Assembly (NCBI GenBank): GCA_023133275.1
Contig: JAGLWU010000002.1
Location: 2,440-66,439, forward strand
Reading direction: 5' to 3'
Length of the DNA stretch: 64,000 bases
From: Candidatus Moraniibacteriota bacterium
GTDB lineage: Bacteria > Patescibacteriota > Minisyncoccia > Moranbacterales > GCA-2747515
Shown here: positions 1 to 64,000 of the stretch, one piece after another
Layout: every line of letters starts with the position of its first letter
Position numbering within the stretch: the first letter of the stretch is position 1
Notes under the pieces: generated by a model
Seen by the model: the letters and a program-made list of their open reading frames with translations, nothing else
What the model was told of the DNA's origin: nothing
Database searches by the model: none
Position numbers and translations under genes: made by a program

Positions 1-601
1 TTTTTTTAAAATCAAATAAACTATCATTCACCATTAAACCAAAAGCTCGTGCATAATTAGTTTTATCTTTATCTTCATTTTCAATTAAGCCGAACTTTTG
101 ATTATGAATTTTAACTTTTGGAACTTCGAAATCAACAAAATTAACCCATTTGACTTCTCCGATTGACACAACAGCTGAAGAAATATTTTCATTACTTTTT
201 AAACCAATTTCAATTAAATATTTCGATTCAGTAGGTAAAATAAAACTTTTACCTTCACGAAAAACCACAGTCTCTCCAGCTTCATTTTTCAAATCAATTT
301 TATATTTAAATTCCGACGCTCCGTAACGTTCATTAGGATTATTAATTTCAATAGCTAAATCGTAAAGATTATGACCACCATAAATAACATGGTAATCTTC
401 GATGATAATTTTTTCAGCTTCTATTCCTTCTGAGCACTTATTGCACGGACCTCCGCAATCGATATTCTCTTCACCTTGATTTTTCTTTCCATCGACGCAA
501 GATGGATCAGCTGTAAATCTTCTCGTAATTAAAAAAATAATCGTTCCTGCGATAAGCAAATAAATTATTATAATAAAAATTCTTTTCTGGACTCTAAACA
601 T
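1..601 (-). CDS. hypothetical membrane-anchored protein, partial (runs off the left edge); ATG at 601..599
   Basis: Open minus-strand frame from ATG at 601 to position 1 with no stop. Translation MFRVQKRIFIIIIYLLIAGTIIFLITRR... has an N-terminal TM helix and a Cys-rich segment. Missing from the ORF track because it is truncated. Confidence 0.45.
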   Translation of the reverse strand, partial: MFRVQKRIFIIIIYLLIAGTIIFLITRRFTADPSCVDGKKNQGEENIDCGGPCNKCSEGIEAEKIIIEDYHVIYGGHNLYDLAIEINNPNERYGASEFKYKIDLKNEAGETVVFREGKSFILPTESKYLIEIGLKSNENISSAVVSIGEVKWVNFVDFEVPKVKIHNQKFGLIENEDKDKTNYARAFGLMVNDSLFDFKK

Positions 602-779
602 ATTTTGTTTTATTTTAAATTTTCTATATTAAAATTTTACCATAGTTAAAGTCAATTGTCATTTAAAAGCTTTTTGTAAAAAGAAATTTTGCATTATTTA
701 CAAAAGATTGCAAGATTTATAAATTTTAGTAATAATATTTTTAAAATAGATAATATTAGTAATACATTAAACCTCTCGG

Positions 780-1138
780 AAGTAAAAGAAGAAAACAGCA
801 GATTTTAAATTTCCTACTTCAGAACTGCGAGTTAAAGGGTAAAAAGCCAGTGCTTACCTTGCGTTCACCCTTTAATTTGGTGGTTGAATCTAAACATCAA
901 CCTATAATGCTCTCCGTGGTAAAGAACGTTAGAGCTTATTTCATGGAAAGGAATAATGAAGTAAGTTTTTTAAATCTATAAAAAATATCTTTAATCACTC
1001 AAAATAAATCTTACTAATTCAAAGTTAAACACCTTTCAAAGTAAAAGTTATACTATTTTTTGTTTTAAATTACACCGACGGCAACATAACCCTCCCCCTA
1101 CCTCCCCCCACGGGAGAATTTAAAGGGGGTGTTTTTTG
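780..1138 (+). other. candidate structured non-coding transcript ending in a strong intrinsic terminator
   Basis: No ORF on either strand. Internal hairpins (TTAAAGGGT...ACCCTTTAA; GGTTGA...TCAACC). An unusual C-rich run, CCCTCCCCCCTACCTCCCCCC, in an otherwise AT-rich genome. Ends in a CCCCCC/GGGGG hairpin plus TTTTTT at 1104-1138. Confidence 0.2.
1104..1138 (+). terminator. rho-independent terminator (CCCCCC-loop-GGGGG plus T6)
   Basis: cctcccccc acgggagaatttaaa gggggtg tttttt, read directly from the sequence. Confidence 0.55.
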
Positions 1139-1312
1139 CGTATAGAGGTATGAGAAGTGGGGCGTCAAAGACATTTTCTTTTATATATATTGTAAATATT
1201 AATAAAAAATTTAATTAATTTTATAATTATTTTATCTTAACGATAATTTATTTTAAAATTTCAATTATAAGTTTATAGTTTTGATTATATTGTAATGTCG
1301 TCAAAAGTCTAA

Positions 1313-1395
1313 TTTGATTATACGCTAGTGTTATCAAAAAATTAATACCCTTAAAATTGCTTATTTAAAGTATTTTTTGGTTAATTTTGATTTAA
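1313..1395. repeat. direct repeat copy 1 (about 83 bp, roughly 85% identical to 3702..3784)
   Basis: tttgattatacgctagtgttatcaaaaa...ttaaag.attttttgg.ttaattttgattt is shared with the copy at 3702. The pair brackets the 1468..3677 two-gene segment. Confidence 0.7.
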
Positions 1396-1467
1396 TGTTT
1401 TATAAAAAAACAACAGGAACTTTAAAAAAAGATTATTAGTAAAAAGAGTAAAAGTCAAAGTAAAATT

Positions 1468-2079
1468 TCAATACTGCCCATTCAAACTAACTCTTTCTTT
1501 ATAGACATCCACAACCTCATTCGTAAATCTAAATAATTCATTCAAAGTTTCTCTTGCAGTAAAACCGTCATCTTTTAAATCTAGCTTTAAAATAATGTCG
1601 GCTTGAATTGATGAATTGGCATGACTACCCGTTTTTAAATCAAAAGTTATTAATTCTTTTTTATTGTCTTGGTTTGTAATTTCTACCCAACCATCGACAC
1701 CGCATTGATAATCTAACGGCGTACCGACTGCAGTGTAAAATCTAACTTCTCCAATATCTAAATTATTTTCTTTTAATTTTGTCGCAATCATTGATTCAAT
1801 TTCTTTAGCTACATTTTCCTCATCTCTCTCGCTTTCAATTGGTTGATGAGTTCGTGCAAATCCAAAAAGTTCATGCTTTGCTTTTTGGTATGTTTCAGAT
1901 GTTCGATCTGCTGGTACTGGCATTCTTTCGGCTCTTCCAATTATACATCTCCCTAAAATTGCTTGTTCACACTCTTGTCCTCTATCTGCTTTTCGAGTTT
2001 GCGGATCAACCATTTGTCCCATTTTTTCAACTAAACCTCTTCTTTGTGCTTCTCTTTTTATATATTCAATATATGGCAA
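1468..2079 (-). CDS. hypothetical protein; locally GC-richer than surroundings, likely foreign cargo
   Basis: 203-aa ORF with no motif I recognise. Composition is visibly more GC-rich than neighbours. Sits between the direct repeats. Confidence 0.45.
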   Translation of the reverse strand: MPYIEYIKREAQRRGLVEKMGQMVDPQTRKADRGQECEQAILGRCIIGRAERMPVPADRTSETYQKAKHELFGFARTHQPIESERDEENVAKEIESMIATKLKENNLDIGEVRFYTAVGTPLDYQCGVDGWVEITNQDNKKELITFDLKTGSHANSSIQADIILKLDLKDDGFTARETLNELFRFTNEVVDVYKERVSLNGQY

Positions 2080-2231
2080 AAATTCATAGCTTGGCTTTTC
2101 AAATTTTTCACCGCCCCCCCCATTGAATTTAACTACTCTTTTATTTCCTTATGTAGATTCTATTTGATTTTCAAAATTCATATTTTTTTAATAATTTTAT
2201 GATTGTATTCTATTATAAATTGAAATTAACA

Positions 2232-3677
2232 TTAAACCAGTAAAAAATAATCTAACGGAATTTTAACTATATTACCTATAATATCTAATTTTTCACTTCC
2301 GATAACTATTCCATATTTAGTTCTATTATTACTTTTTAAAATAGTTTTTTCTACTTGTTTTATTTCTTCTTTGCCAAAACCAATTTCAATTACAATCTCA
2401 TCTTTACTTGAAAAACGTAAAATAAAATCAGCTCCACCACTTCCATAATCATAATACACAATTATCTCCCTAAATAATTCTTTTGAACAAATTAAAGCTA
2501 CATAATCCTCCAGCAAAGATCCCTTTATATCATCACCAAAAATACCATTTAACAAACCCGCTCTAATATTTGAACTAATAAATAAATATTTTGATGATTT
2601 TTTAACTTGTTTATAGGGTTGTCCATACGGTTTAACCTCAAAAAGTATTTCTGCGTCAACTAAAGATGCTAAAATCTTATTTACAGTACTAGAGTGAATT
2701 TTTAAAGTATTAGCTAAATTACCTGTGCTTATTTCACTAGAATTAGCCAACAAAAATAAAACATCAGGAATCCTTACAAGTGTCTCTGCATCAAAATCAC
2801 CCGAAAGAATTAAATCTCTTTGAATAATATTAGTTAAAACCATATTCTTAATTCTTTCCAATGCTGATGATTTATTTTCCATTTCTGCCGAAAAAGGAAA
2901 AGCCCCTCGCAAAAAATAATTATTTTTTATAAACTGTAAATTTTTAATTTTAGATAATTCCTTTACAATTGATGATTGTAAATTTACTAAAGAATTATAA
3001 ACCTCCTCTGCATTATTTTTATTAAAAATTGAGTTTTTTATTTTTTTACTTAATTTATCATCTAACTCTACATTTTCATGCAAAAACAAATTTTCTGAAA
3101 ATTTCTCGGGCAAAATTCTCTTTGTTTTTGACCTTCTTACCAAATCTTTATTTTTTTGATTTAAGAAAATAGCCGATGAACCAGTAGCCACAATTAATAT
3201 ATTATTATTACCTTTTGTTTTATCAAAAAGTAATTTTAAAAACAAATCCCATTTTTCATCATATTGAATTTCATCAATAAGCAAAAGTATTTTTTTTGAG
3301 CTATTGCTTAATCCACTCCATATATTTTTTTCGAGATAAGATATAAATTCTTGTAAAGATATTTTTTCAGACAAAAGACGGTCCACTGAAATATATATTT
3401 TCTCATCAAGGTTATTTTTTGTTTTATTAAATTTTTCATAAAAATATAGCTGAGATAACAAAGTAGTTTTTCCTACCCCTCGAATACCTGGTAAAACAAT
3501 TATTTTATTTTCTTCTGAAAGAGAATTGTTTAATAAATCATCTAAATATTTTTTTAATTCAATATAAACAAACCTTGTTTTTCTTAATTCTTTTTTTTCA
3601 TTGAAAATATACCCCGATAAATAATCATCGAGATTAGCTTTCCATTCAATATAAAAATTTTCTATTTTTTTGTTCAT
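2232..3677 (-). CDS. AAA+ ATPase, DUF4143/COG1373-like family
   Basis: Walker A VLPGIRGVGKTTLLSQL, Walker B LLLIDEIQY, and a C-terminal region typical of DUF4143-type stand-alone ATPases. Confidence 0.75.
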   Translation of the reverse strand: MNKKIENFYIEWKANLDDYLSGYIFNEKKELRKTRFVYIELKKYLDDLLNNSLSEENKIIVLPGIRGVGKTTLLSQLYFYEKFNKTKNNLDEKIYISVDRLLSEKISLQEFISYLEKNIWSGLSNSSKKILLLIDEIQYDEKWDLFLKLLFDKTKGNNNILIVATGSSAIFLNQKNKDLVRRSKTKRILPEKFSENLFLHENVELDDKLSKKIKNSIFNKNNAEEVYNSLVNLQSSIVKELSKIKNLQFIKNNYFLRGAFPFSAEMENKSSALERIKNMVLTNIIQRDLILSGDFDAETLVRIPDVLFLLANSSEISTGNLANTLKIHSSTVNKILASLVDAEILFEVKPYGQPYKQVKKSSKYLFISSNIRAGLLNGIFGDDIKGSLLEDYVALICSKELFREIIVYYDYGSGGADFILRFSSKDEIVIEIGFGKEEIKQVEKTILKSNNRTKYGIVIGSEKLDIIGNIVKIPLDYFLLV

Positions 3678-3701
3678 ACTATAATCATAACAAAATTATA
3701 T

Positions 3702-3784
3702 TTTGATTATACGCTAGCGTTATCAAAAAGTCAATGCTTTAAGAATAGCTCACTTAAAGGATTTTTTGATTAATTTTGATTTTT
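3702..3784. repeat. direct repeat copy 2 (partner of 1313..1395)
   Basis: See copy 1. Lies immediately upstream of the AAA ATPase start codon, in the minus orientation. Confidence 0.7.
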
Positions 3785-3900
3785 AAAATTTTAACTTTTT
3801 TCATTTTTAAGGTTTAGAAGTTAATTTTTGACATTATCTTTTTTATCATGGAGAGTTTGAATATGGCGGAAAGTGGCATAAAGGACAACACGAACCAATA

Positions 3901-4752
3901 ATGACAAAAAGTGAATTTAATCAAATTCAAGTTATTTTAGGAAAGAAAAGACCTGATAAGCCCCACAAAAACACCTTTCCATTTACTGGATTAATGAAAT
4001 GCGGTGAATGTGGCAAGGTTGTTACTGCTGAACATAAATATAAAAAGCAAAAGAACGGAAATAAACATCATTATATTTATTATCATTGTACAGCTAAAAA
4101 TAAAAGTATATGTTCTCAAAGTGTGGTAAACCAAAAAGAAATAAGTAAGCAAATGATTGATATAGTAAACTCAATTAAAGTCCCTAGAGACTTTGTTAAA
4201 TGGGCTTTAGAGGTGATTAAAAAACAAAATAATGCAGAGGTCCAAACTAGAATTAGTATAATTGAAAGTCAACGCAAAGCCTATGATAAATGTAGTACTA
4301 AGATTGATACTTTGATAGAAATGCGGATTAACGGCGAACTATTAGAAGAGGAATTTTCAAATAAGAAAAAGGATATTCAAGAAGAAAAAGAACGATTGAA
4401 TAAAATTATAAACAATGTTGATAGTAAGGCTGATAAATGGATGGGAGAAGTTGAGGATGTTTTTAATTTTTCTGAAATGATTAGTACTAAATTTGAAAAT
4501 TCAGATGATTTAACAAAGAAAAAAATAATTAGAAATATTTGTTCGAACCTCTACTTAAAAGATAAGAAAGTTAGTATTCAATTGAAAAAACCATTTGAAG
4601 AGTTGCAAGTAGTCTCAAAGTTCATAAGAAACGAAAGTATAGTTGTTAGAACCGCTGGAAATAGCTTAGATAAAAGAAAAACTGCCCTTTCTTATGGACA
4701 GTTTCCTACTATGCTCCGAGAGTCGGATTCGAACCGACGACCAATTGGTTAA
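3901..4752 (+). pseudogene. large serine recombinase, C-terminal fragment only (zinc-ribbon plus coiled-coil); the N-terminal catalytic and recombinase domains are missing
   Basis: FTGLMKCGECGKV...YYHCTAKN is the zinc beta-ribbon that normally sits at about residue 270 of large serine recombinases; here it is at residue 28. The ORF's 3' end overlaps tRNA-Asn on the opposite strand. Confidence 0.6.
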
Positions 4753-4785
4753 CAGCCAACTGCTCTACCGCTGAGCTATCTCGGA
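4714..4785 (-). tRNA. tRNA-Asn (anticodon GTT)
   Basis: Reverse complement TCCGAGATAGCTCAGCGGTAGAGCAGTTGGCTGTTAACCAATTGGTCGTCGGTTCGAATCCGACTCTCGGAG. Perfect 7-bp acceptor stem, T-arm GTCGG/TTCGAAT/CCGAC, anticodon loop CTGTTAA. Confidence 0.85.
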
Positions 4786-4892
4786 ATATCAACATACAAA
4801 TAGAATTATAAATCAATTTTAAAGAATAATCAAGTGTCTCGTACACAAAAAGAAAACGAGACACTCAAAATAATTCTATTAGTACAATTTTA

Positions 4893-6107
4893 TTAGTAAT
4901 CCTTCAATTTGTCAATAACTGCATGTTCTCTAATTTTTTCCAAAGCCTTAGCTTCAATCTGACGAATCCTTTCTCGAGTAACTCCAAACTCCTGACCAAC
5001 TTCCTCCAAAGTATGAGTAACGCCATCTTCTAAACCAAAACGGATTTTAATAATTTTCTGTTCACGAGGCGAAAGTTCACTTAAAACTTCCGTAACATGT
5101 TCAGATAATAAAGTTCGAGAAGCTCCCTTATTTGGCATAATAGTCTCAGTGTCTTCAATAAAATCACTCAACACACTATTATCATCACTGTCCCCAACTG
5201 AAGTTTCCAACGAAACTGTCTCCTGAGAAATCTTTTGAATATGACGAACTTTCTCAATTTCTAAATCCATCTCAGCCGCGACCTCCTCTGGCAATGGCTC
5301 TCTCCCCAACTCTTGTACAAGACGCCTCACAACCTGCATATATTTATTGATCGTCTCCACCATGTGAACTGGAATACGAATAGTTCGAGACTGATCTGCC
5401 AATGCTCGAGTGATCGCCTGACGAATCCACCAAGTCGCATAAGTAGAAAATTTATATCCTCGATGATAGTCAAACTTTTCCACTGCCCGAAATAAACCAA
5501 TGTTCCCCTCTTGAATTAAATCGAGCAAAGAAAGATTAGCTGAACGACCAACATATTTTTTTGCAATTGAAACTACCAAACGTAAATTTGCCTCAGCTAA
5601 TTTTTGTTTAGCTGCCTCATCACCCTTTTCAATCGCCTTAGCCAAAGTAACCTCCTCCTCTGATTTCAAAAGTGGCACCCGTCCAATTTCTTTAAGATAC
5701 ATTTGCACCAAATCACCAGCATTACTTTCAGTTACCGCTGTCTCCTGAACAAGAATCTCATCACTTTTTTTCTGGGCTTTTTTTCTTTTAGACTTATCTT
5801 TAATATGCGACTCTACGTGCAACATTTCATCAGTCCTAAGAATTCTGATATTATTATTTTCCAATTGATCATAAAAATCCTCCAAATCTTCTAAATTTTT
5901 CTCAATATCTGGCATCACGTGCATAATCTCATCTTCAGTAATAAAATTCCGTTGCCTCCCTCGAGCAAAAAGATCTTGAAGAGGTTTACTTAATTCTATT
6001 TGATCAGCTTTTTTACGATCAACTCTTTTTTTTGTCACTTTTTTCTTTGCAGTTTTTTTTCTAGAAGATTTTTTAGTTGCTTTTTTTGTAGTTTTTTTTC
6101 TTACCAT
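4893..6107 (-). CDS. rpoD: RNA polymerase sigma-70 factor RpoD
   Basis: Regions 2-4: [40 protein letters not shown] and a C-terminal HTH. Lys-rich N-terminus. Stop codon TAA. Confidence 0.95.
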
Positions 6108-6144
6108 AATATTTTAATTATTAGTTAATGTTTTTTAAATTTTA

Positions 6145-7944
6145 CTATGAATGATTCACTAAATTTTTTGAAGCCTGATTTATTTTTTCTAAAATATTTT
6201 TCTGTTCTTGATAATCACCCGTCTTCTGCACTTTTTTTAACTCTTGAGTCAACCGAGTAATTTCTTGCTTATTTTTTTCTTGAACAACATTTTTAATATA
6301 ATCTTCCATATCGGAAATAGGACTACTTTCGTCATAATGCTCAATTTCATACCTCTGTTTAAAATTCAAAGCCTCTTTGTAAATATTTTCTCGACTATTA
6401 TCTTTACTAACAAAATTACCCGCTTCAAAATTACAGTCTGGACCTTCTCGAATTAAAACAGCTAAAAAATTATGTTCTTTCAAAATTGAATATCTTTTTT
6501 TATTATCATAAATATGTTTCCAAACGTGCGGATAAGACAACATCATCAAAGCAATTATTTTATACAAACGATATAATCTAGAATTTTTAATTTCATCACT
6601 GACGTTTTTTTGAACACTCTTTTCTGCTGATTTATAATTTTTAAAAACTTTATTGTCTTCTATTTTATATTTATCCACAATGTCAAAAATTACTTTTTCT
6701 TCAACATTGAAAATATCTGCACATTTCGAAATCCACGCCTCCCGCTCTATTTTATTATCAATTTTAGAAACAAAAGAAACTACTTCATCCACTGCCAATC
6801 GTTTATCATGCGGATCAGAAAAATCATATTTACTTTTCGCCAAATCAATAAAAGTCACAATCACATTTTTTGCCTCACTAATAATTTGCTTTAACTTTTC
6901 AGGATCATCTTTAACAATGTCCGCCGCATCTTTTCCTTCTTTCAAGATAATTATGGAAAGACTAACATCTGCCGACAAACAAGTTTTTGCACTTCGCTCA
7001 ACTGCTTTCATCCCTGCATCATCCGAATCAAAAAATAAAACAAAATTTTTCGTATACCGTTTAAGAATTTTAATATGATCATCCGTCAAAGCTGTCCCTG
7101 AAACTGCCACTACATTTTCCACGTCCGCCTGCCAAGCTGCCATCACATCCATATTACCTTCCATAATTATCACCTGATCTTTTTGCTTAATTGACTGTTT
7201 TGCCAAATCAATTCCGTAAAGAATACTACTTTTGTGATAAAGTGGCGACTCTGGCGTATTAACATATTTTGCTTGAGACTCATCTTGCCCAGGTAAAACT
7301 CGAGCCGTAAATCCAACCACTCGACCTAAAGAATCTGCAATCGGAAAAATAATTCTATTACGAAAACGATCGTAATATCCACCTGCATTTTTTTCAACTA
7401 AAAGTCCTGCTTCAAAAATATCTTCTTTCGTAAAATTTTGATTCACTAAAAAATTTTCTAAATAATTCCAACCTTTTGGTGCAAATCCAATTTTAAATTT
7501 TTTAATAATTTCATCGCTCATTCCCCGCTCTCGTAAATATTTTAAAATTTCATTATCATTATTTCCCGCAAAAAGTTGTTTAGCATAAAATCGAGCCGTT
7601 AAATCTAAAATAGAATAAAAAGTATCGTTTTTTTGTTTTGTCTCTTTATTCTGAGAAAAATTATTTTGCAATTCAACACCAGATCTTTCCGCCAACATTT
7701 TCAAAGCCTCTTGAAAACCAATTCCTTCAATTTCCATGATAAAAGTCAAAATATCACCACTCTGATTACAGCCAAAACAGTGATAAAATTGTTTGTCCTC
7801 ATTAACAATAAAAGAAGGTGTTTTTTCCTGATGAAAAGGACAATTAGCTTTTAAACTACTTCCCGTTTTGATCAATTTTACGTACTCACCCACTATATCC
7901 ACAATGTTAACTCTGGACTTTACTAATTCGACATCCGATGACAT
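6145..7944 (-). CDS. dnaG: DNA primase DnaG
   Basis: Zinc-binding CPFHQEKTPSF...CFGCN, a TOPRIM region, dnaG-rpoD synteny. Stop codon is TAG, followed immediately by TAA. Confidence 0.95.
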   Translation of the reverse strand: MSSDVELVKSRVNIVDIVGEYVKLIKTGSSLKANCPFHQEKTPSFIVNEDKQFYHCFGCNQSGDILTFIMEIEGIGFQEALKMLAERSGVELQNNFSQNKETKQKNDTFYSILDLTARFYAKQLFAGNNDNEILKYLRERGMSDEIIKKFKIGFAPKGWNYLENFLVNQNFTKEDIFEAGLLVEKNAGGYYDRFRNRIIFPIADSLGRVVGFTARVLPGQDESQAKYVNTPESPLYHKSSILYGIDLAKQSIKQKDQVIIMEGNMDVMAAWQADVENVVAVSGTALTDDHIKILKRYTKNFVLFFDSDDAGMKAVERSAKTCLSADVSLSIIILKEGKDAADIVKDDPEKLKQIISEAKNVIVTFIDLAKSKYDFSDPHDKRLAVDEVVSFVSKIDNKIEREAWISKCADIFNVEEKVIFDIVDKYKIEDNKVFKNYKSAEKSVQKNVSDEIKNSRLYRLYKIIALMMLSYPHVWKHIYDNKKRYSILKEHNFLAVLIREGPDCNFEAGNFVSKDNSRENIYKEALNFKQRYEIEHYDESSPISDMEDYIKNVVQEKNKQEITRLTQELKKVQKTGDYQEQKNILEKINQASKNLVNHS

Positions 7945-8078
7945 ATTTTGATAATATTGATGATTTAAGAAGTTTCTTAGTAAAAAATGGAAATTTAGTT
8001 TTTTGTTTTTACGTATATATTAATAGTACACATGAAACGATAAAAATATTTCACTTTCTATTTTTTTAAAAAATAATT

Positions 8079-8215
8079 GTACTAGCCGTACGGGCTTTTC
8101 TGAAACAAGGGGTCATGACCCCTCATTCAATTCTTAAAAGTTTTCTGTCACTCTGAACGGAATAATTTTTATGAAACAAAATTACGTAGTGAAGGATCCC
8201 CCACAAAGAATCCGA
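8079..8215. repeat. composite intergenic repeat: GTAC-hairpin module plus 20-bp palindrome CAAGGGGTCATGACCCCT plus TGTCACTCTGAACG...GTGAAGGATCCCC module
   Basis: Same modules recur at 28371-28480, 32850-33035, 36026-36158, 14056-14080, 26233-26253 and 50769-50789. Confidence 0.7.
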
Positions 8216-8290
8216 AAGTCCCCAATCATATCACTTTAAAAAGCTTTCATCAAACTAAAAATTTAAAAATAATAATTCAAAAAAGTACTT

Positions 8291-9277
8291 TTAATTACTT
8301 AAAAGCAATAAAATTAATCCTATCATTTTATCTATTTCTTTAGGATTAGATTCCGCAATCAAAAGAGTAAGAATCGTCAAAGTCTCTGGAGAAATATTTT
8401 TCCGAAAATCAAAATTCGCCTTTTGCAAAAACCAAATGAACGAAAAAGCTCCGGTTCGTTTATTGCCATCAGTAAACGGATGATTCTTAATCACAAAATA
8501 CATCAAATGTGCCGCCTTCTCCTCAACGGTCAAATAAACATCCTTCCCAAAAATAGACTGCAACACATTTCCCAAAATACCATCCAAATTTCCTTTTTTC
8601 TTTTCTTGTGCAAAAAGTTCAGTTGCCTCTTTTTTTGAAACAAGTTCTTTTTTAAATATCTCAATGTCAGCATATAAATCTTTAGCTTGAACTTTCACTT
8701 TTTTCTCACTCATTCCTTTTTGCGGAAATTTTTGTTTATCATACTGATCCAGAGAAAACCAAGTTTCCGAAAATGTTTTAACTAATTCCAAAGCATCTTC
8801 TGTTTTAATTTTAGAATTACTTTTTGTTAAAACTTTTACATTTTCTGCAGTTTGTAAAAATTCTTGATAATTTTTTGCAAGTTGATGTTCGTTAATTGTA
8901 AAACCTTTAGTAATATGTGCTTTCAAAATTTTTATTGCCCATTGTCGAAAAGTAATAGCGACGGAAGAATTTGTACGATAGCCTACCGCAAGAATTATAT
9001 CTAAATTGTAAAATTTTATTTCTCTTGTTTGTGTTTTTCCTTTAACTGCACCATGTTGAGTGGTTTGTGCAAAATTTGCACAAACCATTTGTTCGTCAAT
9101 CTCTCCATCATCAAAAATATTTTTAATATGTTTTGTAATGACTGTTCTATCTACTTCAAAAATTTGAGCAATTTGTTTTTGATTTGCCCAAATTGTTTCA
9201 TTTTGTGCGTCTTCCTTCAAACGGATTTCTCCATCTTTTGTTTGATATATTGCTAATTTTTTGAGATTGTTTTTCAT
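8291..9277 (-). CDS. RhuM-family N-terminal domain fused to a Fic/DOC domain protein
   Basis: N-terminus is RhuM-like: IYQTKDGEIRL...NQKQIAQIF...KHIKNIF. C-terminus carries the Fic/Doc motif NHPFTDGNKRTG. Confidence 0.7.
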   Translation of the reverse strand: MKNNLKKLAIYQTKDGEIRLKEDAQNETIWANQKQIAQIFEVDRTVITKHIKNIFDDGEIDEQMVCANFAQTTQHGAVKGKTQTREIKFYNLDIILAVGYRTNSSVAITFRQWAIKILKAHITKGFTINEHQLAKNYQEFLQTAENVKVLTKSNSKIKTEDALELVKTFSETWFSLDQYDKQKFPQKGMSEKKVKVQAKDLYADIEIFKKELVSKKEATELFAQEKKKGNLDGILGNVLQSIFGKDVYLTVEEKAAHLMYFVIKNHPFTDGNKRTGAFSFIWFLQKANFDFRKNISPETLTILTLLIAESNPKEIDKMIGLILLLLSN

Positions 9278-9343
9278 GATTTTATTATATCATTTAATTT
9301 ACAAAATTTACACATTATTTTTTAAATAGAATAAAATATCATA

Positions 9344-9946
9344 TTATTTGAAATTTTCATCTTCCTCCCATTTTTGAAAATTATAAATAATATAATTTCT
9401 AATATTTAATAATTCTTTTTCATTTCTAATAATTCTATCGTAAAATCTAGGTTGCCATGCAAAATTTATTTTGTGATCTTTATTTTTTATTTTAAAATTC
9501 TTATTTATTGTTTTTGTGCAAATTGATTTAAATGAACCAATTATCGCTGAAATTGTATTTTTACCTTGATTTTGAAAACGATTTTTTCCAATATTTTCAT
9601 CCGCCTCCACCGTAGAGATAAGGCACTGCCTTGTCTCTACATTTGCGGAAATTTCTCGCTCTACCTCATCAATCACAATTATTCCATGAATGTGATTTGG
9701 CATAATTATAAATTCATCTAATCGTACATTTTGAAAATGATTTGGAATTTCCAACCAAAATTTTTCTACGATTTTTCCTATTTCATTTAAAATTAATTTT
9801 TGATCTTTTATTTTTCCAAAATAATTTTCTTTGTTTTTTGTGCAAATTGTTATGTAATACTAACCTGCTGATGCGTAATTCCAGTTTTGTAAACGGGTTG
9901 ATTTTGTGCGATATTTATTTTTGTATTTTTCTGGATTTATTTGCAT
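9344..9946 (-). pseudogene. REP-associated tyrosine transposase (RAYT, IS200/IS605 Y1 family) disrupted by an in-frame TAG at 9860-9862
   Basis: N-terminus MQINPEKYKNKYRTKSTRLQNWNYASAG, then TAG, then YYITICTKNKENYFGKI...IIMPNHIHGII (HuH) ...FAWQPRFYDRIIRNEKELLNIRNYI in the same frame. The ORF track shows only the TTG-initiated downstream part, 9344-9754. Confidence 0.75.
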
Positions 9947-9963
9947 TTGTTTAATTCTTCACA

Positions 9964-9998
9964 ATCGTAGAAACGTTGCAATGCAACGTTTCTACGAT
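9964..9998. repeat. REP hairpin 1 (GTAGAAACGTTGCA / TGCAACGTTTCTAC), directly adjacent to the RAYT gene
   Basis: Perfect palindrome beginning with GTAG. Same family as the hairpins at 35988, 37367 and elsewhere. Confidence 0.75.
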
Positions 9999-10024
9999 AT
10001 GATAATTTTTACTTTTAAATTTTA

Positions 10025-10966
10025 TTATTTTCCAATTGGAAATTTATCTGTAATTATGTTACCCGTAAAACTTCCATTGTCTGTATCATTAAAATGATTA
10101 GAATTAACAGGTGTTGTAATTAAATCAACAACTTTAGAAATTAAATGATTCTTTAATCCTTCATCTGTTTTTTCTTTTAATAAATAATTTTCTAAAATTT
10201 TTGCATTTAATTGCAAATGTCTGTATCTTGAAAGTAGATCTGCATAAATACGATAATTCTTTTGAGCAAAATAATATTGAGAATAAAGTAAACCAAAAAA
10301 TGCCAATTTAAAAAGTGCTAAAGCATATAGTTCATTTCTATCTATTTCTTTACAAAAATATAAAATAAAATATGACAAAAAAATAATAATTGAAAATATA
10401 ATAAGCAAACCAAAAATATTATTTCTTTTATCCATCCAATATTTTGCTGATTCTTCATTATTATTATCAGTACCTAATTCACTGACTCTATCTGAAATTT
10501 GTTTTTCAATAACATTACTTGTTTTACCATCGATAACATTTTCAACATTTTTTAATGCATTATTTAATTTTTCTATTTGATTATCTACTGCAATTTTATC
10601 TTCTTTTAATTTTTCTATTGAATTATTTTTTGTCTCCTCAGTTTCAAAATTTTTTAAAACAAAATCATTTCTTAAAAATAAATCTATAGTAAAATCTCTT
10701 ACTTCAATTACAGACTGTTTTAAATTATTTATATATTGAGCAGCAAAAGAATTTGGATCTTGTTCTACTTGTTTTATACCTTGAGAAACTTTCATAAACT
10801 TTTTATTCAATTCAAGTTCCTCAACCTCATCAGCAACACCAAGAAAATCAATTAAATTAAAAAATTTATTACATTTATCTATTTCTTTTGTATACTGATA
10901 TATAATTTTTCCATTAATTTTATAAGTATTTAATTTATTAATAAATTCTTCTTTTTTTATATTCAT
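10025..10966 (-). CDS. hypothetical coiled-coil / two-TM membrane protein
   Basis: 313-aa ORF with a long coiled-coil region followed by two hydrophobic helices (LLIIFSIIIFLSYFILYF; LYALALFKLAFFGLLY). No motif recognised. Confidence 0.5.
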   Translation of the reverse strand: MNIKKEEFINKLNTYKINGKIIYQYTKEIDKCNKFFNLIDFLGVADEVEELELNKKFMKVSQGIKQVEQDPNSFAAQYINNLKQSVIEVRDFTIDLFLRNDFVLKNFETEETKNNSIEKLKEDKIAVDNQIEKLNNALKNVENVIDGKTSNVIEKQISDRVSELGTDNNNEESAKYWMDKRNNIFGLLIIFSIIIFLSYFILYFCKEIDRNELYALALFKLAFFGLLYSQYYFAQKNYRIYADLLSRYRHLQLNAKILENYLLKEKTDEGLKNHLISKVVDLITTPVNSNHFNDTDNGSFTGNIITDKFPIGK

Positions 10967-11026
10967 AATATTAAAATTTTAATTTCACTAAAAAGAAACA
11001 TACCCAAAAGAACGCCTCTCACAAAA

Positions 11027-12670
11027 TTACTCACTCAATTTCTTCGCCGCCTTCACAAAACTTATAAACAAAGGATGCGGACTCAACGGAGCAGACTGAA
11101 ACTCCGGATGAAACTGCGTTGCCAAATAAAACGGATGAACACTCATTGGCAATTCCATAATCTCCATCAATTCACCATTCGGCGACTTTCCAGAAAAAAC
11201 CAATCCAGCCTCTTCCAATTTCTCAACAAACTCAGGATTAACCTCATACCGATGACGATGACGTTCAGAAACCTCAGTCTCCTTGTATGTCTTAAACGCA
11301 ATTGTTTTTTTCGCAATAACCGCAGGATAACTGCCTAATCGCATCGAACCACCGAAATCCTTATTCTCCAATTTCTTTTTTTGCTCTGGCATAATATCAA
11401 TAATTTTATTCTTCGCATTCGCTTTCATCTCCACCGTGTGAGCATCTTCAAGTTTCAAAACATTTCGAGCATATTCAACTACCGCAATTTGCATACCATA
11501 GCAAAGTCCGAAATAAGGAACTTTATTTTCTCGACAAAATTCCGCTACTTTAATTTTTCCTTCAATCCCTCGAGAGCCAAATCCACCAGGAACTACAATT
11601 CCTGCATAATTTTTAAGATCCTTAAGTTTTTTTGGATCTTTTTCATATTCACTACTATCTAACCAATCGATTTCAGGTTTACAACCATTGTAATAACAAG
11701 CATGTTTAACTGCTTCAATCACACTAATATATGCGTCTGAAAGAACGAAATCTCCGCTAGAAAAATATTTTCCAACAACTCCAATCTTCAAAGTTTTCTT
11801 CGCTCGGGTAATTTTATTAGCAAACTTAGTCCATTCAGTTAAATCTTTAGTCTTCGATTTTAAGTTTAATTCTTTAAGTAAAATATCACTCAAACCATCT
11901 TTTTCAAAATTAACAGGAACATGATAAACACTTTCTACATCAGGTGCACTAATCACATTTTCTTTTTTCACACTGCAGGAAAGAGAAATTTTTTCTTTTC
12001 GCTTTTCATCTAATTTAATATCGGAGCGAGCCACGATAATATCTGCCTGAATACCTGCTCCATTTAAAGTTCGAGAAGCATATTGAGTTGGCTTAGTTTT
12101 CATTTCACCAACCTTACTCGGCATTGGAACATAACTAACTAAAACGAAAAGTACATCTTCTGGATATTTTGTTTTCATCATCCGTGCTGCTTCGAGAAAA
12201 AGTATGTTTTGATATTCGCCAATTGTTCCTCCAATTTCGATTACTGAAACATCCGCATCAGCTTTTTCAGCAGCTGTTTCAATTCGATCGATAATTTCTA
12301 ATGGAATGTGTGGCACTACTTCAACGCATTTTCCTTTGTATTCTCCATTTCTTTCTCGTTCAATTACGGTTTGATAAACTCGTCCTGTTGTCATGTAATT
12401 TGTGCGAGTCAAAGTTGTTCCTAAGAATCTTTCGTAATTCCCCATGTCTTGATCGGTTTCATCTCCGTCTTTGAGAACGAAAACTTCTCCGTGTTCTGTT
12501 GGGTTCATTGTTCCTGCATCTACGTTAATGTAAGGATCGATTTTAATTGCGGTTACGTTAAATCCTCGGGATTGGATTAATTTTCCAACGGATGATGCGG
12601 TTATTCCTTTTCCGACTCCGCTCATCACTCCTCCAACTACGAATATAAATTTCTTATTTTTTTTCGCCAT
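11027..12670 (-). CDS. pyrG: CTP synthase PyrG
   Basis: GGVMSGVGKGITASS, the synthetase domain, and a GATase domain with GLCYGMQ. Confidence 0.95.
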   Translation of the reverse strand: MAKKNKKFIFVVGGVMSGVGKGITASSVGKLIQSRGFNVTAIKIDPYINVDAGTMNPTEHGEVFVLKDGDETDQDMGNYERFLGTTLTRTNYMTTGRVYQTVIERERNGEYKGKCVEVVPHIPLEIIDRIETAAEKADADVSVIEIGGTIGEYQNILFLEAARMMKTKYPEDVLFVLVSYVPMPSKVGEMKTKPTQYASRTLNGAGIQADIIVARSDIKLDEKRKEKISLSCSVKKENVISAPDVESVYHVPVNFEKDGLSDILLKELNLKSKTKDLTEWTKFANKITRAKKTLKIGVVGKYFSSGDFVLSDAYISVIEAVKHACYYNGCKPEIDWLDSSEYEKDPKKLKDLKNYAGIVVPGGFGSRGIEGKIKVAEFCRENKVPYFGLCYGMQIAVVEYARNVLKLEDAHTVEMKANAKNKIIDIMPEQKKKLENKDFGGSMRLGSYPAVIAKKTIAFKTYKETEVSERHRHRYEVNPEFVEKLEEAGLVFSGKSPNGELMEIMELPMSVHPFYLATQFHPEFQSAPLSPHPLFISFVKAAKKLSE

Positions 12671-12700
12671 ATTTTTTTGTTAAAATGTTATTTTAAATTA

Positions 12701-13381
12701 TTATTTCACTTTCTTAAAAATTCTATTGCACTCAGAAATATTTTCAATTTCTCCATAATGATAACAATTATCTTTATCTCTTGCATAATATTCGGAACCA
12801 CCATACCCATTAAAATAAACTTCCGTAAATGCTTCAAATGATTCCAAATCAATATTGATAATTTTTTCATTCTTATAATAGATATTATTCTTATCTTTTG
12901 CATAATTTTGATTCAAGACTTCAAAAGATTTATAATCAATATCATTCACTTTTTCACAATTCCAGCTACAATGATAAAAACTATTTTTATCTTTTATGTA
13001 GCCACTATTATCTCCTCGAACAAGTCCATCGCCATTATCAAAACTAAGTAAATCCAATGTTTCAATATCTACATCATTCATTATTTGTGGAGGAGTAGGC
13101 ATCGCTGTATATACACACTCAAAGTAAAGTTGATTTTTATCTTTAAAAAAAGTCCCTGCAATATGCTCAAAGGTTTCAGAATCAGAATTTTCCAATTTAA
13201 CTAACTCATAATTTTTCAAAAAACATCCATCAAAATAAACTGTGTTATGATCTTTTTTATAACAACCTACAAAATCAACTGGCTCCGACTCAATTTTATT
13301 TTCTTCAGTTATAATTTCATCATTCTTTCCACAACCAACCAAAGTCCCACACAAAATTAACAAAATAAAATATTTTTTCAT
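12701..13381 (-). CDS. DKNYY-family lipoprotein
   Basis: Lipobox LILCGTLVGC. Repeated KDKNxxY(Y/H) motifs: DKNQLYF, KDKNSFYHC, KDKNNIYYKNE, RDKDNCYHYGE. Confidence 0.6.
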   Translation of the reverse strand: MKKYFILLILCGTLVGCGKNDEIITEENKIESEPVDFVGCYKKDHNTVYFDGCFLKNYELVKLENSDSETFEHIAGTFFKDKNQLYFECVYTAMPTPPQIMNDVDIETLDLLSFDNGDGLVRGDNSGYIKDKNSFYHCSWNCEKVNDIDYKSFEVLNQNYAKDKNNIYYKNEKIINIDLESFEAFTEVYFNGYGGSEYYARDKDNCYHYGEIENISECNRIFKKVK

Positions 13382-13499
13382 AAAATTAAATTTAATAAAT
13401 TACTTAAAAACTAAATTAATCACCTAAAATCCCCTTTTACAAAGTCAAAGAGACGCTTGAGTAAAAGCGCCTCTTTTAAAATCTAAATTAACCAAAAAT

Positions 13500-13946
13500 C
13501 TATTTTGAAGAAATCGTTAGAATAACACCAGCCTTAGCCTTGTCACCATAATCAATCACAATTTCTAAAGTAGTCAACTCCTTAATTGGCTCAGCCAAAA
13601 TAACCATGTTTTCATCAACATCAATTTTGTGCTGTTCTTTAATTGCCTCAGCAATCTGTTTCTTATCCACAGAACCAAACAATTTATTGCCTTCAGCTTT
13701 AGAAATAATATTAACTTTCTTCTTATCTAATTTCTTAGCATTTTCTTGGGCAGCTTTTACTTTATCAGCTTGAACAGCCTCATCCTGAGCTTTTTGTCGC
13801 TCCAATTCAGCCAACGTCTCCTTAGTCGCAGGACTAGCCATACCATTCGGAATCAAACTATTAAAAGCAAAACCATCAGAAACATTAACAATGTCTCCTT
13901 TTTTCTTACCCAAATTCTTATTGTCTTCGTTTAATATAACTTTCAT
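13500..13946 (-). CDS. rplI: 50S ribosomal protein L9
   Basis: MKVILNEDNKNLGKKKGDIVNVSDGFAFNSLIP is a typical L9 N-domain. Stop codon TAG. Confidence 0.9.
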   Translation of the reverse strand: MKVILNEDNKNLGKKKGDIVNVSDGFAFNSLIPNGMASPATKETLAELERQKAQDEAVQADKVKAAQENAKKLDKKKVNIISKAEGNKLFGSVDKKQIAEAIKEQHKIDVDENMVILAEPIKELTTLEIVIDYGDKAKAGVILTISSK

Positions 13947-14055
13947 AAAATCTTTAATACAAATACAAATTTCACATAATCTAATTTCTAGTATACACGA
14001 ATTATTTCTTTTTGCAAGACTTTAAAAATTAAATTGTGCTCGCCGCACGGACTTT

Positions 14056-14275
14056 TTAACCGCAAGAAACTTTTCAATCCATACAAAATTTATGCAAACC
14101 CTTAGATTTGTCATTCCGGAAAATATATTTTCTTTCCGTAGTAGGGCTCAAGCATGCCTGAGCCCTACTACTACAAGAAAACAATTTATTCAGAATCTAT
14201 ACTTTAAATTTAAAGAAAACTCAAAGTACACTTTTTTCTGAAATCCTGAATAAATTATCTTTCCACTTCGTTACA
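14056..14275. repeat. composite repeat: GTGC-hairpin module plus a TGTCATTCCGGAAAATA long hairpin element with REP hairpin 2 nested in its loop
   Basis: gtcattccggaaaatatattttctttcc ... GTAGTAGGGCTCAagcatgccTGAGCCCTACTAC ... caatttattcagaatc; then ttctgaaatcctgaataaat. Confidence 0.7.
14138..14171. repeat. REP hairpin 2 (GTAGTAGGGCTCA...TGAGCCCTACTAC)
   Basis: Perfect 13-bp arms, GTAG head, inserted into the loop of a TGTCATTCCGG hairpin element. Confidence 0.7.
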
Positions 14276-14326
14276 AAATAATTTTTTAGGATTACAGTTT
14301 TTTTAATTTTCTAACTATCTACAAAT

Positions 14327-15472
14327 CTACTGATCTATCTCACCCAAAACACTCAACAAAACCCCACTGCTCCACGCAAACGGACTTGCACTTTCCCAAA
14401 AACGTTTTTTATAAACTTCACCACCTACAAAATAAGTCTCACCTGCTTCTTGATTTTTAACAATAATTTTTTCAATTTCCTGTAACATTTTTTCCGCTAA
14501 TTCAATTTCTCCATTTTCATAAAAAGCTTTGATTAAAAAAGCATCAATCCATAACCAACTAGTCGACGTATGATAATCCGCAATTCCCATCACTCGCACC
14601 ACTGGATTAATTTTATACCATGGATGACCTGTCGGCACAGCTGGAACAAAAGTTCCGTATTCATAAAAATAATCTTTTAATTTTTTCACAACTAAATTTT
14701 TCTGATTTTCTTCACCAACATTAAAAATTACCGCCAATACATTTCCCGCTAAATCAAAAATCTTTTCATTGTTATCCTTCCTAGTCTCATCAACAAAAAA
14801 TTCTCCGTTCCAAAATCTGTCTTGAATAATATTTTGAGTTTTAACGGCTAATTCTAAATATTTAATTTCCATTTCTTTATTTCCGAGAGTCCTCGCCAAA
14901 ACAGACATTTGCTTCAACGCTTGAAAATATAAAACATTCGTATACAAAACTGGACCGAATTTAAAAACCGTATCCATCCAATTGCCTAAAAAATATTCAC
15001 TAATCAATCCACCTTTTTCAGTTTTAATATGCCAATCAATTGCTTTTTGAAGTTTTGAAAAGTTTTTTTGTAAAAATTCTGTGTCCTGAGTTTTTTTAAT
15101 GTATTGAGTAAAAGCATTAATTAAAAGTAATTCACTATCTTTAGCGTAAAAAGGTTTTACTAAACCATGATAAGTTGGCTGTGATTTCTTTCGTTTTAAT
15201 TTTTTGCCTGTTAAATATTTTATTGCATTTAAATCGAGTGAAATTTTACGAGGAATTTTTCCGTCTTCGCGTTGATAAGAAAGGAAGTATTCGAAACAGT
15301 TTTTTGCTTCTTGTGCATCTCCAATTTCTAACATTCCAGATAATGCCCAAAAGGTATCTCGTGCCCAAAAGTCTGAAAAGTGTGTTGGTGATGCGACTAC
15401 TTTTCCGTCTAAATAACAAGCTCGTAAACTTTTTTTGGTTATTTGTTTTAGTTGTGAGTGGTTTTGATTCAT
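14327..15472 (-). CDS. (alpha/alpha)6-barrel glycoside hydrolase-like protein (GDE_C / GH63-like)
   Basis: FWARDTFWALSGML and C-terminal SPFAWSSG motifs resemble amylo-1,6-glucosidase/GH63-type six-hairpin enzymes. Stop codon TAG. Confidence 0.5.
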   Translation of the reverse strand: MNQNHSQLKQITKKSLRACYLDGKVVASPTHFSDFWARDTFWALSGMLEIGDAQEAKNCFEYFLSYQREDGKIPRKISLDLNAIKYLTGKKLKRKKSQPTYHGLVKPFYAKDSELLLINAFTQYIKKTQDTEFLQKNFSKLQKAIDWHIKTEKGGLISEYFLGNWMDTVFKFGPVLYTNVLYFQALKQMSVLARTLGNKEMEIKYLELAVKTQNIIQDRFWNGEFFVDETRKDNNEKIFDLAGNVLAVIFNVGEENQKNLVVKKLKDYFYEYGTFVPAVPTGHPWYKINPVVRVMGIADYHTSTSWLWIDAFLIKAFYENGEIELAEKMLQEIEKIIVKNQEAGETYFVGGEVYKKRFWESASPFAWSSGVLLSVLGEIDQ

Positions 15473-15477
15473 GGTTT

Positions 15478-16882
15478 TTATGACATTATCCTCTTTCCCT
15501 TTCCTGAAATAAAATATTTAACTTCCCTGCCTACTTTTTTATTATCGACTAAATACTCTTTTTTTAAAACTTTAAAATCTTTAATTCCTGTTGATTTCGT
15601 AATCTGATTATTATCCACATAAACACTTAGGGTCATGACATTTCCAACAGACTTAGTAAGATATTCTAAGAGTTCTATTTGTCTATCATTTAAACTAAAT
15701 TTTAATTCCAATCTTTTATTTCTACTTTTCTTTTTTTTCTGTTCAATAGATATTTTTTCTATATATTTTTCAAAATCTTTTTTTGCCTGTTTTATTTTTC
15801 TTATATTATAATCGATAAAATATGTCAAGTCTTCATCATCTTGCTCTGAATATACATAAGACATTTTATATTGTTGTTGAGATTTTTTTATCACTAAAGA
15901 AATAGGATAATAGCCAAAAAAATGATAGTCATGTTTTAAAAGATATAAATAAAAAAGTAATCGAGCCATTCTTCCATTACCATCATAGAATGGATGTAAA
16001 TATCCTATCCAAAAATGGATCATTATAGCTTTAATTACTGGATGAACAAATTCATATTTTTTATCATCGTTAACAAAATCTATCAACCTTTTCAATTCTT
16101 TTCTCACAAAAGAAATATTTGGAGAAATATGTAAAATATAATTTTTTTCATTATCAACAACATTAATAATTTCATTCTTCTTTCTTAATCTACCAATAGC
16201 ATCCAAATTATCATCTTCTATAGCTCCTTTTGTTAAAATCTTATGATATTTCAATAAAGTCTCTAAGCCAATTTTTTTGTCTTTTTGACCAGCAAATTCT
16301 GATTCCAACTTCATCATAGCTTTATAATTATTCAGAATCATTATTTCATCTTTTGTTTTTGGCTCTCTTTGTTCTGTAATCATCTTTATTGCTGCATCTC
16401 GGGAAGAATGTGCCCCTTCAAGTTGAGCAGAGGCAATAGCTTCCTCAGACAAGGAATTAAGAAAAATTCTTTTTTTTGTCTTTTCATCTAAATTATCCCC
16501 AATAGAAAAATTACCACCTAAATATAAATCTGTCTCATGTAGAAACTGATCAAGTCCAGGTAAATCATTGTATGTAAAAAATTTATCACCTTCTGTTCTT
16601 ATAGGTGTTTTTTTGGATTTAATATTTCTTGCAACTTTAATCATTTTCCAAGCAAGATTAATATCAAACCCTTCTAATTTTTTATCACCATTTTTAAAAA
16701 TTTCTTCATACTTATATTTAACCTTGTCCCAAAATAAGTATCTTTTATCTTTCTCTGAAAAACCAAAATCATAAAAAATATATCCATCTTTTTCATTTTC
16801 TAAAAGTCTAATCTTTATAGTATTATTAGGATCTTTTATATCTTTTGGCTTTTCTAAAATAAATTTTGGTAAATTAGTCATA
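15478..16882 (-). CDS. Fic family protein (Fic_N plus Fic domain); start trimmed to ATG at 16882
   Basis: SAQLEGAHSS (Fic_N) and HPFYDGNGRMARLL (Fic motif). The annotated 5' extension to 16977 only translates the upstream palindromic repeat. Confidence 0.8.
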
Positions 16883-16892
16883 TTTTTTAGTA

Positions 16893-16995
16893 AAAAATCA
16901 ATAGGTGTAGTGTATACCTTTACTATACCTATAGTATACCTATTCTTGAAAAAATGCAATAGGTATAGTGTACACATTTAGTACACCTATTTTTG
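16893..16995. repeat. two tandem, roughly 50-bp, internally palindromic direct repeats (AATAGGTGTAGTGTATAC...GTATACCTATT)
   Basis: Unit 1 at 16893-16948 and unit 2 at 16949-16995, between the Fic start and the mrdA stop. Candidate operator. Confidence 0.6.
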
Positions 16996-17001
16996 AAAAA
17001 A

Positions 17002-18915
17002 CTATTTATCTTCACTCTTTTCTTCCTCACCAAAATACCATTTATAAACATCATACGCCACTGGCACAGTCGAAGAAGAAATCCTATCCGTCTGATCCTC
17101 CACCATCACCACCAAAGCAATCTCTGGATCATCATAAGGAGCATAAGACACAAACCAAGAATGTACCCTATCATTCCCCCTTTTACCAAATTGAGCAGTA
17201 CCAGTTTTACCCGCAACTTCCACAGACAAATCTTTTAACATTGTCGCAGTCCCATCACTAATTGCTTGTCTCATTCCTTCTTGAGCAACTTTAATATCTG
17301 TTTTACTCGCAATATCATTTTTTAAAATAACTGGTTCAAATTTCTGCTCATTTTCTTCCACATCAATAATATGAGAAACAATTTGCGGTTTATATAAAAT
17401 CCCTCCGTTCGCAATAACTGAAATCGAATTAAGAACCTGCAGAGGCGTGGCTGTAATATAACCTTGACCAATCGATGAATTATAAGTATCTCCTAAATAC
17501 CATTTTTCATTAATTTTATTTTTTTTCCATTCTTTATCAGGATAAACACCAGCTACTTCACCAAATAAATCAATTCCTGTTTTTTTACCATAACCAAACT
17601 GTTGCATATATTTTTTCATTTTTTCGATACCTAAACCTTGAATATCTGGATAATTTTCATGTCCACCACAGGCAGTATAAAAATAAACATCACTAGAAAC
17701 TGCAATCGCTCGTCGCATATCAGTAAATCCATGAACTTTCCAATCTCCAAAAAAAGAATTTCCTACTTTTATACCTCCCTTACTTTCAATTTCATAATCA
17801 GGTGAAATAATTTTTTCCTGTAATATTGCCAAAGCCTCCACTGGTTTCACTGTTGATCCAGGTGGATAAGCTCCACTGATAGATCGATTAAAAAGAGGAT
17901 TATTTTTATTACTGATCAAAGAATTATATTCAGACGCTTCAATTCCTCGGGCGAAAAGATTATTATCATACGACGGCAAACTAACCATCGCTAAAATTGC
18001 TCCAGTTTTTGGATTCATAGCTATAGCTGTGGCTTTTTGTGTATCAGCTCTTTCTAATTGTTTTTCTAAACTTTCTATAATAACTTTTTGCAATTCTGAA
18101 TCAATATTTAAGTAAACGTTTGAACCTTTTTTAGCTGGAATATCACTTAATTTTCGTACTAATTCCCCTCGACTATTTACCATTGACTGAGTTGATCCGT
18201 GCCCCCCTCTTAAAGATTTTTCATAATAAGTTTCAATACCTGTTTTTCCAATCCGATCAGTTAATAAATAATCCACTTCATTTTCCCATTCTTCTTTTTG
18301 AATTAAGCCTTCATAACCAATAATGTGTGAAAATAAAATTCCATCTGAATACTCTCGTAACGCTGTATTTTGAATAGCAATTCCTGACACATCCTGACCC
18401 AAACCTGAAATAATTAGAGATTCCTCATGAGAAATATTTTCTGCAAGAATGAGAGATTTTTCAGTTTCATCAGATAAATTAATTTTGACTAAAGTTTGGT
18501 CATACTCAAGAGAAGTTTTTTCACTTAATATTTTAGCAATTTCTTCTCTCTGAGAATTTTCACTAGGCAAATTTTCTGGAATAATAATAACGCTTTGATT
18601 AGGTACATTTTTAGCTAAAACTTTTCCATTTTTATCAAAAATCTCACCACGAGCAGCAATAATAGGAACTGAACGAACACTTTGACCTCCAGCAATTTCA
18701 GAGTAATAATCACCCTGAACAATAGTTAAATAAAAAACTCTCCCCGCTAAAAAAAACAAAGTCAAACAACTTATTGCCCACAAAAAATTAAACCATTTAC
18801 TATCAGATTTAAAAACTTGTTTATTTTCACTTTTGCTAAATTTATCAATAATAGGATCATCGATCTCCACCATTGAACGTTTAATTTTATCTCTCATAAA
18901 AAATTTATTTATCAA
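17002..18915 (-). CDS. mrdA: penicillin-binding protein 2 (peptidoglycan transpeptidase)
   Basis: N-terminal TM, dimerisation domain, transpeptidase motifs STVKP, SSD-like and KTGTAQ. Synteny with mreCD. Confidence 0.9.
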   Translation of the reverse strand: MINKFFMRDKIKRSMVEIDDPIIDKFSKSENKQVFKSDSKWFNFLWAISCLTLFFLAGRVFYLTIVQGDYYSEIAGGQSVRSVPIIAARGEIFDKNGKVLAKNVPNQSVIIIPENLPSENSQREEIAKILSEKTSLEYDQTLVKINLSDETEKSLILAENISHEESLIISGLGQDVSGIAIQNTALREYSDGILFSHIIGYEGLIQKEEWENEVDYLLTDRIGKTGIETYYEKSLRGGHGSTQSMVNSRGELVRKLSDIPAKKGSNVYLNIDSELQKVIIESLEKQLERADTQKATAIAMNPKTGAILAMVSLPSYDNNLFARGIEASEYNSLISNKNNPLFNRSISGAYPPGSTVKPVEALAILQEKIISPDYEIESKGGIKVGNSFFGDWKVHGFTDMRRAIAVSSDVYFYTACGGHENYPDIQGLGIEKMKKYMQQFGYGKKTGIDLFGEVAGVYPDKEWKKNKINEKWYLGDTYNSSIGQGYITATPLQVLNSISVIANGGILYKPQIVSHIIDVEENEQKFEPVILKNDIASKTDIKVAQEGMRQAISDGTATMLKDLSVEVAGKTGTAQFGKRGNDRVHSWFVSYAPYDDPEIALVVMVEDQTDRISSSTVPVAYDVYKWYFGEEEKSEDK

Positions 18916-18954
18916 ATTATCAATATATCAGTTGTAACTTAAATTTTAATTTGT

Positions 18955-19002
18955 GAATCTAAATATCTACAAGTCTAATTGTCTAAAAGTCTAATTCTCT
19001 AA
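18955..19002. repeat. array of six units with TCTA phased every 8 bp (gaaTCTAa ataTCTAc aagTCTAa ttgTCTAa aagTCTAa ttcTCTAa)
   Basis: Read directly. An inverted partner array lies at 19527-19554, so mreD is bracketed by the two. Confidence 0.65.
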
Positions 19003-19511
19003 AGATGTCTTTTTACATCGATTTTCTGAGTATAAAAAGAAATAACTTTTTCCGAGCGACTAATTAATTTGGAAAAAATAAAAAAATAAAAAACACTTAT
19101 TAAAATATAAAAGAAAATTTGTCGTCCTAAAAATAAATAATTTATTTCATTTCTTTCAAAAAAATAATTAGCAACAACTACGGCGGTCGTTAAAAAACTA
19201 ACTCCAATATACGCCAAAAAAATCCTTTTTCCAGAAACTTCAAAAATGGAATAGTTTATAAAATTGAAAATTATTACAGTAGAAAAAATAACTAAAAAAT
19301 ATATTCCAATATGAGAGGATGCTAAAAAATCATAAATTAAGGCAAAAATACTTATTTCCCAAAAAACTTCCTCAAAAGATTTTACAAACACCCAAGAACA
19401 TCCGAAAATAATTGGCAATATTAAAGGAATGGATAAAATTGCCGAGGCAAAACCTATGCAAATAATTAAGAAAAAAATTATAATTAAAAATCTAACAAAA
19501 AAATTTAACAT
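18999..19511 (-). CDS. mreD: rod shape-determining protein MreD (by synteny and topology)
   Basis: 170-aa polytopic membrane protein encoded between mreC and mrdA. Confidence 0.55.
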   Translation of the reverse strand: MLNFFVRFLIIIFFLIICIGFASAILSIPLILPIIFGCSWVFVKSFEEVFWEISIFALIYDFLASSHIGIYFLVIFSTVIIFNFINYSIFEVSGKRIFLAYIGVSFLTTAVVVANYFFERNEINYLFLGRQIFFYILISVFYFFIFSKLISRSEKVISFYTQKIDVKRHL

Positions 19512-19526
19512 AAATAAAACAGATAA

Positions 19527-19554
19527 TTAGACTTGTAGAATGTAGATAGTTAAC
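19527..19554. repeat. TAGA/TCTA 8-bp phased array, inverted relative to 18955-19002
   Basis: ttagacttgtagaatgtagatagttaac. Confidence 0.6.
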
Positions 19555-19687
19555 TTTTAGTCATATTTATTCTACTAAAAATTCTGTCAATAAAAATTTA
19601 TTGAAAATAATAAATTAATAAATCAAAAATTATTTAAACAAACGCAAAACATTGCAATACAATTATTTCTAAATATTTAAAAATCTA

Positions 19688-20494
19688 TCATTCAACAATT
19701 ACTGAAACAAAACGAATTTTATTGAAATCTACTAAAGGCGTAATTCGAGCTTCTTTAAATAAACCATCTTGTGTAGTAGCCACACTTTGTACCACCCCAA
19801 CCGAAAGACCTCTCGGGAATTTTCCACCAATTTGCGAAGTGATGAAAGTCATTCCTGTTTCTATTTCTGCATCTTGATGAATATTTTCTGCTTTTATTGA
19901 AATTCCGTGTTCGCCTTTTGCGATTGCTTCTGTTCCTGATTCAACGGTAACAATATTAACTGAACTATCTGGATGATTGGTTAATTTTACTTTTGATTGA
20001 TTGACAAAAACTTCATCGACAAAACCGATTAAATTTTTCCCTGCAACTATTACTGGCAACCCTTCTTTTAATCCATCTTGACTCCCTAAATTAATTTTAA
20101 TCCAATCGATTTTTCCTGAAATATCTCGATTGATAACTTCTGCTCCAATTAAATTAAATTCTTCTTTAGGTGATAAATTTAATTCTTCTCTTAATTTTTT
20201 ATTTTCATTGGTTATATCTTTTAATTCTGTAATTTTTGATTTTAATTTTAAGTTTTCTTTGTATAAATTTTGATTGTCTTGTTTTAATGTTCCGATGGAT
20301 TTTAAAGTGTTTGTTGTATCTTTTAATTTATTTCCGCCGATATATCCAACTTGGACTACTGGCATAAAAATTGTGTGGAAAAAATTTCTGACTGGTGAAA
20401 GTTTGTCATAGGGATTGAGGATTACTAGAAAAATCGCCACTGCGAAAACTAGTGTTATTTTTAGTTTTGTTCTTTTTTTATGTATTTTTTGCAT
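19688..20494 (-). CDS. mreC: rod shape-determining protein MreC
   Basis: TM helix, coiled-coil (LKQDNQNLYKENLKLKSKITELK), C-terminal beta domains. The ORF track's TTG start at 20542 was trimmed to the ATG at 20494 (MQKIHKK). Confidence 0.75.
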   Translation of the reverse strand: MQKIHKKRTKLKITLVFAVAIFLVILNPYDKLSPVRNFFHTIFMPVVQVGYIGGNKLKDTTNTLKSIGTLKQDNQNLYKENLKLKSKITELKDITNENKKLREELNLSPKEEFNLIGAEVINRDISGKIDWIKINLGSQDGLKEGLPVIVAGKNLIGFVDEVFVNQSKVKLTNHPDSSVNIVTVESGTEAIAKGEHGISIKAENIHQDAEIETGMTFITSQIGGKFPRGLSVGVVQSVATTQDGLFKEARITPLVDFNKIRFVSVIVE

Positions 20495-20551
20495 GGGAAA
20501 CTTTTTTGATTTTACGATGTAATTATAGCATGTTGTGAGCAAATTACTTGA

Positions 20552-21706
20552 TTATAAATCCCCAAATACGCCATCCTTTATTGACTTTTCCATTTCATCA
20601 CATTCAGACATTTCCACTACCTTTCCCCAATAATAACAATTATTCTTATCTTTGACATAAAGAAGTCCTATAAAATGAAAACTTTCTACATCTACACCTT
20701 CAAATATTTTTCCAATATCATATACACTATTTTTGTCTTTTAAATAACTTCCTCCCACATATTCTATGGTATATGGTTCAGCTCCTTCCACTATTTCATT
20801 TTTATAATACAAATTATTTTTATCTTTTGAATAATATTTTGCTTTTTCAAAACTTAAAATTTCAAAAGTATCTAAATCAACTCCTTCAATTTTATCATAA
20901 TCATCATAATAAATTTTACCGTATTTTTTTGTATAGTCATTATACAAATACATTTCTTTTAAACTATTTTTATCTAAAATATTTTTTTGATTTTGACATT
21001 CACTAAAATTAACTTTTTTTCCTTGAAAATAACAATTATTCCTATCCCTAGAATAATCATTTTCTAAAATTTCAAAACTATATACATCAGCTTCTTCTAT
21101 TTTTTTATTTAGATAATAAAAATTATTTTTATCCCTAGAATATTTACCATATAAATAAACTCTCTCCGCATTAACTTTATAATTTTCACATTTTTTTATA
21201 TTATCGACTTCTTTTTCCTCATGAAAACAATGTTTTTCATCCTTTGAATAATTATTTTTTAATATCTCAAAAGTATTTGGATCGCAATTATTTATTTTTA
21301 TGCTTTTATTTTTTAAGGGGAAATAACAATTATCTTTATCCTTTGTGTAATTAAGCTCTAGCAATTCGAAAGTATTTGGATCAGCTTCTTCTACTCTTGC
21401 ACATCCAGAATACACATTATTTTTGTCTTTAGTATAATCATCCCCTAAATATTCAAAAGTAACTGGATCTCCATTTTCCATTTTATTATTCCTGCAATAC
21501 ACGTTATTTTTGTCTTTCCCATAAATATCTTGAAAAACCTGGAAAGTTTCAGGATCAGCCCCTTCTATTTCCTGTCTTCCATAGTAAACACTATTTTTAC
21601 TTCTAACAAACATATCATTATCACTTATATTTTCTTTGTCAATATTAAAAATAAAACTGGAAATTGTACTAAAAATTATAAGTAACCACCAAAATATTAC
21701 CTCCAT
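20552..21706 (-). CDS. DKNYY-family repeat protein, membrane anchored
   Basis: N-terminal TM, then many repeats of (K/R)DKNNxY(Y/C/S) spaced about 25 aa apart. Confidence 0.6.
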   Translation of the reverse strand: MEVIFWWLLIIFSTISSFIFNIDKENISDNDMFVRSKNSVYYGRQEIEGADPETFQVFQDIYGKDKNNVYCRNNKMENGDPVTFEYLGDDYTKDKNNVYSGCARVEEADPNTFELLELNYTKDKDNCYFPLKNKSIKINNCDPNTFEILKNNYSKDEKHCFHEEKEVDNIKKCENYKVNAERVYLYGKYSRDKNNFYYLNKKIEEADVYSFEILENDYSRDRNNCYFQGKKVNFSECQNQKNILDKNSLKEMYLYNDYTKKYGKIYYDDYDKIEGVDLDTFEILSFEKAKYYSKDKNNLYYKNEIVEGAEPYTIEYVGGSYLKDKNSVYDIGKIFEGVDVESFHFIGLLYVKDKNNCYYWGKVVEMSECDEMEKSIKDGVFGDL

Positions 21707-21730
21707 AAATTTAAAATTAAATTATTTAAA

Positions 21731-21765
21731 AATTTTACAAAAAGCCACGAGATAAATCGTGGCTT
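21731..21765 (-). terminator. intrinsic terminator downstream of fusA
   Basis: Minus-strand reading: agccacgatttatctcgtggct followed by ttttgtaaaattttt. Confidence 0.55.
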
Positions 21766-21787
21766 TTCTCTCACAAACTAAAAAAGT

Positions 21788-23884
21788 TTATTTCTCTTCC
21801 CCCTTGCCATTCATAATCTCCTCAGCAACACTACGAGGAACCTCGCTATAATGACTAAACTCCATCGCATAATTAGCTCTCCCCTGAGTCATTGAACGCA
21901 ACTGAGTCGCATAACCAAACATAGCCGCCAAAGGAATCTCCGCATCAATCTCCTTCAATAAAGCATTTCCCTCACCACGATCATTCATTTCTTTAACAAG
22001 ACCTCGCTTAGAACTAATATCACCCACAACATCACCCATATAACCTTCAGGAGTAGTTACTTGAACTTTCATTATCGGTTCAAGAATAACAGGTTTAGCC
22101 TGTCTAACTGCTGCTTTAAATGCCATAGACCCTGCTACTTTGAAAGCCGCTTCTGATGAATCAACATCATGAAATGAACCATCATATAAAGTCGCTGACA
22201 CATCCACCATTGGAAATCCTGCCAACACACCATTATTCATCGCTTCTTCAATACCTTTTGCAGTCGGTTTAATAAATTCTTGGGGAATAACTCCACCTTT
22301 AATTTCATCAATAAATTTAAATCCTTCACCTTGCTCAAGCGGTGCGACTCTCACCCAACAATGACCATACTGACCACGTCCACCAGACTGACGAACAAAT
22401 TTTCCTTCAGCTTCTGATTCAGCCTTGATAGTTTCACGATAAGAAACTTGCGGTTGACCAATACTCGCCTCAACTTTAAATTCTCGCTTCAAACGATCAA
22501 TAATAATATCAAGATGTAATTCACCCATGCCAGAAATAATAGTTTGTCCAGATTCCTCATCTGTACGTACTCGAAAAGTTGGATCTTCTTCAGCTAATTT
22601 ACTTAAAGCAATTGCCATTTTTTCTTGATCAGCTTTTGTCTTTGGTTCAACTGCGATAGAAATAACTGGCTCTGGAAATTCAATTGATTCAAGAATTACT
22701 TGATTATCAGGATCACACAAAGTATCGCCAGTTTTAGTGTCTTTCATTCCAACTAATGCTCCAATTTCACCTGCATACAATTCTTCCACTTCTTCACGAT
22801 CATTAGAGTGCATCCGTAAAATACGTCCAACTCGTTCTTTTTTGCCACTAGTTACGTTGTAAATATATGAACCTGATTTTAAAGATCCAGCGTAAATTCG
22901 GAAAAATACCAATTGACCAACAAAAGGATCAGTAGCTACTTTAAAAGCTAAAGCTGCAAATGAACCCTCATCAGAGTGCTCTACTTTAATTTCTTTTTCT
23001 GAATCATCAGGATCAGTCCCAACGATAGCTGGCACATCAACTGGGGAAGGTAAATAATCAACTACTGCATCAAGAACTAATTGTACACCTTTATTTTGCA
23101 AAGCTGTTCCTGTGAAAACTGGAATTAATTTATTAGCAATCACTCCTTTTCGAATAGCACTTTTAATCTCTTCTTCAGCAAGTTCTTCACCGCCTAAATA
23201 TTTCTCCATCAAAGCATCATCATGCTCTACAGCTTTTTCGATTAATTTTTCTCTCCATTTATTTGCTTTTTCTTTCAATTCTTCAGGAATTTCACTTTCA
23301 ATAACTTTCTCTCCCATATCACCTTCAAAAGTAAATTTTTTCATTTTAACCAAATCAATAACTCCTTCAAATTCATCTCTTTCACCAACTGGCATCTGAG
23401 CAGGAATTGCATTTGGAGTTAATCGATCAAGAATTGACTGAAAAGCTCGATCAAAATCTGCTCCATTTTTATCAATTTTATTTATAAAACAAATTCGTGG
23501 AACTTCGTATTTGTCAGCTTGTCGCCAAACAGTTTCTGATTGTGGTTCAACACCTTCTTTTCCATCAAAAACTACAACACCTCCATCTAAAACACGCAAT
23601 GAACGCTCTACTTCTACTGTAAAATCTACGTGCCCCGGTGTGTCGATAATATTAACTTGGCAGTCTTTCCAAAAACAGGTTGTTGCTGCTGATGTAATTG
23701 TGATTCCTCGTTCTTGTTCTTGTTCCATCCAATCCATAGTTGCTTCTCCTTCGTGGACTTCACCGATTTTATGAGACATTCCTGTGTAGAACAGTACTCG
23801 TTCTGTTGTTGTGGTTTTACCTGCATCGATATGTGCGATAATTCCGATATTTCTTAATTTGTCAATTGATTTTTCCCTTGCCAT
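21788..23884 (-). CDS. fusA: elongation factor G
   Basis: [15 protein letters not shown] and a full five-domain EF-G. Stop codon TAA. Confidence 0.97.
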
Positions 23885-23919
23885 ATTTTTTTCTTATTAA
23901 ATGATTTTAATGTATAATT

Positions 23920-24813
23920 TTAAACTTGCTCAGTTGTTTCTTCTTTGCTTTCCAATTTCTCCATCTTATCACTTTCTTTTATTTCATCTTCCTCCACTTT
24001 ATTACTCTTATTATTTTTAATATGAAACAAATTTATTGAAAAGATTATTGAAAAAATTATAAATGTAGAAAAAGGCATATTCATCTCTATAAAAAGCGAG
24101 AATAATTCAATAGGCAAAACAATAAAATAAAAATTCAAAATTATCTCATAAGATTTTCCATAACTAATCTTATTGTTTATAATCAAACAAATTAAGAAAA
24201 GTAGCAAAGCCCACCATAGAGCAGTCAACAATCTAAAAATTGCTAAAAATAAAAAAATTAGAACAAAAACTACAATATACAAAACAATCACACCTGCAAA
24301 AAAATAGTCATTAAAATATTTTTCAATCTCTTTAAATTTTACAGAAAAATTTGGAGCTTCATGATTTTTATATACAACTGTTTCATAACTAATATTGTCA
24401 TTATCTTTTGAATATAATTTGTCTTTTAAAAGAATTAGACCTGATTCATATTCATTTAGAATTTCTGGATCATTTTCCTTATTTTTATTAGTATCAATAA
24501 CCAACAAAAAACTTTTATCTTCAGCTGAATATACAAAAGGTTCCTGTATTTCATTAGTAGATAACTGACCATCTTTCATAGTAAGTTCAGCATCTTTGGA
24601 AATAACTTCATTATTAAAAATTTCATCAGCCATTAAAGAAATTTCTTTTTGAACAACAAAAACAATATAAAAAGAAATTGTAAATGAAAATATTACACTA
24701 AAAATAATCCAAAACCAAATAGTTGTATTTGTAGTTTTTTCTTTTGATGTTGTAAGTTTATGTAGAAAATCAGACTTCCATACATCCACAAAACGTTGTA
24801 AAACTTTTTTCAT
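23920..24813 (-). CDS. hypothetical polytopic membrane protein inserted between rpsG and fusA
   Basis: 297-aa ORF with four or more TM segments and an acidic C-terminal tail. No recognisable motif. Confidence 0.5.
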   Translation of the reverse strand: MKKVLQRFVDVWKSDFLHKLTTSKEKTTNTTIWFWIIFSVIFSFTISFYIVFVVQKEISLMADEIFNNEVISKDAELTMKDGQLSTNEIQEPFVYSAEDKSFLLVIDTNKNKENDPEILNEYESGLILLKDKLYSKDNDNISYETVVYKNHEAPNFSVKFKEIEKYFNDYFFAGVIVLYIVVFVLIFLFLAIFRLLTALWWALLLFLICLIINNKISYGKSYEIILNFYFIVLPIELFSLFIEMNMPFSTFIIFSIIFSINLFHIKNNKSNKVEEDEIKESDKMEKLESKEETTEQV

Positions 24814-24917
24814 ATTATTAATTAAAAATTACTTAAGAGGTCTATAAAAAACAAAAGATTTTTATGTGTAAAATTAAATAAAATTCATATACATAAAAAT
24901 CTTTTATAAACACGGAT

Positions 24918-25148
24918 TTAAGCAGAAGATCCAACAGAAATCATTATAAACATGATGATCATAAAAAAATAAAGAATGAAAAAAGGAATACTGACAATTA
25001 AACTCGCAACCATCGCATACCCATAAACTGCAAAAGCCCTTTTTAAAAAATTATCCGAATTCAACCATCCTTTATAGCTATGAGTATCTATTTTTTTAGT
25101 TGTCTGCAGTTGTACTTCTTCTTGTTTATTTTGGCTATCTTGTTCCAT
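24918..25148 (-). CDS. small membrane protein (76 aa)
   Basis: A single C-terminal TM segment (YAMVASLIVSIPFFILYFFMIIMFIMISV). Position within the operon supports it being expressed. Confidence 0.35.
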   Translation of the reverse strand: MEQDSQNKQEEVQLQTTKKIDTHSYKGWLNSDNFLKRAFAVYGYAMVASLIVSIPFFILYFFMIIMFIMISVGSSA

Positions 25149-25165
25149 AAATTTTTAAATTGAAA

Positions 25166-25633
25166 TTAAGCAAAATGAGCAAAAGCCTTATTTGCATCAG
25201 CCATTCGGTGAGTCTCATCTCGTTTTTTCATCGCACCACCATCTTTTTCAGCCGCAGCCAAAAGCTCTTCAGCCAATATTTCAGCAAAGCCCTTCCCTTT
25301 CTTATTTCGACAAACCTCTCGAATCCACCGCATTGCTAAAGTCTGCCTTTTATCCCCAACAACTGGAATTGGAACTTGATAATTAGCTCCACCAATTCTC
25401 CTTGATTTAAGAGAAACTAATGGCGAAACATTTTTAATCGCTTGTTCAAAAACATTCAAGCCACCTTTTTTAGTTTTTTCATGAATAATATCAAAAGCAT
25501 CGTAAACCAATCTTTCCGCAGTTGATCTTTTTCCACCTTTCATAATTTGACCAACAAATCGTCCTACTAACATATTGTTATAAATAGGATCAGGTTTCCA
25601 TGATTTTTTGAATTTTCTTTTACGTCTAGGCAT
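25166..25633 (-). CDS. rpsG: 30S ribosomal protein S7
   Basis: MPRRKRKFKKSWKPDPIYNN...VPIPV typical of S7. Confidence 0.95.
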   Translation of the reverse strand: MPRRKRKFKKSWKPDPIYNNMLVGRFVGQIMKGGKRSTAERLVYDAFDIIHEKTKKGGLNVFEQAIKNVSPLVSLKSRRIGGANYQVPIPVVGDKRQTLAMRWIREVCRNKKGKGFAEILAEELLAAAEKDGGAMKKRDETHRMADANKAFAHFA

Positions 25634-25677
25634 AGTTATATATAGAAATTACTTACTAAAATTTATTTGCTAAAAAA

Positions 25678-26097
25678 TTATTTGTTATCTTTAGGTTTTT
25701 TAGCACCATACTTTGATCGCCCTCGACGACGATCTTCCACTCCAGCACAGTCAAGAACACCTCGAACAACGTGATAACGAACACCTGGCAAATCCTTAAC
25801 TCGACCACCTCTAATCATTACGATTGAATGCTCTTGTAAATTATGTCCAATTCCCCCAATGTACGCTGTAACTTCCATACCGTTAGTAAGTTTCACACGA
25901 GCAATTTTTCGCAACGCTGAATTAGGTTTTTTAGGAGTAACAGTTGAAACCTTAAGACAAACTCCTCGCTTAAAAGGACTTTGTGATTTAACTGACTTAT
26001 TTTTATGTGTATTAAACACGGTTGTCATCGCAGGAGCCTTGTTTTTTTTCTCTTTACTTTTACGAGGCTTGCGTTTTAATTGATTGATTGTAGGCAC
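25678..26097 (-). CDS. rpsL: 30S ribosomal protein S12, with an N-terminal insertion of about 20 aa
   Basis: MPTINQL...[31 protein letters not shown]. The extra [21 protein letters not shown] segment makes it 139 aa against the usual 124. Confidence 0.95.
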
Positions 26098-26193
26098 AGT
26101 AAATAAATTTAAATTTTATTAAAAAAGCAACTCTTTTTGTTTATTTGGAATCAAAATATAAACAAAAATAACTAGTTTCGACTAGTAATTACT

Positions 26194-26222
26194 AATATAT
26201 ACTTTATTTTTAATTTTGTCAA
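26194..26222 (-). promoter_or_regulatory. candidate sigma-70 promoter of the str operon (-35 TTGACA, 17-bp spacer, -10 TATATT)
   Basis: Minus-strand reading: ttgacaaaattaaaaataaagtatatatt, about 95 bp upstream of the rpsL ATG. Confidence 0.3.
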
Positions 26223-26232
26223 ACGGATTCAA

Positions 26233-26405
26233 GTGCTCGCCGCACGGGCTTTTCACCATTTCTCATTCATATCATTCCGGAAAATATATTTTCTTTCATA
26301 GTGCAACGATGAAATAGAAAATAATTTATCCGGAATCTTTACTCTAAGTTCAAATAAAACCTAAAGCAAAACTTTCTTCCGAGATCCTGAATAAATTTTT
26401 TTAAG
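26233..26405. repeat. composite repeat: GTGCTCGCCGCACGGGCTTTT module plus a TCATTCCGGAAAATA long hairpin element ending in AAGATGACA
   Basis: A stem of about 26 bp (attccggaaaatatattttctttcat / atgaaatagaaaataatttatccggaat), then cttccgagatcctgaataaat. Confidence 0.7.
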
Positions 26406-26435
26406 ATGACACACTAACTAGTTACGAATTACCGA

Positions 26436-26942
26436 TTATTCGTTACTTTCCCTCGCCATCTCAATTGCTTTCACTTCCTCATCTGTCAATTTATACTTTT
26501 CACTTTCACCTTTAATCACTGGTTTTGAATAAACCCGTGTTCCTTCTCGTGTGTGCATTGATGAAATTACTAAACCATTGTCTTGACTATCTAAAAATGT
26601 CGCCACGAAACTTTGATCGCCTCCTAAATCTTTAAACGGATTGAAACGCAAAACTGAAAAACGACTTAATCCTTTTTGTGATAAAGAATTTATTTTATTA
26701 GAAATATCGAAAAGTTCTTGAATTTCTTTATCGAAATGTTTTATTTTGTCGTTATTGTCTAAAATGATTTGTTCTAAATCTTTTCCTTTTTTTCCACGAA
26801 AAAGTAATTTTAATTTTTTGTTATTCTTTCGATTTTGTAAAAAGAAGATTAGAGACAAAATTAAAGACACCAGACTTATTGATAAGGCTATTATTGCAAT
26901 CATTCCAACATTATTTTCATTTATAAAATAGAAATTTTTCAT
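26436..26942 (-). CDS. membrane-anchored hypothetical protein (DUF4446-like)
   Basis: N-terminal TM, conserved-looking C-terminal region SRFSVLRFNPFKDLGGDQSFVATFLD. Confidence 0.5.
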   Translation of the reverse strand: MKNFYFINENNVGMIAIIALSISLVSLILSLIFFLQNRKNNKKLKLLFRGKKGKDLEQIILDNNDKIKHFDKEIQELFDISNKINSLSQKGLSRFSVLRFNPFKDLGGDQSFVATFLDSQDNGLVISSMHTREGTRVYSKPVIKGESEKYKLTDEEVKAIEMARESNE

Positions 26943-27032
26943 AATTTCTTTGTACTAGTTGATTGTATTGAGATTATCATTTAAAAGGGGGTTTGTAAAG
27001 GTTTTTTTGAGGAATTATAAATTGGGCTTGAC

Positions 27033-27058
27033 ATAATAATAATAATAATAATAATAAT
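27033..27058. repeat. (AAT) microsatellite, about 8.7 units
   Basis: ataataataataataataataataat. Confidence 0.9.
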
Positions 27059-27138
27059 GTATGATGAACTATTAGTTTTTAGTTTAAAAGTGGAATAAAT
27101 AATTATTCCCGCTAAAAATTAATAAAAAAAGGAAAAAA

Positions 27139-27393
27139 ATGAGAGTACTATTTACTCTTTTGACGATGATTTTAATCGCCACTGTCCAGTCCTGTTGGGC
27201 AGGCGATCTTGAAGATACTAAAAATTCCGTCCCGATAGAAAAAGATGGAATGGTCATTTCTGACATCCCATTACCTAAAGAAGAAAAAGAAGAAGAAAAT
27301 CCTCTTGTGATAATTACTCCCCAAAATTTATTCCTGCAAAGTGCAGGAATATTACCAAAAATGATTTTTTCGAAAAAAACTGAGGAGGACTAA
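27139..27393 (+). CDS. small secreted protein (84 aa) with a signal peptide
   Basis: MRVLFTLLTMILIATVQSCWA signal-like N-terminus. GGA-type RBS 8 nt upstream. Preferred over the overlapping minus ORF 27084-27266. Confidence 0.35.
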   Translation: MRVLFTLLTMILIATVQSCWAGDLEDTKNSVPIEKDGMVISDIPLPKEEKEEENPLVIITPQNLFLQSAGILPKMIFSKKTEED

Positions 27394-27494
27394 ACTGTAG
27401 CCAGCGAGAGAATCTTGATAGATTTTCCGCTGGTTTTTTATTTGTCAAAAACCCAAAATTTGCCTAAAACTCACTTTAACGCTAAAATAATTCC

Positions 27495-28196
27495 ATGAAT
27501 GAATACACAATAAAACTAAAGAAAAAACAAAAAGTCGCAGAAGAAACTTGGATGTTTACTTTTCAAAAACCTGCCGATTTAAAATTTCAAGCAGGACAAT
27601 ACGCCATGTTAGAAATTATCGAAGAACGTTTTACCGACGACCGACCAAAATTCCGAGCCATGTCCATCGCCTCCGCACCGCAAGACAATCACCTAGATTT
27701 CATCATGCGAGAAAGTGAAAGTGCTTTTAAAAAAAATATTACCACTTTAGAAATTGGAAAAGAAATAAAAATAAAAGCCCCAATTGGACATTTCAGTTTA
27801 CCTGAAGATAAAAATAAAAAAATAGTTTTCCTAACCGCTGGCGTTGGAATTACACCCATTCGCTCAATTTTAAGAGAAGAGGAGTTGAAAAAATCTGAAC
27901 GAAAAATTACTTTATTTTACTCAAATCGAAATGTTGAAAGTGCTGCTCTTTACAAAGAAATGGAAAAATTTAAATTAAAAAATTACAAGTGTGTTAACAC
28001 AATGACTAGAAAATGTACCAACTGGAATGGCGAGTATGGTAGAATTAATGATGAGATGATAAGCAAGTACCTTGACGAAGTGGAAAATTCGTTATATTAT
28101 GTTGTAGGGACTAAAAAATTTATTGAAGCGATGAGAAAAACGCTTACAGAAATGAAAGTTGAAAAAGAAAATATTATTTTTGACAATTTTGGTTAG
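27495..28196 (+). CDS. FAD/NAD(P)-binding oxidoreductase, ferredoxin-NADP reductase-like
   Basis: RAMSIAS (RxYS-like FAD motif) and FLTAGVGITPIRS (NAD-binding GxGxxP). Confidence 0.65.
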   Translation: MNEYTIKLKKKQKVAEETWMFTFQKPADLKFQAGQYAMLEIIEERFTDDRPKFRAMSIASAPQDNHLDFIMRESESAFKKNITTLEIGKEIKIKAPIGHFSLPEDKNKKIVFLTAGVGITPIRSILREEELKKSERKITLFYSNRNVESAALYKEMEKFKLKNYKCVNTMTRKCTNWNGEYGRINDEMISKYLDEVENSLYYVVGTKKFIEAMRKTLTEMKVEKENIIFDNFG

Positions 28197-28242
28197 AAAA
28201 TAATTTTAAAATAAAGAGTTTTGAAAGTAAAAAGTTAGACAA

Positions 28243-28315
28243 GCGGGTGTCGTATAGTGGCTTATTATGCCAGCCTTCCAAGCTGAGGACGAGGGTTCGA
28301 TTCCCTTCACCCGCT
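28243..28315 (+). tRNA. tRNA-Gly (anticodon TCC)
   Basis: GCGGGTG acceptor paired with CACCCGC, T-arm GAGGG/TTCGATT/CCCTT, anticodon loop CTTCCAA. Confidence 0.7.
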
Positions 28316-28327
28316 CAGAGATAATAA

Positions 28328-28357
28328 AAACAGTCTGTAAAAAGGCTGTTTTATTTT
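28328..28357 (+). terminator. weak hairpin plus T-run downstream of tRNA-Gly
   Basis: aacagtctgtaaaaaggctgttttatttt. Confidence 0.35.
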
Positions 28358-28370
28358 GCAAAAAATCACA

Positions 28371-28672
28371 AACAAGGGGTCATGACCCCTTGTTCAATTT
28401 CTAAAATTTTCCTGTCATTCTGAACGAAGTAATTTTTTGTAAAAAAAATTACGTAGTGAAGAATCCCCCACAGAAAATTAGAAAACTTCTATTTTTCAAG
28501 ATTTTAAACCCCTACAAAATTGTACAAATTCCCAAACATGTCATTCCGGAAAATAATTTTGGAGTGAAACGAAGAAATTATTTATCCGGAATCTATAAAT
28601 TAAGTTTAAAGAAAATTTAAAGCATAATATTCTTCCGAGATCCTGAATAAATCATTTCATTTTTCAAGATGA
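28371..28672. repeat. composite repeat region: 20-bp palindrome CAAGGGGTCATGACCCCTTG plus TGTCATTCTGAACG module plus TGTCATTCCGGAAAATA hairpin element
   Basis: Modules shared with 8079-8215, 14056-14275, 26233-26405, 36026-36158 and 50530-50790. Confidence 0.7.
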
Positions 28673-28676
28673 CAAA

Positions 28677-28726
28677 ATGTCTAATTATCTAAAAATCTAC
28701 CGTTCTACAAGTCTAAATTAGATTTC
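28677..28726. repeat. TCTA 8-bp phased array (5 units), upstream of the ZIP transporter gene
   Basis: tctaatta tctaaaaa tctaccgt tctacaag tctaaatt; a TATAAT lies 6 bp downstream. Confidence 0.6.
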
Positions 28727-28777
28727 TTTTCTATAATTTGTTAAAATAAAGTTATAACTCAATTAATTATTAAAAAT

Positions 28778-29551
28778 ATGGATCTCAACACTCTCGTTTA
28801 TTTAGCAATATCAATACTGATAGTAATCACCGTCTCAATTTCTGGCGTCTTTTTTATTCAAAAAAATCTGAAAAAGTTTTTAGATAAAAATTTACACTAT
28901 TTAATATCTTTTTCCGCTGGAGTATTTTGTTTACTATCTTATGAAATGTTTCATGAAGCTGAACATATTTTAGATAATTTTAAATATGCAATCTTATCTT
29001 TTGCAACGGGTTTTTTCGGAATTTTCATAATAACTAAAATATTACCTCAAATTCACGAACATCATGATTCTTGCTGCGATCACTCTCATAAAAATAAAAT
29101 TGAAGCAAAAAAAATCCTAATTGGTGATGCTTTTCATAATGTCGGTGATGGAATTATTTTGACAACTGCTTTTTTAACTTCTCTCCCCTTAGGCTTAGCT
29201 GTTTCTCTTTCTGTGATTATTCATGAGTTTTTGCAGGAAATTTCAGAGTTTTTTGTTTTAAAAGAAGCTGGTTTTTCCACCAAAAAAGCACTTGTTTATA
29301 ATTTTTTAGTTTCTTTAACGATTATTATTGGTGTAATAATAGCTCTGCTTTTTTCTAATTTAAATTCGATAAATGGAATAATAATTGGAATAACTTCAGG
29401 AATATTTTTTAATACTGTAATTGTTGATTTAATTCCGCATGGTTTTAAAAAGAAAAAACATAGTGATTCTAAATTGATTCATATTAGTTTGTTATTTTTT
29501 GGGATATTATTTATGTTTTTGATTTTGCATTCACTTGAGCATTCTCATTAA
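28778..29551 (+). CDS. ZIP family zinc transporter (ZupT-like)
   Basis: HNVGDG and HEFLQE motifs, His-rich loop HEHHDSCCDHSH, eight predicted TM helices. Confidence 0.8.
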   Translation: MDLNTLVYLAISILIVITVSISGVFFIQKNLKKFLDKNLHYLISFSAGVFCLLSYEMFHEAEHILDNFKYAILSFATGFFGIFIITKILPQIHEHHDSCCDHSHKNKIEAKKILIGDAFHNVGDGIILTTAFLTSLPLGLAVSLSVIIHEFLQEISEFFVLKEAGFSTKKALVYNFLVSLTIIIGVIIALLFSNLNSINGIIIGITSGIFFNTVIVDLIPHGFKKKKHSDSKLIHISLLFFGILFMFLILHSLEHSH

Positions 29552-29620
29552 ATTTAAAAAGCGACAGTTTTCTTTACTAGAAAACTGTCGCAATAAAGAC
29601 ATGCTACATAGAAACAAACT

Positions 29621-29944
29621 TTAAAAGAAGTCCGCTTTGCAAGGCTCTTCTGAAAATCTTAATCCACGAGAGACTGATTTGTTATCCCAACTCACAACAT
29701 AATCCTCTCCTTCTATGTAGCCAATGCAGGCTATACCCACACTTCTAGTTCCCTCTACATAAAAAATTTCTTCTTTTTGAAAAGAGTTACGGTTTTTCAA
29801 ATAAATAATGACATCGGTAATCTGGAGTTGAGATGCTCCAATTTTCATAGCTACTGCACACTTATCCATATCTCCACTTGCATGAAAAACTAACTTAAAA
29901 CCTTTGGGCAGACTTATGGCGTCGTACCAATTTTCATTCTTCAT
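29621..29944 (-). CDS. hypothetical protein (107 aa); start moved to MKNENWYD, which has an AAGGGG RBS
   Basis: GC-richer than neighbours. No recognisable motif. Confidence 0.4.
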   Translation of the reverse strand: MKNENWYDAISLPKGFKLVFHASGDMDKCAVAMKIGASQLQITDVIIYLKNRNSFQKEEIFYVEGTRSVGIACIGYIEGEDYVVSWDNKSVSRGLRFSEEPCKADFF

Positions 29945-30019
29945 ATTACACCCCTTTTTAGAATTAAAGAACAAATTTTCCCCTACCACTCAATTAATAA
30001 AGAAATTTTAGTCTATCAA

Positions 30020-30037
30020 AAGAAGAAGAAGAAGAAG
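30020..30037. repeat. (AAG) x6 microsatellite
   Basis: aagaagaagaagaagaag. Confidence 0.9.
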
Positions 30038-30153
30038 TCAAACGAAAAAATTTTATAATTTTCAAACCATTGACTAGACACCAATAAAAGTGCATAATTA
30101 AAACATTAACTCAAAACGTTATTCAATAAATTTAACTAATAAAAAATACACTT

Positions 30154-30894
30154 ATGGGATTTTACAATACAGTTATTTATCAGCCTATTTACAACCTGCT
30201 AATTTTTTTATACTCAATTTTAGGAAGTGATTTAGGTTTAGCTATTATCGCACTGACTGTCATAATTAAATTAATTTTCATACCACTTTCTAAAAAACAA
30301 ATCGAATCGCAAAAAGAACTTCAAAAAGTACAGCCTAAAATTAAAGAGCTGCAGGCAAAATACAAAGACGACAAAGAAACTCAGTCAAAAGAAATGATGA
30401 AATTATACAAAGAGCATAAAATCAATCCTGCTGCTGGTTGCTTGCCGTTGATTATTCAAATGGTAGTTTTTATAACCATGTATAAAATTATCAATAAATT
30501 AACTGAAAATTTCCAAGTTGATTTAAGTAGTCTATACAACTTCATTTCTCATCCTGAAAGCGTAGGGAAAATGTTTATGGGATTTTTAAATTTATCTACT
30601 CCAAGTATTCCTCTGGCTATTGTTACTGCTGGTCTGCAATATTATCAAATTAAAATGATGCAACAGAAAAATGCGAAAACTAAAGTTGTTACTGAGCCTA
30701 AAAAAGATGGTACACCCGATATTGCTACAATTATGTCAAAACAAATGTTAATAGTTATTCCGATGATGACATTATTTATCGGCGCAACCTTTCCCTCAGG
30801 TCTGGCTCTTTATTGGTTTACATCTACGCTTTTCATAATAGTTCAACAGTGGATAGTTATGCACAAAGAAGCTGAAAAAGAAAATAATAAATAA
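30154..30894 (+). CDS. yidC: membrane protein insertase YidC (short form)
   Basis: 60-kDa inner-membrane-protein fold with conserved PLIIQMVVF and YWFTSTLFIIVQQ segments. Followed by jag. Confidence 0.85.
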   Translation: MGFYNTVIYQPIYNLLIFLYSILGSDLGLAIIALTVIIKLIFIPLSKKQIESQKELQKVQPKIKELQAKYKDDKETQSKEMMKLYKEHKINPAAGCLPLIIQMVVFITMYKIINKLTENFQVDLSSLYNFISHPESVGKMFMGFLNLSTPSIPLAIVTAGLQYYQIKMMQQKNAKTKVVTEPKKDGTPDIATIMSKQMLIVIPMMTLFIGATFPSGLALYWFTSTLFIIVQQWIVMHKEAEKENNK

Positions 30895-30903
30895 TTAAAA
30901 ATT

Positions 30904-31389
30904 ATGACTGAATCTAAAGAAATAATTGAAGAAAGTATTGAAAAATTGCTCAATTTGACGGGTTTTGAAGGGGAAATTTCAATTGTAGAGCGTTCGGATT
31001 CTAAAGCGGATTATAAAAATATTAATTGCAACATTGAAATTAAAAAAGATTCAAATTTTATTATCGGTAAAGATGGAGTAACTCTTCAGTCCTTGGAAAG
31101 TCTTTTGAGAATAATTCTTTTTAAAAAAGATGTTAAAGATAGAATTATTATTGATATCAATGATTATCGTGAAAGTAAAAAAAATAATATCAAAAGATTA
31201 GTTTTAGAATTGGCTGAAAAAGTGGCTCGTGAAAAAAAACCTCAGGTTTTAAAACCGATGAATGCTTTCGAGCGAAGAAATGTGCATATTTTTTTGGAAA
31301 ATGATAAACGTGTGCAAACTGAAAGTATTGGCGAAAAATTGGAGCGAAAAATTGTTATTAAACCTCAAAGCATTATTGAATCTTTATGA
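30904..31389 (+). CDS. jag: Jag/KhpB RNA-binding protein (KH plus R3H)
   Basis: Jag_N, then a KH-like region, then R3H (PMNAFERRNVHIFLEN). yidC-jag synteny. Confidence 0.8.
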   Translation: MTESKEIIEESIEKLLNLTGFEGEISIVERSDSKADYKNINCNIEIKKDSNFIIGKDGVTLQSLESLLRIILFKKDVKDRIIIDINDYRESKKNNIKRLVLELAEKVAREKKPQVLKPMNAFERRNVHIFLENDKRVQTESIGEKLERKIVIKPQSIIESL

Positions 31390-32807
31390 TTGCTAGAAAA
31401 ATTGCTTACAATGTAGTTTTTAATGGAATTACTAAATTTATTTCCATTGGTTTAGCTATTTTCAGTATAGGAATGTTACAACATTATCTAGGTGTAACTG
31501 GTTACGGTAAATATACAACCGTTCTTTTCTACTTTGCATTATTTGGATCTGTTAGCGACTTAGGATTACACTCAATAATGACTAGGGAAATTTCTAAAAA
31601 ATCAGCAAATGAAAGTGAAATTTTAAGTAAAATATTTACACTAAGAGTTTTAATTTCTTTTAGTGTTTTTTTGATTTCATTAATATTGATTCCATTAGTG
31701 TCAATATTATTTTTTCACTACCCAATAGATATTCAAATTGGTATTTTGATTGCAGGAATATCATTCTTATTATCATCAAGTTATGGTTTACTCAACGGTC
31801 TTTTTCAAAAAAAATTAGCAATGGATAAAATAGCTTTGACTGAGCTAGCTGGAAAAGTTATTCAAGCCATCATTATCATATTAGCTGTAAAATTGAATAA
31901 AAGTTTTTTATTTGCAGTTAACTCACTATTGTTTTCAATGGTATTTAATTTTATAATAATTTATTTTCTTGCTAATAAATTTGTAAAAATAAGATTTATT
32001 ATAGATCTGCCATACTGGAAAAAGTTTTTGAAAAAATCTTTACCACTTGGAATTGGTGCAATAGCTACTTTTTGTTATTTTAATATTGACACCTTACTTT
32101 TAGGCTTTTTTCACACGCAAGAACAAGTTGGAATTTACGGGGCGGCTTATAAAATAATCGGGACTCTAGTTTTCTTCCCTGCTATGGTGATTGGATTAGT
32201 TTTCCCTCTTTTCTCTCGTTACATTAACGAAAAAGAAAAGTTCAATAAAATAGTTAACATTACTTTTAAATTTTTTATAATTATTGTTACTCCTTTAGTA
32301 GTCAGTGTTCAATTTTTAGCTGATGAAATTGTTACTATAATCGGTGGTGCTGAATTTATAAGATCAGCTTTTCCGCTACAGCTTTTGATTTTTGCTCTAG
32401 CTTTTATATTTTTTGGTCAATTATCTACTAATATTTTAATTGCTGCCTCTAAACAAAAAACTTTAATGAAAATTTTAATTGGTGTAGCTATATTTAATTT
32501 GTCAGCTAATATTATTTTTATACCGCTTTATTCATACAATGGAGCTGCTCTTATTTCTGTAATTAGCGAATTTTTAGTAACTATAATTTCATTTTTCGTT
32601 TTATTTAAAAATAATATTTATCGACCTAATGTGCCTAAAATTTTATTTATATTTTTAGCTGGAATAATAATGCTATCTGTCTATTGCTTCTCTAAATTAT
32701 TTTTACCAGTTACTGTAATATTAGCTGTGCTGAGTTATTTTTTCATTCTTTTTATTTTTAAAGTTATTTCGAAATCAGAAATTCAACAACTCTTGTTAAG
32801 GAAATAG
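31386..32807 (+). CDS. oligosaccharide flippase (Wzx/MOP superfamily)
   Basis: 473 aa with about 14 TM segments, typical of polysaccharide biosynthesis flippases. Clustered with GT2 and O-antigen ligase-like genes. Confidence 0.7.
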   Translation: MIARKIAYNVVFNGITKFISIGLAIFSIGMLQHYLGVTGYGKYTTVLFYFALFGSVSDLGLHSIMTREISKKSANESEILSKIFTLRVLISFSVFLISLILIPLVSILFFHYPIDIQIGILIAGISFLLSSSYGLLNGLFQKKLAMDKIALTELAGKVIQAIIIILAVKLNKSFLFAVNSLLFSMVFNFIIIYFLANKFVKIRFIIDLPYWKKFLKKSLPLGIGAIATFCYFNIDTLLLGFFHTQEQVGIYGAAYKIIGTLVFFPAMVIGLVFPLFSRYINEKEKFNKIVNITFKFFIIIVTPLVVSVQFLADEIVTIIGGAEFIRSAFPLQLLIFALAFIFFGQLSTNILIAASKQKTLMKILIGVAIFNLSANIIFIPLYSYNGAALISVISEFLVTIISFFVLFKNNIYRPNVPKILFIFLAGIIMLSVYCFSKLFLPVTVILAVLSYFFILFIFKVISKSEIQQLLLRK

Positions 32808-32849
32808 TTTAAAAAAATATTTAATACTAAAAATTTCAAACTCTCATAA

Positions 32850-33035
32850 TTTTCCTGTCATTCTGAACGGATTTATTTTTTCGTTAGAAAAAATAAAGGA
32901 GTGAAGAATCCCCTACAGAAAATTATAGAATTTTGAAATTACTAAAGTTTCAGAAAAACTTATTGAGATTCTTCACTGCATAAATTTTTTGTAAAAAAAT
33001 TTATTACGTTCAAAATGACAGTTTATATTAAAAGT
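32850..33035. repeat. inverted pair of TGTCATTCTGAACG...GTGAAGAATC modules
   Basis: ctgtcattctgaacggattt...gagtgaagaatcccc, and the reverse complement of cagtgaagaatctc...gttcaaaatgacag. Confidence 0.65.
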
Positions 33036-33058
33036 TTAAATAAAAAAATCAAAGTAAA

Positions 33059-33862
33059 ATGCCCAAAAACAACAAGAAATTTTCCATCATTATCGTTAAT
33101 TTTAAAAGCCGAAACTTTTTGAATGATTGTTTAGAGAGTATTGATAAATTTATTACACCTGTTTTAAAAAATGATTTTGAAATAATTATTGTTAATAATG
33201 ATAGCAATAAATTAAACTTTAAAGACAATTTTTCTTTTCCTGTTAAAATTGTTGGGAATAATAAAAATTTAGGCTTTGGTAGTGCTGTAAATTGTGGAGT
33301 TAAAGTTGCTGAAGGAGAATATTTATTTTTCTTGAATCCTGATACGCTTTTTAAAGATAGCTCTTTTGTTAAAGTTATTGATTATATTAGAAATAAAAAA
33401 TGTAAAAAAAAGAAAATTGGAATTGTGGGTTTGAAAATTTTGGAAGAGAAAAATGATAAAATTCAAAAATGGTCATGTGGTAATAAAACATCTTTGTGGC
33501 ATATTATTTCGAGAAATATTTTTAATGAAAAAAAATGGGAGGAGATTGAAATTACTAAAGTTGATTGGGTCAGTGGCGGGGCGATGATTGTTGAGAGAAG
33601 TCTTTTTGATAGGTTGAATGGTTTTGATGATAATTTTTTTATGTATTTTGAGGATCAGGATTTGTGTTTGCGGGCGAAAAAGATTGGTGCGGAAATTATT
33701 TATTTTCCGTATTCTTGGGTTTGGCATTTGGGTGGTGGGAGCTGGTCGGAAAGTGAGTTGCAGAAAATTGAGTATTATAAATCGCAGGATTATTTTTTTG
33801 GGAAGCATTTTGGGAAATGGCAAAGCTGGGTTTTGAGATTTTTTCGAAGGATTTTTAAATGA
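33059..33862 (+). CDS. glycosyltransferase family 2
   Basis: FSIIIVNFKS, DxD-like IIIVNNDS, GFGSAVNCG. Confidence 0.85.
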   Translation: MPKNNKKFSIIIVNFKSRNFLNDCLESIDKFITPVLKNDFEIIIVNNDSNKLNFKDNFSFPVKIVGNNKNLGFGSAVNCGVKVAEGEYLFFLNPDTLFKDSSFVKVIDYIRNKKCKKKKIGIVGLKILEEKNDKIQKWSCGNKTSLWHIISRNIFNEKKWEEIEITKVDWVSGGAMIVERSLFDRLNGFDDNFFMYFEDQDLCLRAKKIGAEIIYFPYSWVWHLGGGSWSESELQKIEYYKSQDYFFGKHFGKWQSWVLRFFRRIFK

Positions 33863-33910
33863 TTGTGTATCTTATGTTATAATAAATTAAGTTAATTTTA
33901 AAGTAATGTT

Positions 33911-34540
33911 ATGAAAAAAATATTTTTAGTATTGGGTTTGTTAGTTGTTTTATTTGGTTGTAGTGAGCAAGAAGAAGTAAAAAATTTAGAAGCTGGTATT
34001 CCAAGTTATAAAATTGAAAAAAAGGATTTCATGAAACCTATTAAAGCCAGTTTTGACGTAAGACTTGAAAATAAAATTACTGAAAAAGAAATCCAGATTA
34101 TTGCCAATAAAATAAAATCTGAAAATGCTGGATATGATAAATATTTTATTCTTTACTATTTGCCTGATATGAAAATAGGTGCTGGTGCTTGGGCAACTAG
34201 TAATTTTAATCCAGATTTAGAGATAAAAATATTAGGATTAACTTTAGAAGAAGAAAATAAAACCAAAAATCCATCATTAATGCCGACTGGTAAAATAGTG
34301 GGTAAATGGTTACATGAAATGCATAATAATACAACTGTTATTTTCAATGAAGACAATAAATTCAAAATGAGACAACTATTTAAAGATGGTTCATTTGGCG
34401 ATAAAGACTTAGTAAAAAAAGATGATAATATATATACTTATCAAAACGATTTCGGTGAATATGTCAAAATAGAAAACGATGGTAGTTTAAGTTGGTACTC
34501 TGAAAATGGAAAATTTGCAACTTTGCAAAAAATTGACTAA
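33911..34540 (+). CDS. hypothetical lipoprotein
   Basis: Lipobox LLVVLFGCSEQ. Confidence 0.5.
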   Translation: MKKIFLVLGLLVVLFGCSEQEEVKNLEAGIPSYKIEKKDFMKPIKASFDVRLENKITEKEIQIIANKIKSENAGYDKYFILYYLPDMKIGAGAWATSNFNPDLEIKILGLTLEEENKTKNPSLMPTGKIVGKWLHEMHNNTTVIFNEDNKFKMRQLFKDGSFGDKDLVKKDDNIYTYQNDFGEYVKIENDGSLSWYSENGKFATLQKID

Positions 34541-34544
34541 AAAT

Positions 34545-34572
34545 AAAATCCGCTTAATTAAGCGGATTTTTT
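34545..34572 (+). terminator. intrinsic terminator (AAATCCGCTTAA / TTAAGCGGATTT plus T-run)
   Basis: Perfect 12-bp palindrome followed by TTTTTT. Confidence 0.6.
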
Positions 34573-34617
34573 ATTTAAAATTATTTAATCAAAAATAATC
34601 TTTTAATAACTCAGACT

Positions 34618-35892
34618 ATGAAACTAATCCAAAACTTCACACAATTTCTCCTCTTCCTAATCCCCTTCCAATTCGCCCTCAACATCGGAAGCACCATCGA
34701 CCTAGCCATTATTCGAGTAGCAATAATAGCCCTATTTTTAATTTACCTCACCGTCGCCTTATACAAAAAAAACCTAATCATCCCCAAAGGACTAATCGCC
34801 CTATTCAGTTTCCTCTTCATTTTCTGGACAACCTTTTCAATATTTTACACCCCAGTTCTCAGCTGGACATTAAGAAAGATAATATTCTTAATTTTCATCG
34901 GAATAATTTTTCTAGTTTTCACCAACATTTTAAATTATGCCAAAAAAGAAAATAAAATAGATTCACTGATCAAATATTTAGTCGCTGGATCAATCCTCGT
35001 ATCTCTAATAGGAATCATTCAATTTTTCTCCCAATTCATACTTGGCTTAAACACAATTTTAAATTTATGGACTGCCATCGCACCGTTTTTTCTCGGCAAT
35101 TCATTTTCTGAAGCAGTCATCGGATACAACAGTTGGCTAGTCAACGTGGCTGGAGTAAATTTAATTCGAGCCACCGCCTTTTTTCCCGACCCGCACATTT
35201 TTTCTTTTTACTGTGGTTTAACTGCACCATTTTCTCTCGCTTTATTTTCAAAAACAAAAAAATATTTTTGGCTTTTAGGATTTTTCACAATCATTCTAGT
35301 CGACTTACTAACTTTCACCCGAGGAGGATATTTCGGTTTACTCGTCGGATTTACAGTCGGAATAATTTTATTTTGGAGTCAATTGAAAACTTTTCACAAA
35401 CATCTTGCCACACTATTTATAATTTTATTTATTTTAATTCTCTTCATTCCAAATAATTTTTTCATAAACAGATTTCAGTCTTCTTTTGATCAGTCAGATA
35501 ATTCTGTGAATCTTCGCTTGGAATTACTGTCAGAAGCTTGGCAAACTGTACAAGAAAATTTATTTGTCGGCGTTGGACTGGGAGCTTATCCGAAAGTAGT
35601 CAATCCACAGGCAGATTATCGGATGCCAATTTATGCACACAATACATATTTAGATATTTGGGTTGAATTAGGACTAATAGGCTTCTTACTATTTTTAATT
35701 TTATTATTTACTCTTTTAATTATTTTTTATAAAAACAGAGAGAAAACTTTTCCTAAATTTGCTATAATAAGCTTAAGTATTTTCATGGGACATTTAATTT
35801 TCGACACGCCAATTTTTTCCGTTCACATTTTTCCTGTTTTTATTTTTATAGTTGCTCTAGGTTCTTTTTATGAAAATGAAATTAGTAACTAG
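34618..35892 (+). CDS. O-antigen ligase-like (Wzy_C) membrane protein
   Basis: AHNTYLDIWVELGLIGFLLFL is the Wzy_C signature. Twelve TM segments. Confidence 0.7.
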   Translation: MKLIQNFTQFLLFLIPFQFALNIGSTIDLAIIRVAIIALFLIYLTVALYKKNLIIPKGLIALFSFLFIFWTTFSIFYTPVLSWTLRKIIFLIFIGIIFLVFTNILNYAKKENKIDSLIKYLVAGSILVSLIGIIQFFSQFILGLNTILNLWTAIAPFFLGNSFSEAVIGYNSWLVNVAGVNLIRATAFFPDPHIFSFYCGLTAPFSLALFSKTKKYFWLLGFFTIILVDLLTFTRGGYFGLLVGFTVGIILFWSQLKTFHKHLATLFIILFILILFIPNNFFINRFQSSFDQSDNSVNLRLELLSEAWQTVQENLFVGVGLGAYPKVVNPQADYRMPIYAHNTYLDIWVELGLIGFLLFLILLFTLLIIFYKNREKTFPKFAIISLSIFMGHLIFDTPIFSVHIFPVFIFIVALGSFYENEISN

Positions 35893-35987
35893 TCATCAGT
35901 AATCCGTAACTAAAAAAATTTTAAATGTGCTTTTTTATCATACTCTTATCATAAGACTTTTCATTTATCTTAGTGAAATTTTTCTAA

Positions 35988-36022
35988 TTCGTAAAAACGT
36001 AGCACTGCTACGTTTCTACGAA
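35988..36022. repeat. REP hairpin 3 (GTAG head on the minus strand: GTAGAAACGTAGCAG TGCTACGTTTTTAC)
   Basis: Compensatory change relative to REP1: GTTGCA/TGCAAC becomes GTAGCA/TGCTAC. Confidence 0.7.
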
Positions 36023-36025
36023 TAG

Positions 36026-36158
36026 AGAAGAAAATATATTTTCCGAAATGACTGCTCGAGTAACTACAAAGGATCACTCCTATAAAATATATGAAAAGCC
36101 CGTGTAGCGAACATTTAAACTCTTTTAAAAAAACAGTGGGTCATGACCCACTGTTCAA
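36026..36158. repeat. composite repeat: inverted TGTCATTTCGGAAAATA end plus GCCCGTGTAGCG module plus palindrome CAGTGGGTCATGACCCACTG
   Basis: The palindrome carries paired substitutions relative to CAAGGGGTCATGACCCCTTG, so the hairpin is preserved. Confidence 0.7.
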
Positions 36159-36168
36159 AAATAAATTT

Positions 36169-37377
36169 ATGCAAAAATTAATCAAAAAAAATATAACAAT
36201 TGACATTTTATTATTTCTCTCAATAATATCAATTCCCCTTTATCAAATAAGAGTAAATATTTTTATCACATCTTTAAGTTTATTGAGTCTCGCAGAATTA
36301 ATTTTAATAATGTTTGGTATTTTTATTTACAGGAGAGAATTAAAAATTATTTATTTAAAAGAAAAATATTTTTTTAATTTAATTTTAAGTCTTTTGGCAA
36401 TTTTATTATTAAGCGTTTTAAAAACAAACACTATTCACGCTTACGGAATTTTTATAGAATGGTTTCTCCTTCCAATATTAGCCAGTTTTATTATTTTAAT
36501 TTACTTGCGACAAAATGAAAATAAAATTTTGTTATTAAAAAAAATGATAACTTTTATTTTTTTTGCTGTTTCTGTAGTGGCTTTATTTTATTGGTTCAAA
36601 AAAGATTTAACTTTTGATGATCGTTTAAAAACCTTTTATCTTTCTCCAAATCATTTGGCAATGTTTATTTCTTCAACAATATTTATTGTTTTTAGTTTAA
36701 TTTATGAAATTAAAAATAAGTTAATAAAAATTTTGTTAGCAATAATAATTTTAATTGGAATATTAATTTTATTTAAAACTAATTCGATTATTAATTTACT
36801 GGCAGTTTTTATGGCTATTAATATTTACTTGATTTATTTTTATCGTAAAAGTTTTATTTTAATAGTAAGTATATTTTTAACAATAAGTTTAATTTTTATT
36901 TCTGTTCAACATAAAATTCCAAATGTTGAAACTGTTTTTAAAAAAAATTCTGGCAGTTCCAGATTAGTTATTTACACCGTTTCATTAAATTTAGCAAGAA
37001 AAAATTTGTTTATTGGAAAAAATTTAGGCAATTTTCAAAATAAATATTTAGCACAACAACAATTTTACCCGCCGTATCCAGAATGGGCAGTGCCAACTCC
37101 TCATAATTTCATTTTGATGAATTTGTTTTCTGGCGGACTTATTTTTACAATATTGTTTATTTTAATAATTGTTTATTGGATTTTTAAGATGTTTATTAAA
37201 TTAGGAAAAGCAAAAAATAAACAAAAAATTATTTTTCTTTATATTTTAACAATACTTGTAATTATCATTCAAGGAATTTTTGATACGCCATATTGGAAAA
37301 ACGATTTGTCTTTCATTTTTTGGATTGTGATAATTTTAGGTTTAAGTGAAAAAAGTTTTTTAAAATTAAAAACGTAG
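36169..37377 (+). CDS. O-antigen ligase-like (Wzy_C) membrane protein; start trimmed to ATG at 36169
   Basis: PHNFILMNLFSGGLIFTILFIL Wzy_C-like motif. The 5' extension to 36091 only translates the intergenic repeat. Confidence 0.65.
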   Translation: MQKLIKKNITIDILLFLSIISIPLYQIRVNIFITSLSLLSLAELILIMFGIFIYRRELKIIYLKEKYFFNLILSLLAILLLSVLKTNTIHAYGIFIEWFLLPILASFIILIYLRQNENKILLLKKMITFIFFAVSVVALFYWFKKDLTFDDRLKTFYLSPNHLAMFISSTIFIVFSLIYEIKNKLIKILLAIIILIGILILFKTNSIINLLAVFMAINIYLIYFYRKSFILIVSIFLTISLIFISVQHKIPNVETVFKKNSGSSRLVIYTVSLNLARKNLFIGKNLGNFQNKYLAQQQFYPPYPEWAVPTPHNFILMNLFSGGLIFTILFILIIVYWIFKMFIKLGKAKNKQKIIFLYILTILVIIIQGIFDTPYWKNDLSFIFWIVIILGLSEKSFLKLKT

Positions 37378-37394
37378 CAGTACTACGTTTCTAC
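37367..37394. repeat. REP hairpin 4 (minus-strand GTAGAAACGTAGTACTGCTACGTTTTT)
   Basis: AAACGTAG/CTACGTTT stem. Confidence 0.65.
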
Positions 37395-37428
37395 ATTAAG
37401 ATATTTCGTAATATTTCAATAAATCTAA

Positions 37429-38562
37429 TTAATCCATGCTCAAACGATACAATAAACCATTTGCTCGATTGATAAAAAATAAGGCATCTTCAGTTTTTGA
37501 AAGAAATAAATTAGTAGCATCAAGTTGCTCAATTAATTCTTCTAATTTAACTAATCGTTCTTTTTTTCCTGTCGCTATTTCCATTTTCCAGAAAGTATCT
37601 TGAGTAACAAACTTTTTATTCAAATAATCATTCGGCATCACACTTCCGTCAGAGACACCGCTTGGCTGAGCATAATAAATTGTTTTACTATCTTTGCTCC
37701 ACACCACTTTTTGAATTAAGGTAGGAATCTGTAAATCTTGAAATTCTTCACCTTGACTATTAGCAATTCCTAAATTCATTTTCTGTCCTCCTTCTTCATT
37801 AACATAACTCACAATAAATTTACTTCCATCAGGAGAAAACAAAAAATCTGCACCAAATTTATCACCAAATATTTTTTGCGGTTCACTAAGACTGGTTATA
37901 TTTGTTTTAAATAATTTTGTTATTGAAGAAGAATCTGGTTTTGACCAAAAAGCTATTTGAATAGAATGAGGAATACTTTGAAATGAAACGTGCCGAAAAT
38001 CTAAATTAACAATTTTTTTCCAATTAGATCCATCAAGATTGGCTGAATTTAAAGAACGTTCCTTTTTATTTTCATCAAAATATTTGTAAATAATCTTATC
38101 ATTTATGTTTGACCAACCAGCCGAATCGATATTTTCCTTTAAATTAATTTGCTCTCCAGTTTGATGATTATTAATTACAATATGACCATCACTAAAAGTT
38201 ATAATAGCAAGCTGAGAATCATTAGACCAATCAATGGATTTAATATTGAGTAGTTTTTCATCACTAATTTTAGTAGCATTAGTGCCTCTTTCAGTTATAT
38301 TCCACAAAGTTCCATCGAGATTACTGTAATAATAAATTGATCCATCCTTAATATTCACAGCGGCTGAAATAACCGTTCCACTAGTCATACTAGCTATTTT
38401 TAAACTGACTGTTTCTAATGACTCAAAACTTTTTTCTTTTATTGGTTCATTTTTAATAATTTTTTCTGGAGATTTTTTAAAAACTAGAAAATAAATTCCC
38501 GAAAAAATACTTATAAAAACCATGATTACAGCGGAAATAATAAATATTTTTTTTAATAACAT
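37429..38562 (-). CDS. membrane-anchored beta-propeller-like protein (TolB/PD40-like repeats)
   Basis: N-terminal TM, then repeated beta-rich segments containing W/Y...D/G. Confidence 0.45.
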   Translation of the reverse strand: MLLKKIFIISAVIMVFISIFSGIYFLVFKKSPEKIIKNEPIKEKSFESLETVSLKIASMTSGTVISAAVNIKDGSIYYYSNLDGTLWNITERGTNATKISDEKLLNIKSIDWSNDSQLAIITFSDGHIVINNHQTGEQINLKENIDSAGWSNINDKIIYKYFDENKKERSLNSANLDGSNWKKIVNLDFRHVSFQSIPHSIQIAFWSKPDSSSITKLFKTNITSLSEPQKIFGDKFGADFLFSPDGSKFIVSYVNEEGGQKMNLGIANSQGEEFQDLQIPTLIQKVVWSKDSKTIYYAQPSGVSDGSVMPNDYLNKKFVTQDTFWKMEIATGKKERLVKLEELIEQLDATNLFLSKTEDALFFINRANGLLYRLSMD

Positions 38563-38819
38563 AGTAAATTTTTATTTATGATGAATGATAAAATTCTTTT
38601 TAAAAATAATGAGTTTTTAAAAAATTTTTAAATTAATACTTTTTAAACTGAGATCTTTTATGATCTGTTTTTTTAAACAAACTTTTTCAAAAAAACTTAT
38701 TTTTTTATTTAAATTAAAGCGAAATAATTTAAAATTTAAAGTCTCTAAAAAAGTTTAATTAAATAGAAAAATTAAAACTTCTTTAGTTAAAAATAATCTT
38801 ACTCAAAAAAAATTCAAAA

Positions 38820-41687
38820 CTATCGATTATTATAAGAAGTAAAACTTAATGCTAAATGAGAAACAAATAACATAACACTGACCATTAAAACCATTTTTAA
38901 AAGAAAAAAGAAATAGGCAGGCGTATTGCTAGCGGTTGTGGCAAAAAATCCGATTGCTTTATTTTTACTCACTGCCTCATCATTATTGCCTGCAACTAAT
39001 CTAACACTTGTACTCATATAAAAATCTGAAATGTCATATTGATTAATGCCAAAAATATTAGCTAAAGCTTCTTTTTTATCAGGTCTATAAACTGCTTTAA
39101 GACTTAAGTTAGTACTTGATTCTGGAACAATTTGTAAAGTTTTTTCATAACTTTTGTCTCCATTAAATTCCCATTCTGTTACTAAATTAGAATCAATAAA
39201 GCTTGGCGTGGTAACAACTTTGAAATCAACGCTATTACCTTCTTCTATTATTTCAATAATTCTATCACTCTTATCTGGAAATTTATTACCTTGCACATCT
39301 ACATAATTTCCTGAAAATTTATAATCAGCATTTTTTATTGGCTTAGCAATTATTTTAGGTTCAACTATTCTAAATTTTCTTGGAACAACTTGATAACCGT
39401 GAGTGTTTTCACTTGGATCATTGTAAACAGCGATAACTTCTACATAATCACCGACATCGCCAACCACAGGAAAAAATATTTTATTTGTATTTGTCTCATC
39501 AATACATTCACTAGAGACACTACTATTACAGGAATAATCTTGACCATTAACTGTCCAAGAAATTAAATCTTCAGTACCATCTTCGGGAATAAACATTTCT
39601 ATTCCAATAATTTCTCCTCTGACCACTCGACAAAGTGCTTCATCAATACCGTCTCCACAAATTTCCTCTTTACTAGAAACAGTTTGTCCATCAGAAGTTG
39701 TTGAATAAGCTTTTAACCGTCCTCCTGATTTTTGAATTGGAATTATTATTGAATTCATTCCATAACTACTAGTATTTCCTTTAAAATTTGTATTGGCTTG
39801 TAGAGTCGTGCAGGCATACCCTCTTCCACCACTGTCAAAGCAAGAATCTGGAAAATCTGCTTCCATATTGAAGGAATTTATATTGTTTCCTTTTGTTTTA
39901 TTGAATATATTACCCGCTTCACGCATTTCTTGAGTAACATCATCACCCTCTTCACAAACAGTATTTTCATTATCTCCACATTTAATATTCCACTGATAAT
40001 GTAATTGTGTTGGATTAAGATTTTTTCCACTATCACTTTTAATTCCAACGTTAAATTCTATTGTGCTACCTACTCCACTTGTTGCAACTAAGTCTCCCCA
40101 ATTTGAAGTTAATGAGAGATTTAATGCATCATATTCACTTGACCCAGGTTCAACTAAATTATCTGCCAAACATTTATTTATTTTTTTATTAGTCATTGCA
40201 GCTGTTGGAACTAATAATTGCTTTCCCTTTACATCTGTCATGTATCCGCCCATTTCCTCTAAATCACAACCTCCCGCCATAAATGAAAAAATTGGCATAA
40301 ATCCTCCACCGTCATCAGTACTATCTTCATCATAATGCGGAGTTGGAGTAGTTGAAAGACCTTCAACTATAACACCAATTCTATCTCCTGGTGAATATTT
40401 AAAAGTTAATTCACTAACACCCTTTCCTCTTATCAAATCTATATCTGGAATACCTAAACTAGTCGTCGCTATTGATGTTGGATCCATACCCAAACTTATT
40501 TTTGTAATCGAATCTAAGGTATTTCCTAAGCCAAGTATTTTTCCATCAAGTCTTGGAAATAAATGCATTTCATCTGAATCATAAGGTTCAAAATCTTCTT
40601 CACTATCTGCACTTACTTCACAATTACTTTCTCCCGGAATACCAGCATTACAATCATTTGCAAGATCTGACGCCTCACAACTTCCATTTTCATAAGAAGA
40701 TGCATCATCAATACTGTAACTATAACTATTCCCCGCTGCTGTTTCACAATTTACAGTAAAAGATCCTGTCTTACCTAAACCTCTTTGAAACATTATTCGG
40801 TTATCTGTTTCCATTCCTCGATATGAAAAACCGCTATCACAACTCACAATATTAGGAGAAGCTGGACATAATATTAAAACGGAATAAGGAACATTTTCAT
40901 CTGAACCATCGGGATTATAATGATGAAAACCAGTATCTGAACCATAATTACGACCGTCTTCTGGACCTGGACACCTACCACCATCTGAGGGCTCATCGTA
41001 ACATTCTTCATAAGATATTTCATCGGCTTCTCCTAATTGATAAAATTTTCCGGCTCCTCCATGCATGTATAAAAGAGCATTTTTCACATCCCTATTATTG
41101 TCTCCACCAAAAAAAGCATCTGCAACTTCAAAAGTTTTTTCTGGTATTTCAAACGGATCTAATATTCCATTACCATTACCGCCATTAAAAATTTGATCAT
41201 GCACCAATGGATTAAAATTAGAATTGGCTTTTATATTTTCTTTTATTGCTCTAAGTTTTCCCTCATTTATAACAGCAGGATCACTTGGATCTGCACCTTC
41301 TGGTATAATGTACCAGGTAAAATAGGCATTTTCATGATTACTTATTCCATCAACAGCAGCAGTTGCTGTAAGATTTTCACCAGCTCTAATTGTTCCTTCA
41401 AAATTTATATTTATTTCTGGTTTTTTTACTTTTCCATCCATTAAATTTAATTGTTCGGTTAGTGGCTCAAGAGATTGCTTTATGTTTATATCAAGCATAT
41501 CTTCGAGAGCTGTTCTTATCGCATCACCAATAGGATCACTAATACCACCTGCTATATTAACAGTTTCAGTTTCTTCTTCATCATCAGCAGCTTGGATAGA
41601 ATAAATTGGTGTTCCAGAAAAGATTAAAATTTCGAAAATAATAAATAGCGAAAATAACTTTTTTTTAAAAACTTTTTGTTTTTTCAT
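38820..41687 (-). CDS. giant Cys-rich secreted or surface protein (955 aa) with a signal peptide and a C-terminal TM anchor
   Basis: Signal MKKQKVFKKKLFSLFIIFEILIFSGTPIYSIQA, more than 30 Cys, C-terminal FFFLLKMVLMVSVMLFVSHL. Part of the T4SS-like block. Confidence 0.6.
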   Translation of the reverse strand: MKKQKVFKKKLFSLFIIFEILIFSGTPIYSIQAADDEEETETVNIAGGISDPIGDAIRTALEDMLDINIKQSLEPLTEQLNLMDGKVKKPEININFEGTIRAGENLTATAAVDGISNHENAYFTWYIIPEGADPSDPAVINEGKLRAIKENIKANSNFNPLVHDQIFNGGNGNGILDPFEIPEKTFEVADAFFGGDNNRDVKNALLYMHGGAGKFYQLGEADEISYEECYDEPSDGGRCPGPEDGRNYGSDTGFHHYNPDGSDENVPYSVLILCPASPNIVSCDSGFSYRGMETDNRIMFQRGLGKTGSFTVNCETAAGNSYSYSIDDASSYENGSCEASDLANDCNAGIPGESNCEVSADSEEDFEPYDSDEMHLFPRLDGKILGLGNTLDSITKISLGMDPTSIATTSLGIPDIDLIRGKGVSELTFKYSPGDRIGVIVEGLSTTPTPHYDEDSTDDGGGFMPIFSFMAGGCDLEEMGGYMTDVKGKQLLVPTAAMTNKKINKCLADNLVEPGSSEYDALNLSLTSNWGDLVATSGVGSTIEFNVGIKSDSGKNLNPTQLHYQWNIKCGDNENTVCEEGDDVTQEMREAGNIFNKTKGNNINSFNMEADFPDSCFDSGGRGYACTTLQANTNFKGNTSSYGMNSIIIPIQKSGGRLKAYSTTSDGQTVSSKEEICGDGIDEALCRVVRGEIIGIEMFIPEDGTEDLISWTVNGQDYSCNSSVSSECIDETNTNKIFFPVVGDVGDYVEVIAVYNDPSENTHGYQVVPRKFRIVEPKIIAKPIKNADYKFSGNYVDVQGNKFPDKSDRIIEIIEEGNSVDFKVVTTPSFIDSNLVTEWEFNGDKSYEKTLQIVPESSTNLSLKAVYRPDKKEALANIFGINQYDISDFYMSTSVRLVAGNNDEAVSKNKAIGFFATTASNTPAYFFFLLKMVLMVSVMLFVSHLALSFTSYNNR

Positions 41688-42373
41688 AATGATAATTTAA
41701 TAATAGTTGTATTAAAAATAATATTTAAAATTAAAAGTAGAAAATATAAAGACCAAATTGATCGAGCAACATTAACTATTTTTCTAAAGAATAAAGTCGG
41801 CAAACTCATCAACAATACAATTAATACAGTTTTTATAGAAAAATTAAAAAAAGACATCAGAAGTAAACAAAATACTATAACAGGAAATATTTTATTTAAC
41901 TGATTGTATTCTTTAGTTATAAAATTTACAAATCCAAAACTAAAAATTACAAAAAATAAATAGAAAATAGCTACAAATATTTCGTATATTAAAAATACTT
42001 GAAACTTTATTGATAAATAACCTACTAATAAATGATAATGTTCTGCTAAAAAAGATTGGGTTATAAATATAATTGAGAACAATCCCAGTGCAAAAGCAAA
42101 AATGATTGGCAAAATTGTTTTGGAAGTATATTTATATTTTCCGATATACATGTCAGCGAAACTTTTTTTTAAAATAATGCGAATGTATAAAATCGGAAAA
42201 ACTACGAGAAATAGGAAGGATCTTAATAAAATTTCTATTATATCTGATCGACCTTTGATTTCTGTGGGCAGTAACCAAAATAATAATAAGCAACTGGTAG
42301 CAAAAAACAGTGAGACTATTAATTCTATTGTTTGGTGTTTTATTTTTTTTAAATCGCTTGCTATGAAATACAT
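41684..42373 (-). CDS. hypothetical polytopic membrane protein (6 TM)
   Basis: 229 aa, hydrophobic throughout. Overlaps the stop of the upstream gene by 4 nt, so it is operonic. Confidence 0.5.
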   Translation of the reverse strand: MYFIASDLKKIKHQTIELIVSLFFATSCLLLFWLLPTEIKGRSDIIEILLRSFLFLVVFPILYIRIILKKSFADMYIGKYKYTSKTILPIIFAFALGLFSIIFITQSFLAEHYHLLVGYLSIKFQVFLIYEIFVAIFYLFFVIFSFGFVNFITKEYNQLNKIFPVIVFCLLLMSFFNFSIKTVLIVLLMSLPTLFFRKIVNVARSIWSLYFLLLILNIIFNTTIIKLSL

Positions 42374-42434
42374 TTTAATTTTGAAAAATAATGTTATATT
42401 TATAATTTACCATAAATCGGATGAATAGTCAGCT

Positions 42435-43136
42435 TTATTCTAAAACTAAATTTGGATATTTTTTCTGTAATTTTTTTACTTCAACTTTAGCTTTTCTAGA
42501 CTCCTTAATTGAATCTTCATATGCTATAAAAACTGTTGCTATACTTATTGGTAAAATTCCTATATAAGGAATTGCGTCTGCTATCAACATTGCAACTCTT
42601 ATTACTCTTTTTTTAGTCCTAGCTTTTCTGTTTCCAACCCGCCAAAGAGAAATTGTTAAATAGATACTTCCACAAAATGCACAAAAACCTCCCACAATCC
42701 AACCAACATAAGGAATAAGCGAAACAATATCTACTATAAAATCTAAAGAAAAAGCTATAATAAAATTTAAAATCCATATTGGTCTTTCATGTCTATTTAT
42801 TCTGCGATAAGATCTTTTTAGTAAAATTTTTGCTTTACGTGGAATTTTTATACCAAACTCTCTTTTGTCTAACTCTTCCTCTCGTTGCAATTGCCTTAAT
42901 TCATTCATTTTTTCTTTCTGTCGATCATCAGAAAAATTTTGACTTACATTAGAATCAAATGTTTGCATAGGTCTAGTTATGTTTCCATAAAGTTTTCTAA
43001 CTTTTTTTCCCTGTTCTTCCTGATCAATATTTTCTTGTAAACGAACATTTCTAAGTTTAGCTTTTGTTTCACTATCTGATCTCGCCTCAGGATTTCGTAC
43101 AAAAAGCCTACCAACATGTTCTTGATCTCTTTCCAT
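42435..43136 (-). CDS. hypothetical membrane protein with a charged N-terminal domain
   Basis: 233 aa. Coiled-coil-like charged N-terminus, three C-terminal TM segments. Confidence 0.5.
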   Translation of the reverse strand: MERDQEHVGRLFVRNPEARSDSETKAKLRNVRLQENIDQEEQGKKVRKLYGNITRPMQTFDSNVSQNFSDDRQKEKMNELRQLQREEELDKREFGIKIPRKAKILLKRSYRRINRHERPIWILNFIIAFSLDFIVDIVSLIPYVGWIVGGFCAFCGSIYLTISLWRVGNRKARTKKRVIRVAMLIADAIPYIGILPISIATVFIAYEDSIKESRKAKVEVKKLQKKYPNLVLE

Positions 43137-43172
43137 ATTTTTATATATTAGACTTCTTAAAAACCCTTGCTA

Positions 43173-43282
43173 CTGTCATCTCGAGCGTAGCGATAGCGAA
43201 GTCAAGAGATCTCAAAACTCTGTAATTGTCTGTAAGCCTTGAGATTTCTCCGTTCCGCTTTGCTTCAGTCAAAATGACATGA
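43173..43282. mobile_element. MITE-like, GC-richer palindromic element (TGTCATCTCGAGCGTAGCG...AGAGATCTC / inverted copy) inside the T4SS-like operon
   Basis: Terminal inverted repeats of about 40 bp: ctgtcatctcgagcgtagcgatagcgaagtcaagagatctc versus reverse complement ctcatgtcattttgactgaagcaaagcggaacggagaaatctc. Related to the TGTCATTCTGA modules. Confidence 0.55.
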
Positions 43283-43335
43283 GTAGATTTTTTTGGAAGT
43301 TTCTTCTTTAAAACACTACAACACAACATTTATAT

Positions 43336-43396
43336 AAATCTAAAAGTCTACCCGTTTACCAGTCTAATTATCTAATAATACTACCAGTCTAAAACT
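43336..43396. repeat. TCTA-type 8-bp phased array (about 7 units)
   Basis: aatctaaa agtctacc cgtttacc agtctaat tatctaat aatactacc agtctaaa. Confidence 0.55.
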
Positions 43397-43418
43397 ACTG
43401 ATACCTAATATCATCAGA

Positions 43419-45266
43419 CTAACGTTGAACACCATCTAATCCAACTTCCTGTTCCAATTCCTCCTGCTCTTTCATTTTTTCCAATTGTCGAGGATCGGAA
43501 GTGATAACTTTATCCTCACTGTAAGAACTAATAATTTTAATCGCGGCATGTTTTGGTCCTGCAAAAAGAATACCCTCTCCTACTCCACTTTCCAAAAGAA
43601 GAAATTTCTCATGATCTGTTAAATAAAAAGTATCCGCAATTACATCCACTGAAGCTGGAGATTGTCGAAGAAGTAATTGGAGCGATGAGTTTGTAACAAT
43701 TGGTTTGCCATAGCGACTCGACATAAAATCACTTACATCCTGTGTAATTGTCGTTAATCCTGTGTAATATTTACGACAACGTTTCGCAATGCTAAACATA
43801 AAAGAAGCTGCGTCTTCGCTCTGCATCATCACCCATGCCTCATCCACTACCACCATTCTCTGAGTCATATTGGAACGCATCTCATTCCAAATAAATTGCA
43901 AAATAATATACATCGCAATCGGTCGCAATTCGTCTTCCAAATCTCTAATGTTAAAAACTACCATTTGATTTTTGATTTCAACATTTGTTGGTCTATTTAA
44001 AAATCCAGAAAAAATTCCCTCGGTATATTTAGCTAATCTTTTTGCCAAAGAATCGCCACCTTCCATATTAACTAAAACATCGTAGAGATCAGACATGGTT
44101 GGATAGCCAGAATGTGGAATAGATCCAAAATTGCTATTTTCATTAATGTCACGTACTGCATAACTTTCTCGAATCGCCCGTTCTAAAACGGTGTCCTCCT
44201 CGGCTGTTACAGAACCTAACATTAAATGCAAAAGTCCAATTAAACCTGCTATCGTATTTCGAAAAACGTCTTGTGGTCTTTCATCGGCAGGAATTGGAGG
44301 TAATTCAAATGGATTTATACAAGCCTTTGAACCTAAAGAAATTCTGATATAACTTCCTGCCACAGTTTGACATAAATGTTTATATTCATTTTCAGGATCA
44401 ATTACAATTACATTTGTTCCAAACATCATTGATCGCAAAATTTCTAATTTAACAAAATAAGATTTACCTGCTCCTGATTTAGCAAAAATTACCATGTTGG
44501 CATTTTCCATGTTAAAACGGTCGAATAAAATTAAACTATTATTATGTCGATTAATTCCGTAAAGAATACCTTCGTTTGAAGATAAATTTGATGAAACGAA
44601 TGGAAAGGTAGTTGAAAGTGGTGCGGTATTTAAATTATTGCCATTATTTAATTTATCTTCACAAAGTGGGATACTGGAAATAAAACCTTGATCCATCCGC
44701 AAAGTAGCTGGTTTAGTGTAAATCATCTGAGCCTCTAAAATTGCAGTAACTTCATTTTTATTTTTTCGTAATTCTTCTTCGTTTTCACCGTAAAAAGTGA
44801 TGTATAAACCAAAGCGGAAAAACCGTTCAGTTCCCTGTTGTAATTGAGTTCTCAAAGTTTCCACATTTTCTAAGGCAGTTTCTAACATTGGGTCGCGAAT
44901 TTTTCCTGCTTCAGCCTCGATGTGCATTTGTGATTGAACGTGAGTTGAGGTTTTTTTCAAATTTTTTAAAACATTGCGAGTGTCTGCTGGATGGATAAAC
45001 ATTGATACGTCCATTGGAAAATCGATGTTGACAATGGGAGAAAACCAGTTATCATTTAAATATCGGGGATATGCCATGACGAATAGAGTGGTTGAAAGTA
45101 CATCGCCAATTTGAATTTTGCTAGCTGAAATTTCTAAAGCACTGGGTGCAATGAGTCCTCTAACGGTGGCTACTCCTTTTTGATAGAATTTTTCACGTTC
45201 TAAGATTTCTTCTGGAGTATCTACAACTATTTGTTCTTGTTTTTTGTTTTTTTTATTGAATAACAT
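43419..45266 (-). CDS. VirB4/TrbE/CagE-family type IV secretion ATPase
   Basis: N-terminal VirB4 region IAPSALEISASKIQIGDVLSTTLFVMAYPRY, Walker A FAKSGAGKSYFV, Walker B MVVVDEAW. Confidence 0.85.
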   Translation of the reverse strand: MLFNKKNKKQEQIVVDTPEEILEREKFYQKGVATVRGLIAPSALEISASKIQIGDVLSTTLFVMAYPRYLNDNWFSPIVNIDFPMDVSMFIHPADTRNVLKNLKKTSTHVQSQMHIEAEAGKIRDPMLETALENVETLRTQLQQGTERFFRFGLYITFYGENEEELRKNKNEVTAILEAQMIYTKPATLRMDQGFISSIPLCEDKLNNGNNLNTAPLSTTFPFVSSNLSSNEGILYGINRHNNSLILFDRFNMENANMVIFAKSGAGKSYFVKLEILRSMMFGTNVIVIDPENEYKHLCQTVAGSYIRISLGSKACINPFELPPIPADERPQDVFRNTIAGLIGLLHLMLGSVTAEEDTVLERAIRESYAVRDINENSNFGSIPHSGYPTMSDLYDVLVNMEGGDSLAKRLAKYTEGIFSGFLNRPTNVEIKNQMVVFNIRDLEDELRPIAMYIILQFIWNEMRSNMTQRMVVVDEAWVMMQSEDAASFMFSIAKRCRKYYTGLTTITQDVSDFMSSRYGKPIVTNSSLQLLLRQSPASVDVIADTFYLTDHEKFLLLESGVGEGILFAGPKHAAIKIISSYSEDKVITSDPRQLEKMKEQEELEQEVGLDGVQR

Positions 45267-45341
45267 TTTTTGTTTTGTAATTAGCGACTGATAAATTAGT
45301 AGCTAGAATTATTGATTATGAATTTATTTTGTATTTTTAAA

Positions 45342-45764
45342 TTACCATTTTATTTTTCTTCGCAACGGATCAGTTATTTTTAAAACTATTAAACTAAACA
45401 TATATAAAAATAACCAAACTTTGAAAAAATATATAATAAAATCAATAATAAAAATTTTTTCAGAATTTAAAATATCTACAAATATAATAGAAAATAATAA
45501 ATATATTGGAATTAATACTAGAACGGAACAAATAAAAATATTATATTTATCCTTTTTAACCTTATTATAAATAAATGCTACTAGGCTAGCAGGTAAAGCA
45601 AAAAATAAAAATTCTAACAAATAAATATCGTGATTATCTGGGGGACACACCCTTAATTGACAATTATACAAAAAAATTAGAAAAATAAATAGTATAGATA
45701 TAATATTCAAACTTAAAAAATATATTATTTTTTCTTTTGTGATTTTCATAAATTTAATTTTCAT
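45342..45764 (-). CDS. small 4-TM membrane protein (possible VirB3-like T4SS component)
   Basis: 140 aa, hydrophobic. Located immediately upstream of virB4. Confidence 0.4.
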   Translation of the reverse strand: MKIKFMKITKEKIIYFLSLNIISILFIFLIFLYNCQLRVCPPDNHDIYLLEFLFFALPASLVAFIYNKVKKDKYNIFICSVLVLIPIYLLFSIIFVDILNSEKIFIIDFIIYFFKVWLFLYMFSLIVLKITDPLRRKIKW

Positions 45765-45801
45765 TGAACAATAGATTATGACCCATTGTTTATAAATAAT
45801 T

Positions 45802-46485
45802 CTACAATCTAACTAATTCAGTCTTTTCAATATTCTTAATCGCTGACTGAGCAAAAACAGACGGATTATACGCATTGTAAAACAATTCAATCAATTCATC
45901 AGTATTCAAAGTCGTAAAATTTAAACCCGTTCCCCCCAACGCCGCCGCAATATGATCAACTCTCTGATAAAGCTGATTTTTATAAGTCTCAAATAATTCC
46001 TTACGCTCAGTTACAACCTGAGAAGGATTCAACAATGACGACATTTTATTCAAAAAACCACCAGTCGTACTCTCAATCGGAGAAAAAGGCACCACAATAT
46101 AAAAATATTTACTCATGATATTAGTAACCTCAGTAAGATGTTGCACGAATGCACGATATTCTGCTGTCTGAATTTTTAACAATTCATTACGTTGTTTTTT
46201 TTCACTTTCTTTTAAACTCTCTAAATATGGTCTAATATTTAATTTCCGAGAACTAATTACGATTTGAATAGGAAAATCTAAAGAATTGAGAAAATTTTGA
46301 TACGCCCCCACAATAGCCACTTGCTCATCAGAAGCTTTCAAATCAAAATTAATTGACGACACTAATAAAACCGATCTCAACGATCCATTTTTTAACACAA
46401 CAACTCCATCTTTAATTGTTTGAATATCAACATATTTTAAAGTGCTGATATTTTGATTTTCTTTTTGTTTTTTCTTTTTCGCCAT
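45802..46485 (-). CDS. hypothetical soluble protein in the T4SS-like cluster
   Basis: 227 aa with no TM. The N-terminus IKDGVVVLKNGSLRSVLLVSS resembles the beta-rich N-domains of conjugation proteins; weak evidence. Confidence 0.45.
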   Translation of the reverse strand: MAKKKKQKENQNISTLKYVDIQTIKDGVVVLKNGSLRSVLLVSSINFDLKASDEQVAIVGAYQNFLNSLDFPIQIVISSRKLNIRPYLESLKESEKKQRNELLKIQTAEYRAFVQHLTEVTNIMSKYFYIVVPFSPIESTTGGFLNKMSSLLNPSQVVTERKELFETYKNQLYQRVDHIAAALGGTGLNFTTLNTDELIELFYNAYNPSVFAQSAIKNIEKTELVRL

Positions 46486-46607
46486 TTTATTTTTGATAAG
46501 TTAGTAACTGGTAATCAGTAACTAGAAATTAATTGTAAATTGCTATTCTAAATAAATACTTTTTTAAGTTCTAAATTGTAAATTTCTATTTTAAAACGTA
46601 GTAATAT

Positions 46608-46650
46608 TTCTACAAATCTAATGGTCTAAAAATCTATCCTCGATAATCTG
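46608..46650. repeat. TCTA 8-bp phased array; its inverted partner lies at 47447-47478
   Basis: tttctacaaatctaatggtctaaaaatctatcc versus reverse complement atattctacaaatctaatggtctaaaaat. Confidence 0.6.
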
Positions 46651-47086
46651 TTCTTTTTTTAAGGATTTCTTCTAATTTATTATTGCCATTAACACCTCTG
46701 GTATCAAGAGTGTGGGCTAATATGGAAATATCATCTGTATCTAACGGTTTTTTATTGTAAACCACTTGATTCATTTCTATCGGTTCAATTTTTTTCTGTT
46801 TTTTTATTTCGGGATCTCTTTGCCAAGTGTAGGCACGTGGTTTAAATATGTAAAGAATGGCAAATCCAACAAATTGAATTAGAGGTAATCCCTGCGGTTT
46901 GTAAAAAGCGAATGAAACAACAATGATAGTAATTGGAATTGCAACGGTATAAAAAGCGGATTCGTCCAATAGTTTCCAAAGAATTACTAAAATTGTTCCG
47001 CCCGCAAAAAACCAGCCTAATTGTTTCCAAGTTAGTGGTCCAACTATTTTATCTTCAATATCGACATACTGTGGTACTACTTTCAT
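46634..47086 (-). CDS. PrgI-family (VirB3-like) small membrane protein of Gram-positive-type T4SS
   Basis: VPQYVDIEDKIVGPLTWKQLGWFFAGG is the PrgI signature N-terminus; two TM helices. Confidence 0.6.
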   Translation of the reverse strand: MKVVPQYVDIEDKIVGPLTWKQLGWFFAGGTILVILWKLLDESAFYTVAIPITIIVVSFAFYKPQGLPLIQFVGFAILYIFKPRAYTWQRDPEIKKQKKIEPIEMNQVVYNKKPLDTDDISILAHTLDTRGVNGNNKLEEILKKRTDYRG

Positions 47087-47263
47087 TTTTTTGTTTTTGG
47101 ATAAATTAAATTTACAAAAATAATATTTCTAATTTACTTCTTTATTATAACACTTTTTCCTTTTTTGAGAATAGCGTAGCGATAAGTAAAAATAATTTAA
47201 ATAAGTTGTTAAAATTAATAGTTGTTTTTTGTCTTATCGTGATGTATTTATTTCAAGGAAACA

Positions 47264-47294
47264 AAAAAGTTCCGCAATAAAGCGGAACTTTTTT
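47264..47294. terminator. bidirectional hairpin terminator (AAAAAGTTCCGC aataa GCGGAACTTTTT) downstream of tRNA-Pro
   Basis: Perfect 9-bp stem flanked by an A-run and a T-run. Confidence 0.6.
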
Positions 47295-47303
47295 ATTTCC
47301 TTG

Positions 47304-47375
47304 TCGGGGTACAGAGACTCGAACTCTGACTAAATCCTCCCAAAGGACTCGTGCTAGCCATTACACTATACCCCG
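47304..47375 (-). tRNA. tRNA-Pro (anticodon TGG)
   Basis: Reverse complement CGGGGTATAGTGTAATGGCTAGCACGAGTCCTTTGGGAGGATTTAGTCAGAGTTCGAGTCTCTGTACCCCGA. C1-G72 pair typical of bacterial tRNA-Pro. Anticodon loop TTTGGGA. Confidence 0.85.
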
Positions 47376-47446
47376 CAAATTTACTTTGATAATTTACTTT
47401 GATATTGTATAACTTTATTGAAAATAAATCAAGAGAGAAATGGATC

Positions 47447-47478
47447 GGTAGATTTTTAGACCATTAGATTTGTAGAAT
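47447..47478. repeat. TAGA/TCTA 8-bp phased array (inverted partner of 46608-46650)
   Basis: ggtagatttttagaccattagatttgtagaat. Confidence 0.6.
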
Positions 47479-47526
47479 ATAAACTTCACCTCCCTACTCA
47501 TAAAAAGTAAAGAGGTGAAAATTTTA

Positions 47527-47697
47527 TCATACTATCCCTACTGAGCTTTTATCATCAATCTTATCATTGATTTCAACTAATTGATCATAAACATTTTTTA
47601 GAACAGTCTGAATTTCAATGTCTTTTTCATTACTACGAGCATATTCTTTAGTTATCTCAACAGACATCTCTAAAAGTTTTCTATTGTCGTGTTTCAT
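47527..47697 (-). CDS. possible small protein (56 aa), not in the ORF track
   Basis: MKHDNRKLLEMSVEITKEYARSNEKDIEIQTVLKNVYDQLVEINDKIDDKSSVGIV, followed by a 7-bp stem hairpin. Weak. Confidence 0.2.
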   Translation of the reverse strand: MKHDNRKLLEMSVEITKEYARSNEKDIEIQTVLKNVYDQLVEINDKIDDKSSVGIV

Positions 47698-47996
47698 AAA
47701 TTTTAAATTAAACGTTAATTAAATAGATATTTCGACCTTTGAATAATATCTATTTTAATTTTAACATGTTAAGAATAGGAGGGAAATTTATAAACTGTGA
47801 AGTCATTGTAGATTAATAATTCTCAGTAAAAAAACTTGCCAAACATCAATTTTAGTGATAAATTAAATAAAGTTGACCATCAATTAAAAATGATGGTATT
47901 TAAAATTTACGCAATTAATTATTAAGTGTTTACCAGCGTTGAACACATATCTATATTTAAGCCTAACTAAAAGACTTAAATCATAGAATTTTACCT

Positions 47997-49322
47997 ATGT
48001 CAGCAACAAGAGATCTTTTAGATAAAATTGTTAGTCAAGTTAAAGGAGAAGACGAAAAAAAAGCTTCTTCAAAAAAAGTTGTAAAAAAAGAAGTTTCATT
48101 AGATGAAAACGCTTCAATGGAAGAATTGATGCAAGTAAATGTAAATGATTCAGATTTTCCAAAAGTAGGAGATATTATCGAGAGTACAGTTATAGACATC
48201 AGTTCCAGCGTTACTCTTTTAGACATCGGTCTGATTGGAACAGGAATGGTTATCGGGAGAGAGGCAAAAAGTGGTTTAGCTGAGGACGATAAAATTAAAA
48301 TTGGTTCAAAAGTTACTGCAACTGTAACAGATTTAGACAATGATGAAGGTTACATTGAACTTTCTATTCGAGAAGCTTCTTATGGAAGAGCTTGGGATGA
48401 TTTGGATGGGAAAAAAGAAAGTAAAGAAACAGTTCCTACTAAAATTTTAGATGCTAACCGAGGTGGTTTGATGATTGAAATTAATGGAATTACTGGATTT
48501 TTGCCAGTTTCTCAACTTTCCAGTGAAAATTATCCACGAGTTGAGGATGGAGATAAAAATAAGATTTTAGAAATTTTGAAAGCATTGATTGGTAAAGAAT
48601 TGGGTGTGCGAATTTTAGACATTGATCAAGAAGATGAAAAATTGATTGTTTCAGAAAAAGCTGCACACAGTGAAAAAGAACGTCAAGTTATTGCTGATTT
48701 ATCTATTGGTGATGAAATTGAAGGTTATGTTAGTGGCGTAGTTGATTTCGGTGCATTTATTAAATTTGCTCCAAAAGGTTCAGATGAATCAAAGAATTTG
48801 GAAGGTTTGGTGCATATTAGTGAATTAGCTTGGCAGTTAATTGACAATCCTCGTGAAATTATTAAAGTTAATGATAAAGTTAAGGCAAAAATTATCGGAA
48901 TTGATGATACTCGAATTTCACTTTCAATCAAGGCTTTAACTAAAGATCCTTGGAGTCAAATTGAGAAGAAATATGAAATTGATGAAATTTACAAAGGAAA
49001 AGTTGATAAAATTAATCACTTTGGAGCATTTGTTTACTTGGATAGTGATATTCATGGGCTGGCACATATTAGTGAGTTTCAGGAGTCTTTCCCTGGAAAG
49101 AAACTTGAGGATAAGATGACGGCTGGTGAAGAATACATGTGGAAAGTTATTTCAATTGAATCTAAAGCTCATAGAATGGGACTGGTTTTAGTTGATGAAA
49201 AAGCAGAGAAAACGAAGAAGAAAAAAGTAGTTAAAAAAGAAACTAAAAAAGAGGTTAAATCTAAAGTTGAACCTAAAGAGAAGAAAAAGTCTGAAGATGA
49301 GAAAAAATCTGAAGATAAATAA
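47997..49322 (+). CDS. rpsA: 30S ribosomal protein S1-like (four S1 domains, Lys-rich tail)
   Basis: Repeated S1 folds (GxV...G.V..V..fGaFv). cmk lies adjacent. Confidence 0.7.
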   Translation: MSATRDLLDKIVSQVKGEDEKKASSKKVVKKEVSLDENASMEELMQVNVNDSDFPKVGDIIESTVIDISSSVTLLDIGLIGTGMVIGREAKSGLAEDDKIKIGSKVTATVTDLDNDEGYIELSIREASYGRAWDDLDGKKESKETVPTKILDANRGGLMIEINGITGFLPVSQLSSENYPRVEDGDKNKILEILKALIGKELGVRILDIDQEDEKLIVSEKAAHSEKERQVIADLSIGDEIEGYVSGVVDFGAFIKFAPKGSDESKNLEGLVHISELAWQLIDNPREIIKVNDKVKAKIIGIDDTRISLSIKALTKDPWSQIEKKYEIDEIYKGKVDKINHFGAFVYLDSDIHGLAHISEFQESFPGKKLEDKMTAGEEYMWKVISIESKAHRMGLVLVDEKAEKTKKKKVVKKETKKEVKSKVEPKEKKKSEDEKKSEDK

Positions 49323-49328
49323 TAAAAT

Positions 49329-49349
49329 CGCGCCTTCGGGCGCGTTTTT
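49329..49349 (+). terminator. intrinsic terminator/attenuator between rpsA and cmk (CGCGCC ttcg GGCGCG plus T5)
   Basis: GC-rich tetraloop hairpin followed by TTTTT. Confidence 0.6.
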
Positions 49350-49376
49350 GCTTTTAAGTAACTTTATTTTAATCTT

Positions 49377-49931
49377 ATGATAATTACAATAACAGGAGAT
49401 GCTGGTGCTGGAAAAAGCACTCTCGGTGAAATGTTAGCTGAAAAATTGAACTTCGAGAGATATTACATGGGACAAATTCTTCGTGATTTGGCAAAGAAAA
49501 AAGGGATGACATTGGTCGAATTATTGAAATATGGAGAAAGTCATTCTGAAATTGATAACGAACTTGATGATTACCAAAAACATTTAGGAGAAGAAAAAGA
49601 AAATTTTATCATTGAAGGCAGAACAAGTTGGTTTTTGATTCCTCATTCTATCAAGCTTTACATTAAAGTTGATCCTAAAGTTGGAGCGGAGAGAATATTT
49701 GAGGATTTACAGCACGAAAATAAAAGAAATGAAGGCTCTAACTTAAATACAGTCGAAGATGTAATGAACAGTAATAGAAAAAGAAGAGAAAGTGATGATC
49801 TGAGGTATAAGAAATATTATGATAAAGATTGTTTTGATGAGAATAATTTTGATTTAGTGGTGGATACTACGGAAATGACTCCTGAAGAAGTGCTTAATAA
49901 AATTTTGGAGTTTGTCGAAAGTAAAAAATAG
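49377..49931 (+). CDS. cmk: cytidylate kinase
   Basis: P-loop ITITGDAGAGKST, NMP-kinase fold, synteny with rpsA. Confidence 0.8.
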   Translation: MIITITGDAGAGKSTLGEMLAEKLNFERYYMGQILRDLAKKKGMTLVELLKYGESHSEIDNELDDYQKHLGEEKENFIIEGRTSWFLIPHSIKLYIKVDPKVGAERIFEDLQHENKRNEGSNLNTVEDVMNSNRKRRESDDLRYKKYYDKDCFDENNFDLVVDTTEMTPEEVLNKILEFVESKK

Positions 49932-49955
49932 CTTTCAATTACGAATTTTTAAAAA

Positions 49956-49985
49956 AGCCTCGGTTGTAAAAACTGAGGCTTTTTG
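49956..49985 (+). terminator. intrinsic terminator after cmk
   Basis: agcctc ggttgtaaaaact gaggct tttt. Confidence 0.55.
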
Positions 49986-50021
49986 TTATTCTGAATATAT
50001 AATTATATTAAAATAATAAAT

Positions 50022-50462
50022 ATGGAAGAACAGAATAAGTTACAAGAAATTAAAAGACCTTGGCAAGGTACAGCTTGGGCGTGGTTGAATATAGTTGGAA
50101 CAGTTTTTTTGTCTATAATTGCTATTATTTTACTCTTAGGATTTGCAGGTGCAGGGATGCTTATGGGAAGTGAGCTAGCTCAAGAAGGGCTTGATCCAGC
50201 TACATTTATAGCAGGCTTGTCAGCATTACTCATTATAATTGCTATACCATTGTTAATTTTAGAAATATTTTTGATTATTGGATTTTTTAAAGGTTGGAAA
50301 TGGGCGGTAATTGTCGCAATTATTTTCGAAGCATTAGGAATAATGAGCTCTTTATTTAGCTTGGGTGAAAATGGAGGTTTTTTCAATTTATTAATTACTG
50401 GATTCATGTTATATTTAGCAATTGCTTGTGTACAACATCCATTTTACAATAAGAAAAAATAG
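50022..50462 (+). CDS. hypothetical 4-TM membrane protein
   Basis: 146 aa, hydrophobic, followed by a terminator. Confidence 0.5.
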   Translation: MEEQNKLQEIKRPWQGTAWAWLNIVGTVFLSIIAIILLLGFAGAGMLMGSELAQEGLDPATFIAGLSALLIIIAIPLLILEIFLIIGFFKGWKWAVIVAIIFEALGIMSSLFSLGENGGFFNLLITGFMLYLAIACVQHPFYNKKK

Positions 50463-50486
50463 CTGATTCAAAAAAAAGATTTCGTA

Positions 50487-50521
50487 AAACTCTGTGATTT
50501 TCACAGAGTTTTATTTTTTTT
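50487..50521 (+). terminator. intrinsic terminator (AAAACTCTGTGA tttt TCACAGAGTTTT plus T-run)
   Basis: Read directly. Confidence 0.6.
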
Positions 50522-50529
50522 AGACCTCC

Positions 50530-50790
50530 CATTATGTCATCCTGAAAAATTATTTCATTTTTTGTAAAAAAATTAAAAAATTTATTCAGGATCTCAGAAG
50601 AACATCATACTTTAAATTTTCTTAAAACTTAAGGTGTAGATACTGAATAGATTAATTTGTATTCAATCGCTACGCTCTTGAACAAATTATATCTTCCAGC
50701 ATGACATATCTGGGAGTTTGTACAGTTTTGCAGGAGTAAAAAATCTTTAATTAAATTTTCAACCCAAAAAGCCCGTGCGGCGAGTACTTT
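50530..50790. repeat. composite repeat: TGTCATCCTGAAAAATTATTT hairpin element with an inverted end (TTCCAGCATGACAT) plus an inverted GCCCGTGCGGCGAG module
   Basis: atgtcatcctgaaaaattatttcattttttgtaaaaaaattaaaaaatttattcaggatc forms an 18-bp hairpin. Confidence 0.65.
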
Positions 50791-50841
50791 TTATGATATA
50801 ATTATGTTAAAGTTAATTTAAACTTTTTAAAAAATATCGAA

Positions 50842-51804
50842 ATGAAAAACCTAGTAAAATACGTACAAAACACCAATTCTCGCCATAATCTTTGGAAAAA
50901 AGGTGAAGGAATAATTTTAGGTGTGTCGGGCGGAGCAGATAGCATGACTTTATTTCACATTTTTTCAATTTTAGCCAAAAAAGAAAACTTAAAATTAATT
51001 GTCGCTCATGTAAATTACGGATTTCGTGAAGATTCTTACAAAGACGAAAAAATCGTTAGAGATTTTGCAAAAAAACACAATATTCCCTGTGAAGTTTTAT
51101 CAAATTTTAAATTAGACAAAAAAGACTGTAATGAAAATAAGTGGCGTCAAATTCGCTTCGATTTTTTTTCCCAAATTAAAGAAAAATATCAGGCAGATAA
51201 AATTGTTTTAGCTCATACAAAAAACGATCAATCGGAAACTTTACTTCTTCACCTTTTGCGTGGAAGTGGTTTAAACGGCTTGAGTGCGATACGATATAAA
51301 AGGAATAATATTATTCGTCCACTTTTAGATATTTCTCGAGAAGATATTTTAAAGTATATTAAAGAAAACAACATTTCTTTCGCTATAGATAGCAGTAACA
51401 TGAATACAAAATTTTTGCGTAATAAAATTCGATTGGAGTTACTTCCCTATTTAAAGAAAAATTATAATGAAAATATTATTAACACGCTTTCTCAAGCAAC
51501 AAAAAACATTGCCGATGATTATAATTATTTAACTGATCAACAAGAAATTTTTTGGAAAATTAATGATGAAAAAACTGAAATTTCTTTTTCTGCTCAAAAA
51601 TTCTCGAAAAAACATATTTCTGAGCAGAAATTTTCTTTGCGAACAATGATTTTCGAACTTTTAGGACATTTGCAAAATATTGAATCTGGCACAATTGAAG
51701 AAATTAGATTGTTAACTTTAAGTTCAAAAAACAAATCACAAGTGATGCAATTTAAAAACTTGAAAATAGTGAGAAAAGGTGATATTATTACAATGTTTAA
51801 GTAG
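50842..51804 (+). CDS. tilS: tRNA(Ile)-lysidine synthetase TilS
   Basis: PP-loop LGVSGGADSMTL. tilS-ftsH synteny. Confidence 0.85.
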   Translation: MKNLVKYVQNTNSRHNLWKKGEGIILGVSGGADSMTLFHIFSILAKKENLKLIVAHVNYGFREDSYKDEKIVRDFAKKHNIPCEVLSNFKLDKKDCNENKWRQIRFDFFSQIKEKYQADKIVLAHTKNDQSETLLLHLLRGSGLNGLSAIRYKRNNIIRPLLDISREDILKYIKENNISFAIDSSNMNTKFLRNKIRLELLPYLKKNYNENIINTLSQATKNIADDYNYLTDQQEIFWKINDEKTEISFSAQKFSKKHISEQKFSLRTMIFELLGHLQNIESGTIEEIRLLTLSSKNKSQVMQFKNLKIVRKGDIITMFK

Positions 51805-52005
51805 GCTTTTAGAAAAAAATAAAAGTTTAGTTTTAGGTTATTTAAGCATTTTGTAAATAAGTGTTGGACAAAAAATATAACCTTTGTATTTAAAAAATTT
51901 GAAAACATAGACTTTTTATAATTTTTTATTTTATAAAATAAATCTGTTTAGATAATTTTTAAATAAGTTTAGTAAATTTAATTTATCCTTAATATTGTAA
52001 AGAAA

Positions 52006-53919
52006 ATGAATAAGTTACAAAAAAATGCATCGTTAATTGTGCTTTTATTATTATTGATAGGATCTTTTGTGATTTTATCTCAAAGTAATAAAAAAGAGAT
52101 TGAAGAAATAACACTTACTAAGTTAGTTGCCGAAATTAATGAAGAAAAAGTCAAAACTATAGAAATAAACGGTGAAAAAATTTCTATCCAATTAAATGAT
52201 GAAACAAAACAGAAAACTAATAAAGAATTAAATACCTCTCTTTCAGAAACTTTAACTAATCTGGGTGTAAATAAAGAAAGTTTTAATAAAGTAGCTATTA
52301 ATAGTAAGGCGCCTTCTTCAGCTTCATTTTGGATAGGGACATTAATTCCTTTTATCTTCATAATTCTTATTATAGGAAGTATTTGGTTTATGATGAAAAA
52401 AGCCATGCGAGGTAATAGTCAAGCACTTTCATTTGGAAATAGCAAAGCTCGAATGATTGACCCAAAAGATAAAAATAAAAAAATCACCTTTAAAGATGTA
52501 GCTGGAAACAAAGAAGGTAAAGAAGAATTAGGAGAGGTGGTTGATTTTCTTAAAGAACCGAAGAAATTCCAAAAATTAGGAGCTAAAATTCCAAAAGGCG
52601 TGTTACTTTTAGGAAAACCTGGAACTGGAAAAACCTTAATGGCAAAAGCAGTAGCTGGTGAAGCTGGCGTTCCCTTTTTCTCAATCAGTGGTTCAGAATT
52701 TGTGGAAATGTTTGTTGGTGTGGGAGCAAGTCGAGTACGAGACCTTTTTAAACAAGCAAAGAAAAAAGCACCTGCGATTGTATTTATTGATGAAATTGAT
52801 GCAGTTGGACGACATCGTGGAGCTGGTATGGGCGGTGGAAATGATGAAAGAGAACAGACTTTGAATCAGATTTTAGTGGAAATGGATGGTTTTGAAGATA
52901 ATGCCAACGTTATCGTTATCGCAGCAACTAACCGTCCAGATGTTCTTGATCCAGCTTTGCTACGACCAGGACGTTTTGACCGTCGAGTTACTATCGATCT
53001 CCCAGACATTAAAGATCGAATAGAAATTTTAAAAATCCATGCACGAGGTAAAAAAATGGAAAAAGATGTTGATTTAGAGCAAATTGCGCAAAGAACTCCT
53101 GGTTTTTCTGGAGCAGACTTAGCTAATTTAATGAATGAGGGAGCTTTACTAGCAGGAAGAGAAAATCTTTCAGAAGTAAAAATGGATAATTTGATTGAAG
53201 CAATTGAAAAAGTTCTTCTTGGACCAGCTCGAAAAAGCCGTCATTTAGATAAACAAGAAAAGAAAATCACAGCTTATCATGAAGCAGGACATGCTTTAGT
53301 TGGTGCGAGCTTGAAAAATGCTGATCCTGTTCATAAAGTTTCTATCATTTCTCGAGGTTCTGCAGGCGGTTATACACTATCAGTTCCTGAAAAAGATCAA
53401 ACTTTACATTCAAAAGCTTACTTTTTAGACAGATTAGCAGTGTTATTAGGTGGTTATGTAGTTGAAAAAATGGTTTTTGGTGATACTACAACTGGACCTT
53501 CTAGTGATTTAGAGAGAGCTACCCATACTGCTCGAAGTATTGTTACTCGTTACGGAATGAGTGAATTAGGTGCAAGAACTTTCGGTAAAAATAATGATTT
53601 AGTTTTCTTAGGTAAAGATAGTACAGAAGAACGTGATTATTCTGATAAGACTGCTGAACAAATTGATCGAGTTGTTTCAGAATTTATTGAAAATGCTCGA
53701 AAGGTTGCTGAAGAAATCGTTACTGAAAAACGTGATTTATTGGATAAAATTTCTAATGTTTTATTGGAAAAAGAAACTATCGAGAAGGATGAGTTCAATT
53801 CGATTATAGAAGGAAAAGAATATATTCCTGAGGTAAAAGTTGAAAAGGTTGAGGAAAATGAAGAAATTAAAGAAATTAAAGAAGTTGAAGAAGTTGAAGA
53901 AGCTGAAGATTCAAAATAG
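52006..53919 (+). CDS. ftsH: ATP-dependent zinc metalloprotease FtsH
   Basis: AAA Walker A GKPGTGKT, second region of homology, zinc motif HEAGHAL. Confidence 0.97.
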
Positions 53920-53928
53920 ATTTTATTT

Positions 53929-53956
53929 GTAGGGAACGCAGATCTGCGTTCCCTAC
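53929..53956. repeat. REP hairpin 5 (GTAGGGAACGCAGA / TCTGCGTTCCCTAC, perfect 14-bp arms)
   Basis: Between the ftsH stop and tRNA-Val. Confidence 0.7.
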
Positions 53957-53961
53957 GAAAT

Positions 53962-54035
53962 GCGCGTGTAGCTCAGTTGGTTAGAGTGCTTGCTCGACAC
54001 GCAAGAGGTCTCAGGTTCGAATCCCGACACGCGCA
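53962..54035 (+). tRNA. tRNA-Val (anticodon GAC)
   Basis: GCGCGTG acceptor paired with CACGCGC, D-arm TAGCTCAGTTGGTTAGAGT, anticodon stem CTTGC/GCAAG with loop TCGACAC (C at position 33 is unusual), T-arm TCAGG/TTCGAAT/CCCGA. Confidence 0.75.
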
Positions 54036-54041
54036 CAAATA

Positions 54042-54076
54042 AAAGTAGGGACTAGTCATTGGCTAGCCCCTACTTT
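54042..54076. repeat. REP hairpin 6 (AAAGTAGGGACTAG tcattgg CTAGCCCCTACTTT)
   Basis: GTAG-headed palindrome directly after tRNA-Val. Confidence 0.65.
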
Positions 54077-54090
54077 AATATTAAAATATT

Positions 54091-55254
54091 TTACCGATTT
54101 CCTTTCGCTCGATTGTGAGTTTTACATAACATCTGACAATTTTCAACTGAAGTAGCTCCATTTTTACTCCAAGCTGTAACATGATCAGCATCCATTTCTG
54201 TCAACTTCCAAATTTTATTCTTATTAGCGTCATGTCCAATAGCACAATGTGAACAATTTGATTTATTTTCATTTTTGGCTATTTCTGTTTGTTTTGCATA
54301 AACTAATTTTTTAGTCGCTTCATCAAAAATTCGAACATTTAGCAATTTTGTGTCAACTGAACCACCAAGAATATATTCAAAAATACCTTTACGATTTTTA
54401 ATATACGGATCAGCATAAAGTTTATGTACTTCCGCAGAAACTTTAGCTGGATCATAAGATTTTTTGTGATATTCCTCATACAATCGCCCCCATTCCAATC
54501 CACGCATTTCGCTTTCAACATCTTCAAACACGCCTGAAACCCAATCGATCACACTGTTAAAATAAGTTTTTAATTCATTGATAGTATCATCGTTACGGTG
54601 GCTACTCATATAATCTCCAATATTATTTTCACTAACCCAATCTAAAGCTTGTTCTAAAAATTCTTGTCGGTTGGCACTTCCTTTTATGTAAGCATTCCAT
54701 TTTTGAATATTAGCATTTTGACTATTACTAAATTCTTCTTTGGCGAGAGTTACAAATTGTCCGGAATAAACAGCGTTTAATAATTCTTGATTATTTAAAG
54801 GAACTCCAGCAATATTAATTGTTTTAAACCATTCTTTGATTTCACTTTCACTTCCCTCGCATTGATAAATTAAAAGCTCAGTTTCTAAAATCTTTTTTTG
54901 TTTATCTTCGGCGATTCCGCTGAAATATTGTTCCATACCGTTTTCGTCTTTGATGGCGAATTTATTGGATACGAATCGTCCGATACTAGTAATGCGTTGT
55001 TGTCCATCTAAGACTTCTAAATTGTCATCATCAATTTTATTGAAGTAAATTAATCCTAGTGGATAGCCTTTTAAAATTGATTCGATTACGGCTACATCTT
55101 TTTTACCATCAGCATAAATGTAGTTTCGTTGGTATTCTGGTTGGATAGTTAGTTTTCCTGATAGTCCAAATAATCCTTTGCCTTCGAGTTCGTTATAGAT
55201 AAATCCTTCGCAGATGTCTTTTATGGTGATGTTAGTTTTTAGGGTTGTTTTCAT
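54091..55254 (-). CDS. DUF262 (ParB-like, DGQQR) plus HNH nuclease; GmrSD-like putative type IV restriction/defence enzyme
   Basis: [16 protein letters not shown]262 signature. C-terminal HNH: CSHCA...[12 protein letters not shown]...[10 protein letters not shown]. Confidence 0.7.
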
Positions 55255-55500
55255 TATATTTGTAAAAATTGATTAAAGTTTTTCTTTTTATCTTAAACTA
55301 TGCACTAATTTTATGATATTTTGTGTATAATTGCAAACCTTTGCACAATTTTTTAGTTTTTTTGTACATAGTTTCGGGTCTTTGCACCATTGTGGTGCAG
55401 ACTTGTAATTTTATAGCATCAAATTTGCAAGTATTTTTATTTATAGTTGCAAAAAACGCTAAATTTGTAAGTATAGAAAATTATAGTCTCAAATTTGCAA

Positions 55501-55580
55501 CTATTATTTCTTATAGTCTCTAAAATTACATTATTAGAGACTATTATTCCTTATAGTCTCTAAAATTACATTATTATTTT
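55501..55580. repeat. two tandem 40-bp direct repeats (CTATTATTYCTTATAGTCTCTAAAATTACATTATTA); the second overlaps the Fic gene stop
   Basis: Read directly. A third TTATAGTCTC copy is at 55481. Confidence 0.7.
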
Positions 55581-56645
55581 TATAAGATCATCAAAAAAAT
55601 AGGTTTTATTTTTATTTTTACCGTTATCAGAAATTATTTTTTTATCCTTTAAAAATTTTAAAATTTTAAAAGTATTTGATTTGGGTATTTTAGTTTTAAC
55701 TATGAAGTCCCTTGAATCAAAAAGAGGCATTGAAAAAAGAAAGTCTAAAACTTTAAAATTATTTTTAGGTGTTGGAATATCTACTATTTTATCTTTCAAG
55801 TCGTCATGTAATTTTAAAATTTCTTGTACTTTATTGATATTTTTTATTGACTGTTTTTCTGTTGCAATAAGAAAAAACTTTATCCAGTTTTCCCAATCAT
55901 TATTTTTAGAAATATCTTGTAATCTTTCATAATATTCATCTCTGTGAGTTTCGAAGTACTCACTTAAATAAAACATTGGAGAATGTAGAACTTTTTTATA
56001 GTACAAAAATAGTGGCATTAAAATTCTTCCCGTCCTTCCATTTCCATCCCAAAAAGGATGAATAATTTCAAATTGTGCATGTACTATTGCTAATTGCACT
56101 AAAAAATCTTTTTCATCAAAATGAATATATTTTTCAAATTCTGAAAAGTATTTTTCTATTTCTTGAGGTTCAGGTGGAATATGACTTGCACCTTCAATGC
56201 CCAATCCTTGTTTACCGATAAAAACAGATCCCGTTCTAAATTTTCCAGGTTCTTTTCCGTCTCCTCTTGCTCCTTGTAAAAGTATTTTGTGAATTTTTTT
56301 GATAAGCCTTGTGGAAAGTGGTAATTCATCTAATTTTTCAATTGCCATATTCATGGCTTTTCTGTAATTGATAATTTCTTGAATGTCTTCGTATTTTTCT
56401 GTCTTCTTTTTTGGATTAGCTTCAAATTCTAAAACTTCTTCTAGCGTTGCTTGAGTTCCTTCAATTTTTGAGGATAAAACAGCTTCTTTTGTGGAAAGTG
56501 GGGAAAGTAAAATTTTGGCATTTGGAATGCTTTGTAAAAATCCATCAAATTTTGCTACGGCACGATTTGCTCCTCCAATGTGTTGAACGAAGTCTTCCCA
56601 GTTTAGTTTTTCTAATGGTAGTTTGTGTGGCTTAAATGATTTCAT
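55566..56645 (-). CDS. Fic family protein (Fic_N plus Fic plus C-terminal winged-helix-like tail)
   Basis: SKIEGTQATLEE (Fic_N), HPFWDGNGRTGRILMPLFL (Fic motif). Confidence 0.8.
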   Translation of the reverse strand: MKSFKPHKLPLEKLNWEDFVQHIGGANRAVAKFDGFLQSIPNAKILLSPLSTKEAVLSSKIEGTQATLEEVLEFEANPKKKTEKYEDIQEIINYRKAMNMAIEKLDELPLSTRLIKKIHKILLQGARGDGKEPGKFRTGSVFIGKQGLGIEGASHIPPEPQEIEKYFSEFEKYIHFDEKDFLVQLAIVHAQFEIIHPFWDGNGRTGRILMPLFLYYKKVLHSPMFYLSEYFETHRDEYYERLQDISKNNDWENWIKFFLIATEKQSIKNINKVQEILKLHDDLKDKIVDIPTPKNNFKVLDFLFSMPLFDSRDFIVKTKIPKSNTFKILKFLKDKKIISDNGKNKNKTYFFDDLIKIIM

Positions 56646-56709
56646 GTATTTTAATTATTTATTTAAAAATTTATACTTTGAAACGATTATTTTTATTATA
56701 AAGGAATTT

Positions 56710-56800
56710 TGTCATCCTGAAAAATTATTTTGTAGTTTGCCTTTGTCGGCAGACAGGCGTAGCGGAGAAATTATTTATTTGGGATCTGGGATGAACGCAA
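56710..56800. repeat. TGTCATCCTGAAAAATTATTT hairpin element with REP hairpin 8 nested in its loop
   Basis: gtcatcctgaaaaattatttt GTAG tttGCCTTTGTCGGCAGACAGGC GTAGcgg agaaattatttatttgggatc. Confidence 0.6.
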
Positions 56801-56827
56801 AACTTTAATTTTAAAATAGCTTATAAA

Positions 56828-57457
56828 CTAATTTTTATTTAAAACAATCTTTCCTCTAGTTTTTCTATTTTCATCATTTCCATAGAATCCAGTAATAACA
56901 CTTTCTTTATCTTCGTTAAAAAATAAAACGGCAAAACCATTATGTTCCACAAAACCAGTCGGAATCATTTTTGGATCTTCAGGATTATTTTTATAATGAT
57001 AACCTATCATCCAATTTTTCTTATTATTCTTATCTTGCTTCAAAAAACTAAACGTACTTTCAAATCCTGACTTATCAAAATCACCAGAAAAACTAAAACC
57101 ATTAATAATTTTTTTAATGACAATATCTTTTCCAATCACTTTAGTTTCATACTCTTCCGTATCCCAATTAAATTTATAGGAACTCCAACATTTCATTGTC
57201 CAACTTCCATCAATTTTAGGATATTCTTGAAAACCTAATTGAATAAATATTTTCTTAAAAACCCAATATTTCCATAAATACTTTTCATATAAAATATGAA
57301 GCCCATAAACTATTAAAAAAATAATACTTGATACTATACCATATTTCCAAATATTATATTTAGGATCTATCAAGATGATCTTTTCATTCAAATAATATAA
57401 TACAAAAGTTAAAATTATTATTAATATAATTGCTTTTTTTAAATTTAATTTAGCCAT
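56828..57457 (-). CDS. 2TM plus beta-rich domain protein, Cap15-like candidate CBASS effector
   Basis: Two N-terminal TM helices (AIILIIILTFVLYYL; YGIVSSIIFLIVYGLHIL), then a 150-aa beta-strand-rich soluble domain. The stop lies 12 bp before the nucleotidyltransferase gene on the same strand. Confidence 0.5.
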   Translation of the reverse strand: MAKLNLKKAIILIIILTFVLYYLNEKIILIDPKYNIWKYGIVSSIIFLIVYGLHILYEKYLWKYWVFKKIFIQLGFQEYPKIDGSWTMKCWSSYKFNWDTEEYETKVIGKDIVIKKIINGFSFSGDFDKSGFESTFSFLKQDKNNKKNWMIGYHYKNNPEDPKMIPTGFVEHNGFAVLFFNEDKESVITGFYGNDENRKTRGKIVLNKN

Positions 57458-57469
57458 CGTTGTTATTTT

Positions 57470-58387
57470 TTAATCATTACAAAAATCAGCAATCGCAATT
57501 ATAAATTTATAAGTATTCTCTAAATCCCACATTTTATCAGAAAATAGCATATCTTGACCATTAGCACATTCATAATTTTTTATATTTTCATTTTTTATAT
57601 CATTTGACCAATTTCGAATTATTTTAATAAGCATATCTTGATAGCTTCCATTAAAAATTTCAATTGGAGAATTATAAACTAAATTTTCAACAAAGTATGA
57701 CGGTGCTGAATCTTTCTCTATCTTCATATCTTGCAAAAGTTTTTTCTTCATATTTTTAAAAATACGAACAACAGATTTAAATTTTCCGTTTGTTCTGTCA
57801 TTTAAAGAACTACAATTTTTTAAATGCTCTTTTGGATAATTAATAATAACTTCTCTTGTTCCAGAATTAAATAACTTAATTCCAGGAATATAACTTTTAT
57901 TATTTAAGGAAATAAATCTTTCATATTTTTTATGTTTAAAAGCAGGCACAACATCAGCATTAACTCTATAAGTATTAGCTGGAACTTTTAAACTCTTATT
58001 ATCAAATTTAATTGAGGTGTCAAAATACATTTCAAGCACTTCATGTACATCTTTTTTAAATTTATGGAAATCATACTCAGAGCTATCATAGGAAATTTTA
58101 AAAACTTCTTTTTCTATTTCACTTAAATGATTTATATCGTAAGAAAAAGATTTCTCTAATTGAATAACAACATCAACATCGCTATCAACTTTTATATTAG
58201 TGCTATTCGCATAAGAGCCCTGTAAATATATTTCACAATCAGAAGATTCTATTGAATAATTATGGTTTTTAGAAACTACATGAGAAATATATTTATCTAA
58301 AGCCTCTCTAATTTGTTTGTGTGTATGTATATATCTTGTCGCAACAGGTACATTTGCCCAAGTGCTTAATTGTTGTTCTGTAATCAT
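57470..58387 (-). CDS. cGAS/DncV-like nucleotidyltransferase (CD-NTase/OAS-fold), candidate CBASS cyclase
   Basis: GS-x11-DVD (IYLQGSYANSTNIKVDSDVDVVI), third acidic strand NADVVPAF, OAS/cGAS-type helix SAPSYFVENLVYN. 305 aa. Confidence 0.65.
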   Translation of the reverse strand: MITEQQLSTWANVPVATRYIHTHKQIREALDKYISHVVSKNHNYSIESSDCEIYLQGSYANSTNIKVDSDVDVVIQLEKSFSYDINHLSEIEKEVFKISYDSSEYDFHKFKKDVHEVLEMYFDTSIKFDNKSLKVPANTYRVNADVVPAFKHKKYERFISLNNKSYIPGIKLFNSGTREVIINYPKEHLKNCSSLNDRTNGKFKSVVRIFKNMKKKLLQDMKIEKDSAPSYFVENLVYNSPIEIFNGSYQDMLIKIIRNWSNDIKNENIKNYECANGQDMLFSDKMWDLENTYKFIIAIADFCND

Positions 58388-58405
58388 ATTTTTAAAATTA
58401 AAAAA

Positions 58406-59458
58406 TTATTTTCCCCTATGTTTAATAAAAATTCTCTTAAAAGTTTCTTTACCATTTAAATATAAGCCTTTTCCAAAAATTCCGTTCGGATCTTGATCTA
58501 CTCCTCGATTTGATCCAATTAATTCAAACTGCTCAGGAGAATATTTATTAAGAAAACTAATCGGCACACCCATCACCCCATCAAAATCACTCGGAATATT
58601 TTTCACTAATGAAACCTCTATTGCATTATAATTATCATATTTTTCAAAGGGTTTTTTTGTTACAAACTTCATTATTTCTGATTCAGTCATTAACGATAAA
58701 GGTTGATGACGTTTACCATGATCAATATTAGTAAACCAGATTGTTCCAGCAACAAACGCATATTTATTCCCATCTTCTTCTTTGTGAAAATTTTCATAAC
58801 TATCAGGAACTTGATACCATACATTTCGTCCATCATTTTTTCCAGCACCAATCCACATTTTATTTTCCTTAATCAATGGAAAAACCTCCTTATAAGTAAT
58901 CGCATTCATATTCCCAATAATCACAAACAACTTCCCCGCCTCCACAATCCACCCCAAAAAATCCCGAAACAACGAAAACGGCGGATTCGTAATAATTACA
59001 TCAGCCTCATCCCGCAACACCTTAATCTCATCACTCCCAAAATCACCATCCCCCTTCAAATAACTCCATTCCAAATCATCAACATCCACTTTACCATCGC
59101 CCGTCTTATCATGCATCAAAGTAAAAATCTTCCCATGCTTTTCAGTCTTACTTTCATCAAACTGCGGATCATCCGTTTCAAAAAGAGTCGGTTGATAATT
59201 ATTTTTACAATTCTTACTTTCCGTTGCATAACTAGTACTAATCAATTTTTTCAAACCAAACCTCTCAAAATTTTGAGCAAAAAACTTAGTAAAATTACTC
59301 CATTCCGGATCATCACACGGCAATAAAATAGTCTTATTTCGAAAAACATCAGGATTATACTCAATATAAGCGTTAATTTCTTTTTCAATATCATGATACT
59401 GAGTATAAAACTCATCATTCTTTGCTTTCTTTGCATTTGTGAGATTGCTATTTGCCAT
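58406..59458 (-). CDS. N6-adenine DNA methyltransferase, M.EcoRI-family-like (NPPF)
   Basis: N-terminal KNDEFYTQYHDIEKEI, SAM region ILLPCDDPEWS, catalytic DVIITNPPFSLF. An 18-bp gap to the nucleotidyltransferase gene suggests co-transcription. Confidence 0.55.
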   Translation of the reverse strand: MANSNLTNAKKAKNDEFYTQYHDIEKEINAYIEYNPDVFRNKTILLPCDDPEWSNFTKFFAQNFERFGLKKLISTSYATESKNCKNNYQPTLFETDDPQFDESKTEKHGKIFTLMHDKTGDGKVDVDDLEWSYLKGDGDFGSDEIKVLRDEADVIITNPPFSLFRDFLGWIVEAGKLFVIIGNMNAITYKEVFPLIKENKMWIGAGKNDGRNVWYQVPDSYENFHKEEDGNKYAFVAGTIWFTNIDHGKRHQPLSLMTESEIMKFVTKKPFEKYDNYNAIEVSLVKNIPSDFDGVMGVPISFLNKYSPEQFELIGSNRGVDQDPNGIFGKGLYLNGKETFKRIFIKHRGK

Positions 59459-60080
59459 ATTTATGAATTACACGATTAAATTACATTTTTACTTTTAAAA
59501 ATATTCATTAATATTAAACATAAAAATACAATTTTGTCAAATAAAAACTGTTTACTATAAAAATAAATTTACATTAATCCATTATGTAATATAGCATAAA
59601 ATGTCTATTAAAGCAATAGTAAAAGTAGTAATTCCTTACGTTTATCTTCTTGAAAAAAACCATTCTTTTTCAAAATAAATTTTAAAAAAATCAGAAAAAA
59701 TATTTATTTGGTGCTATATTAGGTATGTTATATTTAAAATAATGCAAATGTGTCGTTAAAATCCGATACTAATTAATTTTTAGCATATTCCCCGCTGTGG
59801 ACATAAAATAATCTCTAAAATATATAAGTTGCAATGAAAATAAAATAAATACTTTTGTAGCAATTTTAAATCAAAAAGATGGCATAACAGTTTATTCATA
59901 TTAAGTCAATCCTTTAATTTACCAAAATCCACAATTTATAAATATCTGGATTTCATATTGATAAAAACAGTTTTTTCAAGGTTTTTGTTAATTTTGTTGA
60001 ATTAAGGTTGAAAAAGAATATTTGGATAAATATTTCATTATCTGAAAAAAAGATAATTTGATTTAAAGGAAAATAAGTTT

Positions 60081-60299
60081 ATGGGACATCTTAATCCTAA
60101 AAAATCTTTACGAGAAATTAGAATTTTACCAAAAAATATTGATTTTACGATGGGTTATGGTATTTATGGTAATGAAGTAGCTTTTATTCCATCACAAAGG
60201 GAAAATTATGATTAGGTGATTGATAGTAAAGAATTGGGTGAAACGATGAAGAATCATTTTGATTATTTCTGGGGAATTTCTAAAAAGTATATAAAATAA
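60081..60299 (+). pseudogene. small ORF interrupted by an in-frame TAG (60213-60215); likely gene remnant
   Basis: MGHLNPKKSLREIRILPKNIDFTMGYGIYGNEVAFIPSQRENYD, then TAG, then VIDSKELGETMKNHFDYFWGISKKYIK in the same frame. Confidence 0.2.
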
Positions 60300-60327
60300 T
60301 CTATTTGTTGGGTTTTTGTTAAATTCT

Positions 60328-60565
60328 TTGTTCCACGTGGAACAATTGTGATAAAAAAAGGTATAATTGTTCCACGTGGAACATTAAAATATATTTAAAA
60401 CAAAAAATTGTTCCACGTGGAACAATTTTTGGTATTTATTAGTTTTATTTGAATTAGTGAATAGTTTTCGTAGCAAACGGTTTGAAACCGTTCACCACAA
60501 TAATTATAAGAAATTTATTAATTTTGTTGTCTCTTTTTTTATATATTTTGTTCCACGTGGAACAA
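60328..60565. promoter_or_regulatory. array of four 18-bp palindromes TTGTTCCACGTGGAACAA (three perfect, one 17/18), candidate operator/iteron sites
   Basis: Copies at 60328-60345, 60367-60383, 60408-60425 and 60548-60565. Spacings 39, 41 and 140 bp. Confidence 0.55.
60470..60498. repeat. REP-like hairpin 7 (GTAGCAAACGGTTT g AAACCGTTcacc), degenerate
   Basis: GTAG head and an AAACGGTTT/AAACCGTTT stem, sitting between palindrome copies 3 and 4. Confidence 0.4.
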
Positions 60566-60590
60566 TTTGAGTATTCAATTTACAAATGAT

Positions 60591-61073
60591 CTATTTTTTC
60601 CATTTATTCATTGAAACAAATAATTTTCGATGTGTGATAAAAATTAATACCATTCCGGAAGCAAATATTAACCAAAATATTGCAATTGAAAATGGCCAGA
60701 TAGGTGCATTTAAATGTATTTTTTCAGTTTTACTGCTTAATTTATCTTTTATTAAAACAGTATTAAATGGTGTAACACTATAAATTTTGTTATCTGTTTT
60801 AAAATAATTCTTCTGAGTCATGTGGTATTTTAATTGTAATTCTTTCTGATTAAATTCTTTTTCTTGAGAAATTAGACTGCCTTTATTAAAAACAAAATAA
60901 TTACCATTAGAATCTACAACTACTCCATTTTTACCATTAAGAGGGGTTTTTGTAATTTCGTGAGATCTTCCTTGAAATGAGTTTGATACAAAACCTATAA
61001 GCCCAAATAAAGCTAGAAAAAAACCAAATAAGGTTAGAACAGTTTTAAAGACTACTTTGTTAGTTAAAATCAT
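60591..61073 (-). CDS. hypothetical two-TM membrane protein
   Basis: 160 aa with N- and C-terminal TM helices. Divergent from nrdD. Confidence 0.45.
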   Translation of the reverse strand: MILTNKVVFKTVLTLFGFFLALFGLIGFVSNSFQGRSHEITKTPLNGKNGVVVDSNGNYFVFNKGSLISQEKEFNQKELQLKYHMTQKNYFKTDNKIYSVTPFNTVLIKDKLSSKTEKIHLNAPIWPFSIAIFWLIFASGMVLIFITHRKLFVSMNKWKK

Positions 61074-61322
61074 AGAAAGTTTATATTAAAATTTATTATT
61101 GATAATTCAATTATACTATCATTTAAAACTTAAATCAAACAAATATTACAAAATGTCAACAAAAACCCAGTTGTAGTCAACATTCACAATAAACCACAAC
61201 ATATAGTATATTTCCCAATTCTTGTGGATATGTCTACAATATTCACCAAAAAAAGTATGCTATAATAATTTCAAGTAAGTAAGGGCAATCCCCTTTATTT
61301 TTTTAACTAAAAAACACAAACT

Positions 61323-63392
61323 ATGGGAATACATAAAATAAAAAAACGTAATGGCAATGTAGTAGATTTCGATATCTCAAAAATAGAAAGTGCGATCGAA
61401 AAAGCCTTTTTAGCGACAGGAATAAAAGACGATTCAAGTAAAATTTGTGAAAAAGTTTATGCAGAATTAAAAGAAAAATATAAAGATAGCGTTCCTACCG
61501 TTGAAGAAATCCAAGATGCTGTAGAAGATATTCTAATTAAAGAGGATTATGTTGAAACTGCTAAGTCATACATTCTTTACCGTCAAAAAAGAATCGAGGA
61601 TCGAGCGGATGAAAATGTGATGGTGGATGTAGAAAAAACCATGGGAGAATACCTCGATCGATTGGACTGGCGAGTTGATGCTAATTCAAATCAAGGATAT
61701 TCATTGGGAGGTATGATTCTTAACACTTCTGGAAAAGTTACTGCTAATTATTGGTTATCTCACATTTATCCAAAATCTGTGGGCGAAGCTCATCGTAATG
61801 CTGACATTTACATTCATGATTTAGATTTTTTTGCTGGATATTGTGCAGGATGGAGTTTACGAGCTTTATTAGAAGAAGGCTTTAACGGTGTGAACAATAA
61901 AATTGAATCTAAACCGCCAGAGCATCTTTCTAGTGCAGTTTCTCAAATGGTTAATTTTTTAGGAACTTTGCAAAATGAGTGGGCTGGAGCACAAGCCTTT
62001 TCTAGTTTTGACACATATTTAGCACCTTTTGTCAAGAAGCGAGAACTGGAAATTAGAGATGATATTGAAAATTTTGAAATAGAATTTGAATCAGAAGAGA
62101 AAAAAGAAAAATATATTGCTAAAATTCTTGAAAAATACGTTTATCAAAGTGTTCAGTCATTTGTTTTTAATTTGAATATTCCATCAAGGTGGGGGAATCA
62201 AACTCCTTTTACTAATATTACTTTGGACTGGACTTGCCCTGAAGATTTGAAAGAAAAAAGATTATTATTAGGTGGAAAGCCATTTAAGTATACTTTCGGT
62301 GAGTTAAAAAAAGAAATGGATATTGTTAATAAAGCTTTTATTAAAGTGATGACGAATGGAGATGCCAAAGGACGAACTTTTACTTTTCCAATTCCAACTT
62401 ATAATATTACTAAAGATTTTGATTGGGATGATCAAAAAGTTTTACCACTTTTTGAAATGACTGCTAAATATGGAACTCCTTATTTCCAAAATTTCATTAA
62501 TTCTGATTTAAATCCAAGTGATGTGCGGTCAATGTGTTGCCGTTTACAGTTAGATTTAAAAGAATTGCGAAAAAGAGGTGGAGGATTATTCGGTTCAGCG
62601 GAAATGACAGGTTCAGTCGGGGTTGTTGATGTTAATATAGCTAGAATTGGTTACACTTTTGCTGGAGACAAAGAAGGTTTTTTTGCTAGAATTAAAGAAT
62701 TAATGGAATTAGGGAAAACATCTTTAGAAATTAAAAGAAAAGTTATTCAAAAATGGATGGATCGTGGTTTATTTCCCTACACAAAACGTTATTTAGGAAA
62801 ATTGGACAGTCATTTTTCAACCATTGGAGTGAACGGAATTAATGAGGCAATTCGAAACTTTACTAAAGATAAAGAAAATATTACTACAGAATATGGTCAA
62901 GAATTTGCTAAAGAAGTCCTTGATTTTACTAGAAATATTTTGTCTGAATTTCAAGAAGAGACTGGTAATATGTATAATTTGGAAGCTAGCCCGGGAGAGG
63001 GTGCAACTTATCGTTTTGCTAAAGAAGATCAAAAAAAGTTTAAAGATAGTATTCAAGCGGGAACTGAAGATGCACCTTATTACACTAATTCTTCGCAAAT
63101 TCCTGTTGGTTATACGGATGATGTGTTTGAAGCTTTGGATTTACAGGATGAATTGCAGACGAAATACACTGGTGGAACAGTTTTTCATGCTTATATGAGT
63201 GAAAAGATTAGTTCAGGTGAATCCTGTCGTGATTTAGTGAAAAAGATTTTGACTAATTATCATCTCCCGTATCTTACAATTACTCCAACTTTTTCTATTT
63301 GCCCCAAGCATGGTTATTTAAAAGGAGAGCATGAATTTTGTCCAAAGTGTGATGAGGAATTGGGTATTATGGATGGTGAAATAGTTGATTAA
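61323..63392 (+). CDS. nrdD: anaerobic ribonucleoside-triphosphate reductase NrdD (class III), lacking its glycyl-radical tail
   Basis: ATP-cone (KIKKRNGNVVDFDISKIESAIEKAF), core, C-terminal zinc site CPKHG...CPKCDEE. Ends with TAA exactly where the RVxGY strand would begin. Confidence 0.9.
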   Translation: MGIHKIKKRNGNVVDFDISKIESAIEKAFLATGIKDDSSKICEKVYAELKEKYKDSVPTVEEIQDAVEDILIKEDYVETAKSYILYRQKRIEDRADENVMVDVEKTMGEYLDRLDWRVDANSNQGYSLGGMILNTSGKVTANYWLSHIYPKSVGEAHRNADIYIHDLDFFAGYCAGWSLRALLEEGFNGVNNKIESKPPEHLSSAVSQMVNFLGTLQNEWAGAQAFSSFDTYLAPFVKKRELEIRDDIENFEIEFESEEKKEKYIAKILEKYVYQSVQSFVFNLNIPSRWGNQTPFTNITLDWTCPEDLKEKRLLLGGKPFKYTFGELKKEMDIVNKAFIKVMTNGDAKGRTFTFPIPTYNITKDFDWDDQKVLPLFEMTAKYGTPYFQNFINSDLNPSDVRSMCCRLQLDLKELRKRGGGLFGSAEMTGSVGVVDVNIARIGYTFAGDKEGFFARIKELMELGKTSLEIKRKVIQKWMDRGLFPYTKRYLGKLDSHFSTIGVNGINEAIRNFTKDKENITTEYGQEFAKEVLDFTRNILSEFQEETGNMYNLEASPGEGATYRFAKEDQKKFKDSIQAGTEDAPYYTNSSQIPVGYTDDVFEALDLQDELQTKYTGGTVFHAYMSEKISSGESCRDLVKKILTNYHLPYLTITPTFSICPKHGYLKGEHEFCPKCDEELGIMDGEIVD

Positions 63393-63473
63393 AAAATAGT
63401 GAAAAAACATAAAAGTACGGAAGCACATCGTTAAAAAATTTAAAAAATAATTTATAATTAATATAAAAATAAT

Positions 63474-63641
63474 ATGCAAAATGCAAAGCGAACTCGTTGT
63501 GAGGTTTGGACAAGAGTGATGGGATATTTTCGTCCAGTTTCATTCTTTAATATTGGGAAGAAATCTGAACATAGAGGTAGAAAACATTTTGAGGAATGTG
63601 TTTGTGCTAACAAGGATTTTAGTGAGAAGTATTCTGATTAA
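63474..63641 (+). CDS. stand-alone NrdD glycyl-radical domain (55 aa), in frame with nrdD after an 81-nt spacer carrying stop codons
   Basis: MQNAKRTRCEVWTRVMGYFRPVSFFNIGKKSEHRGRKH aligns with the E. coli NrdD tail TRRVCGYLGSPDARPFNAGKQEEVKRRVKH. Followed by a terminator. Confidence 0.7.
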   Translation: MQNAKRTRCEVWTRVMGYFRPVSFFNIGKKSEHRGRKHFEECVCANKDFSEKYSD

Positions 63642-63654
63642 ATAAAAGATGGTT

Positions 63655-63686
63655 AAAAAAACCCCGCTAAATAGCGGGGTTTTTTA
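63655..63686 (+). terminator. intrinsic terminator (AAAAAACCCCGCT aaat AGCGGGGTTTTTT)
   Basis: Read directly. Confidence 0.65.
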
Positions 63687-63863
63687 ATTTTAGATTTCAA
63701 AAAATAATTATTTCTGAGACAATACATTAACCTTACCGTTCTCATCATTTTATTTGAAAACAGAATATTTCAATGAAAAGTTATTTTACAGTCTATTCGC
63801 TATCCAAACAATTAAAAAATAAATTATTGAATATTAGAATTTTCTATTATTAAACAAAATTAA

Positions 63864-64000
63864 AAAAACGCATTATTTGCGTTCTCTTAATCCAAACTTT
63901 TTCAATATTTTTTTGTAAGTCTTTGGTTCATTATCTGCCAAATAATCCAAAAGCTTCTTTCGTTTAGACACCATTTTCAACAAACCTCGTCGAGAATGAA
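63864..64000 (-). CDS. rpsO: 30S ribosomal protein S15, C-terminal part (gene continues beyond the right edge)
   Basis: HSRRGLLKMVSKRKKLLDYLADNEPKTYKKILKKFGLRERK matches the S15 C-terminus [20 protein letters not shown]...LGLRR. Confidence 0.8.

Follow-up and report, generated by a model that had tools for sequence, protein, structure and literature searches.

Defence genes probably embedded between the two genes of a Type II restriction-modification operon beside tRNA-Val in a Candidatus Moraniibacteriota genome

Introduction

Five minus-strand genes follow directly on tRNA-Val in a 64,000-nucleotide stretch of a Candidatus Moraniibacteriota genome (GCA_023133275.1 JAGLWU010000002.1:2440-66439; hereafter the window). 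What kind of locus do they form? The original prediction, made from the sequence, proposed a defence island acquired at the tRNA. Our analysis instead points to one Type II restriction-modification (R-M) operon, whose two genes have most likely been separated by embedded defence cargo. We favour this reading because the nuclease (R) and the methylase (M) are the halves of an operon that is normally contiguous.

Results

All five genes lie where predicted beside tRNA-Val, with intact catalytic motifs, and Pfam and PADLOC confirmed the predicted identities of a DUF262-HNH nuclease, a Fic protein, a 2TM effector, a CD-NTase-like protein and a methyltransferase (Table 1). The methyltransferase, which contains the NPPF motif, is the first gene and the restriction endonuclease (REase) the last gene of one Type II R-M operon. 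In the window, 3,151 nt separate the M stop from the R start, and a CdnE-Cap15 pair and a SoFic-like gene lie co-oriented in between.

Table 1 Features of the locus (window coordinates; putative features are marked as such).
Feature	Position	Strand	Evidence
GTAG...CTAC-closed hairpin, 5 nt 5' of tRNA-Val	53929-53956	+	perfect 12-bp stem
tRNA-Val, anticodon GAC	53962-54036	+	ARAGORN; Rfam tRNA 64.6 bits
Terminator-like bidirectional hairpin, GTAGGG head	54042-54076	.	terminator scan: 14 pairs, A + T runs both sides
REase half of R-M operon, 387 aa	54091-55254	-	Pfam GmrSD_N 3.4e-21, HNH 2.8e-6; PADLOC REase_II 5.9e-89
Putative REase-proximal control region	55299-55434	-	83% identity to L005 across 136 nt
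Window-specific degenerate 30-40-nt repeat array (AAATTTGCAA[G/C]TAT ... TATAGTCTC)	55421-55576	.	repeat families D2, D4, D9 + TRF
SoFic-like Fic protein (cargo 2)	55566-56645	-	Fic_N + Fic; PADLOC SoFic 1.4e-115, full length
MITE-like lineage-specific repeat copy, between Cap15 and Fic	56710-56795	+	family alignment
Cap15-type CBASS effector (cargo 1b)	56828-57457	-	Pfam Cap15_CD_rec 6.4e-11; PADLOC 2TM effector 3.7e-19
CD-NTase, clade E-like (cargo 1a)	57470-58387	-	PADLOC cyclase 3.6e-85; nearest PDB entry CdnE 6e0k, 2.9e-43
EcoRI-family N6-adenine DNA methyltransferase	58406-59458	-	Pfam EcoRI_methylase 2.8e-120; PADLOC MTase_II 9.2e-92
Putative promoter (TTGACA, 18-nt spacer, TAATAT), ~50 nt upstream of MTase start	59511-59540	-	consensus scan, 10/12 matches
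Decayed TrmB-like regulator gene, right flank	59797-60299	+	tblastn with intact L005 protein: stop-containing fragments

The REase consists of a DUF262 (ParB/GmrSD_N-like NTP-binding) domain, a helical middle and a C-terminal HNH domain. Its DGQQR and HNH motifs are invariant or nearly so among 62 diverse homologues, and the protein is strongly constrained, with a median identity of 82% and zero indels across 89 sequences. Between the window and its closest relative (L005), it is conserved to the same degree as FtsH. The AF2 model (pLDDT 91.8) gave domain-level matches only in the PDB (ParB, BrxU and Gme HNH nuclease). With Foldseek, ParB-CDP structures were hit weakly (E = 0.02-0.05) and BrxU 7p9k more weakly still (E = 0.05, probability 0.44), and the hit to SspE 7drr was no better than chance (E = 3.1); no whole-protein structural match was found in this search (best E = 0.02), nor any PDB match by sequence. 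Homologues of the REase carry the JGI annotation McrA-like.

The CD-NTase gene starts 18 nt past the MTase stop codon and encodes the GS, DxD and D residues. No homologue above 55% identity was found in the collection searched; in the two relatives examined (P0123 and P0131, 47-53% identical), Cap15 comes next in the locus, and one of these CdnE-Cap15 pairs follows a complete R-M gene set while the other adjoins a DNA methylase gene. The Cap15 protein has two N-terminal TM helices and a cyclic-dinucleotide receptor barrel, and the CdnE-like cyclase and Cap15 are a two-gene type I CBASS. The Fic protein contains the HPFWDGNGRTGR motif and the inhibitory SSKIEG; it scores 179 bits against the NCBIfam SoFic model, under the cut-off of 550 for an equivalog, and so counts as a SoFic homologue rather than an equivalog. 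It is not followed by an AS1-like small gene; the sole minus-strand small ORF there (55298-55390, 30 aa) has no start codon in L005. Upstream, the left end of the MITE-like repeat and an adjacent TATAAT form a promoter-like site (56723-56695) facing Fic.

The distance between M and R was measured in 109 loci from metagenomes, IMG/VR viral contigs and the related genome L005, the sample being the best 80 metagenome matches and 33 viral matches rather than a census. M stop and R start overlap in 34 loci (mostly by 4 nt), lie 0-30 nt apart in 50, 31-500 nt apart in four and 619-3536 nt apart in 21. An EcoRI-family MTase gene thus stands directly upstream of R, overlapping or within 30 nt, in 84 of the 109, and the same arrangement occurs in two plasmid records of cultured bacteria, E. 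faecium and Moraxella osloensis. The pairwise divergence of R correlates with that of M (Spearman 0.48). Exceptions include one locus with R but no M within 10 kb (L085) and one whose cargo follows R instead of separating M from R (L171).

Embedding was found in ~19% of the sampled loci, about one in five; seven of the 21 split loci belong to a single prophage clade. Major cargo ORFs of the long-gap loci share the orientation of M and R. Of the 13 metagenome loci examined, most have the mechanically called cargo ORFs packed within 0-30 nt of both the M stop and the R start. The cargo comprises RhuM/PDC-S05, Fic, Bro-N/PDC-S13, PDC-S46 with DUF2130, PDC-S45, OLD/AriA-like, AbiU/AIPR, DRT-type RT and T5orf172/PDC-S57, families previously listed as candidates for defence or embedded genes. 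In the R tree, split loci are scattered and adjoin unsplit ones, a distribution that would reflect independent insertions.

Comparison with close relatives rests on two genomes, L005 (FtsH 90% aa identical) and L170, whose contig is cut 91 nt upstream of R. The alignment of L005 with the window covers ftsH, tRNA-Val and R as far as 55434, then resumes at 58373 and takes in M; the L005 MTase orthologue is 70% aa identical and in the same position. Between these points, L005 has Bro-N and DUF2130 in place of SoFic, Cap15 and CD-NTase. In L170, R lies near the same tRNA-Val, directly preceded by the flank found 5' of Fic in the window. The nuclease is therefore beside ftsH and tRNA-Val in both relatives; the methylase is seen in L005 only, since the L170 contig ends too early. 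The predicted accessory nature of the block thus holds for its middle three genes, which are missing from L005, but not for R (kept in both relatives) or M (kept in L005), which are lineage-conserved. Since L005 has the same R and M around another middle, and 20 further loci hold other cargo, the R-M pair behaves as a lineage-retained frame and the middle as a swappable cargo slot. No recombination site or recombinase was found that would account for the exchange.

The spacer between Fic and R (55255-55565, 311 nt) was expected to be a repeat-packed region 5' of the nuclease. Indeed, TTGCA occurs six times (0.39 expected, P = 4e-6) and TTGCAA four times (0.18 expected), an inverted repeat TGCACCA-TTG-TGGTGCA lies at 55383-55399, and a 40-nt tandem repeat spans 55500-55576 (1.9 copies, 97%, TRF score 147), with older 30-40-nt copies beginning at 55421. 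However, the tandem repeat runs across the stop codon of Fic and is thus as much Fic 3' flank as nuclease upstream region, and only the R-proximal ~55299-55434 is conserved in L005, the nearest relative; this stretch matched no other locus. It contains a putative REase promoter detected by a promoter scan (-35 TTGCAA at 55336-55331, -10 TAAAAT at 55313-55308), and the inverted repeat reads TGCACTG-TTG-TAGTGCA in L005, with one pair compensated and one turned G-T. This conserved stretch may well serve as the control region of the REase. The repeat array, in contrast, has no counterpart in L005 except its first 14 nt (55421-55434), which fall inside the L005-conserved stretch; the array flanks the Fic cassette on its 3' side. 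Its TATAGTCTC element occurs in three copies there and nowhere else in the window (0.27 expected). Minus-strand RNA of the whole spacer (55255-55570) gave a folding z of -6.3.

These data bear on whether the cargo is functionally wired to its frame. The CBASS, the Fic protein or both could be held inactive by M or R and set off once these are disabled by an anti-restriction protein of a phage. The recurrence of embedding, the co-orientation of the major cargo and its mostly tight packing would fit, as would the precedent of prrC, which lies within the Type Ic EcoprrI locus and is activated upon EcoprrI inhibition (PMC12707154); extra protein-protein interfaces would also suit the unusual constraint on the REase. 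Yet more than ten unrelated cargo families are hard to square with one specific interface, Fic and R of the window each have their own promoter-like flank, and both CdnE-Cap15 (PMC10686824) and SoFic (PMC12249575) are stand-alone systems elsewhere. We consider such coupling unlikely.

The R-M operon with embedded cargo also has to be weighed against insertion of the whole 54.0-59.5 kb block, as a unit, by an integrase into the tRNA-Val 3' end, as the remnant of a phage, an ICE or an integrative island. The tRNA gene, conserved in L005 and L170, is the left landmark of a variable region, and the block begins 55 nt past it. The interval from tRNA-Val to nrdD differs among the three genomes: the window has no M23 peptidase gene, and its TrmB-like gene, intact in L005 (18534-19304), is decayed, which shows gene loss in this region. 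Elsewhere, a related M-BroN-R module on IMG/VR viral contigs is followed by a tyrosine integrase, and a serine recombinase gene abuts M in a Kazan genome. Nevertheless, no integrase or remnant was found within 54037-61322, and no second copy of the tRNA 3' end was detected in the window (14-25 nt, mismatches allowed). In GC, GC3 and codon usage, the five genes stay inside the window's range, so the composition check proposed for a foreign block came out negative. Moreover, R is common to both close relatives at tRNA-Val and M to L005; only the interior differs, which makes the interior, not the block, the unit of exchange. No sign of tRNA-targeted integration was thus found, and we regard acquisition of the whole block at the tRNA as decidedly unlikely.

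Both predicted hairpins flanking the tRNA are real and have GTAG heads, although the label REP is only partly justified. Like REP elements (RAYT-mobilised GTAG palindromes), they combine a GTAG head with a CTAC foot on a perfect stem; unlike REP elements, such hairpins number just four in the 64 kb (at 53929, 54045, 14141 and 9967), and their stem sequences are unrelated. The one preceding tRNA-Val keeps its GTAG/CTAC ends in the window, L005 and L170, with inner stems that are entirely different but fully compensated; it belongs to the conserved ftsH-tRNA backbone and lies outside the island. Its retention at this position in three species, each with a compensated stem, suggests that it is structural and not a mobile repeat. 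The second hairpin separates the convergent tRNA-Val and REase genes; L005 and L170 have a different A/T-flanked hairpin at the equivalent position.

GAATTC is the most avoided palindrome of the window (3 versus 21-33 expected) and is possibly the target of R. Among hosts with an M sharing 60% identity or more with that of the window, its O/E is 0.65, but across the whole family it is not depleted (0.88 versus 0.83 in controls); a GAATTC target, and even a classical sequence-specific enzyme, is thus an assumption. It is very improbable that the five genes are chance neighbours in a defence island, with an orphan MTase and a solitary Type IV-like, modification-dependent DUF262-HNH nuclease: the studied DUF262 nucleases GmrSD and BrxU are modification-dependent (PMC12707154), homologues bear the McrA-like label and L085 has R with no nearby M, but the idea is contradicted by the 84 of 109 loci in which M immediately precedes R on one strand, an arrangement seen in different phyla, on viral contigs and on plasmids, and by the correlated divergences of the two proteins. 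Moreover, self-toxicity would presumably result if translation of a modification-dependent nuclease were coupled to that of a methylase.

Discussion

We propose that the ancestral and usual state of the family is R immediately after M, with overlapping stop and start. In this Moranbacteria lineage, the operon lies between tRNA-Val and nrdD, and the M-R space would serve as a cargo slot; that of the window holds a type I CBASS, fused 18 nt behind M, and a SoFic-like AMPylase behind its own promoter-like flank. M would be transcribed first and methylate host DNA, and R, from its own conserved promoter-like region, would cut unmethylated incoming DNA. Phages escaping restriction could then be met by abortive-infection modules: the cyclic nucleotide made by the cyclase would cause Cap15 to permeabilise the membrane, and Fic would AMPylate a host target. 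Placed between M and R, co-oriented cargo would be co-transcribed and would share the fate of any working R-M pair that is transferred or retained, and the conserved M and R genes may act as homology arms for exchange of the middle.

All components belong to known families. The MTase shares its Pfam family with that of the EcoRI system, and GAATTC is the window's most avoided palindrome. R.EcoRI, however, has a PD-(D/E)XK fold, whereas the DUF262-HNH nuclease of the window is unrelated; the gene order here is M then R, and GAATTC avoidance is not general in this R-M family. The REase resembles the Type IV enzymes GmrSD and BrxU, and SspE, in its N-terminal ParB-like NTP-binding DUF262 domain with DGQQR and its C-terminal His-Me finger nuclease; with SspE it also shares the pairing with a module that modifies host DNA (PMC12707154). 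It differs in being far shorter (387 aa), in having a classical HNH (PF01844) instead of DUF1524, and in being apparently coupled to an m6A methyltransferase instead of acting by itself on modified DNA.

Among the cargo, the Fic protein is like SoFic, the single-gene anti-phage system of Shewanella oneidensis, in its full-length PADLOC match, its Fic motif and its N-terminal inhibitory motif. The CBASS resembles the type I-B Ssc-CdnE03 and Cap15 of Staphylococcus schleiferi, with a clade-E cyclase followed by a 2TM-barrel Cap15, no Cap2/Cap3 or HORMA genes and an adjoining R-M system; the window genes match CdnE structures and the Cap15 domain. The S. schleiferi operon, which is triggered by cabRNA, is flanked by a Type I R-M system (PMC10686824), whereas the window pair sits 18 nt behind the methyltransferase gene, within the R-M operon.

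The closest parallel in arrangement is embedded-gene systems, with prrC inside EcoprrI as the prototype, where extra defence genes are nested in the same orientation between the genes of an immune system. Embedded defence genes show 96.7% co-orientation in the "guilt by embedding" study, which surveyed Hma, BREX, DISARM and Type I R-M only (Payne et al., bioRxiv 10.1101/2024.01.29.577857). The same cargo families recur here (PDC-S04/05/13/45/46/57, OLD-like, AbiU and DRT), but the host is an M-R operon of Type II style, with just two genes that normally overlap. A limited literature search returned no described case of genes embedded in a Type II pair, which in itself does not prove novelty. 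The locus thus adds a two-gene Type II operon to the pattern of embedded defence genes documented for Type I R-M, BREX, DISARM and Hma.

Predicted gene content of the five-gene block

ORF calls agreed exactly with the original prediction that tRNA-Val is followed by five minus-strand genes; these and the other features discussed here are listed in the table. The contig has a GC content of ~29%. Motif inspection showed that the catalytic signatures are intact in all five genes. The EcoRI-family methyltransferase (M) carries an NPPF motif, and the DUF262/HNH nuclease (R) carries DGQQR and a D-H...N...H HNH motif with CxxC pairs; H358, C334 and D83-G84-R87 of R are invariant across 62 homologues. 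In the Fic protein, the motif HxFx(D/E)GNGRxxR occurs as HPFWDGNGRTGR, and the inhibitory motif SSKIEG is also present. Although the PADLOC SoFic model covers residues 2–358 of 359, the NCBIfam SoFic score of 179 bits lies below the equivalog cut-off of 550, and the protein is therefore described as a SoFic homologue, not an equivalog. The cyclase active site GS...DxD...D is present as QGSY, DSDVDV and NADV. Only 18 nt separate the M stop from the CdnE-like gene, and 12 nt separate the cyclase stop from the Cap15 start. ORF and domain searches identified only the five genes in 54091–59458, with no gene for Cap2/Cap3 or HORMA/TRIP13 among them. A CD-NTase and an adjoining cyclic-nucleotide receptor effector, without accessory genes, constitute the gene content of type I CBASS.

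Features of the tRNA-Val locus, its surroundings and related loci (window coordinates unless a locus is named)
Feature	Position	Strand	Evidence or remark
Type IV secretion/conjugation-like cluster	~43400-47100
tRNA-Pro	47303-47375	-
Hairpin upstream of tRNA-Val	53929-53956		5 nt upstream of the tRNA
Counterpart in L005	~11897-11924
Counterpart in L170	~2505-2535	-
tRNA-Val(GAC)	53962-54036	+	ARAGORN, Rfam
Hairpin downstream of tRNA-Val	54042-54076		bidirectional terminator-like
R, 387 aa, N-terminal GmrSD_N/DUF262 and C-terminal HNH	54091-55254	-	PADLOC Type II REase, full-length, 5.9e-89
Candidate ORF in spacer	55298-55390
R-proximal spacer	~55299-55434
Distal spacer repeats	55421-55576		overlap the Fic stop codon
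Fic_N + Fic protein	55566-56645	-	PADLOC SoFic end to end, 1.4e-115
Cap15-type effector, two transmembrane helices	56828-57457	-	Cap15_CD_rec, 6.4e-11
CD-NTase	57470-58387	-	PADLOC cyclase, 3.6e-85; nearest solved structures clade-E, 6e0k, 2.9e-43
M, EcoRI-family N6-adenine methyltransferase	58406-59458	-	2.8e-120
Promoter-like site ~50 nt upstream of M	59540-59511
TrmB-like pseudogene	59797-60299
Intact TrmB-like gene in L005	18534-19304
Palindrome core	60331, 60370, 60411, 60551
Palindrome full form	60328, 60408, 60548
MITE-like copies	14110-14201; 14238-14296 (-); 26379-26411 (-); 28539-28674; 50535-50598
MITE-like copy between Cap15 and Fic	56710-56795
MITE-like copy in L005	17158-17221		just upstream of M
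MITE-like copy in L170	8-48		just upstream of R
Nuclease region of L085	7891-11170
ATPase + DUF2130 downstream of R, L171	339-6138
ATPase + DUF2130 between M and R, L141	1222-7037
R-M and CBASS string of L172	653-5360

M and R as the two ends of one operon

To place the outer genes in context, we retrieved loci encoding the R family from metagenomes (80) and from IMG/VR viral contigs (33), together with several from genomes and plasmids, a sample of best-scoring matches rather than a census. In 109 metagenome, viral and L005 loci (L005 being a close relative of the window), R is preceded on its own strand by an EcoRI-family methyltransferase. In 84 of these 109 it lies directly upstream, so that separate M and R genes form one unit, as in Type II R-M. 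Measured from the M stop to the R start, the genes overlap in 34 loci, mostly by 4 nt, and are 0–30 nt apart in 50, 31–500 nt in four and 619–3536 nt in 21; in the window the two genes are co-oriented and 3,151 nt apart. M is also immediately upstream of R on pBN83-1, a megaplasmid of Enterococcus faecium BN83, and on pSKB0120-6, a 9-kb plasmid of Moraxella osloensis. Because M adjoins R in most loci, the outer genes of the apparent island are best read as the two ends of a single M-R operon, whose genes are usually contiguous and translationally coupled. By its gene content the locus is a split Type II R-M operon, and the recurrent cargo slot between M and R holds a type I CBASS together with a SoFic-like gene.

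Another Moraniibacteriota nuclease, 85% identical to R, has no methyltransferase within 10 kb upstream; in front of it are genes for an AAA_21 ATPase and a DDE transposase, and a 190-aa ORF (L085). An R on its own would be expected to be toxic, unless it is inactive or M is encoded elsewhere.

Cargo of the slot across loci

Major ORFs between M and R are co-oriented with both genes in L005 and in all 13 of the long-gap metagenome loci that were inspected, and they usually lie within a few nt of the M stop and the R start. Besides the window, the split state was observed in ~19% of sampled loci (21/109), seven of the 21 being one prophage clade. The cargo includes RhuM (PDC-S05, four loci); Fic (two loci); a NucC-like DUF6602 nuclease with DUF6680 and T5orf172 (PDC-S57); a DRT-type reverse transcriptase with two partner genes; an AAA_13-like PDC-S46 ATPase with DUF2130; trypsin-like PDC-S45; an OLD/AriA-like ATPase-TOPRIM; an AIPR/AbiU protein; small membrane proteins; and, in the prophage clade, Bro-N, with a tyrosine integrase after R. 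Cargo thus matches both known defence models and PDC models, the latter being defence candidates from the "guilt by embedding" study of Payne et al. The PDC models derive from the hosts which that survey took in: Hma, BREX, DISARM and Type I R-M. The window and the 21 split loci fit the definition of embedded cargo (Payne et al. 2024), namely genes nested between those of a host defence system, in the same orientation and not mobilome. A limited literature search found no report of embedding in a two-gene Type II R-M system.

In the R tree the split loci are dispersed and their closest neighbours are mostly unsplit; the R of split L104, for example, is 95.9% identical to that of unsplit L094. 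This scatter indicates that insertion or loss occurred many times. No shared recombination motif was found at the cargo junctions, and the region upstream of R matches only L005.

The AAA_13-type ATPase (PDC-S46) with DUF2130 was also seen downstream of R in one locus (L171), in addition to its place between M and R in another (L141). DUF2130, for which there is no PADLOC model, accompanies Bro-N in L005, and may be an unrecognised defence partner. A separate arrangement was found in L172, a co-oriented string of RadC/C5-methylase, HpaII-type endonuclease, Vsr, CdnE and Cap15 genes; its cyclase is 53% identical to the window CdnE, and the CBASS is attached downstream of the R-M operon rather than embedded.

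The nuclease family

The R family is very large and exceptionally uniform. At least 8,000 database proteins match R at E <= 1e-10. The best 120 matches are 81–89% identical and come from Patescibacteria, Kazan, Anaerolineales and Spirochaetota, and the superfamily comprises 471 clusters (50% identity level) at E <= 1e-30, reaching ~36% identity. Among 89 sequences, pairwise identity of R has a median of 82% and a minimum of 74%, with no indels, as against a median of 63% and a minimum of 44% for the M partners. In 98% of pairs R is the better conserved partner, and divergence in R correlates with divergence in M (rho 0.48). R and FtsH are equally conserved when the window is compared with L005, which is unusually slow evolution for a restriction enzyme. 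A hypervariable target-recognition segment in M was considered as a possible cause of the faster divergence of M and rejected, as conservation along M is moderately uneven (lowest at 201–250 and 301–350) with no clear swapped domain.

An AlphaFold (AF2) model of R built from 62 diverse homologues reached a pLDDT of 91.8. No whole-protein counterpart was found in the PDB; the domain-level matches, to the ParB CTPase fold, BrxU and HNH nickases, were weak, all with E >= 0.02. The ParB/GmrSD-type NTP-binding domain with its invariant DGQQR suggests that R is NTP-dependent, as are GmrSD, BrxU and SspE. The enzyme would be Type II by gene organisation but may differ from classical Type IIP enzymes, which do not need NTP. 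Assignment of R to the GmrSD-family Type IV enzymes was rejected: those combine DUF262 with DUF1524 and act alone on modified DNA, whereas R has no DUF1524 match, has a PF01844 HNH as its nuclease domain and is coupled to a methyltransferase. A literature search found nothing specific on DUF262-HNH Type II enzymes.

Comparison with close relatives

Within the species-level collection, L005, a Moraniibacteriota MAG, is the closest genome (FtsH 90% identical at the amino acid level). It aligns to the window through cmk, tilS, ftsH, tRNA-Val and R up to 55434 (83% nucleotide identity), and the alignment resumes at 58373 through M (77%); its slot holds a 70-aa ORF, DUF2130 and Bro-N in place of CdnE, Cap15 and Fic. 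In a second relative, L170 (R 89% identical), the order is tRNA-Val, a 63-aa ORF, an M23 peptidase gene and R, and the contig stops 91 nt upstream of R, short of any M. The DNA directly before its R is homologous to the 5' flank of the window Fic, including the end of a MITE-like repeat. The M23 peptidase gene is present in both relatives and absent from the window. On the right, a TrmB-like regulator gene that is intact in L005 is a pseudogene in the window, with stop codons and its middle missing, and synteny with L005 restarts at nrdD. In this comparison with two relatives, the interval from tRNA-Val to nrdD is a variable region with the split operon inside it; R is retained in the lineage, M too where visible, and the operon interior is the exchanged part.

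The block had originally been read as an accessory locus acquired at the tRNA. The interior indeed differs among relatives, but the block is not present or absent as a whole, since L005 keeps R and M and L170 keeps R. No integrase ORF or domain was found between 54037 and 61322. The suggested check for an attachment-site duplication was negative: no second copy of the last 14–25 nt of tRNA-Val exists in the 64 kb, mismatches allowed. Composition did not deviate: the five genes have GC of 0.24–0.33 (window mean 0.297 +/- 0.046), GC3 of 0.15–0.28 (0.207 +/- 0.049) and a codon distance of 0.19–0.25 (0.224 +/- 0.054), all within the window range. With integrase, tRNA 3' copy and composition anomaly all absent, the island reading is only partly supported, and a tRNA-integrated island, ICE or prophage remnant is considered unlikely, a split operon with an exchanged interior being preferred.

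Elsewhere in the window, a type IV secretion/conjugation-like gene cluster lies by tRNA-Pro, with a PrgI-like gene, a TraC-like gene and a 615-aa DUF87/TraG-type ATPase. L005 has the same tRNA-Pro, but its upstream DNA has no match to the window, and a further tRNA-adjacent variable region may therefore lie here.

Hairpins, spacer and repeats

The two hairpins flanking tRNA-Val are real and non-random, but the REP label fits them only in part. REP elements are many near-identical GTAG palindromes per genome; here only four GTAG-headed hairpins occur in 64 kb, and because their stems are unrelated the name reflects resemblance only. The hairpin before the tRNA has GTAG...CTAC ends common to the window, L005 and L170, and its inner stem (8–9 bp) is entirely different yet perfectly compensated in each of the three species. 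This pattern points to a selected structure of the ftsH-tRNA backbone rather than an island mark, and it may signal RNA processing or termination in the gap that separates ftsH from the tRNA. At the position of the terminator-like hairpin after the tRNA, L005 and L170 have another A/T-flanked hairpin.

The 311-nt spacer between R and Fic is repeat-rich and packed with TTGCA, as had been noted (six TTGCA against 0.39 expected, P = 4e-6; tandem repeat score 147). Its R-proximal part is conserved with L005 and contains a promoter-like site (TTGCAA, 17-nt spacer, TAAAAT) and an inverted repeat, TGCACCA-TTG-TGGTGCA, whose L005 version shows one compensated pair and one G-T pair. We infer that this stretch is a putative promoter and operator needed by R once uncoupled from M. 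Transcription starts are predicted near 55300 for R and near 56695 for Fic. The distal repeats, with a 40-nt tandem repeat, are window-specific beyond the first 14 nt, and within the window AAATTTGCAA[G/C]TAT and TATAGTCTC are confined to 55421–55560; they look like the 3' flank of a Fic cassette, or junction scars. No conserved small gene was found in the spacer. A small antitoxin downstream of Fic, like AS1 of EcSofic, was rejected, the only candidate ORF not being conserved in L005. When the island and the complete window were scanned against Rfam, nothing but tRNAs passed, and miRNA matches on TTCCACGTGGAA palindromes were far below threshold.

A MITE-like repeat family of 60–95 nt occurs at six to seven places in the window, with ends TGTCATCCTGAAAAATTATTT and AATTTATTCAGGATCTCAGAA and a variable middle that can hold a GTAG-headed hairpin. 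The copy at 50535–50598 is 98% identical to a copy that L005 carries elsewhere, whereas orthologous genes share only ~80% identity, which points to recent mobility or to strong constraint. Since copies lie between Cap15 and Fic, by M in L005 and by R in L170, the repeats suggest that CBASS and Fic came as separate cassettes and that MITE-like repeats populate the slot or help to rearrange it.

Beyond the operon, an 18-bp perfect palindrome occurs in four copies between the decayed TrmB-like gene and nrdD, with the core TTCCACGTGGAA and the full form TTGTTCCACGTGGAACAA; L005 has four copies in the same interval. These look like candidate operator sites, possibly of the TrmB-like regulator whose gene has decayed in the window, and are apparently unlike NrdR boxes.

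Candidate target sequence

GAATTC shows the strongest palindrome avoidance in the window, with three occurrences against 21 (Markov) or 33 (dinucleotide) expected, making it the best candidate target of the window R-M. Over 856 kb of other host loci its observed/expected ratio is 0.88, against 0.83 in controls, and GAATTC was accordingly rejected as a family-wide target. By host, the ratio is 0.65 where M is at least 60% identical to that of the window and 0.93 where M is divergent. We keep GAATTC as a candidate only, because avoidance is absent family-wide and modest with similar M. Other palindromes strongly avoided in the window are CATATG (one against 7.5 expected), GATATC (two against 9.5) and AGGCCT (none), which hints at further restriction systems in the genome.

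Proposed mechanism and relation to known systems

We propose that M would be transcribed from the promoter-like site upstream of it and methylate host DNA, that read-through from M would express CdnE and Cap15, and that R would cleave incoming unmethylated DNA. Phages escaping restriction would then meet two abortive-infection modules, a type I CBASS akin to CdnE03-Cap15 and a SoFic-like AMPylase (PMC12249575). Co-transcribed slot cargo would travel with each functional copy of a widely mobile R-M module, homologues of which are found on viral contigs and plasmids. More speculatively, and we consider it rather doubtful, the M.EcoRI-family/DUF262-HNH pair could be a widespread, horizontally mobile "carrier" R-M with a dedicated cargo slot, where abortive-infection genes would be gained and swapped time and again, probably through recombination with the unusually conserved R and M as arms. 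On this reading the nuclease may also be of a new mechanistic type, NTP-dependent, ParB-like and HNH, and sensing m6A status much as SspE senses phosphorothioate, in contrast to the sequence-reading enzymes of classical Type II systems; this would explain why R is far more conserved than its M partners.

If this carrier reading is true, guilt by embedding, the use of defence-gene nesting recently applied to discovery in Type I R-M, BREX, DISARM and Hma, would extend to simple two-gene Type II operons. New defence candidates would then include the 195–212-aa membrane proteins of four loci (L105, L152, L147, L163), DUF2130, DUF6680 and the 220- and 239-aa reverse transcriptase partners. The M-R operon is abundant in uncultivated Patescibacteria, and viral contigs and plasmids of cultured bacteria carry it too; it widens the search space for defence genes, with E. 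faecium megaplasmids and the 9-kb Moraxella plasmid as tractable hosts. The annotation of the locus should change as well: an automated pipeline would list separate entries for an orphan methylase, a lone "Type II REase", a CBASS and a SoFic, but the first two form one split operon. The locus is also a CBASS example in reduced-genome Patescibacteria (candidate phyla radiation).

All component families are known, and embedding has precedents in other hosts; the novelty lies in the two-gene Type II host, the split state in about a fifth of sampled loci and the turnover of cargo between sister genomes. The characterised CdnE03-Cap15 CBASS senses phage RNA and disrupts the membrane, and its operon is flanked by Type I R-M (PMC10686824), whereas the window pair lies inside a Type II M-R operon. 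Similarly, the embedded defence genes of Payne et al. show the same pattern as the window, but their hosts are multi-gene systems and the host here is a two-gene Type II operon.

Follow-up and report, generated by a model that had tools for sequence, protein, structure and literature searches.

The genes cdnE and cap15 lie, together with a gene for a Fic protein, between a DNA methyltransferase gene and an HNH nuclease gene in the window, that is, the whole stretch of DNA analysed (64,000 nucleotides; ~29% GC) (Table 1). The two open reading frames of 305 and 209 aa that the first-pass annotation had placed 12 bp apart on the same strand were found exactly as claimed, with 12 nt separating the TAA stop codon of cdnE from the ATG of cap15. 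The methyltransferase stop codon lies 18 nt from the cdnE start, and from this gap we infer that the methyltransferase promoter may also drive the cassette. For the cassette itself, neither a Shine-Dalgarno sequence nor a promoter was clearly recognisable, and with DNA this rich in AT a sigma-70 promoter scan was uninformative (50 sites versus 46.7 expected). The pattern scan returned nine terminator-like hairpins versus 2.3 expected; the one directly 3' of the HNH nuclease gene may mark where the minus-strand block of genes ends.

Table 1. Features of the defence locus, with positions in the window.
Feature	Position	Strand	Details
cdnE, clade-E cGAS/DncV-like nucleotidyltransferase (CBASS cyclase)	57470..58387	minus	305 aa, ATG start
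cap15, predicted 2TM + beta-barrel cyclic-dinucleotide receptor/effector	56828..57457	minus	209 aa, ATG start
EcoRI-family N6-adenine DNA methyltransferase, M component of the R-M host module	58406..59458	minus	Pfam and PADLOC
SoFic-like Fic/DOC protein, the other cargo between M and R	55566..56645	minus	Pfam and PADLOC
GmrSD_N (DUF262) + HNH nuclease, presumed R component of the R-M host module	54091..55254	minus	Pfam and PADLOC
Terminator-like hairpin, 14 bp stem and T-tail	54042..54076	minus	Pattern scan, consensus match only
tRNA-Val(GAC), at the ftsH-side border of the defence block	53962..54036	plus	ARAGORN; Rfam 64.6 bits

Neither a repeat of the tRNA-Val 3' end nor any other att-like direct repeat was found flanking the defence block, and the GC content of the locus is not deviant but resembles that of the remaining window. 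The block is therefore not called an integrated element.

Proteins identical to CdnE and Cap15 are encoded in the NCBI metagenome-assembled genome (MAG) GCA_030630955.1 of a Candidatus Moranbacteria bacterium, where they are annotated as “nucleotidyltransferase” and “hypothetical protein”, respectively. Candidatus Moranbacteria belong to the Patescibacteria group (CPR), phylum Moraniibacteriota, in agreement with the CPR-like genome suspected in the first-pass annotation. The identical sequences occur in several independent assemblies, and exact-sequence look-ups gave the same arrangement only.

CdnE and its predicted product

The 305-aa protein is a clade-E CD-NTase, the clade being assigned by the nearest PDB matches as a proxy for a tree. 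It matches the PADLOC Cyclase model PDLC00788 (3.6e-85) from residue 2 to 304 of 305 (profile positions 3–295 of 297). A phmmer search of the PDB returned five matches at E < 1e-2, all of them CdnE enzymes: RmCdnE (2.9e-43), EmCdnE (3.1e-36), and Ef-, Cl- and LpCdnE (1e-25 to 1e-28). Other clades were reached by fold only, at TM ≤ 0.66. The GS-x11-DVD, NADVVPAF and P-S-Y-x-x-E-x-L motifs noticed at first reading are all present (G57-S58-x11-D70-V-D72; N143-A-D145-VVPAF; S227-APSYFVENLVYN). Residues G57-S58, D70-x-D72 and D145 align with their counterparts in the five PDB enzymes, and G57, S58, D70, D72, D145 and N183 are invariant across 66 homologues.

The generic NTP_transf_2 is the only model of the Pfam copy used that CdnE passes (27.6 versus 21), and it scores below the cut-offs of Pfam SMODS (20.7 versus 26.5) and NCBIfam CBASS_cyclase_b (43 versus 200). 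Pfam PF26305 (CD_NTase_C) is precomputed on a protein identical to CdnE. The full-length alignment with NCBIfam NF053871, “DS2_2 anti-phage nucleotidyltransferase”, reaches 258.3 bits against an equivalog cut-off of 350 bits, so that CdnE is related to DS2_2 but is not an equivalog; a literature search found no paper that defines DS-2 or shows where the NCBIfam “DS2_2” family comes from.

The AF2 model of CdnE (pLDDT 95.8, pTM 0.90) agrees with the sequence matches. In a Foldseek search of the PDB, the best matches were RmCdnE structures 6e0k/6e0l (TM 0.84–0.89); the first 12 were all CdnE enzymes (RmCdnE, EfCdnE, ClCdnE, LpCdnE and EmCdnE; TM 0.77–0.89), followed by CdnD, CdnC and cGAS. The top 50 consisted of CD-NTase, cGAS or cGLR structures only. 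This comparison bears on a reading against which the first-pass annotation had proposed to check the fold, namely that the protein is a non-signalling minimal nucleotidyltransferase, an MNT-, KNTase- or AbiEii-type toxin–antitoxin partner, beside an unrelated small membrane protein. The generic NTP_transf_2 match and a marginal match to MntA (E 0.095; 12.6 bits versus a cut-off of 60) would fit such an enzyme. Against it, homology to CD-NTase profiles extends over the full length of CdnE, including the C-terminal helical domain, and none of the 50 best Foldseek matches is an MNT, KNTase or AbiEii structure. The partner, moreover, passes a Cap15 model and fold test, and the gene pair is conserved (see below). 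A minimal nucleotidyltransferase is thus extremely improbable, and this reading is essentially refuted by profile and fold matches to CD-NTases and by the Cap15 partner.

The residues around the substrate pocket allow a prediction of the product, since a lid-1 Asn/uracil rule and an (R/Q)xW rule have been described for CdnE (PMC10442399). Lid 1 of the present enzyme carries Asn N183, equivalent to RmCdnE N166, which predicts a uracil acceptor. Together with the description of Cap15 barrels as sensors of uracil-containing cyclic dinucleotides, this residue suggests that the CdnE signal probably contains uracil. The inference is not universal for Cap15, because Cap15 of S. schleiferi responds to cGAMP (PMC10686824). 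The second base is uncertain and exclusive pyrimidine use is not predictable, since lid 3 reads K285-x-W287 but Cys274 stands where di-pyrimidine CdnEs carry Glu.

Cap15 and the two-gene system

The 209-aa protein is Cap15, a predicted membrane-disrupting effector. Residues 78–208 match Pfam PF18153 (Cap15_CD_rec; 6.4e-11, 43.1 bits versus a gathering score of 31.2; profile positions 2–122 of 122), and the PADLOC 2TM effector model also matches (3.7e-19). For both proteins, matches of this strength lie well outside what chance would produce. Kyte–Doolittle windows above 1.6 are confined to approximately residues 1–31 and 38–58, indicating two TM segments, which have K-rich flanks. The AF2 model, built from 17 sequences and moderately confident (pLDDT 80), contains helices at residues 6–26 and 32–59 and a barrel of eight beta-strands. 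Hydropathy and modelled helices thus bear out the two N-terminal TM helices of the first-pass annotation. A sequence-only search of the PDB gave nothing significant (best E 0.69), and a fold comparison was therefore needed: the best Foldseek matches in the PDB were three Yersinia aleksiciae Cap15 chains (7n34/7n35; E 1e-6 to 6e-5, TMt 0.82–0.83), headed by 7n34 at E 1e-6 and TMt 0.83. The Cap15-like beta-rich domain proposed earlier, and its barrel fold, are confirmed at the level of profile and model.

This Cap15 subfamily has its own invariant C-terminal motif, GFYGxDENRKTRG, and among contig matches with a named phylum it was found in Patescibacteria MAGs only. This distinct subfamily is in circulation within the Moraniibacteriota, Paceibacter, Saccharibacteria, Gottesmanbacteria and other Parcubacteria. 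As the first-pass annotation had suggested looking for, the pair recurs in related metagenome bins: cdnE lies directly upstream of cap15 in 16/16 of the related loci that were checked, which come mostly from Patescibacteria MAGs. The gene order holds in related loci L004–L023, down to 27–36% identity, and the pair is found in other CPR MAGs at ~50% identity.

Genes for Cap2/Cap3 (E1/E2/JAB) or HORMA/TRIP13 are absent from the locus, and the neighbours (methyltransferase, Fic and GmrSD_N-HNH proteins) match no ancillary CBASS models, which assigns the system to type I. The family and fold of both proteins, the intact catalytic residues, the 12-nt spacing, the conserved pairing and the lack of ancillary genes make it very likely that cdnE-cap15 represents a two-gene anti-phage system, a CBASS of type I, carried as cargo in a restriction–modification (R-M) module. 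The minimal CBASS pair of the first-pass annotation is accordingly supported. Operons of this composition have been validated by experiment as type I CBASS elsewhere: the CdnE03-Cap15 pair of S. schleiferi (PMC10686824), and Cl-, Ef- and LpCdnE, whose genes are paired with Cap15 (PMC10442399).

In this two-gene system, phage infection would lead CdnE to make a cyclic dinucleotide from NTPs via its putative Mg-binding triad D70/D72/D145, and the cytoplasmic beta-barrel of Cap15 would bind this nucleotide, in line with the Cap15 mechanism summarised in a review (PMC10419184). By analogy with Staphylococcus CdnE03, phage RNA is one possibility for the trigger.

Signalling of the opposite sign can also be considered, in which a nucleotide made constitutively by CdnE holds the Cap15-like protein inactive until the toxin is set free by phage nucleotide sponges or nucleases. 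Like Cap15, the Panoptes protein OptE is a member of the S-2TM-beta family, and it follows this opposite logic (PMC12657218); several Cap15-associated CdnE enzymes need no added trigger for activity in vitro (PMC10442399). Panoptes is, however, defined by an mCpol (Cas10-palm) synthase (PMC12657218), whereas the synthase here is a CD-NTase by both sequence and fold; the barrel protein is paired with CdnE in all related loci and with mCpol in none. Both CdnE-Cap15 systems studied so far signal positively (PMC10686824, PMC10419184). We therefore regard inverse signalling as very unlikely and favor the positive mechanism.

The slot between the methyltransferase and nuclease genes

The methyltransferase matches Pfam EcoRI_methylase (2.8e-120) and PADLOC MTase_II (9.2e-92), and the nuclease matches Pfam GmrSD_N (3.4e-21) and HNH (2.8e-6) and, over its full length, PADLOC REase_II PDLC03418 (5.9e-89). 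The Fic protein carries Pfam Fic_N (8.4e-28) and Fic (2.5e-24) domains and matches PADLOC SoFic over its full length (1.4e-115); it falls below the NCBIfam SoFic equivalog cut-off (179 versus 550 bits). More than 577 metagenome relatives of the nuclease were found. Among the best 80 of these, at 78–84% identity, an EcoRI-family methyltransferase homologue is located upstream of the nuclease gene in 77/80 loci. The gap between the two genes holds Fic, DRT, AbiU, OLD-family, RhuM, PDC-S45 or PDC-S46 genes in other loci. The EcoRI-family methyltransferase and the GmrSD_N-HNH nuclease are thus a conserved M-R pair whose gap collects varied defence cargo, and the CdnE-Cap15 cassette and the Fic gene are cargo inserted in it.

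The window strongly avoids GAATTC. A reading of this avoidance as the specificity of the M-HNH module was unsupported as a general property, as GAATTC is not depleted in the 80 loci (166 observed versus 191 expected).

CBASS occupies the slot in none of the best 80 of the >577 relatives, and the cassette is cargo in a variable hotspot. It could accordingly be an inactive passenger, recently acquired and decaying or unexpressed in a streamlined genome, and the absence of a recognisable Shine-Dalgarno sequence or promoter points the same way. Against it, the two open reading frames are full length relative to the profiles and keep all catalytic and family-invariant residues, the GC content is like that of the remaining window, and identical sequences occur in several independent assemblies. 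We give this explanation very little credence.

The relatives of CdnE-Cap15 are themselves often found beside R-M genes. A DNA methyltransferase or R-M module lies directly upstream in 11/12 distinct close-relative contexts, in eight of these 11 on the same strand with a gap of ≤18 bp, and in two loci (L020 and L021) cdnE-cap15 is situated between hsdS and hsdR. Such nesting recalls PrrC, which sits inside the type I R-M system EcoprrI and is the model for R-M guard logic. The cassette, which separates the M gene of a conserved pair from its R gene, might likewise be coupled to the R-M module and fire when restriction is inhibited or overwhelmed. Several observations oppose a guard function: unrelated cargo fills the same M...R gap in other loci, the R-M types adjoining CdnE-Cap15 all differ, and two loci (L022 and L023) are without an R-M neighbour. 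Cloned by itself, the CBASS of S. schleiferi is functional (PMC10686824), and the nesting of independent defence genes in R-M, BREX, DISARM and Hma loci has been described as a general phenomenon (Payne et al. 2024, bioRxiv 10.1101/2024.01.29.577857). We judge guarding of the R-M module to be most improbable. The M/R nesting here, the hsdS/hsdR nesting in L020 and L021, and the position ≤18 bp behind eight R-M types in CPR MAGs also underlie a broader proposal, that CdnE-Cap15 in Patescibacteria and some other bacteria would be functionally coupled cargo of R-M operons, perhaps transcribed along with the R-M genes, and an abortive back-up when restriction is evaded or inhibited; this, too, we consider quite unlikely. 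A type I CBASS that is carried as cargo remains our preferred reading.

The first-pass annotation held that an abortive-infection system of this type would be noteworthy in a CPR genome. The system is present, while the claim to noteworthiness is weakened: CBASS in CPR is not new, since a DefenseFinder survey of aquifer MAGs records it in 5.1% of Paceibacteria MAGs, including an “RM,CBASS” (CBASS_I) island in one of them (PMC12259885, supplementary source data). Our literature search found no paper whose main text takes up CBASS in CPR. The locus leaves knowledge of CBASS itself unchanged, and offers a clean and intact case of CBASS in its simplest architecture, CdnE and Cap15, in an uncultured, ultra-small and probably episymbiotic CPR bacterium. 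Our addition is that CdnE-Cap15 and a SoFic-like Fic gene are nested within a pair made up of an EcoRI-family methyltransferase gene and a gene for a GmrSD_N-HNH nuclease. The assignment is also of use for annotation, as the NCBI names of both proteins are uninformative, and it provides a candidate CPR-derived CBASS for testing. The slot itself is the more reusable by-product, as it could be mined for new defence systems.

Comparison with known systems

The type I-B CBASS of S. schleiferi (Ssc-CdnE03 and Cap15; Banh et al. 2023, PMC10686824) has the same composition, in that a 2TM Cap15 comes after a clade-E CD-NTase and ancillary genes are lacking, and also adjoins an R-M system, of type I. 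It makes cGAMP and is triggered by a phage cabRNA, whereas the lid-1 Asn of the Moranbacteria enzyme points to a uracil-containing product; its host is a Firmicute, the present one a CPR bacterium.

Rhodothermus marinus CdnE, a cUMP-AMP synthase (6E0K/6E0L), is the best match in sequence and fold, with 34% identity over the structural alignment. The two enzymes share the GS/DxD/D triad, an Asn at lid 1 in an NYPKxH motif, a His at lid 2 and a Cys at the position of RmCdnE C252. They differ at lid 3, where RmCdnE has Glu (E265-Q-W) and the present enzyme Lys (K285-M-W), nearer to the (R/Q)xW of di-pyrimidine CdnEs, and in insertions around residues 35–46 and 80–100. The Cecembia, Enterococcus and Legionella enzymes (7X4A/7X4C/7X4F, PMC10442399), which are cyclic di-pyrimidine synthases, resemble it in clade, Cap15 partner, Asn at lid 1 and, at lid 3, a basic residue-x-Trp. 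Identity to them is 25–26%, and the Glu that narrows their donor pocket and pairs with the lid-3 Arg/Gln is Cys274 here.

Cap15 of Yersinia aleksiciae (7N34/7N35) likewise has a pair of TM helices at the N-terminus as well as a compact beta-barrel nucleotide receptor domain of PF18153, although it is only 16–17% identical to the present Cap15 and gave no phmmer match at E ≤ 10. As in guilt by embedding (Payne et al. 2024) and in the case of PrrC in a type I R-M system, an independent defence cassette is nested in a restriction system of several genes, and what fills the slot differs between genomes. The hosts described by Payne et al. are type I R-M, BREX, DISARM and Hma loci, whereas here the host is a two-gene EcoRI-family methyltransferase and GmrSD_N-HNH module, and the cargo is CBASS together with Fic.

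The CdnE–Cap15 gene pair

The first-pass annotation had described a CBASS-like pair, and both of its ORFs were present on the minus strand, with 12 nt between the cdnE stop codon and the cap15 ATG. All of the nucleotidyltransferase motifs that it had named were found in CdnE (G57-S58-x11-D70-V-D72, N143-A-D145-VVPAF and S227-APSYFVENLVYN), and G57, S58, D70, D72 and D145 were invariant in 66 CdnE homologues. Decay of the cassette is not indicated, since both ORFs are full length and retain every invariant residue. The GC content is ~29% across the whole window, and the composition of the CBASS locus is not deviant.

Coordinates of the defence block and other features of the window
Feature	Position	Strand	Length	Match or content
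cdnE	58387..57470	-	305 aa	
cap15	57457..56828	-	209 aa	
EcoRI-family adenine methyltransferase (M)	59458..58406	-		Pfam 2.8e-120
SoFic-like Fic protein	56645..55566	-		PADLOC SoFic 1.4e-115
GmrSD_N+HNH nuclease (R)	55254..54091	-		PADLOC REase_II 5.9e-89, full length
M→R pair	54091-59458	-		
Two secretion/conjugation-like genes	45802-47086	-	150 aa; 227 aa	PrgI; TraC-like (Pfam domains)
Imperfect tandem-like repeats	55411-55572		40-bp units	such as ATTTGCAACTATTATTTCTTATAGTCTCTAAAATTACATT; 73-90% identical
Putative gene remnant	60081-60300	+	44-aa ORF, then short coding-like stretch	other frame, ending ...HFDYFWGISKKYIK
Palindrome TTGTTCCACGTGGAACAA	60328-60567			four perfect copies

CdnE matched PADLOC CBASS cyclase models over its full length (best PDLC00788, 3.6e-85; residues 2-304 on profile positions 3-295 of 297). 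A sequence search of all PDB chains gave five significant matches, every one a clade-E CD-NTase: the CdnE proteins of Rhodothermus marinus (RmCdnE, 2.9e-43), Elizabethkingia (3.1e-36), Enterococcus (6e-28), Cecembia (3.5e-27) and Legionella (4.2e-25); the next match had an E value of 0.028. The AlphaFold2 model was very confident (pLDDT 95.8, pTM 0.90, 66 homologues as input). Foldseek against the PDB placed RmCdnE at the top (E 2e-25, TM 0.84-0.89), followed by other CdnEs, a STING-associated CdnE and then CdnD, CdnC, CdnG, cGAS and a cGLR. The structure is not that of a minimal nucleotidyltransferase, because no kanamycin-NTase, MNT or AbiEii-type protein was among the top 50 Foldseek PDB matches. 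Thus, the CD-NTase assignment holds, and sequence and fold exclude a non-signalling MNT/KNTase-type enzyme. CdnE fell below the cut-offs of Pfam SMODS (20.7 against 26.5 bits), NCBIfam CBASS_cyclase_b (43 against 200) and NCBIfam “DS2_2 anti-phage nucleotidyltransferase” (258 against 350); our literature search did not find a publication defining DS-2. Pfam CD_NTase_C (PF26305) is annotated on a database protein identical to CdnE.

Residues 78-208 of Cap15 covered the entire Pfam Cap15_CD_rec profile (PF18153; 43.1 bits, gathering score 31.2), and PADLOC “2TM” CBASS effector models matched at up to 3.7e-19. Two hydrophobic segments (approximately residues 1-31 and 38-58) were delimited by hydropathy windows above 1.6. 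The net charge is +3 before the first helix and +2 after the second, a pattern compatible with a cytoplasmic barrel in the predicted topology. A plain sequence search of the PDB gave no match for Cap15. The AlphaFold2 model (pLDDT 80.3, 17 sequences) comprised eight strands and three helices, two of them long and the third short. Chains of the Yersinia aleksiciae Cap15 receptor (7N34 and 7N35; E 1e-6 to 6e-5) took the first three places among its PDB matches, with target-normalised TM scores of 0.82-0.83 at 16-17% identity. GrlR and lipocalin-like barrels followed with far lower scores. The proposed two-transmembrane, beta-barrel effector of the Cap15 type was therefore borne out by the model and its PDB matches.

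Relatives of the pair and their R-M neighbours

Proteins identical to CdnE and Cap15 occur in MAG GCA_030630955.1 (contig DAOVMA010000006.1, Candidatus Moranbacteria bacterium) and in two SRA runs; the closest non-identical relatives of each share only 47-55% identity. Moranbacteria are members of the Patescibacteria (CPR) group, as the first-pass annotation had surmised of the host. Ordinary chromosomal genes flank the block: one flank has ftsH, a tilS-like gene, cmk and an S1-domain protein gene, the other nrdD and rpsO. The PrgI and TraC-like genes, type IV secretion/conjugation-like components, lie ~7 kb from the defence block.

The pair recurs: in every related locus, the Cap15 gene directly follows a CdnE gene. 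When one genome from each GTDB species was scanned with the Cap15 alignment, using patterns that are specific to this subfamily (DENRKTRG and GFQEYP[ND]I), 10 loci were found. The lineage was named for eight, all of them CPR (Moraniibacteriota twice, Saccharibacteria twice, Patescibacteria group, Paceibacter, Parcubacteria group and Gottesmanbacteria). The remaining two carried only the label “bacterium”. The CdnE family is spread across bacteria and archaea, with matches in Archaeoglobaceae, Bathyarchaeota, Bacilli and Mb-sized non-CPR contigs.

A survey that applied DefenseFinder to 27,578 bacterial MAGs from aquifers, including 3,004 from CPR, reported that CPR genomes carry few defence systems, yet at high density (PMC12259885). 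Its Fig. 3D source data give fractions of 0.0508 for Paceibacteria MAGs with CBASS and 0.555 for those with R-M, and its island table contains an “RM,CBASS” (CBASS_I) island in one Paceibacteria MAG. We found no main-text treatment of CBASS in CPR in the literature searched. CBASS had been expected to be noteworthy in such a host; it is indeed present in a CPR genome, but is less noteworthy given that the survey had already catalogued it. PADLOC-type tools would flag this locus automatically.

In the window, the EcoRI-family methyltransferase gene lies 18 nt upstream of cdnE, and the Fic and HNH nuclease genes follow downstream of the pair. Among close, mostly CPR, relatives, a DNA methyltransferase or R-M module was directly upstream in 11 of 12 distinct contexts, and in 8 of the 12 the upstream gene shared the strand of the pair, ≤18 bp away. 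The type varied each time: Dam-like; C5; RadC-C5 methyltransferase with HpaII and Vsr; N6_N4; type I or IIG; complete type I hsdRMS; MvaI/BcnI or TaqI endonuclease with a LexA-methyltransferase fusion; and LexA with a C5 methyltransferase. In two Mb-sized non-CPR contigs (L020 and L021; CdnE 47% and 45% identical to that of the window), a type I R-M operon contained the pair between hsdS and hsdR, in the order hsdM, NTase_sub_bind protein, Polbeta-NTase::HsdS fusion, CdnE, Cap15, hsdR. Two further non-CPR loci lacked an R-M neighbour; one is a conjugative element and the other an integrase island in Tenuibacillus. A guard arrangement, in which the cassette is specifically coupled in function to the R-M module, is possible but unsupported. 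Type I R-M, BREX, DISARM and Hma loci have already been described as harbouring embedded, independent defence genes (Payne et al. 2024, bioRxiv 10.1101/2024.01.29.577857), and we therefore read the nesting in the window as this known embedding, or defence-island, phenomenon.

A LexA-type repressor (LexA_DNA_bind + Peptidase_S24) was divergent from CdnE–Cap15 in three independent CPR/metagenome loci; it was fused to an N6_N4 methyltransferase in two (L008/L009 and L016) and adjoined a C5 methyltransferase in the third (L017). Such a repressor may place the R-M/CBASS block under damage-responsive control.

The M...R slot and adjacent sequences

A metagenome scan with the HNH nuclease gave >577 relatives, the best 80 of which (L024-L103) indicate a conserved, widespread M→R pair. 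A same-strand EcoRI-family methyltransferase was upstream in 77 of these 80 loci, and each of the other three has <330 bp of upstream sequence. Conservation was unequal: the nucleases were 78-84% identical, the partner methyltransferases only 42-71%. A nuclease more conserved than its methyltransferase is unusual in a classical type II R-M pair.

M and R were directly adjacent in ~64 of the 80 loci and split by 0.6-3.6 kb of other genes in 13. Recognisable defence-type cargo occupied 10 of these 13 slots: Fic (L039, L069), the defence-associated reverse transcriptase (DRT) RT_UG21 (L064), PDC-S46 with DUF2130 (L075), RhuM/PDC-S05 (L079, L081, L097), a PDC-S45 protease (L085), an OLD-family ATPase (L090) and AbiU/AIPR (L091). 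Since the pair is conserved and the contents of its gap vary, the M...R gap is a variable slot, and its cargo in the window is CdnE–Cap15–Fic (3.15 kb).

GAATTC was strongly avoided in the window: only 3 sites were present, whereas dinucleotide shuffles gave 33.7 +/- 6.0 and a fourth-order Markov model predicted 20.7; CATATG (1 against 6.9) and GATATC (2 against 9.2) were also low. The GAATTC avoidance is not attributable to the M-HNH family generally, because in the 80 related loci this site was not depleted (166 observed, 191 expected). The 40-bp repeats fall in the 311 bp that separate the Fic stop codon from the start codon of the nuclease gene. The palindrome copies, with the core GTTCCACGTGGAAC at 60330, 60369, 60410 and 60550 (shuffles expect 0), are confined to one intergenic stretch between the defence block and a 160-aa membrane protein gene, and resemble operator or iteron sites at which a dimeric DNA-binding protein would bind. 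The 44-aa ORF and the stretch after it resemble what is left of a larger, broken gene; they lie in 1.1 kb of non-coding sequence beside the methyltransferase gene.

System type and predicted product

The system consists of a cyclase and a single effector, and no neighbouring gene matched Cap2/Cap3 or HORMA/TRIP13 models. This composition defines type I CBASS (PMC10419184), supporting that assignment. Cap15 is described as combining two transmembrane helices with a beta-barrel sensor of uracil-containing cyclic dinucleotides, and as damaging the inner membrane by oligomerising (PMC10419184). Most likely, infection would activate CdnE, the resulting cyclic dinucleotide would be bound by the Cap15 barrel, and Cap15 would then oligomerise, leading to membrane failure and abortive infection. 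Inverse signalling of the Panoptes type is unlikely: what defines Panoptes is an mCpol synthase, and the synthase here is a CD-NTase.

N183 of CdnE (I-I-N-Y-P-K-E-H) aligns with N166 of RmCdnE (V-V-N-Y-P-K-L-H), the lid-1 Asn that hydrogen-bonds uracil; N166S turns RmCdnE from cUA to cAA synthesis (PMC10442399). H188 occupies lid 2. The lid-3 position is K285-M-W287, compared with (R/Q)xW in di-pyrimidine CdnEs and E-Q-W in RmCdnE, and C274 corresponds to C252 of RmCdnE, a position held in di-pyrimidine enzymes by the Glu that closes the donor pocket. By the published rules (PMC10442399), these residues point to a uracil-containing cyclic dinucleotide, which we regard as about an even bet, be it cUA, cUU or cUC.

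Type I CBASS with CdnE and Cap15 is known already, as is CBASS in CPR at survey level. Our modest additions are a CPR-restricted Cap15 subfamily, a residue-based product prediction and the cassette as cargo of the M...R slot. The genes of the di-pyrimidine synthases ClCdnE, EfCdnE and LpCdnE adjoin Cap15 (PMC10442399). The validated CdnE03–Cap15 operon of Staphylococcus schleiferi has exactly the same composition as the pair in the window; it protects against phage, is triggered by phage RNA and produces cGAMP, and its Cap15 permeabilises the membrane (PMC10686824).

Follow-up and report, generated by a model that had tools for sequence, protein, structure and literature searches.

A probable chromosomal parS cluster of four identical 16-bp palindromes in an uncultured member of Candidatus Moranbacteria (Patescibacteria/CPR)

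The stretch of DNA analysed here (64 kb, called the window below) comes from an uncultured organism whose reads were obtained from a South China Sea cold seep (PMC9357000). In NCBI, proteins of the window (MCK4635295.1, MCK4635268.1) carry the name 'Candidatus Moranbacteria bacterium'. Its gene content is that of a housekeeping chromosome, with rpoD, dnaG, pyrG, the L9 gene, PBP2, mreC, the S12-S7-EF-G genes, rpsA, cmk, tilS, ftsH and a T4SS-like cluster. The repeated palindromes that form the subject of this analysis are found in a 1.13-kb AT-rich non-coding stretch (59459-60590, GC 0.23), which has a defence island on one side and, on the other, a gene for a small membrane protein and then nrdD. 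The features used in the text are listed below.

26436-26942, - strand: DUF4446 gene
30154-31389, + strand: yidC-jag
54091-59458, - strand: defence island of five genes, following tRNA-Val (53962-54036)
60081-60300, + strand: ORF remnant with an in-frame TAG at 60216
60329-60564: whole putative parS cluster, four sites in 236 bp of AT-rich non-coding DNA
60329-60344: putative parS-1, TGTTCCACGTGGAACA, a perfect 16-bp palindrome equal to P. aeruginosa parS2/parS3 (PMC4368675)
60368-60383: putative parS-2, TGTTCCACGTGGAACA, core perfect, the mismatch to the 18-mer being in a flank base only
60409-60424: putative parS-3, TGTTCCACGTGGAACA, within a 28-bp palindrome flanked by A5/T5, AAAAATTGTTCCACGTGGAACAATTTTT (60403-60430)
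60549-60564: putative parS-4, TGTTCCACGTGGAACA, 26 bp beyond the stop codon of the - strand membrane-protein gene
60591, - strand: end of the membrane-protein gene (160 aa)

The five genes of the island encode a REase_II-like GmrSD_N/HNH protein, SoFic, a CBASS 2TM (Cap15-like) effector, a CBASS oligonucleotide cyclase and an EcoRI-like Type II methyltransferase, the last of which has its start codon at 59458 and is without an obvious cognate EcoRI-type nuclease. The ORF remnant looks like the C-terminal end, about 70 residues long, of a TrmB-like regulator and gives a colinear, weak match (E = 0.07) to a TrmB-family protein of a Kerfeldbacteria genome (L123). The palindromes lie at least 28 bp downstream of this remnant, which ends at about 60300, and at least 26 bp downstream of the membrane-protein gene stop (60591), while the nearest start codons are those of the methyltransferase (about 870 bp away) and of nrdD (61323, about 760 bp away with a gene between). 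The four sites are unchanged in L001-L003, three assemblies made independently from this organism, and the single SNP among these assemblies falls in the remnant (60210 G>T in L003). With Rfam at gathering thresholds, the only matches in the window were four tRNAs, and the non-coding stretch had none. An extra palindrome, AACGGTTTGAAACCGTT (60467-60491), is located between the third and fourth sites; its sequence is unrelated to parS and it carries no T-run.

A search of the window for the 18-mer TTGTTCCACGTGGAACAA gave matches with 0 mismatches at 60328, 60408 and 60548 and a 17/18 copy at 60367 (last base T), with start-to-start spacings of 39, 41 and 140 bp, which bears out both the positions and the spacings that an earlier note on this DNA had read from the letters. 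On allowing up to 3 mismatches we found no further match in the 64 kb, and as dinucleotide shuffles expect about 0.01 matches, the repetition is beyond chance, as had been claimed. The 12-mer core TTCCACGTGGAA with at most 1 mismatch is present at the same four places only in the 64-kb window. Also, a search of the window for TGTTNCACGTGNAACA with up to 2 mismatches gave no site beyond the cluster, and a single one, at 10057, had 3 mismatches; the cluster is the sole occurrence of the motif in the window and the contig flanks. Neither hundreds of dispersed copies nor a location at the terminus of a mobile element, which the earlier note had named as the observations that would speak against its proposal, was found in the 64 kb. 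On aligning the copies, the invariant unit across all four is the 16-mer TGTTCCACGTGGAACA and the bases outside it vary, those around the core being tt/at, at/tt, at/at and tt/at for sites 1-4, respectively. The AATT flanks that had been described for every copy are therefore seen in part: site 3 alone has the full AATT...AATT palindrome of 22 bp, whereas the flank bases differ at the other sites.

This 16-mer has been described before. The parS2 and parS3 sites of P. aeruginosa are exactly TGTTCCACGTGGAACA, termed 'the perfect palindrome' (PMC4368675 Table 1), as is the parS of P. putida, while the 22 sites of M. xanthus have TGTTCCACGTGGAACG and the general parS consensus TGTTNCACGTGAAACA is given for B. 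subtilis, C. glutamicum and Burkholderia chromosome I (all PMC7022226 Table 1). The match is thus 16/16 for P. aeruginosa parS2/3 and P. putida, one base away for M. xanthus, and 14 of the 15 specified positions for the general consensus, i.e. one base off. With the form of the consensus quoted in PMC7022226, tGTTNCACGTGAAACa, the sites share the 16-bp inverted repeat and the CACGTG centre, and they differ at position 12, which is G here and not A, giving a perfect palindrome of the GTTCCAC half-site; all four sites are 16-bp inverted repeats that follow either this consensus or the GTTCCAC half-site variant. It may be noted that the motif had been said to match no known box, which is wrong, since the 16-mer is a published chromosomal parS (PMC4368675, PMC7022226 Table 1) that was absent from the list of boxes considered, but the generic inference of a binding-site array for a dimeric DNA-binding protein was right. 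The eight papers listed as containing the 16-mer string all concern ParB and parS. Chromosomal parS sites exist in few copies per genome, either intergenic or intragenic, and serve ParB nucleation, spreading and SMC loading. The sites of B. subtilis Spo0J were reportedly treated by Lin and Grossman in 1998, and a survey of chromosomal parS is said to have been published by Livny et al. in 2007.

To place the motif across bacteria, one genome per species (596 Gb) was scanned for the 16-mer, which gave at least 120 loci of 8 kb. The raw count of a 16-mer in 596 Gb is uninformative (chance alone yields about 100), so the weight rests on the clustering of copies and on their association with parAB. 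The matches listed span Bacteroidota, Alpha- and Gammaproteobacteria, Acidobacteriota, Planctomycetota, Verrucomicrobiota and Nitrospirota, and are also found in Actinomycetota, Firmicutes, Myxococcota, Bdellovibrionota and Patescibacteria. Between 2 and 5 copies are present in 34 of the 120 listed loci, and the spacings between neighbours there include 27, 36, 41, 43, 43, 46, 47, 47, 49 and 53 bp, values similar to the 39 and 41 bp of the window. On searching with profile HMMs, ParB was found in 27 and ParA in 28 of the 120 listed loci. Taken together, ParA and/or ParB is present within 8 kb in 30 of the 120 listed loci (910 kb) as against 2 of 80 control nrdD loci (923 kb), both control matches being weak or partial, and the association with a parA-parB operon in other genomes that is looked for in a parS site is therefore observed. 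The par genes are often less than 1 kb from the motif in the listed loci, and for ten sampled ORFs Pfam confirmed ParB_N with HTH_ParB (ParB_C in some) and ParA-type AAA_31/CbiA domains. The copy clustering and the parAB association cannot be chance. Homologues of YidC or Jag were present in 13 of the 120 listed loci; yidC and jag are classic origin-region genes.

The closest comparison comes from 80 metagenomic nrdD relatives. In the one with the highest NrdD identity (L177; 77%, partial match; GC 0.32), the non-coding DNA that separates a tRNA from nrdD carries 12 sites with 0-2 mismatches within about 700 bp (491-1191), directly upstream of nrdD, and parS-like sites are absent in the other 79 nrdD loci. 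A parS array beside nrdD is therefore conserved in the nearest relative. The array in L177 is without a neighbouring defence island or membrane-protein gene, which we take as an argument for a chromosomal array and for insertion of the island next to it. Half of the L177 copies have CACATG/CATGTG or CACGTA centres, which fit CpG-to-TpG/CpA transitions. Among other CPR genomes, four perfect copies are present in 1.4 kb of Kerfeldbacteria L123 and three perfect copies in 1.3 kb of a Patescibacteria MAG (L029). The bases next to the 16-mer vary among the copies of L177, L123 and L029, as they do among the four of the window, and the conserved unit is the 16-mer itself. A search for literature on ParB or parS in Patescibacteria/CPR gave nothing usable.

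Considering the sequence identity to characterised parS, the 16-bp unit, the local clustering and rarity, and also that the exact 16-mer goes with parAB across phyla and that the array is kept at the same locus in the closest relative, we regard it as very probable that the four palindromes represent the parS sites of a Candidatus Moranbacteria chromosome, which make up the cis-acting centromere used by the ParABS system. The nearest known counterpart is the chromosomal parS of P. aeruginosa and P. putida (parS1-4 near oriC; Bartosik, Jecz, Lagage et al.), with which the 16-mer is identical (parS2/parS3; P. putida consensus). Both there and here a cluster of four high-affinity sites is present, the binding here being read from the sequence, but here the host is an uncultured Moranbacteria (CPR) of 29.5% GC, the four sites fall within 236 bp and parAB is not within the 64 kb. 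The arrays of M. xanthus (22 sites, TGTTCCACGTGGAACG) and Streptomyces coelicolor (21 sites) are alike in having many close, near-identical parS copies in one centromere region, and the 12 sites in about 700 bp of L177 resemble these multi-site arrays, to which they are comparable in copy number; however, the M. xanthus and S. coelicolor arrays flank parAB and span tens of kb in large genomes, whereas those of the window and L177 are compact and beside nrdD. The centromeres of plasmids and phages (F sopC, P1 parS) and the Noc sites are similar as repeated palindromes at which ParB-family HTH proteins nucleate a larger complex, but their recognition sequences differ (the Noc-binding site NBS is ATTTCCCGGGAAAT) and the motif here fits chromosomal parS.

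The window was also searched for ParA and ParB, using signature regexes and then profile HMMs for which 27 ParB and 23 ParA ORFs from the listed loci served as input, and neither was found in the 64 kb, with nothing better than E ~0.1. Precomputed Pfam hits show that par genes are absent from the remainder of the contig as well (2.5 kb on the left and 0.4 kb on the right). The upkeep of four copies here and twelve in L177 nevertheless points to a cognate ParB, and it would be the organism's own ParB that binds the four sites. As for the position on the chromosome, a divergent strand switch at about 27 kb is followed by tRNA-Gly and then by yidC-jag, and the neighbourhood formed by DUF4446, the strand switch and yidC-jag, at a distance of 29-33 kb from the cluster, might represent the origin region, so that an origin-proximal location of the cluster is hinted at. 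In the window dnaA and rpmH-rnpA are absent, there is no convincing DnaA-box cluster (counting perfect and 1-mismatch boxes, the mean is 3 per 600 bp and the maximum 9), and the GC skew merely tracks gene strand.

Other readings of the palindromes have to be weighed against chromosomal parS. The earlier note had offered an operator cluster or iterons. An operator array for a dedicated transcription factor (e.g. TrmB-like) that controls the defence operon, the membrane-protein gene or nrdD would agree with the repeated palindromic sites typical of dimeric regulators, with the TrmB-like ORF remnant that adjoins the cluster, with the intact TrmB-family gene 480 bp from the four-site cluster in Kerfeldbacteria L123 and with the L177 array directly upstream of nrdD. 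Yet the sites are 3' of both flanking ORFs, with start codons about 760-870 bp away, and a promoter-like scan shows no enrichment (15 found, 16 expected); what adjoins them of a TrmB-like gene is truncated and interrupted by an in-frame stop, and the 16-mer, which equals an experimentally defined parS, is kept across many phyla with parAB and with no particular regulator. Because the sites are not at a promoter, we find operators very unlikely. Iterons are unlikely too, since neither a replication initiator nor a plasmid-like replicon lies close by. The CACGTG core was also considered as the recognition site of the adjacent EcoRI-like methyltransferase and rejected, as 16 bp and not 6 are conserved and the motif is pan-bacterial. 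There is, to our mind, only a slight chance that the cluster serves the partition of a mobile element integrated here (an ICE, a plasmid or an island) and is not the host's own centromere: it does abut the defence island beside tRNA-Val (54091-59458), and a T4SS-like gene cluster is present at 37-47 kb, but no ParA/ParB, integrase or replication gene is linked to the sites in the window, no integrase was found in the island, and no tRNA-Val-derived att repeat exists beyond an 11-bp A/T match. Moreover, the sequence is that of the canonical chromosomal parS, as opposed to plasmid and phage centromeres, which are element-specific (PMC7022226), and L177 has the array beside nrdD without the island.

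The hairpin-forming nature of the copies suggests two further readings. As extragenic palindromes they might be REP- or MITE-like, or the terminal inverted repeats of a small non-autonomous element (60328-60565), given that the outer copies extend to 33-nt inverted arms that are 85% complementary and that an IS200-like Y1 transposase gene is present at 9344-9754; against this, there are no further copies in the 64 kb plus flanks, the arm extensions are low-complexity A/T runs with no target-site duplication evident, and for such elements an exact conservation of the 16-mer across phyla is unexpected, while the parAB association holds across genomes, all of which makes this reading hardly tenable. 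Nor is it at all likely that the palindromes are primarily intrinsic terminators between convergent transcription units. The sites do follow the 3' ends of ORFs on both strands, and site 3 fits the stem-plus-T-run pattern in either orientation, with an RNA fold of -13.9 kcal/mol (z = -4.4), but sites 1, 2 and 4 are weak hairpins (about -8 kcal/mol, 7-bp stem) with no T-runs, and a terminator needs neither an identical 16-mer four times nor a match to parS. Termination is plausible only as a secondary role of site 3.

For chromosomal parS, a mechanism is available from the known systems. ParB dimers bind parS via the HTH, parS promotes cooperative CTP binding and clamp closure, sliding away from parS and, by repeated loading, the formation of a kb-scale complex, and ParA acts on this ParB complex to segregate the origin regions, where SMC is loaded (PMC7022226). 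By analogy, a ParB (Spo0J) dimer would recognise each 16-bp palindrome by its helix-turn-helix domains, and binding to parS would lead to CTP-dependent closure of the N-terminal gate, after which the ParB clamp would slide onto the flanking DNA and free the site for the next dimer. The four adjacent sites in 236 bp would then function as one loading or nucleation zone of high rate, and the resulting ParB-DNA partition complex, spanning several kb, would be moved by ParA and would load SMC condensin on the origin-proximal region. Such spreading of ParB would extend over the gene for the membrane protein and nrdD as well as over the defence island. ParB spreading has little transcriptional effect in most species; P. 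aeruginosa ParB represses genes beside the intergenic parS3 and parS4. Also, class III ribonucleotide reductase consumes NTPs including CTP. As the array immediately precedes nrdD in the closest relative and is separated from it by one small gene here, an effect of ParB-CTP beyond segregation can be conceived, whereby the array is tied to nrdD in this lineage and spreading ParB-CTP may modulate the adjacent class III ribonucleotide reductase together with the CBASS/SoFic/restriction-modification island; a milder version is that compact multi-copy parS arrays may be the typical centromere format of CPR. We put this idea forward as a long shot. If the milder version is true, such arrays could locate the poorly defined origin regions of CPR.

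In terms of annotation, what was an 'unknown operator or iteron' becomes a probable centromere, and so a probable origin-proximal region, of an uncultured cold-seep Moranbacteria. This would imply that a lineage with a reduced genome keeps a canonical ParB with the standard parS specificity. The element, its sequence and its mechanism are already known, and being textbook matter they bring no new biology; it is the host, which is uncultured, that is new. On the practical side, the sites could anchor the orientation of CPR MAGs with respect to the ori region, and together with heterologously expressed ParB they could be used in binding or plasmid-stabilisation assays.

Some other observations were made in the window. 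The T4SS-like cluster (37429-47086, - strand) encodes a P-loop ATPase of the VirB4/TraG type (43419-45266) and a member of the PrgI family (46634-47086), and has several large ORFs that gave no Pfam hit, one of them of 955 aa; it resembles the Patescibacteria T4SS that the title of bioRxiv 10.1101/2025.01.22.634366 names. Three separate Fic-domain proteins are encoded in the 64 kb (8291-9277, 15478-16977 and 55566-56645), one of which is fused to a RhuM domain. Besides the IS200-like Y1 transposase ORF mentioned above, there is a recombinase zinc-ribbon fragment (3901-4752) that overlaps tRNA-Asn. Lastly, nrdD appears split, with a 689-aa ORF (61323-63392, + strand) that stops just past the first CxxC of the C-terminal zinc ribbon, and with the glycyl-radical segment (RVMGYFRP) in a separate 55-aa ORF (63474-63641, + strand). 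The second ORF follows the first in frame after 81 nt that contain four in-frame stops. As the large ORF has the same end point in the close relatives L127-L129, the split looks conserved and not an assembly error.
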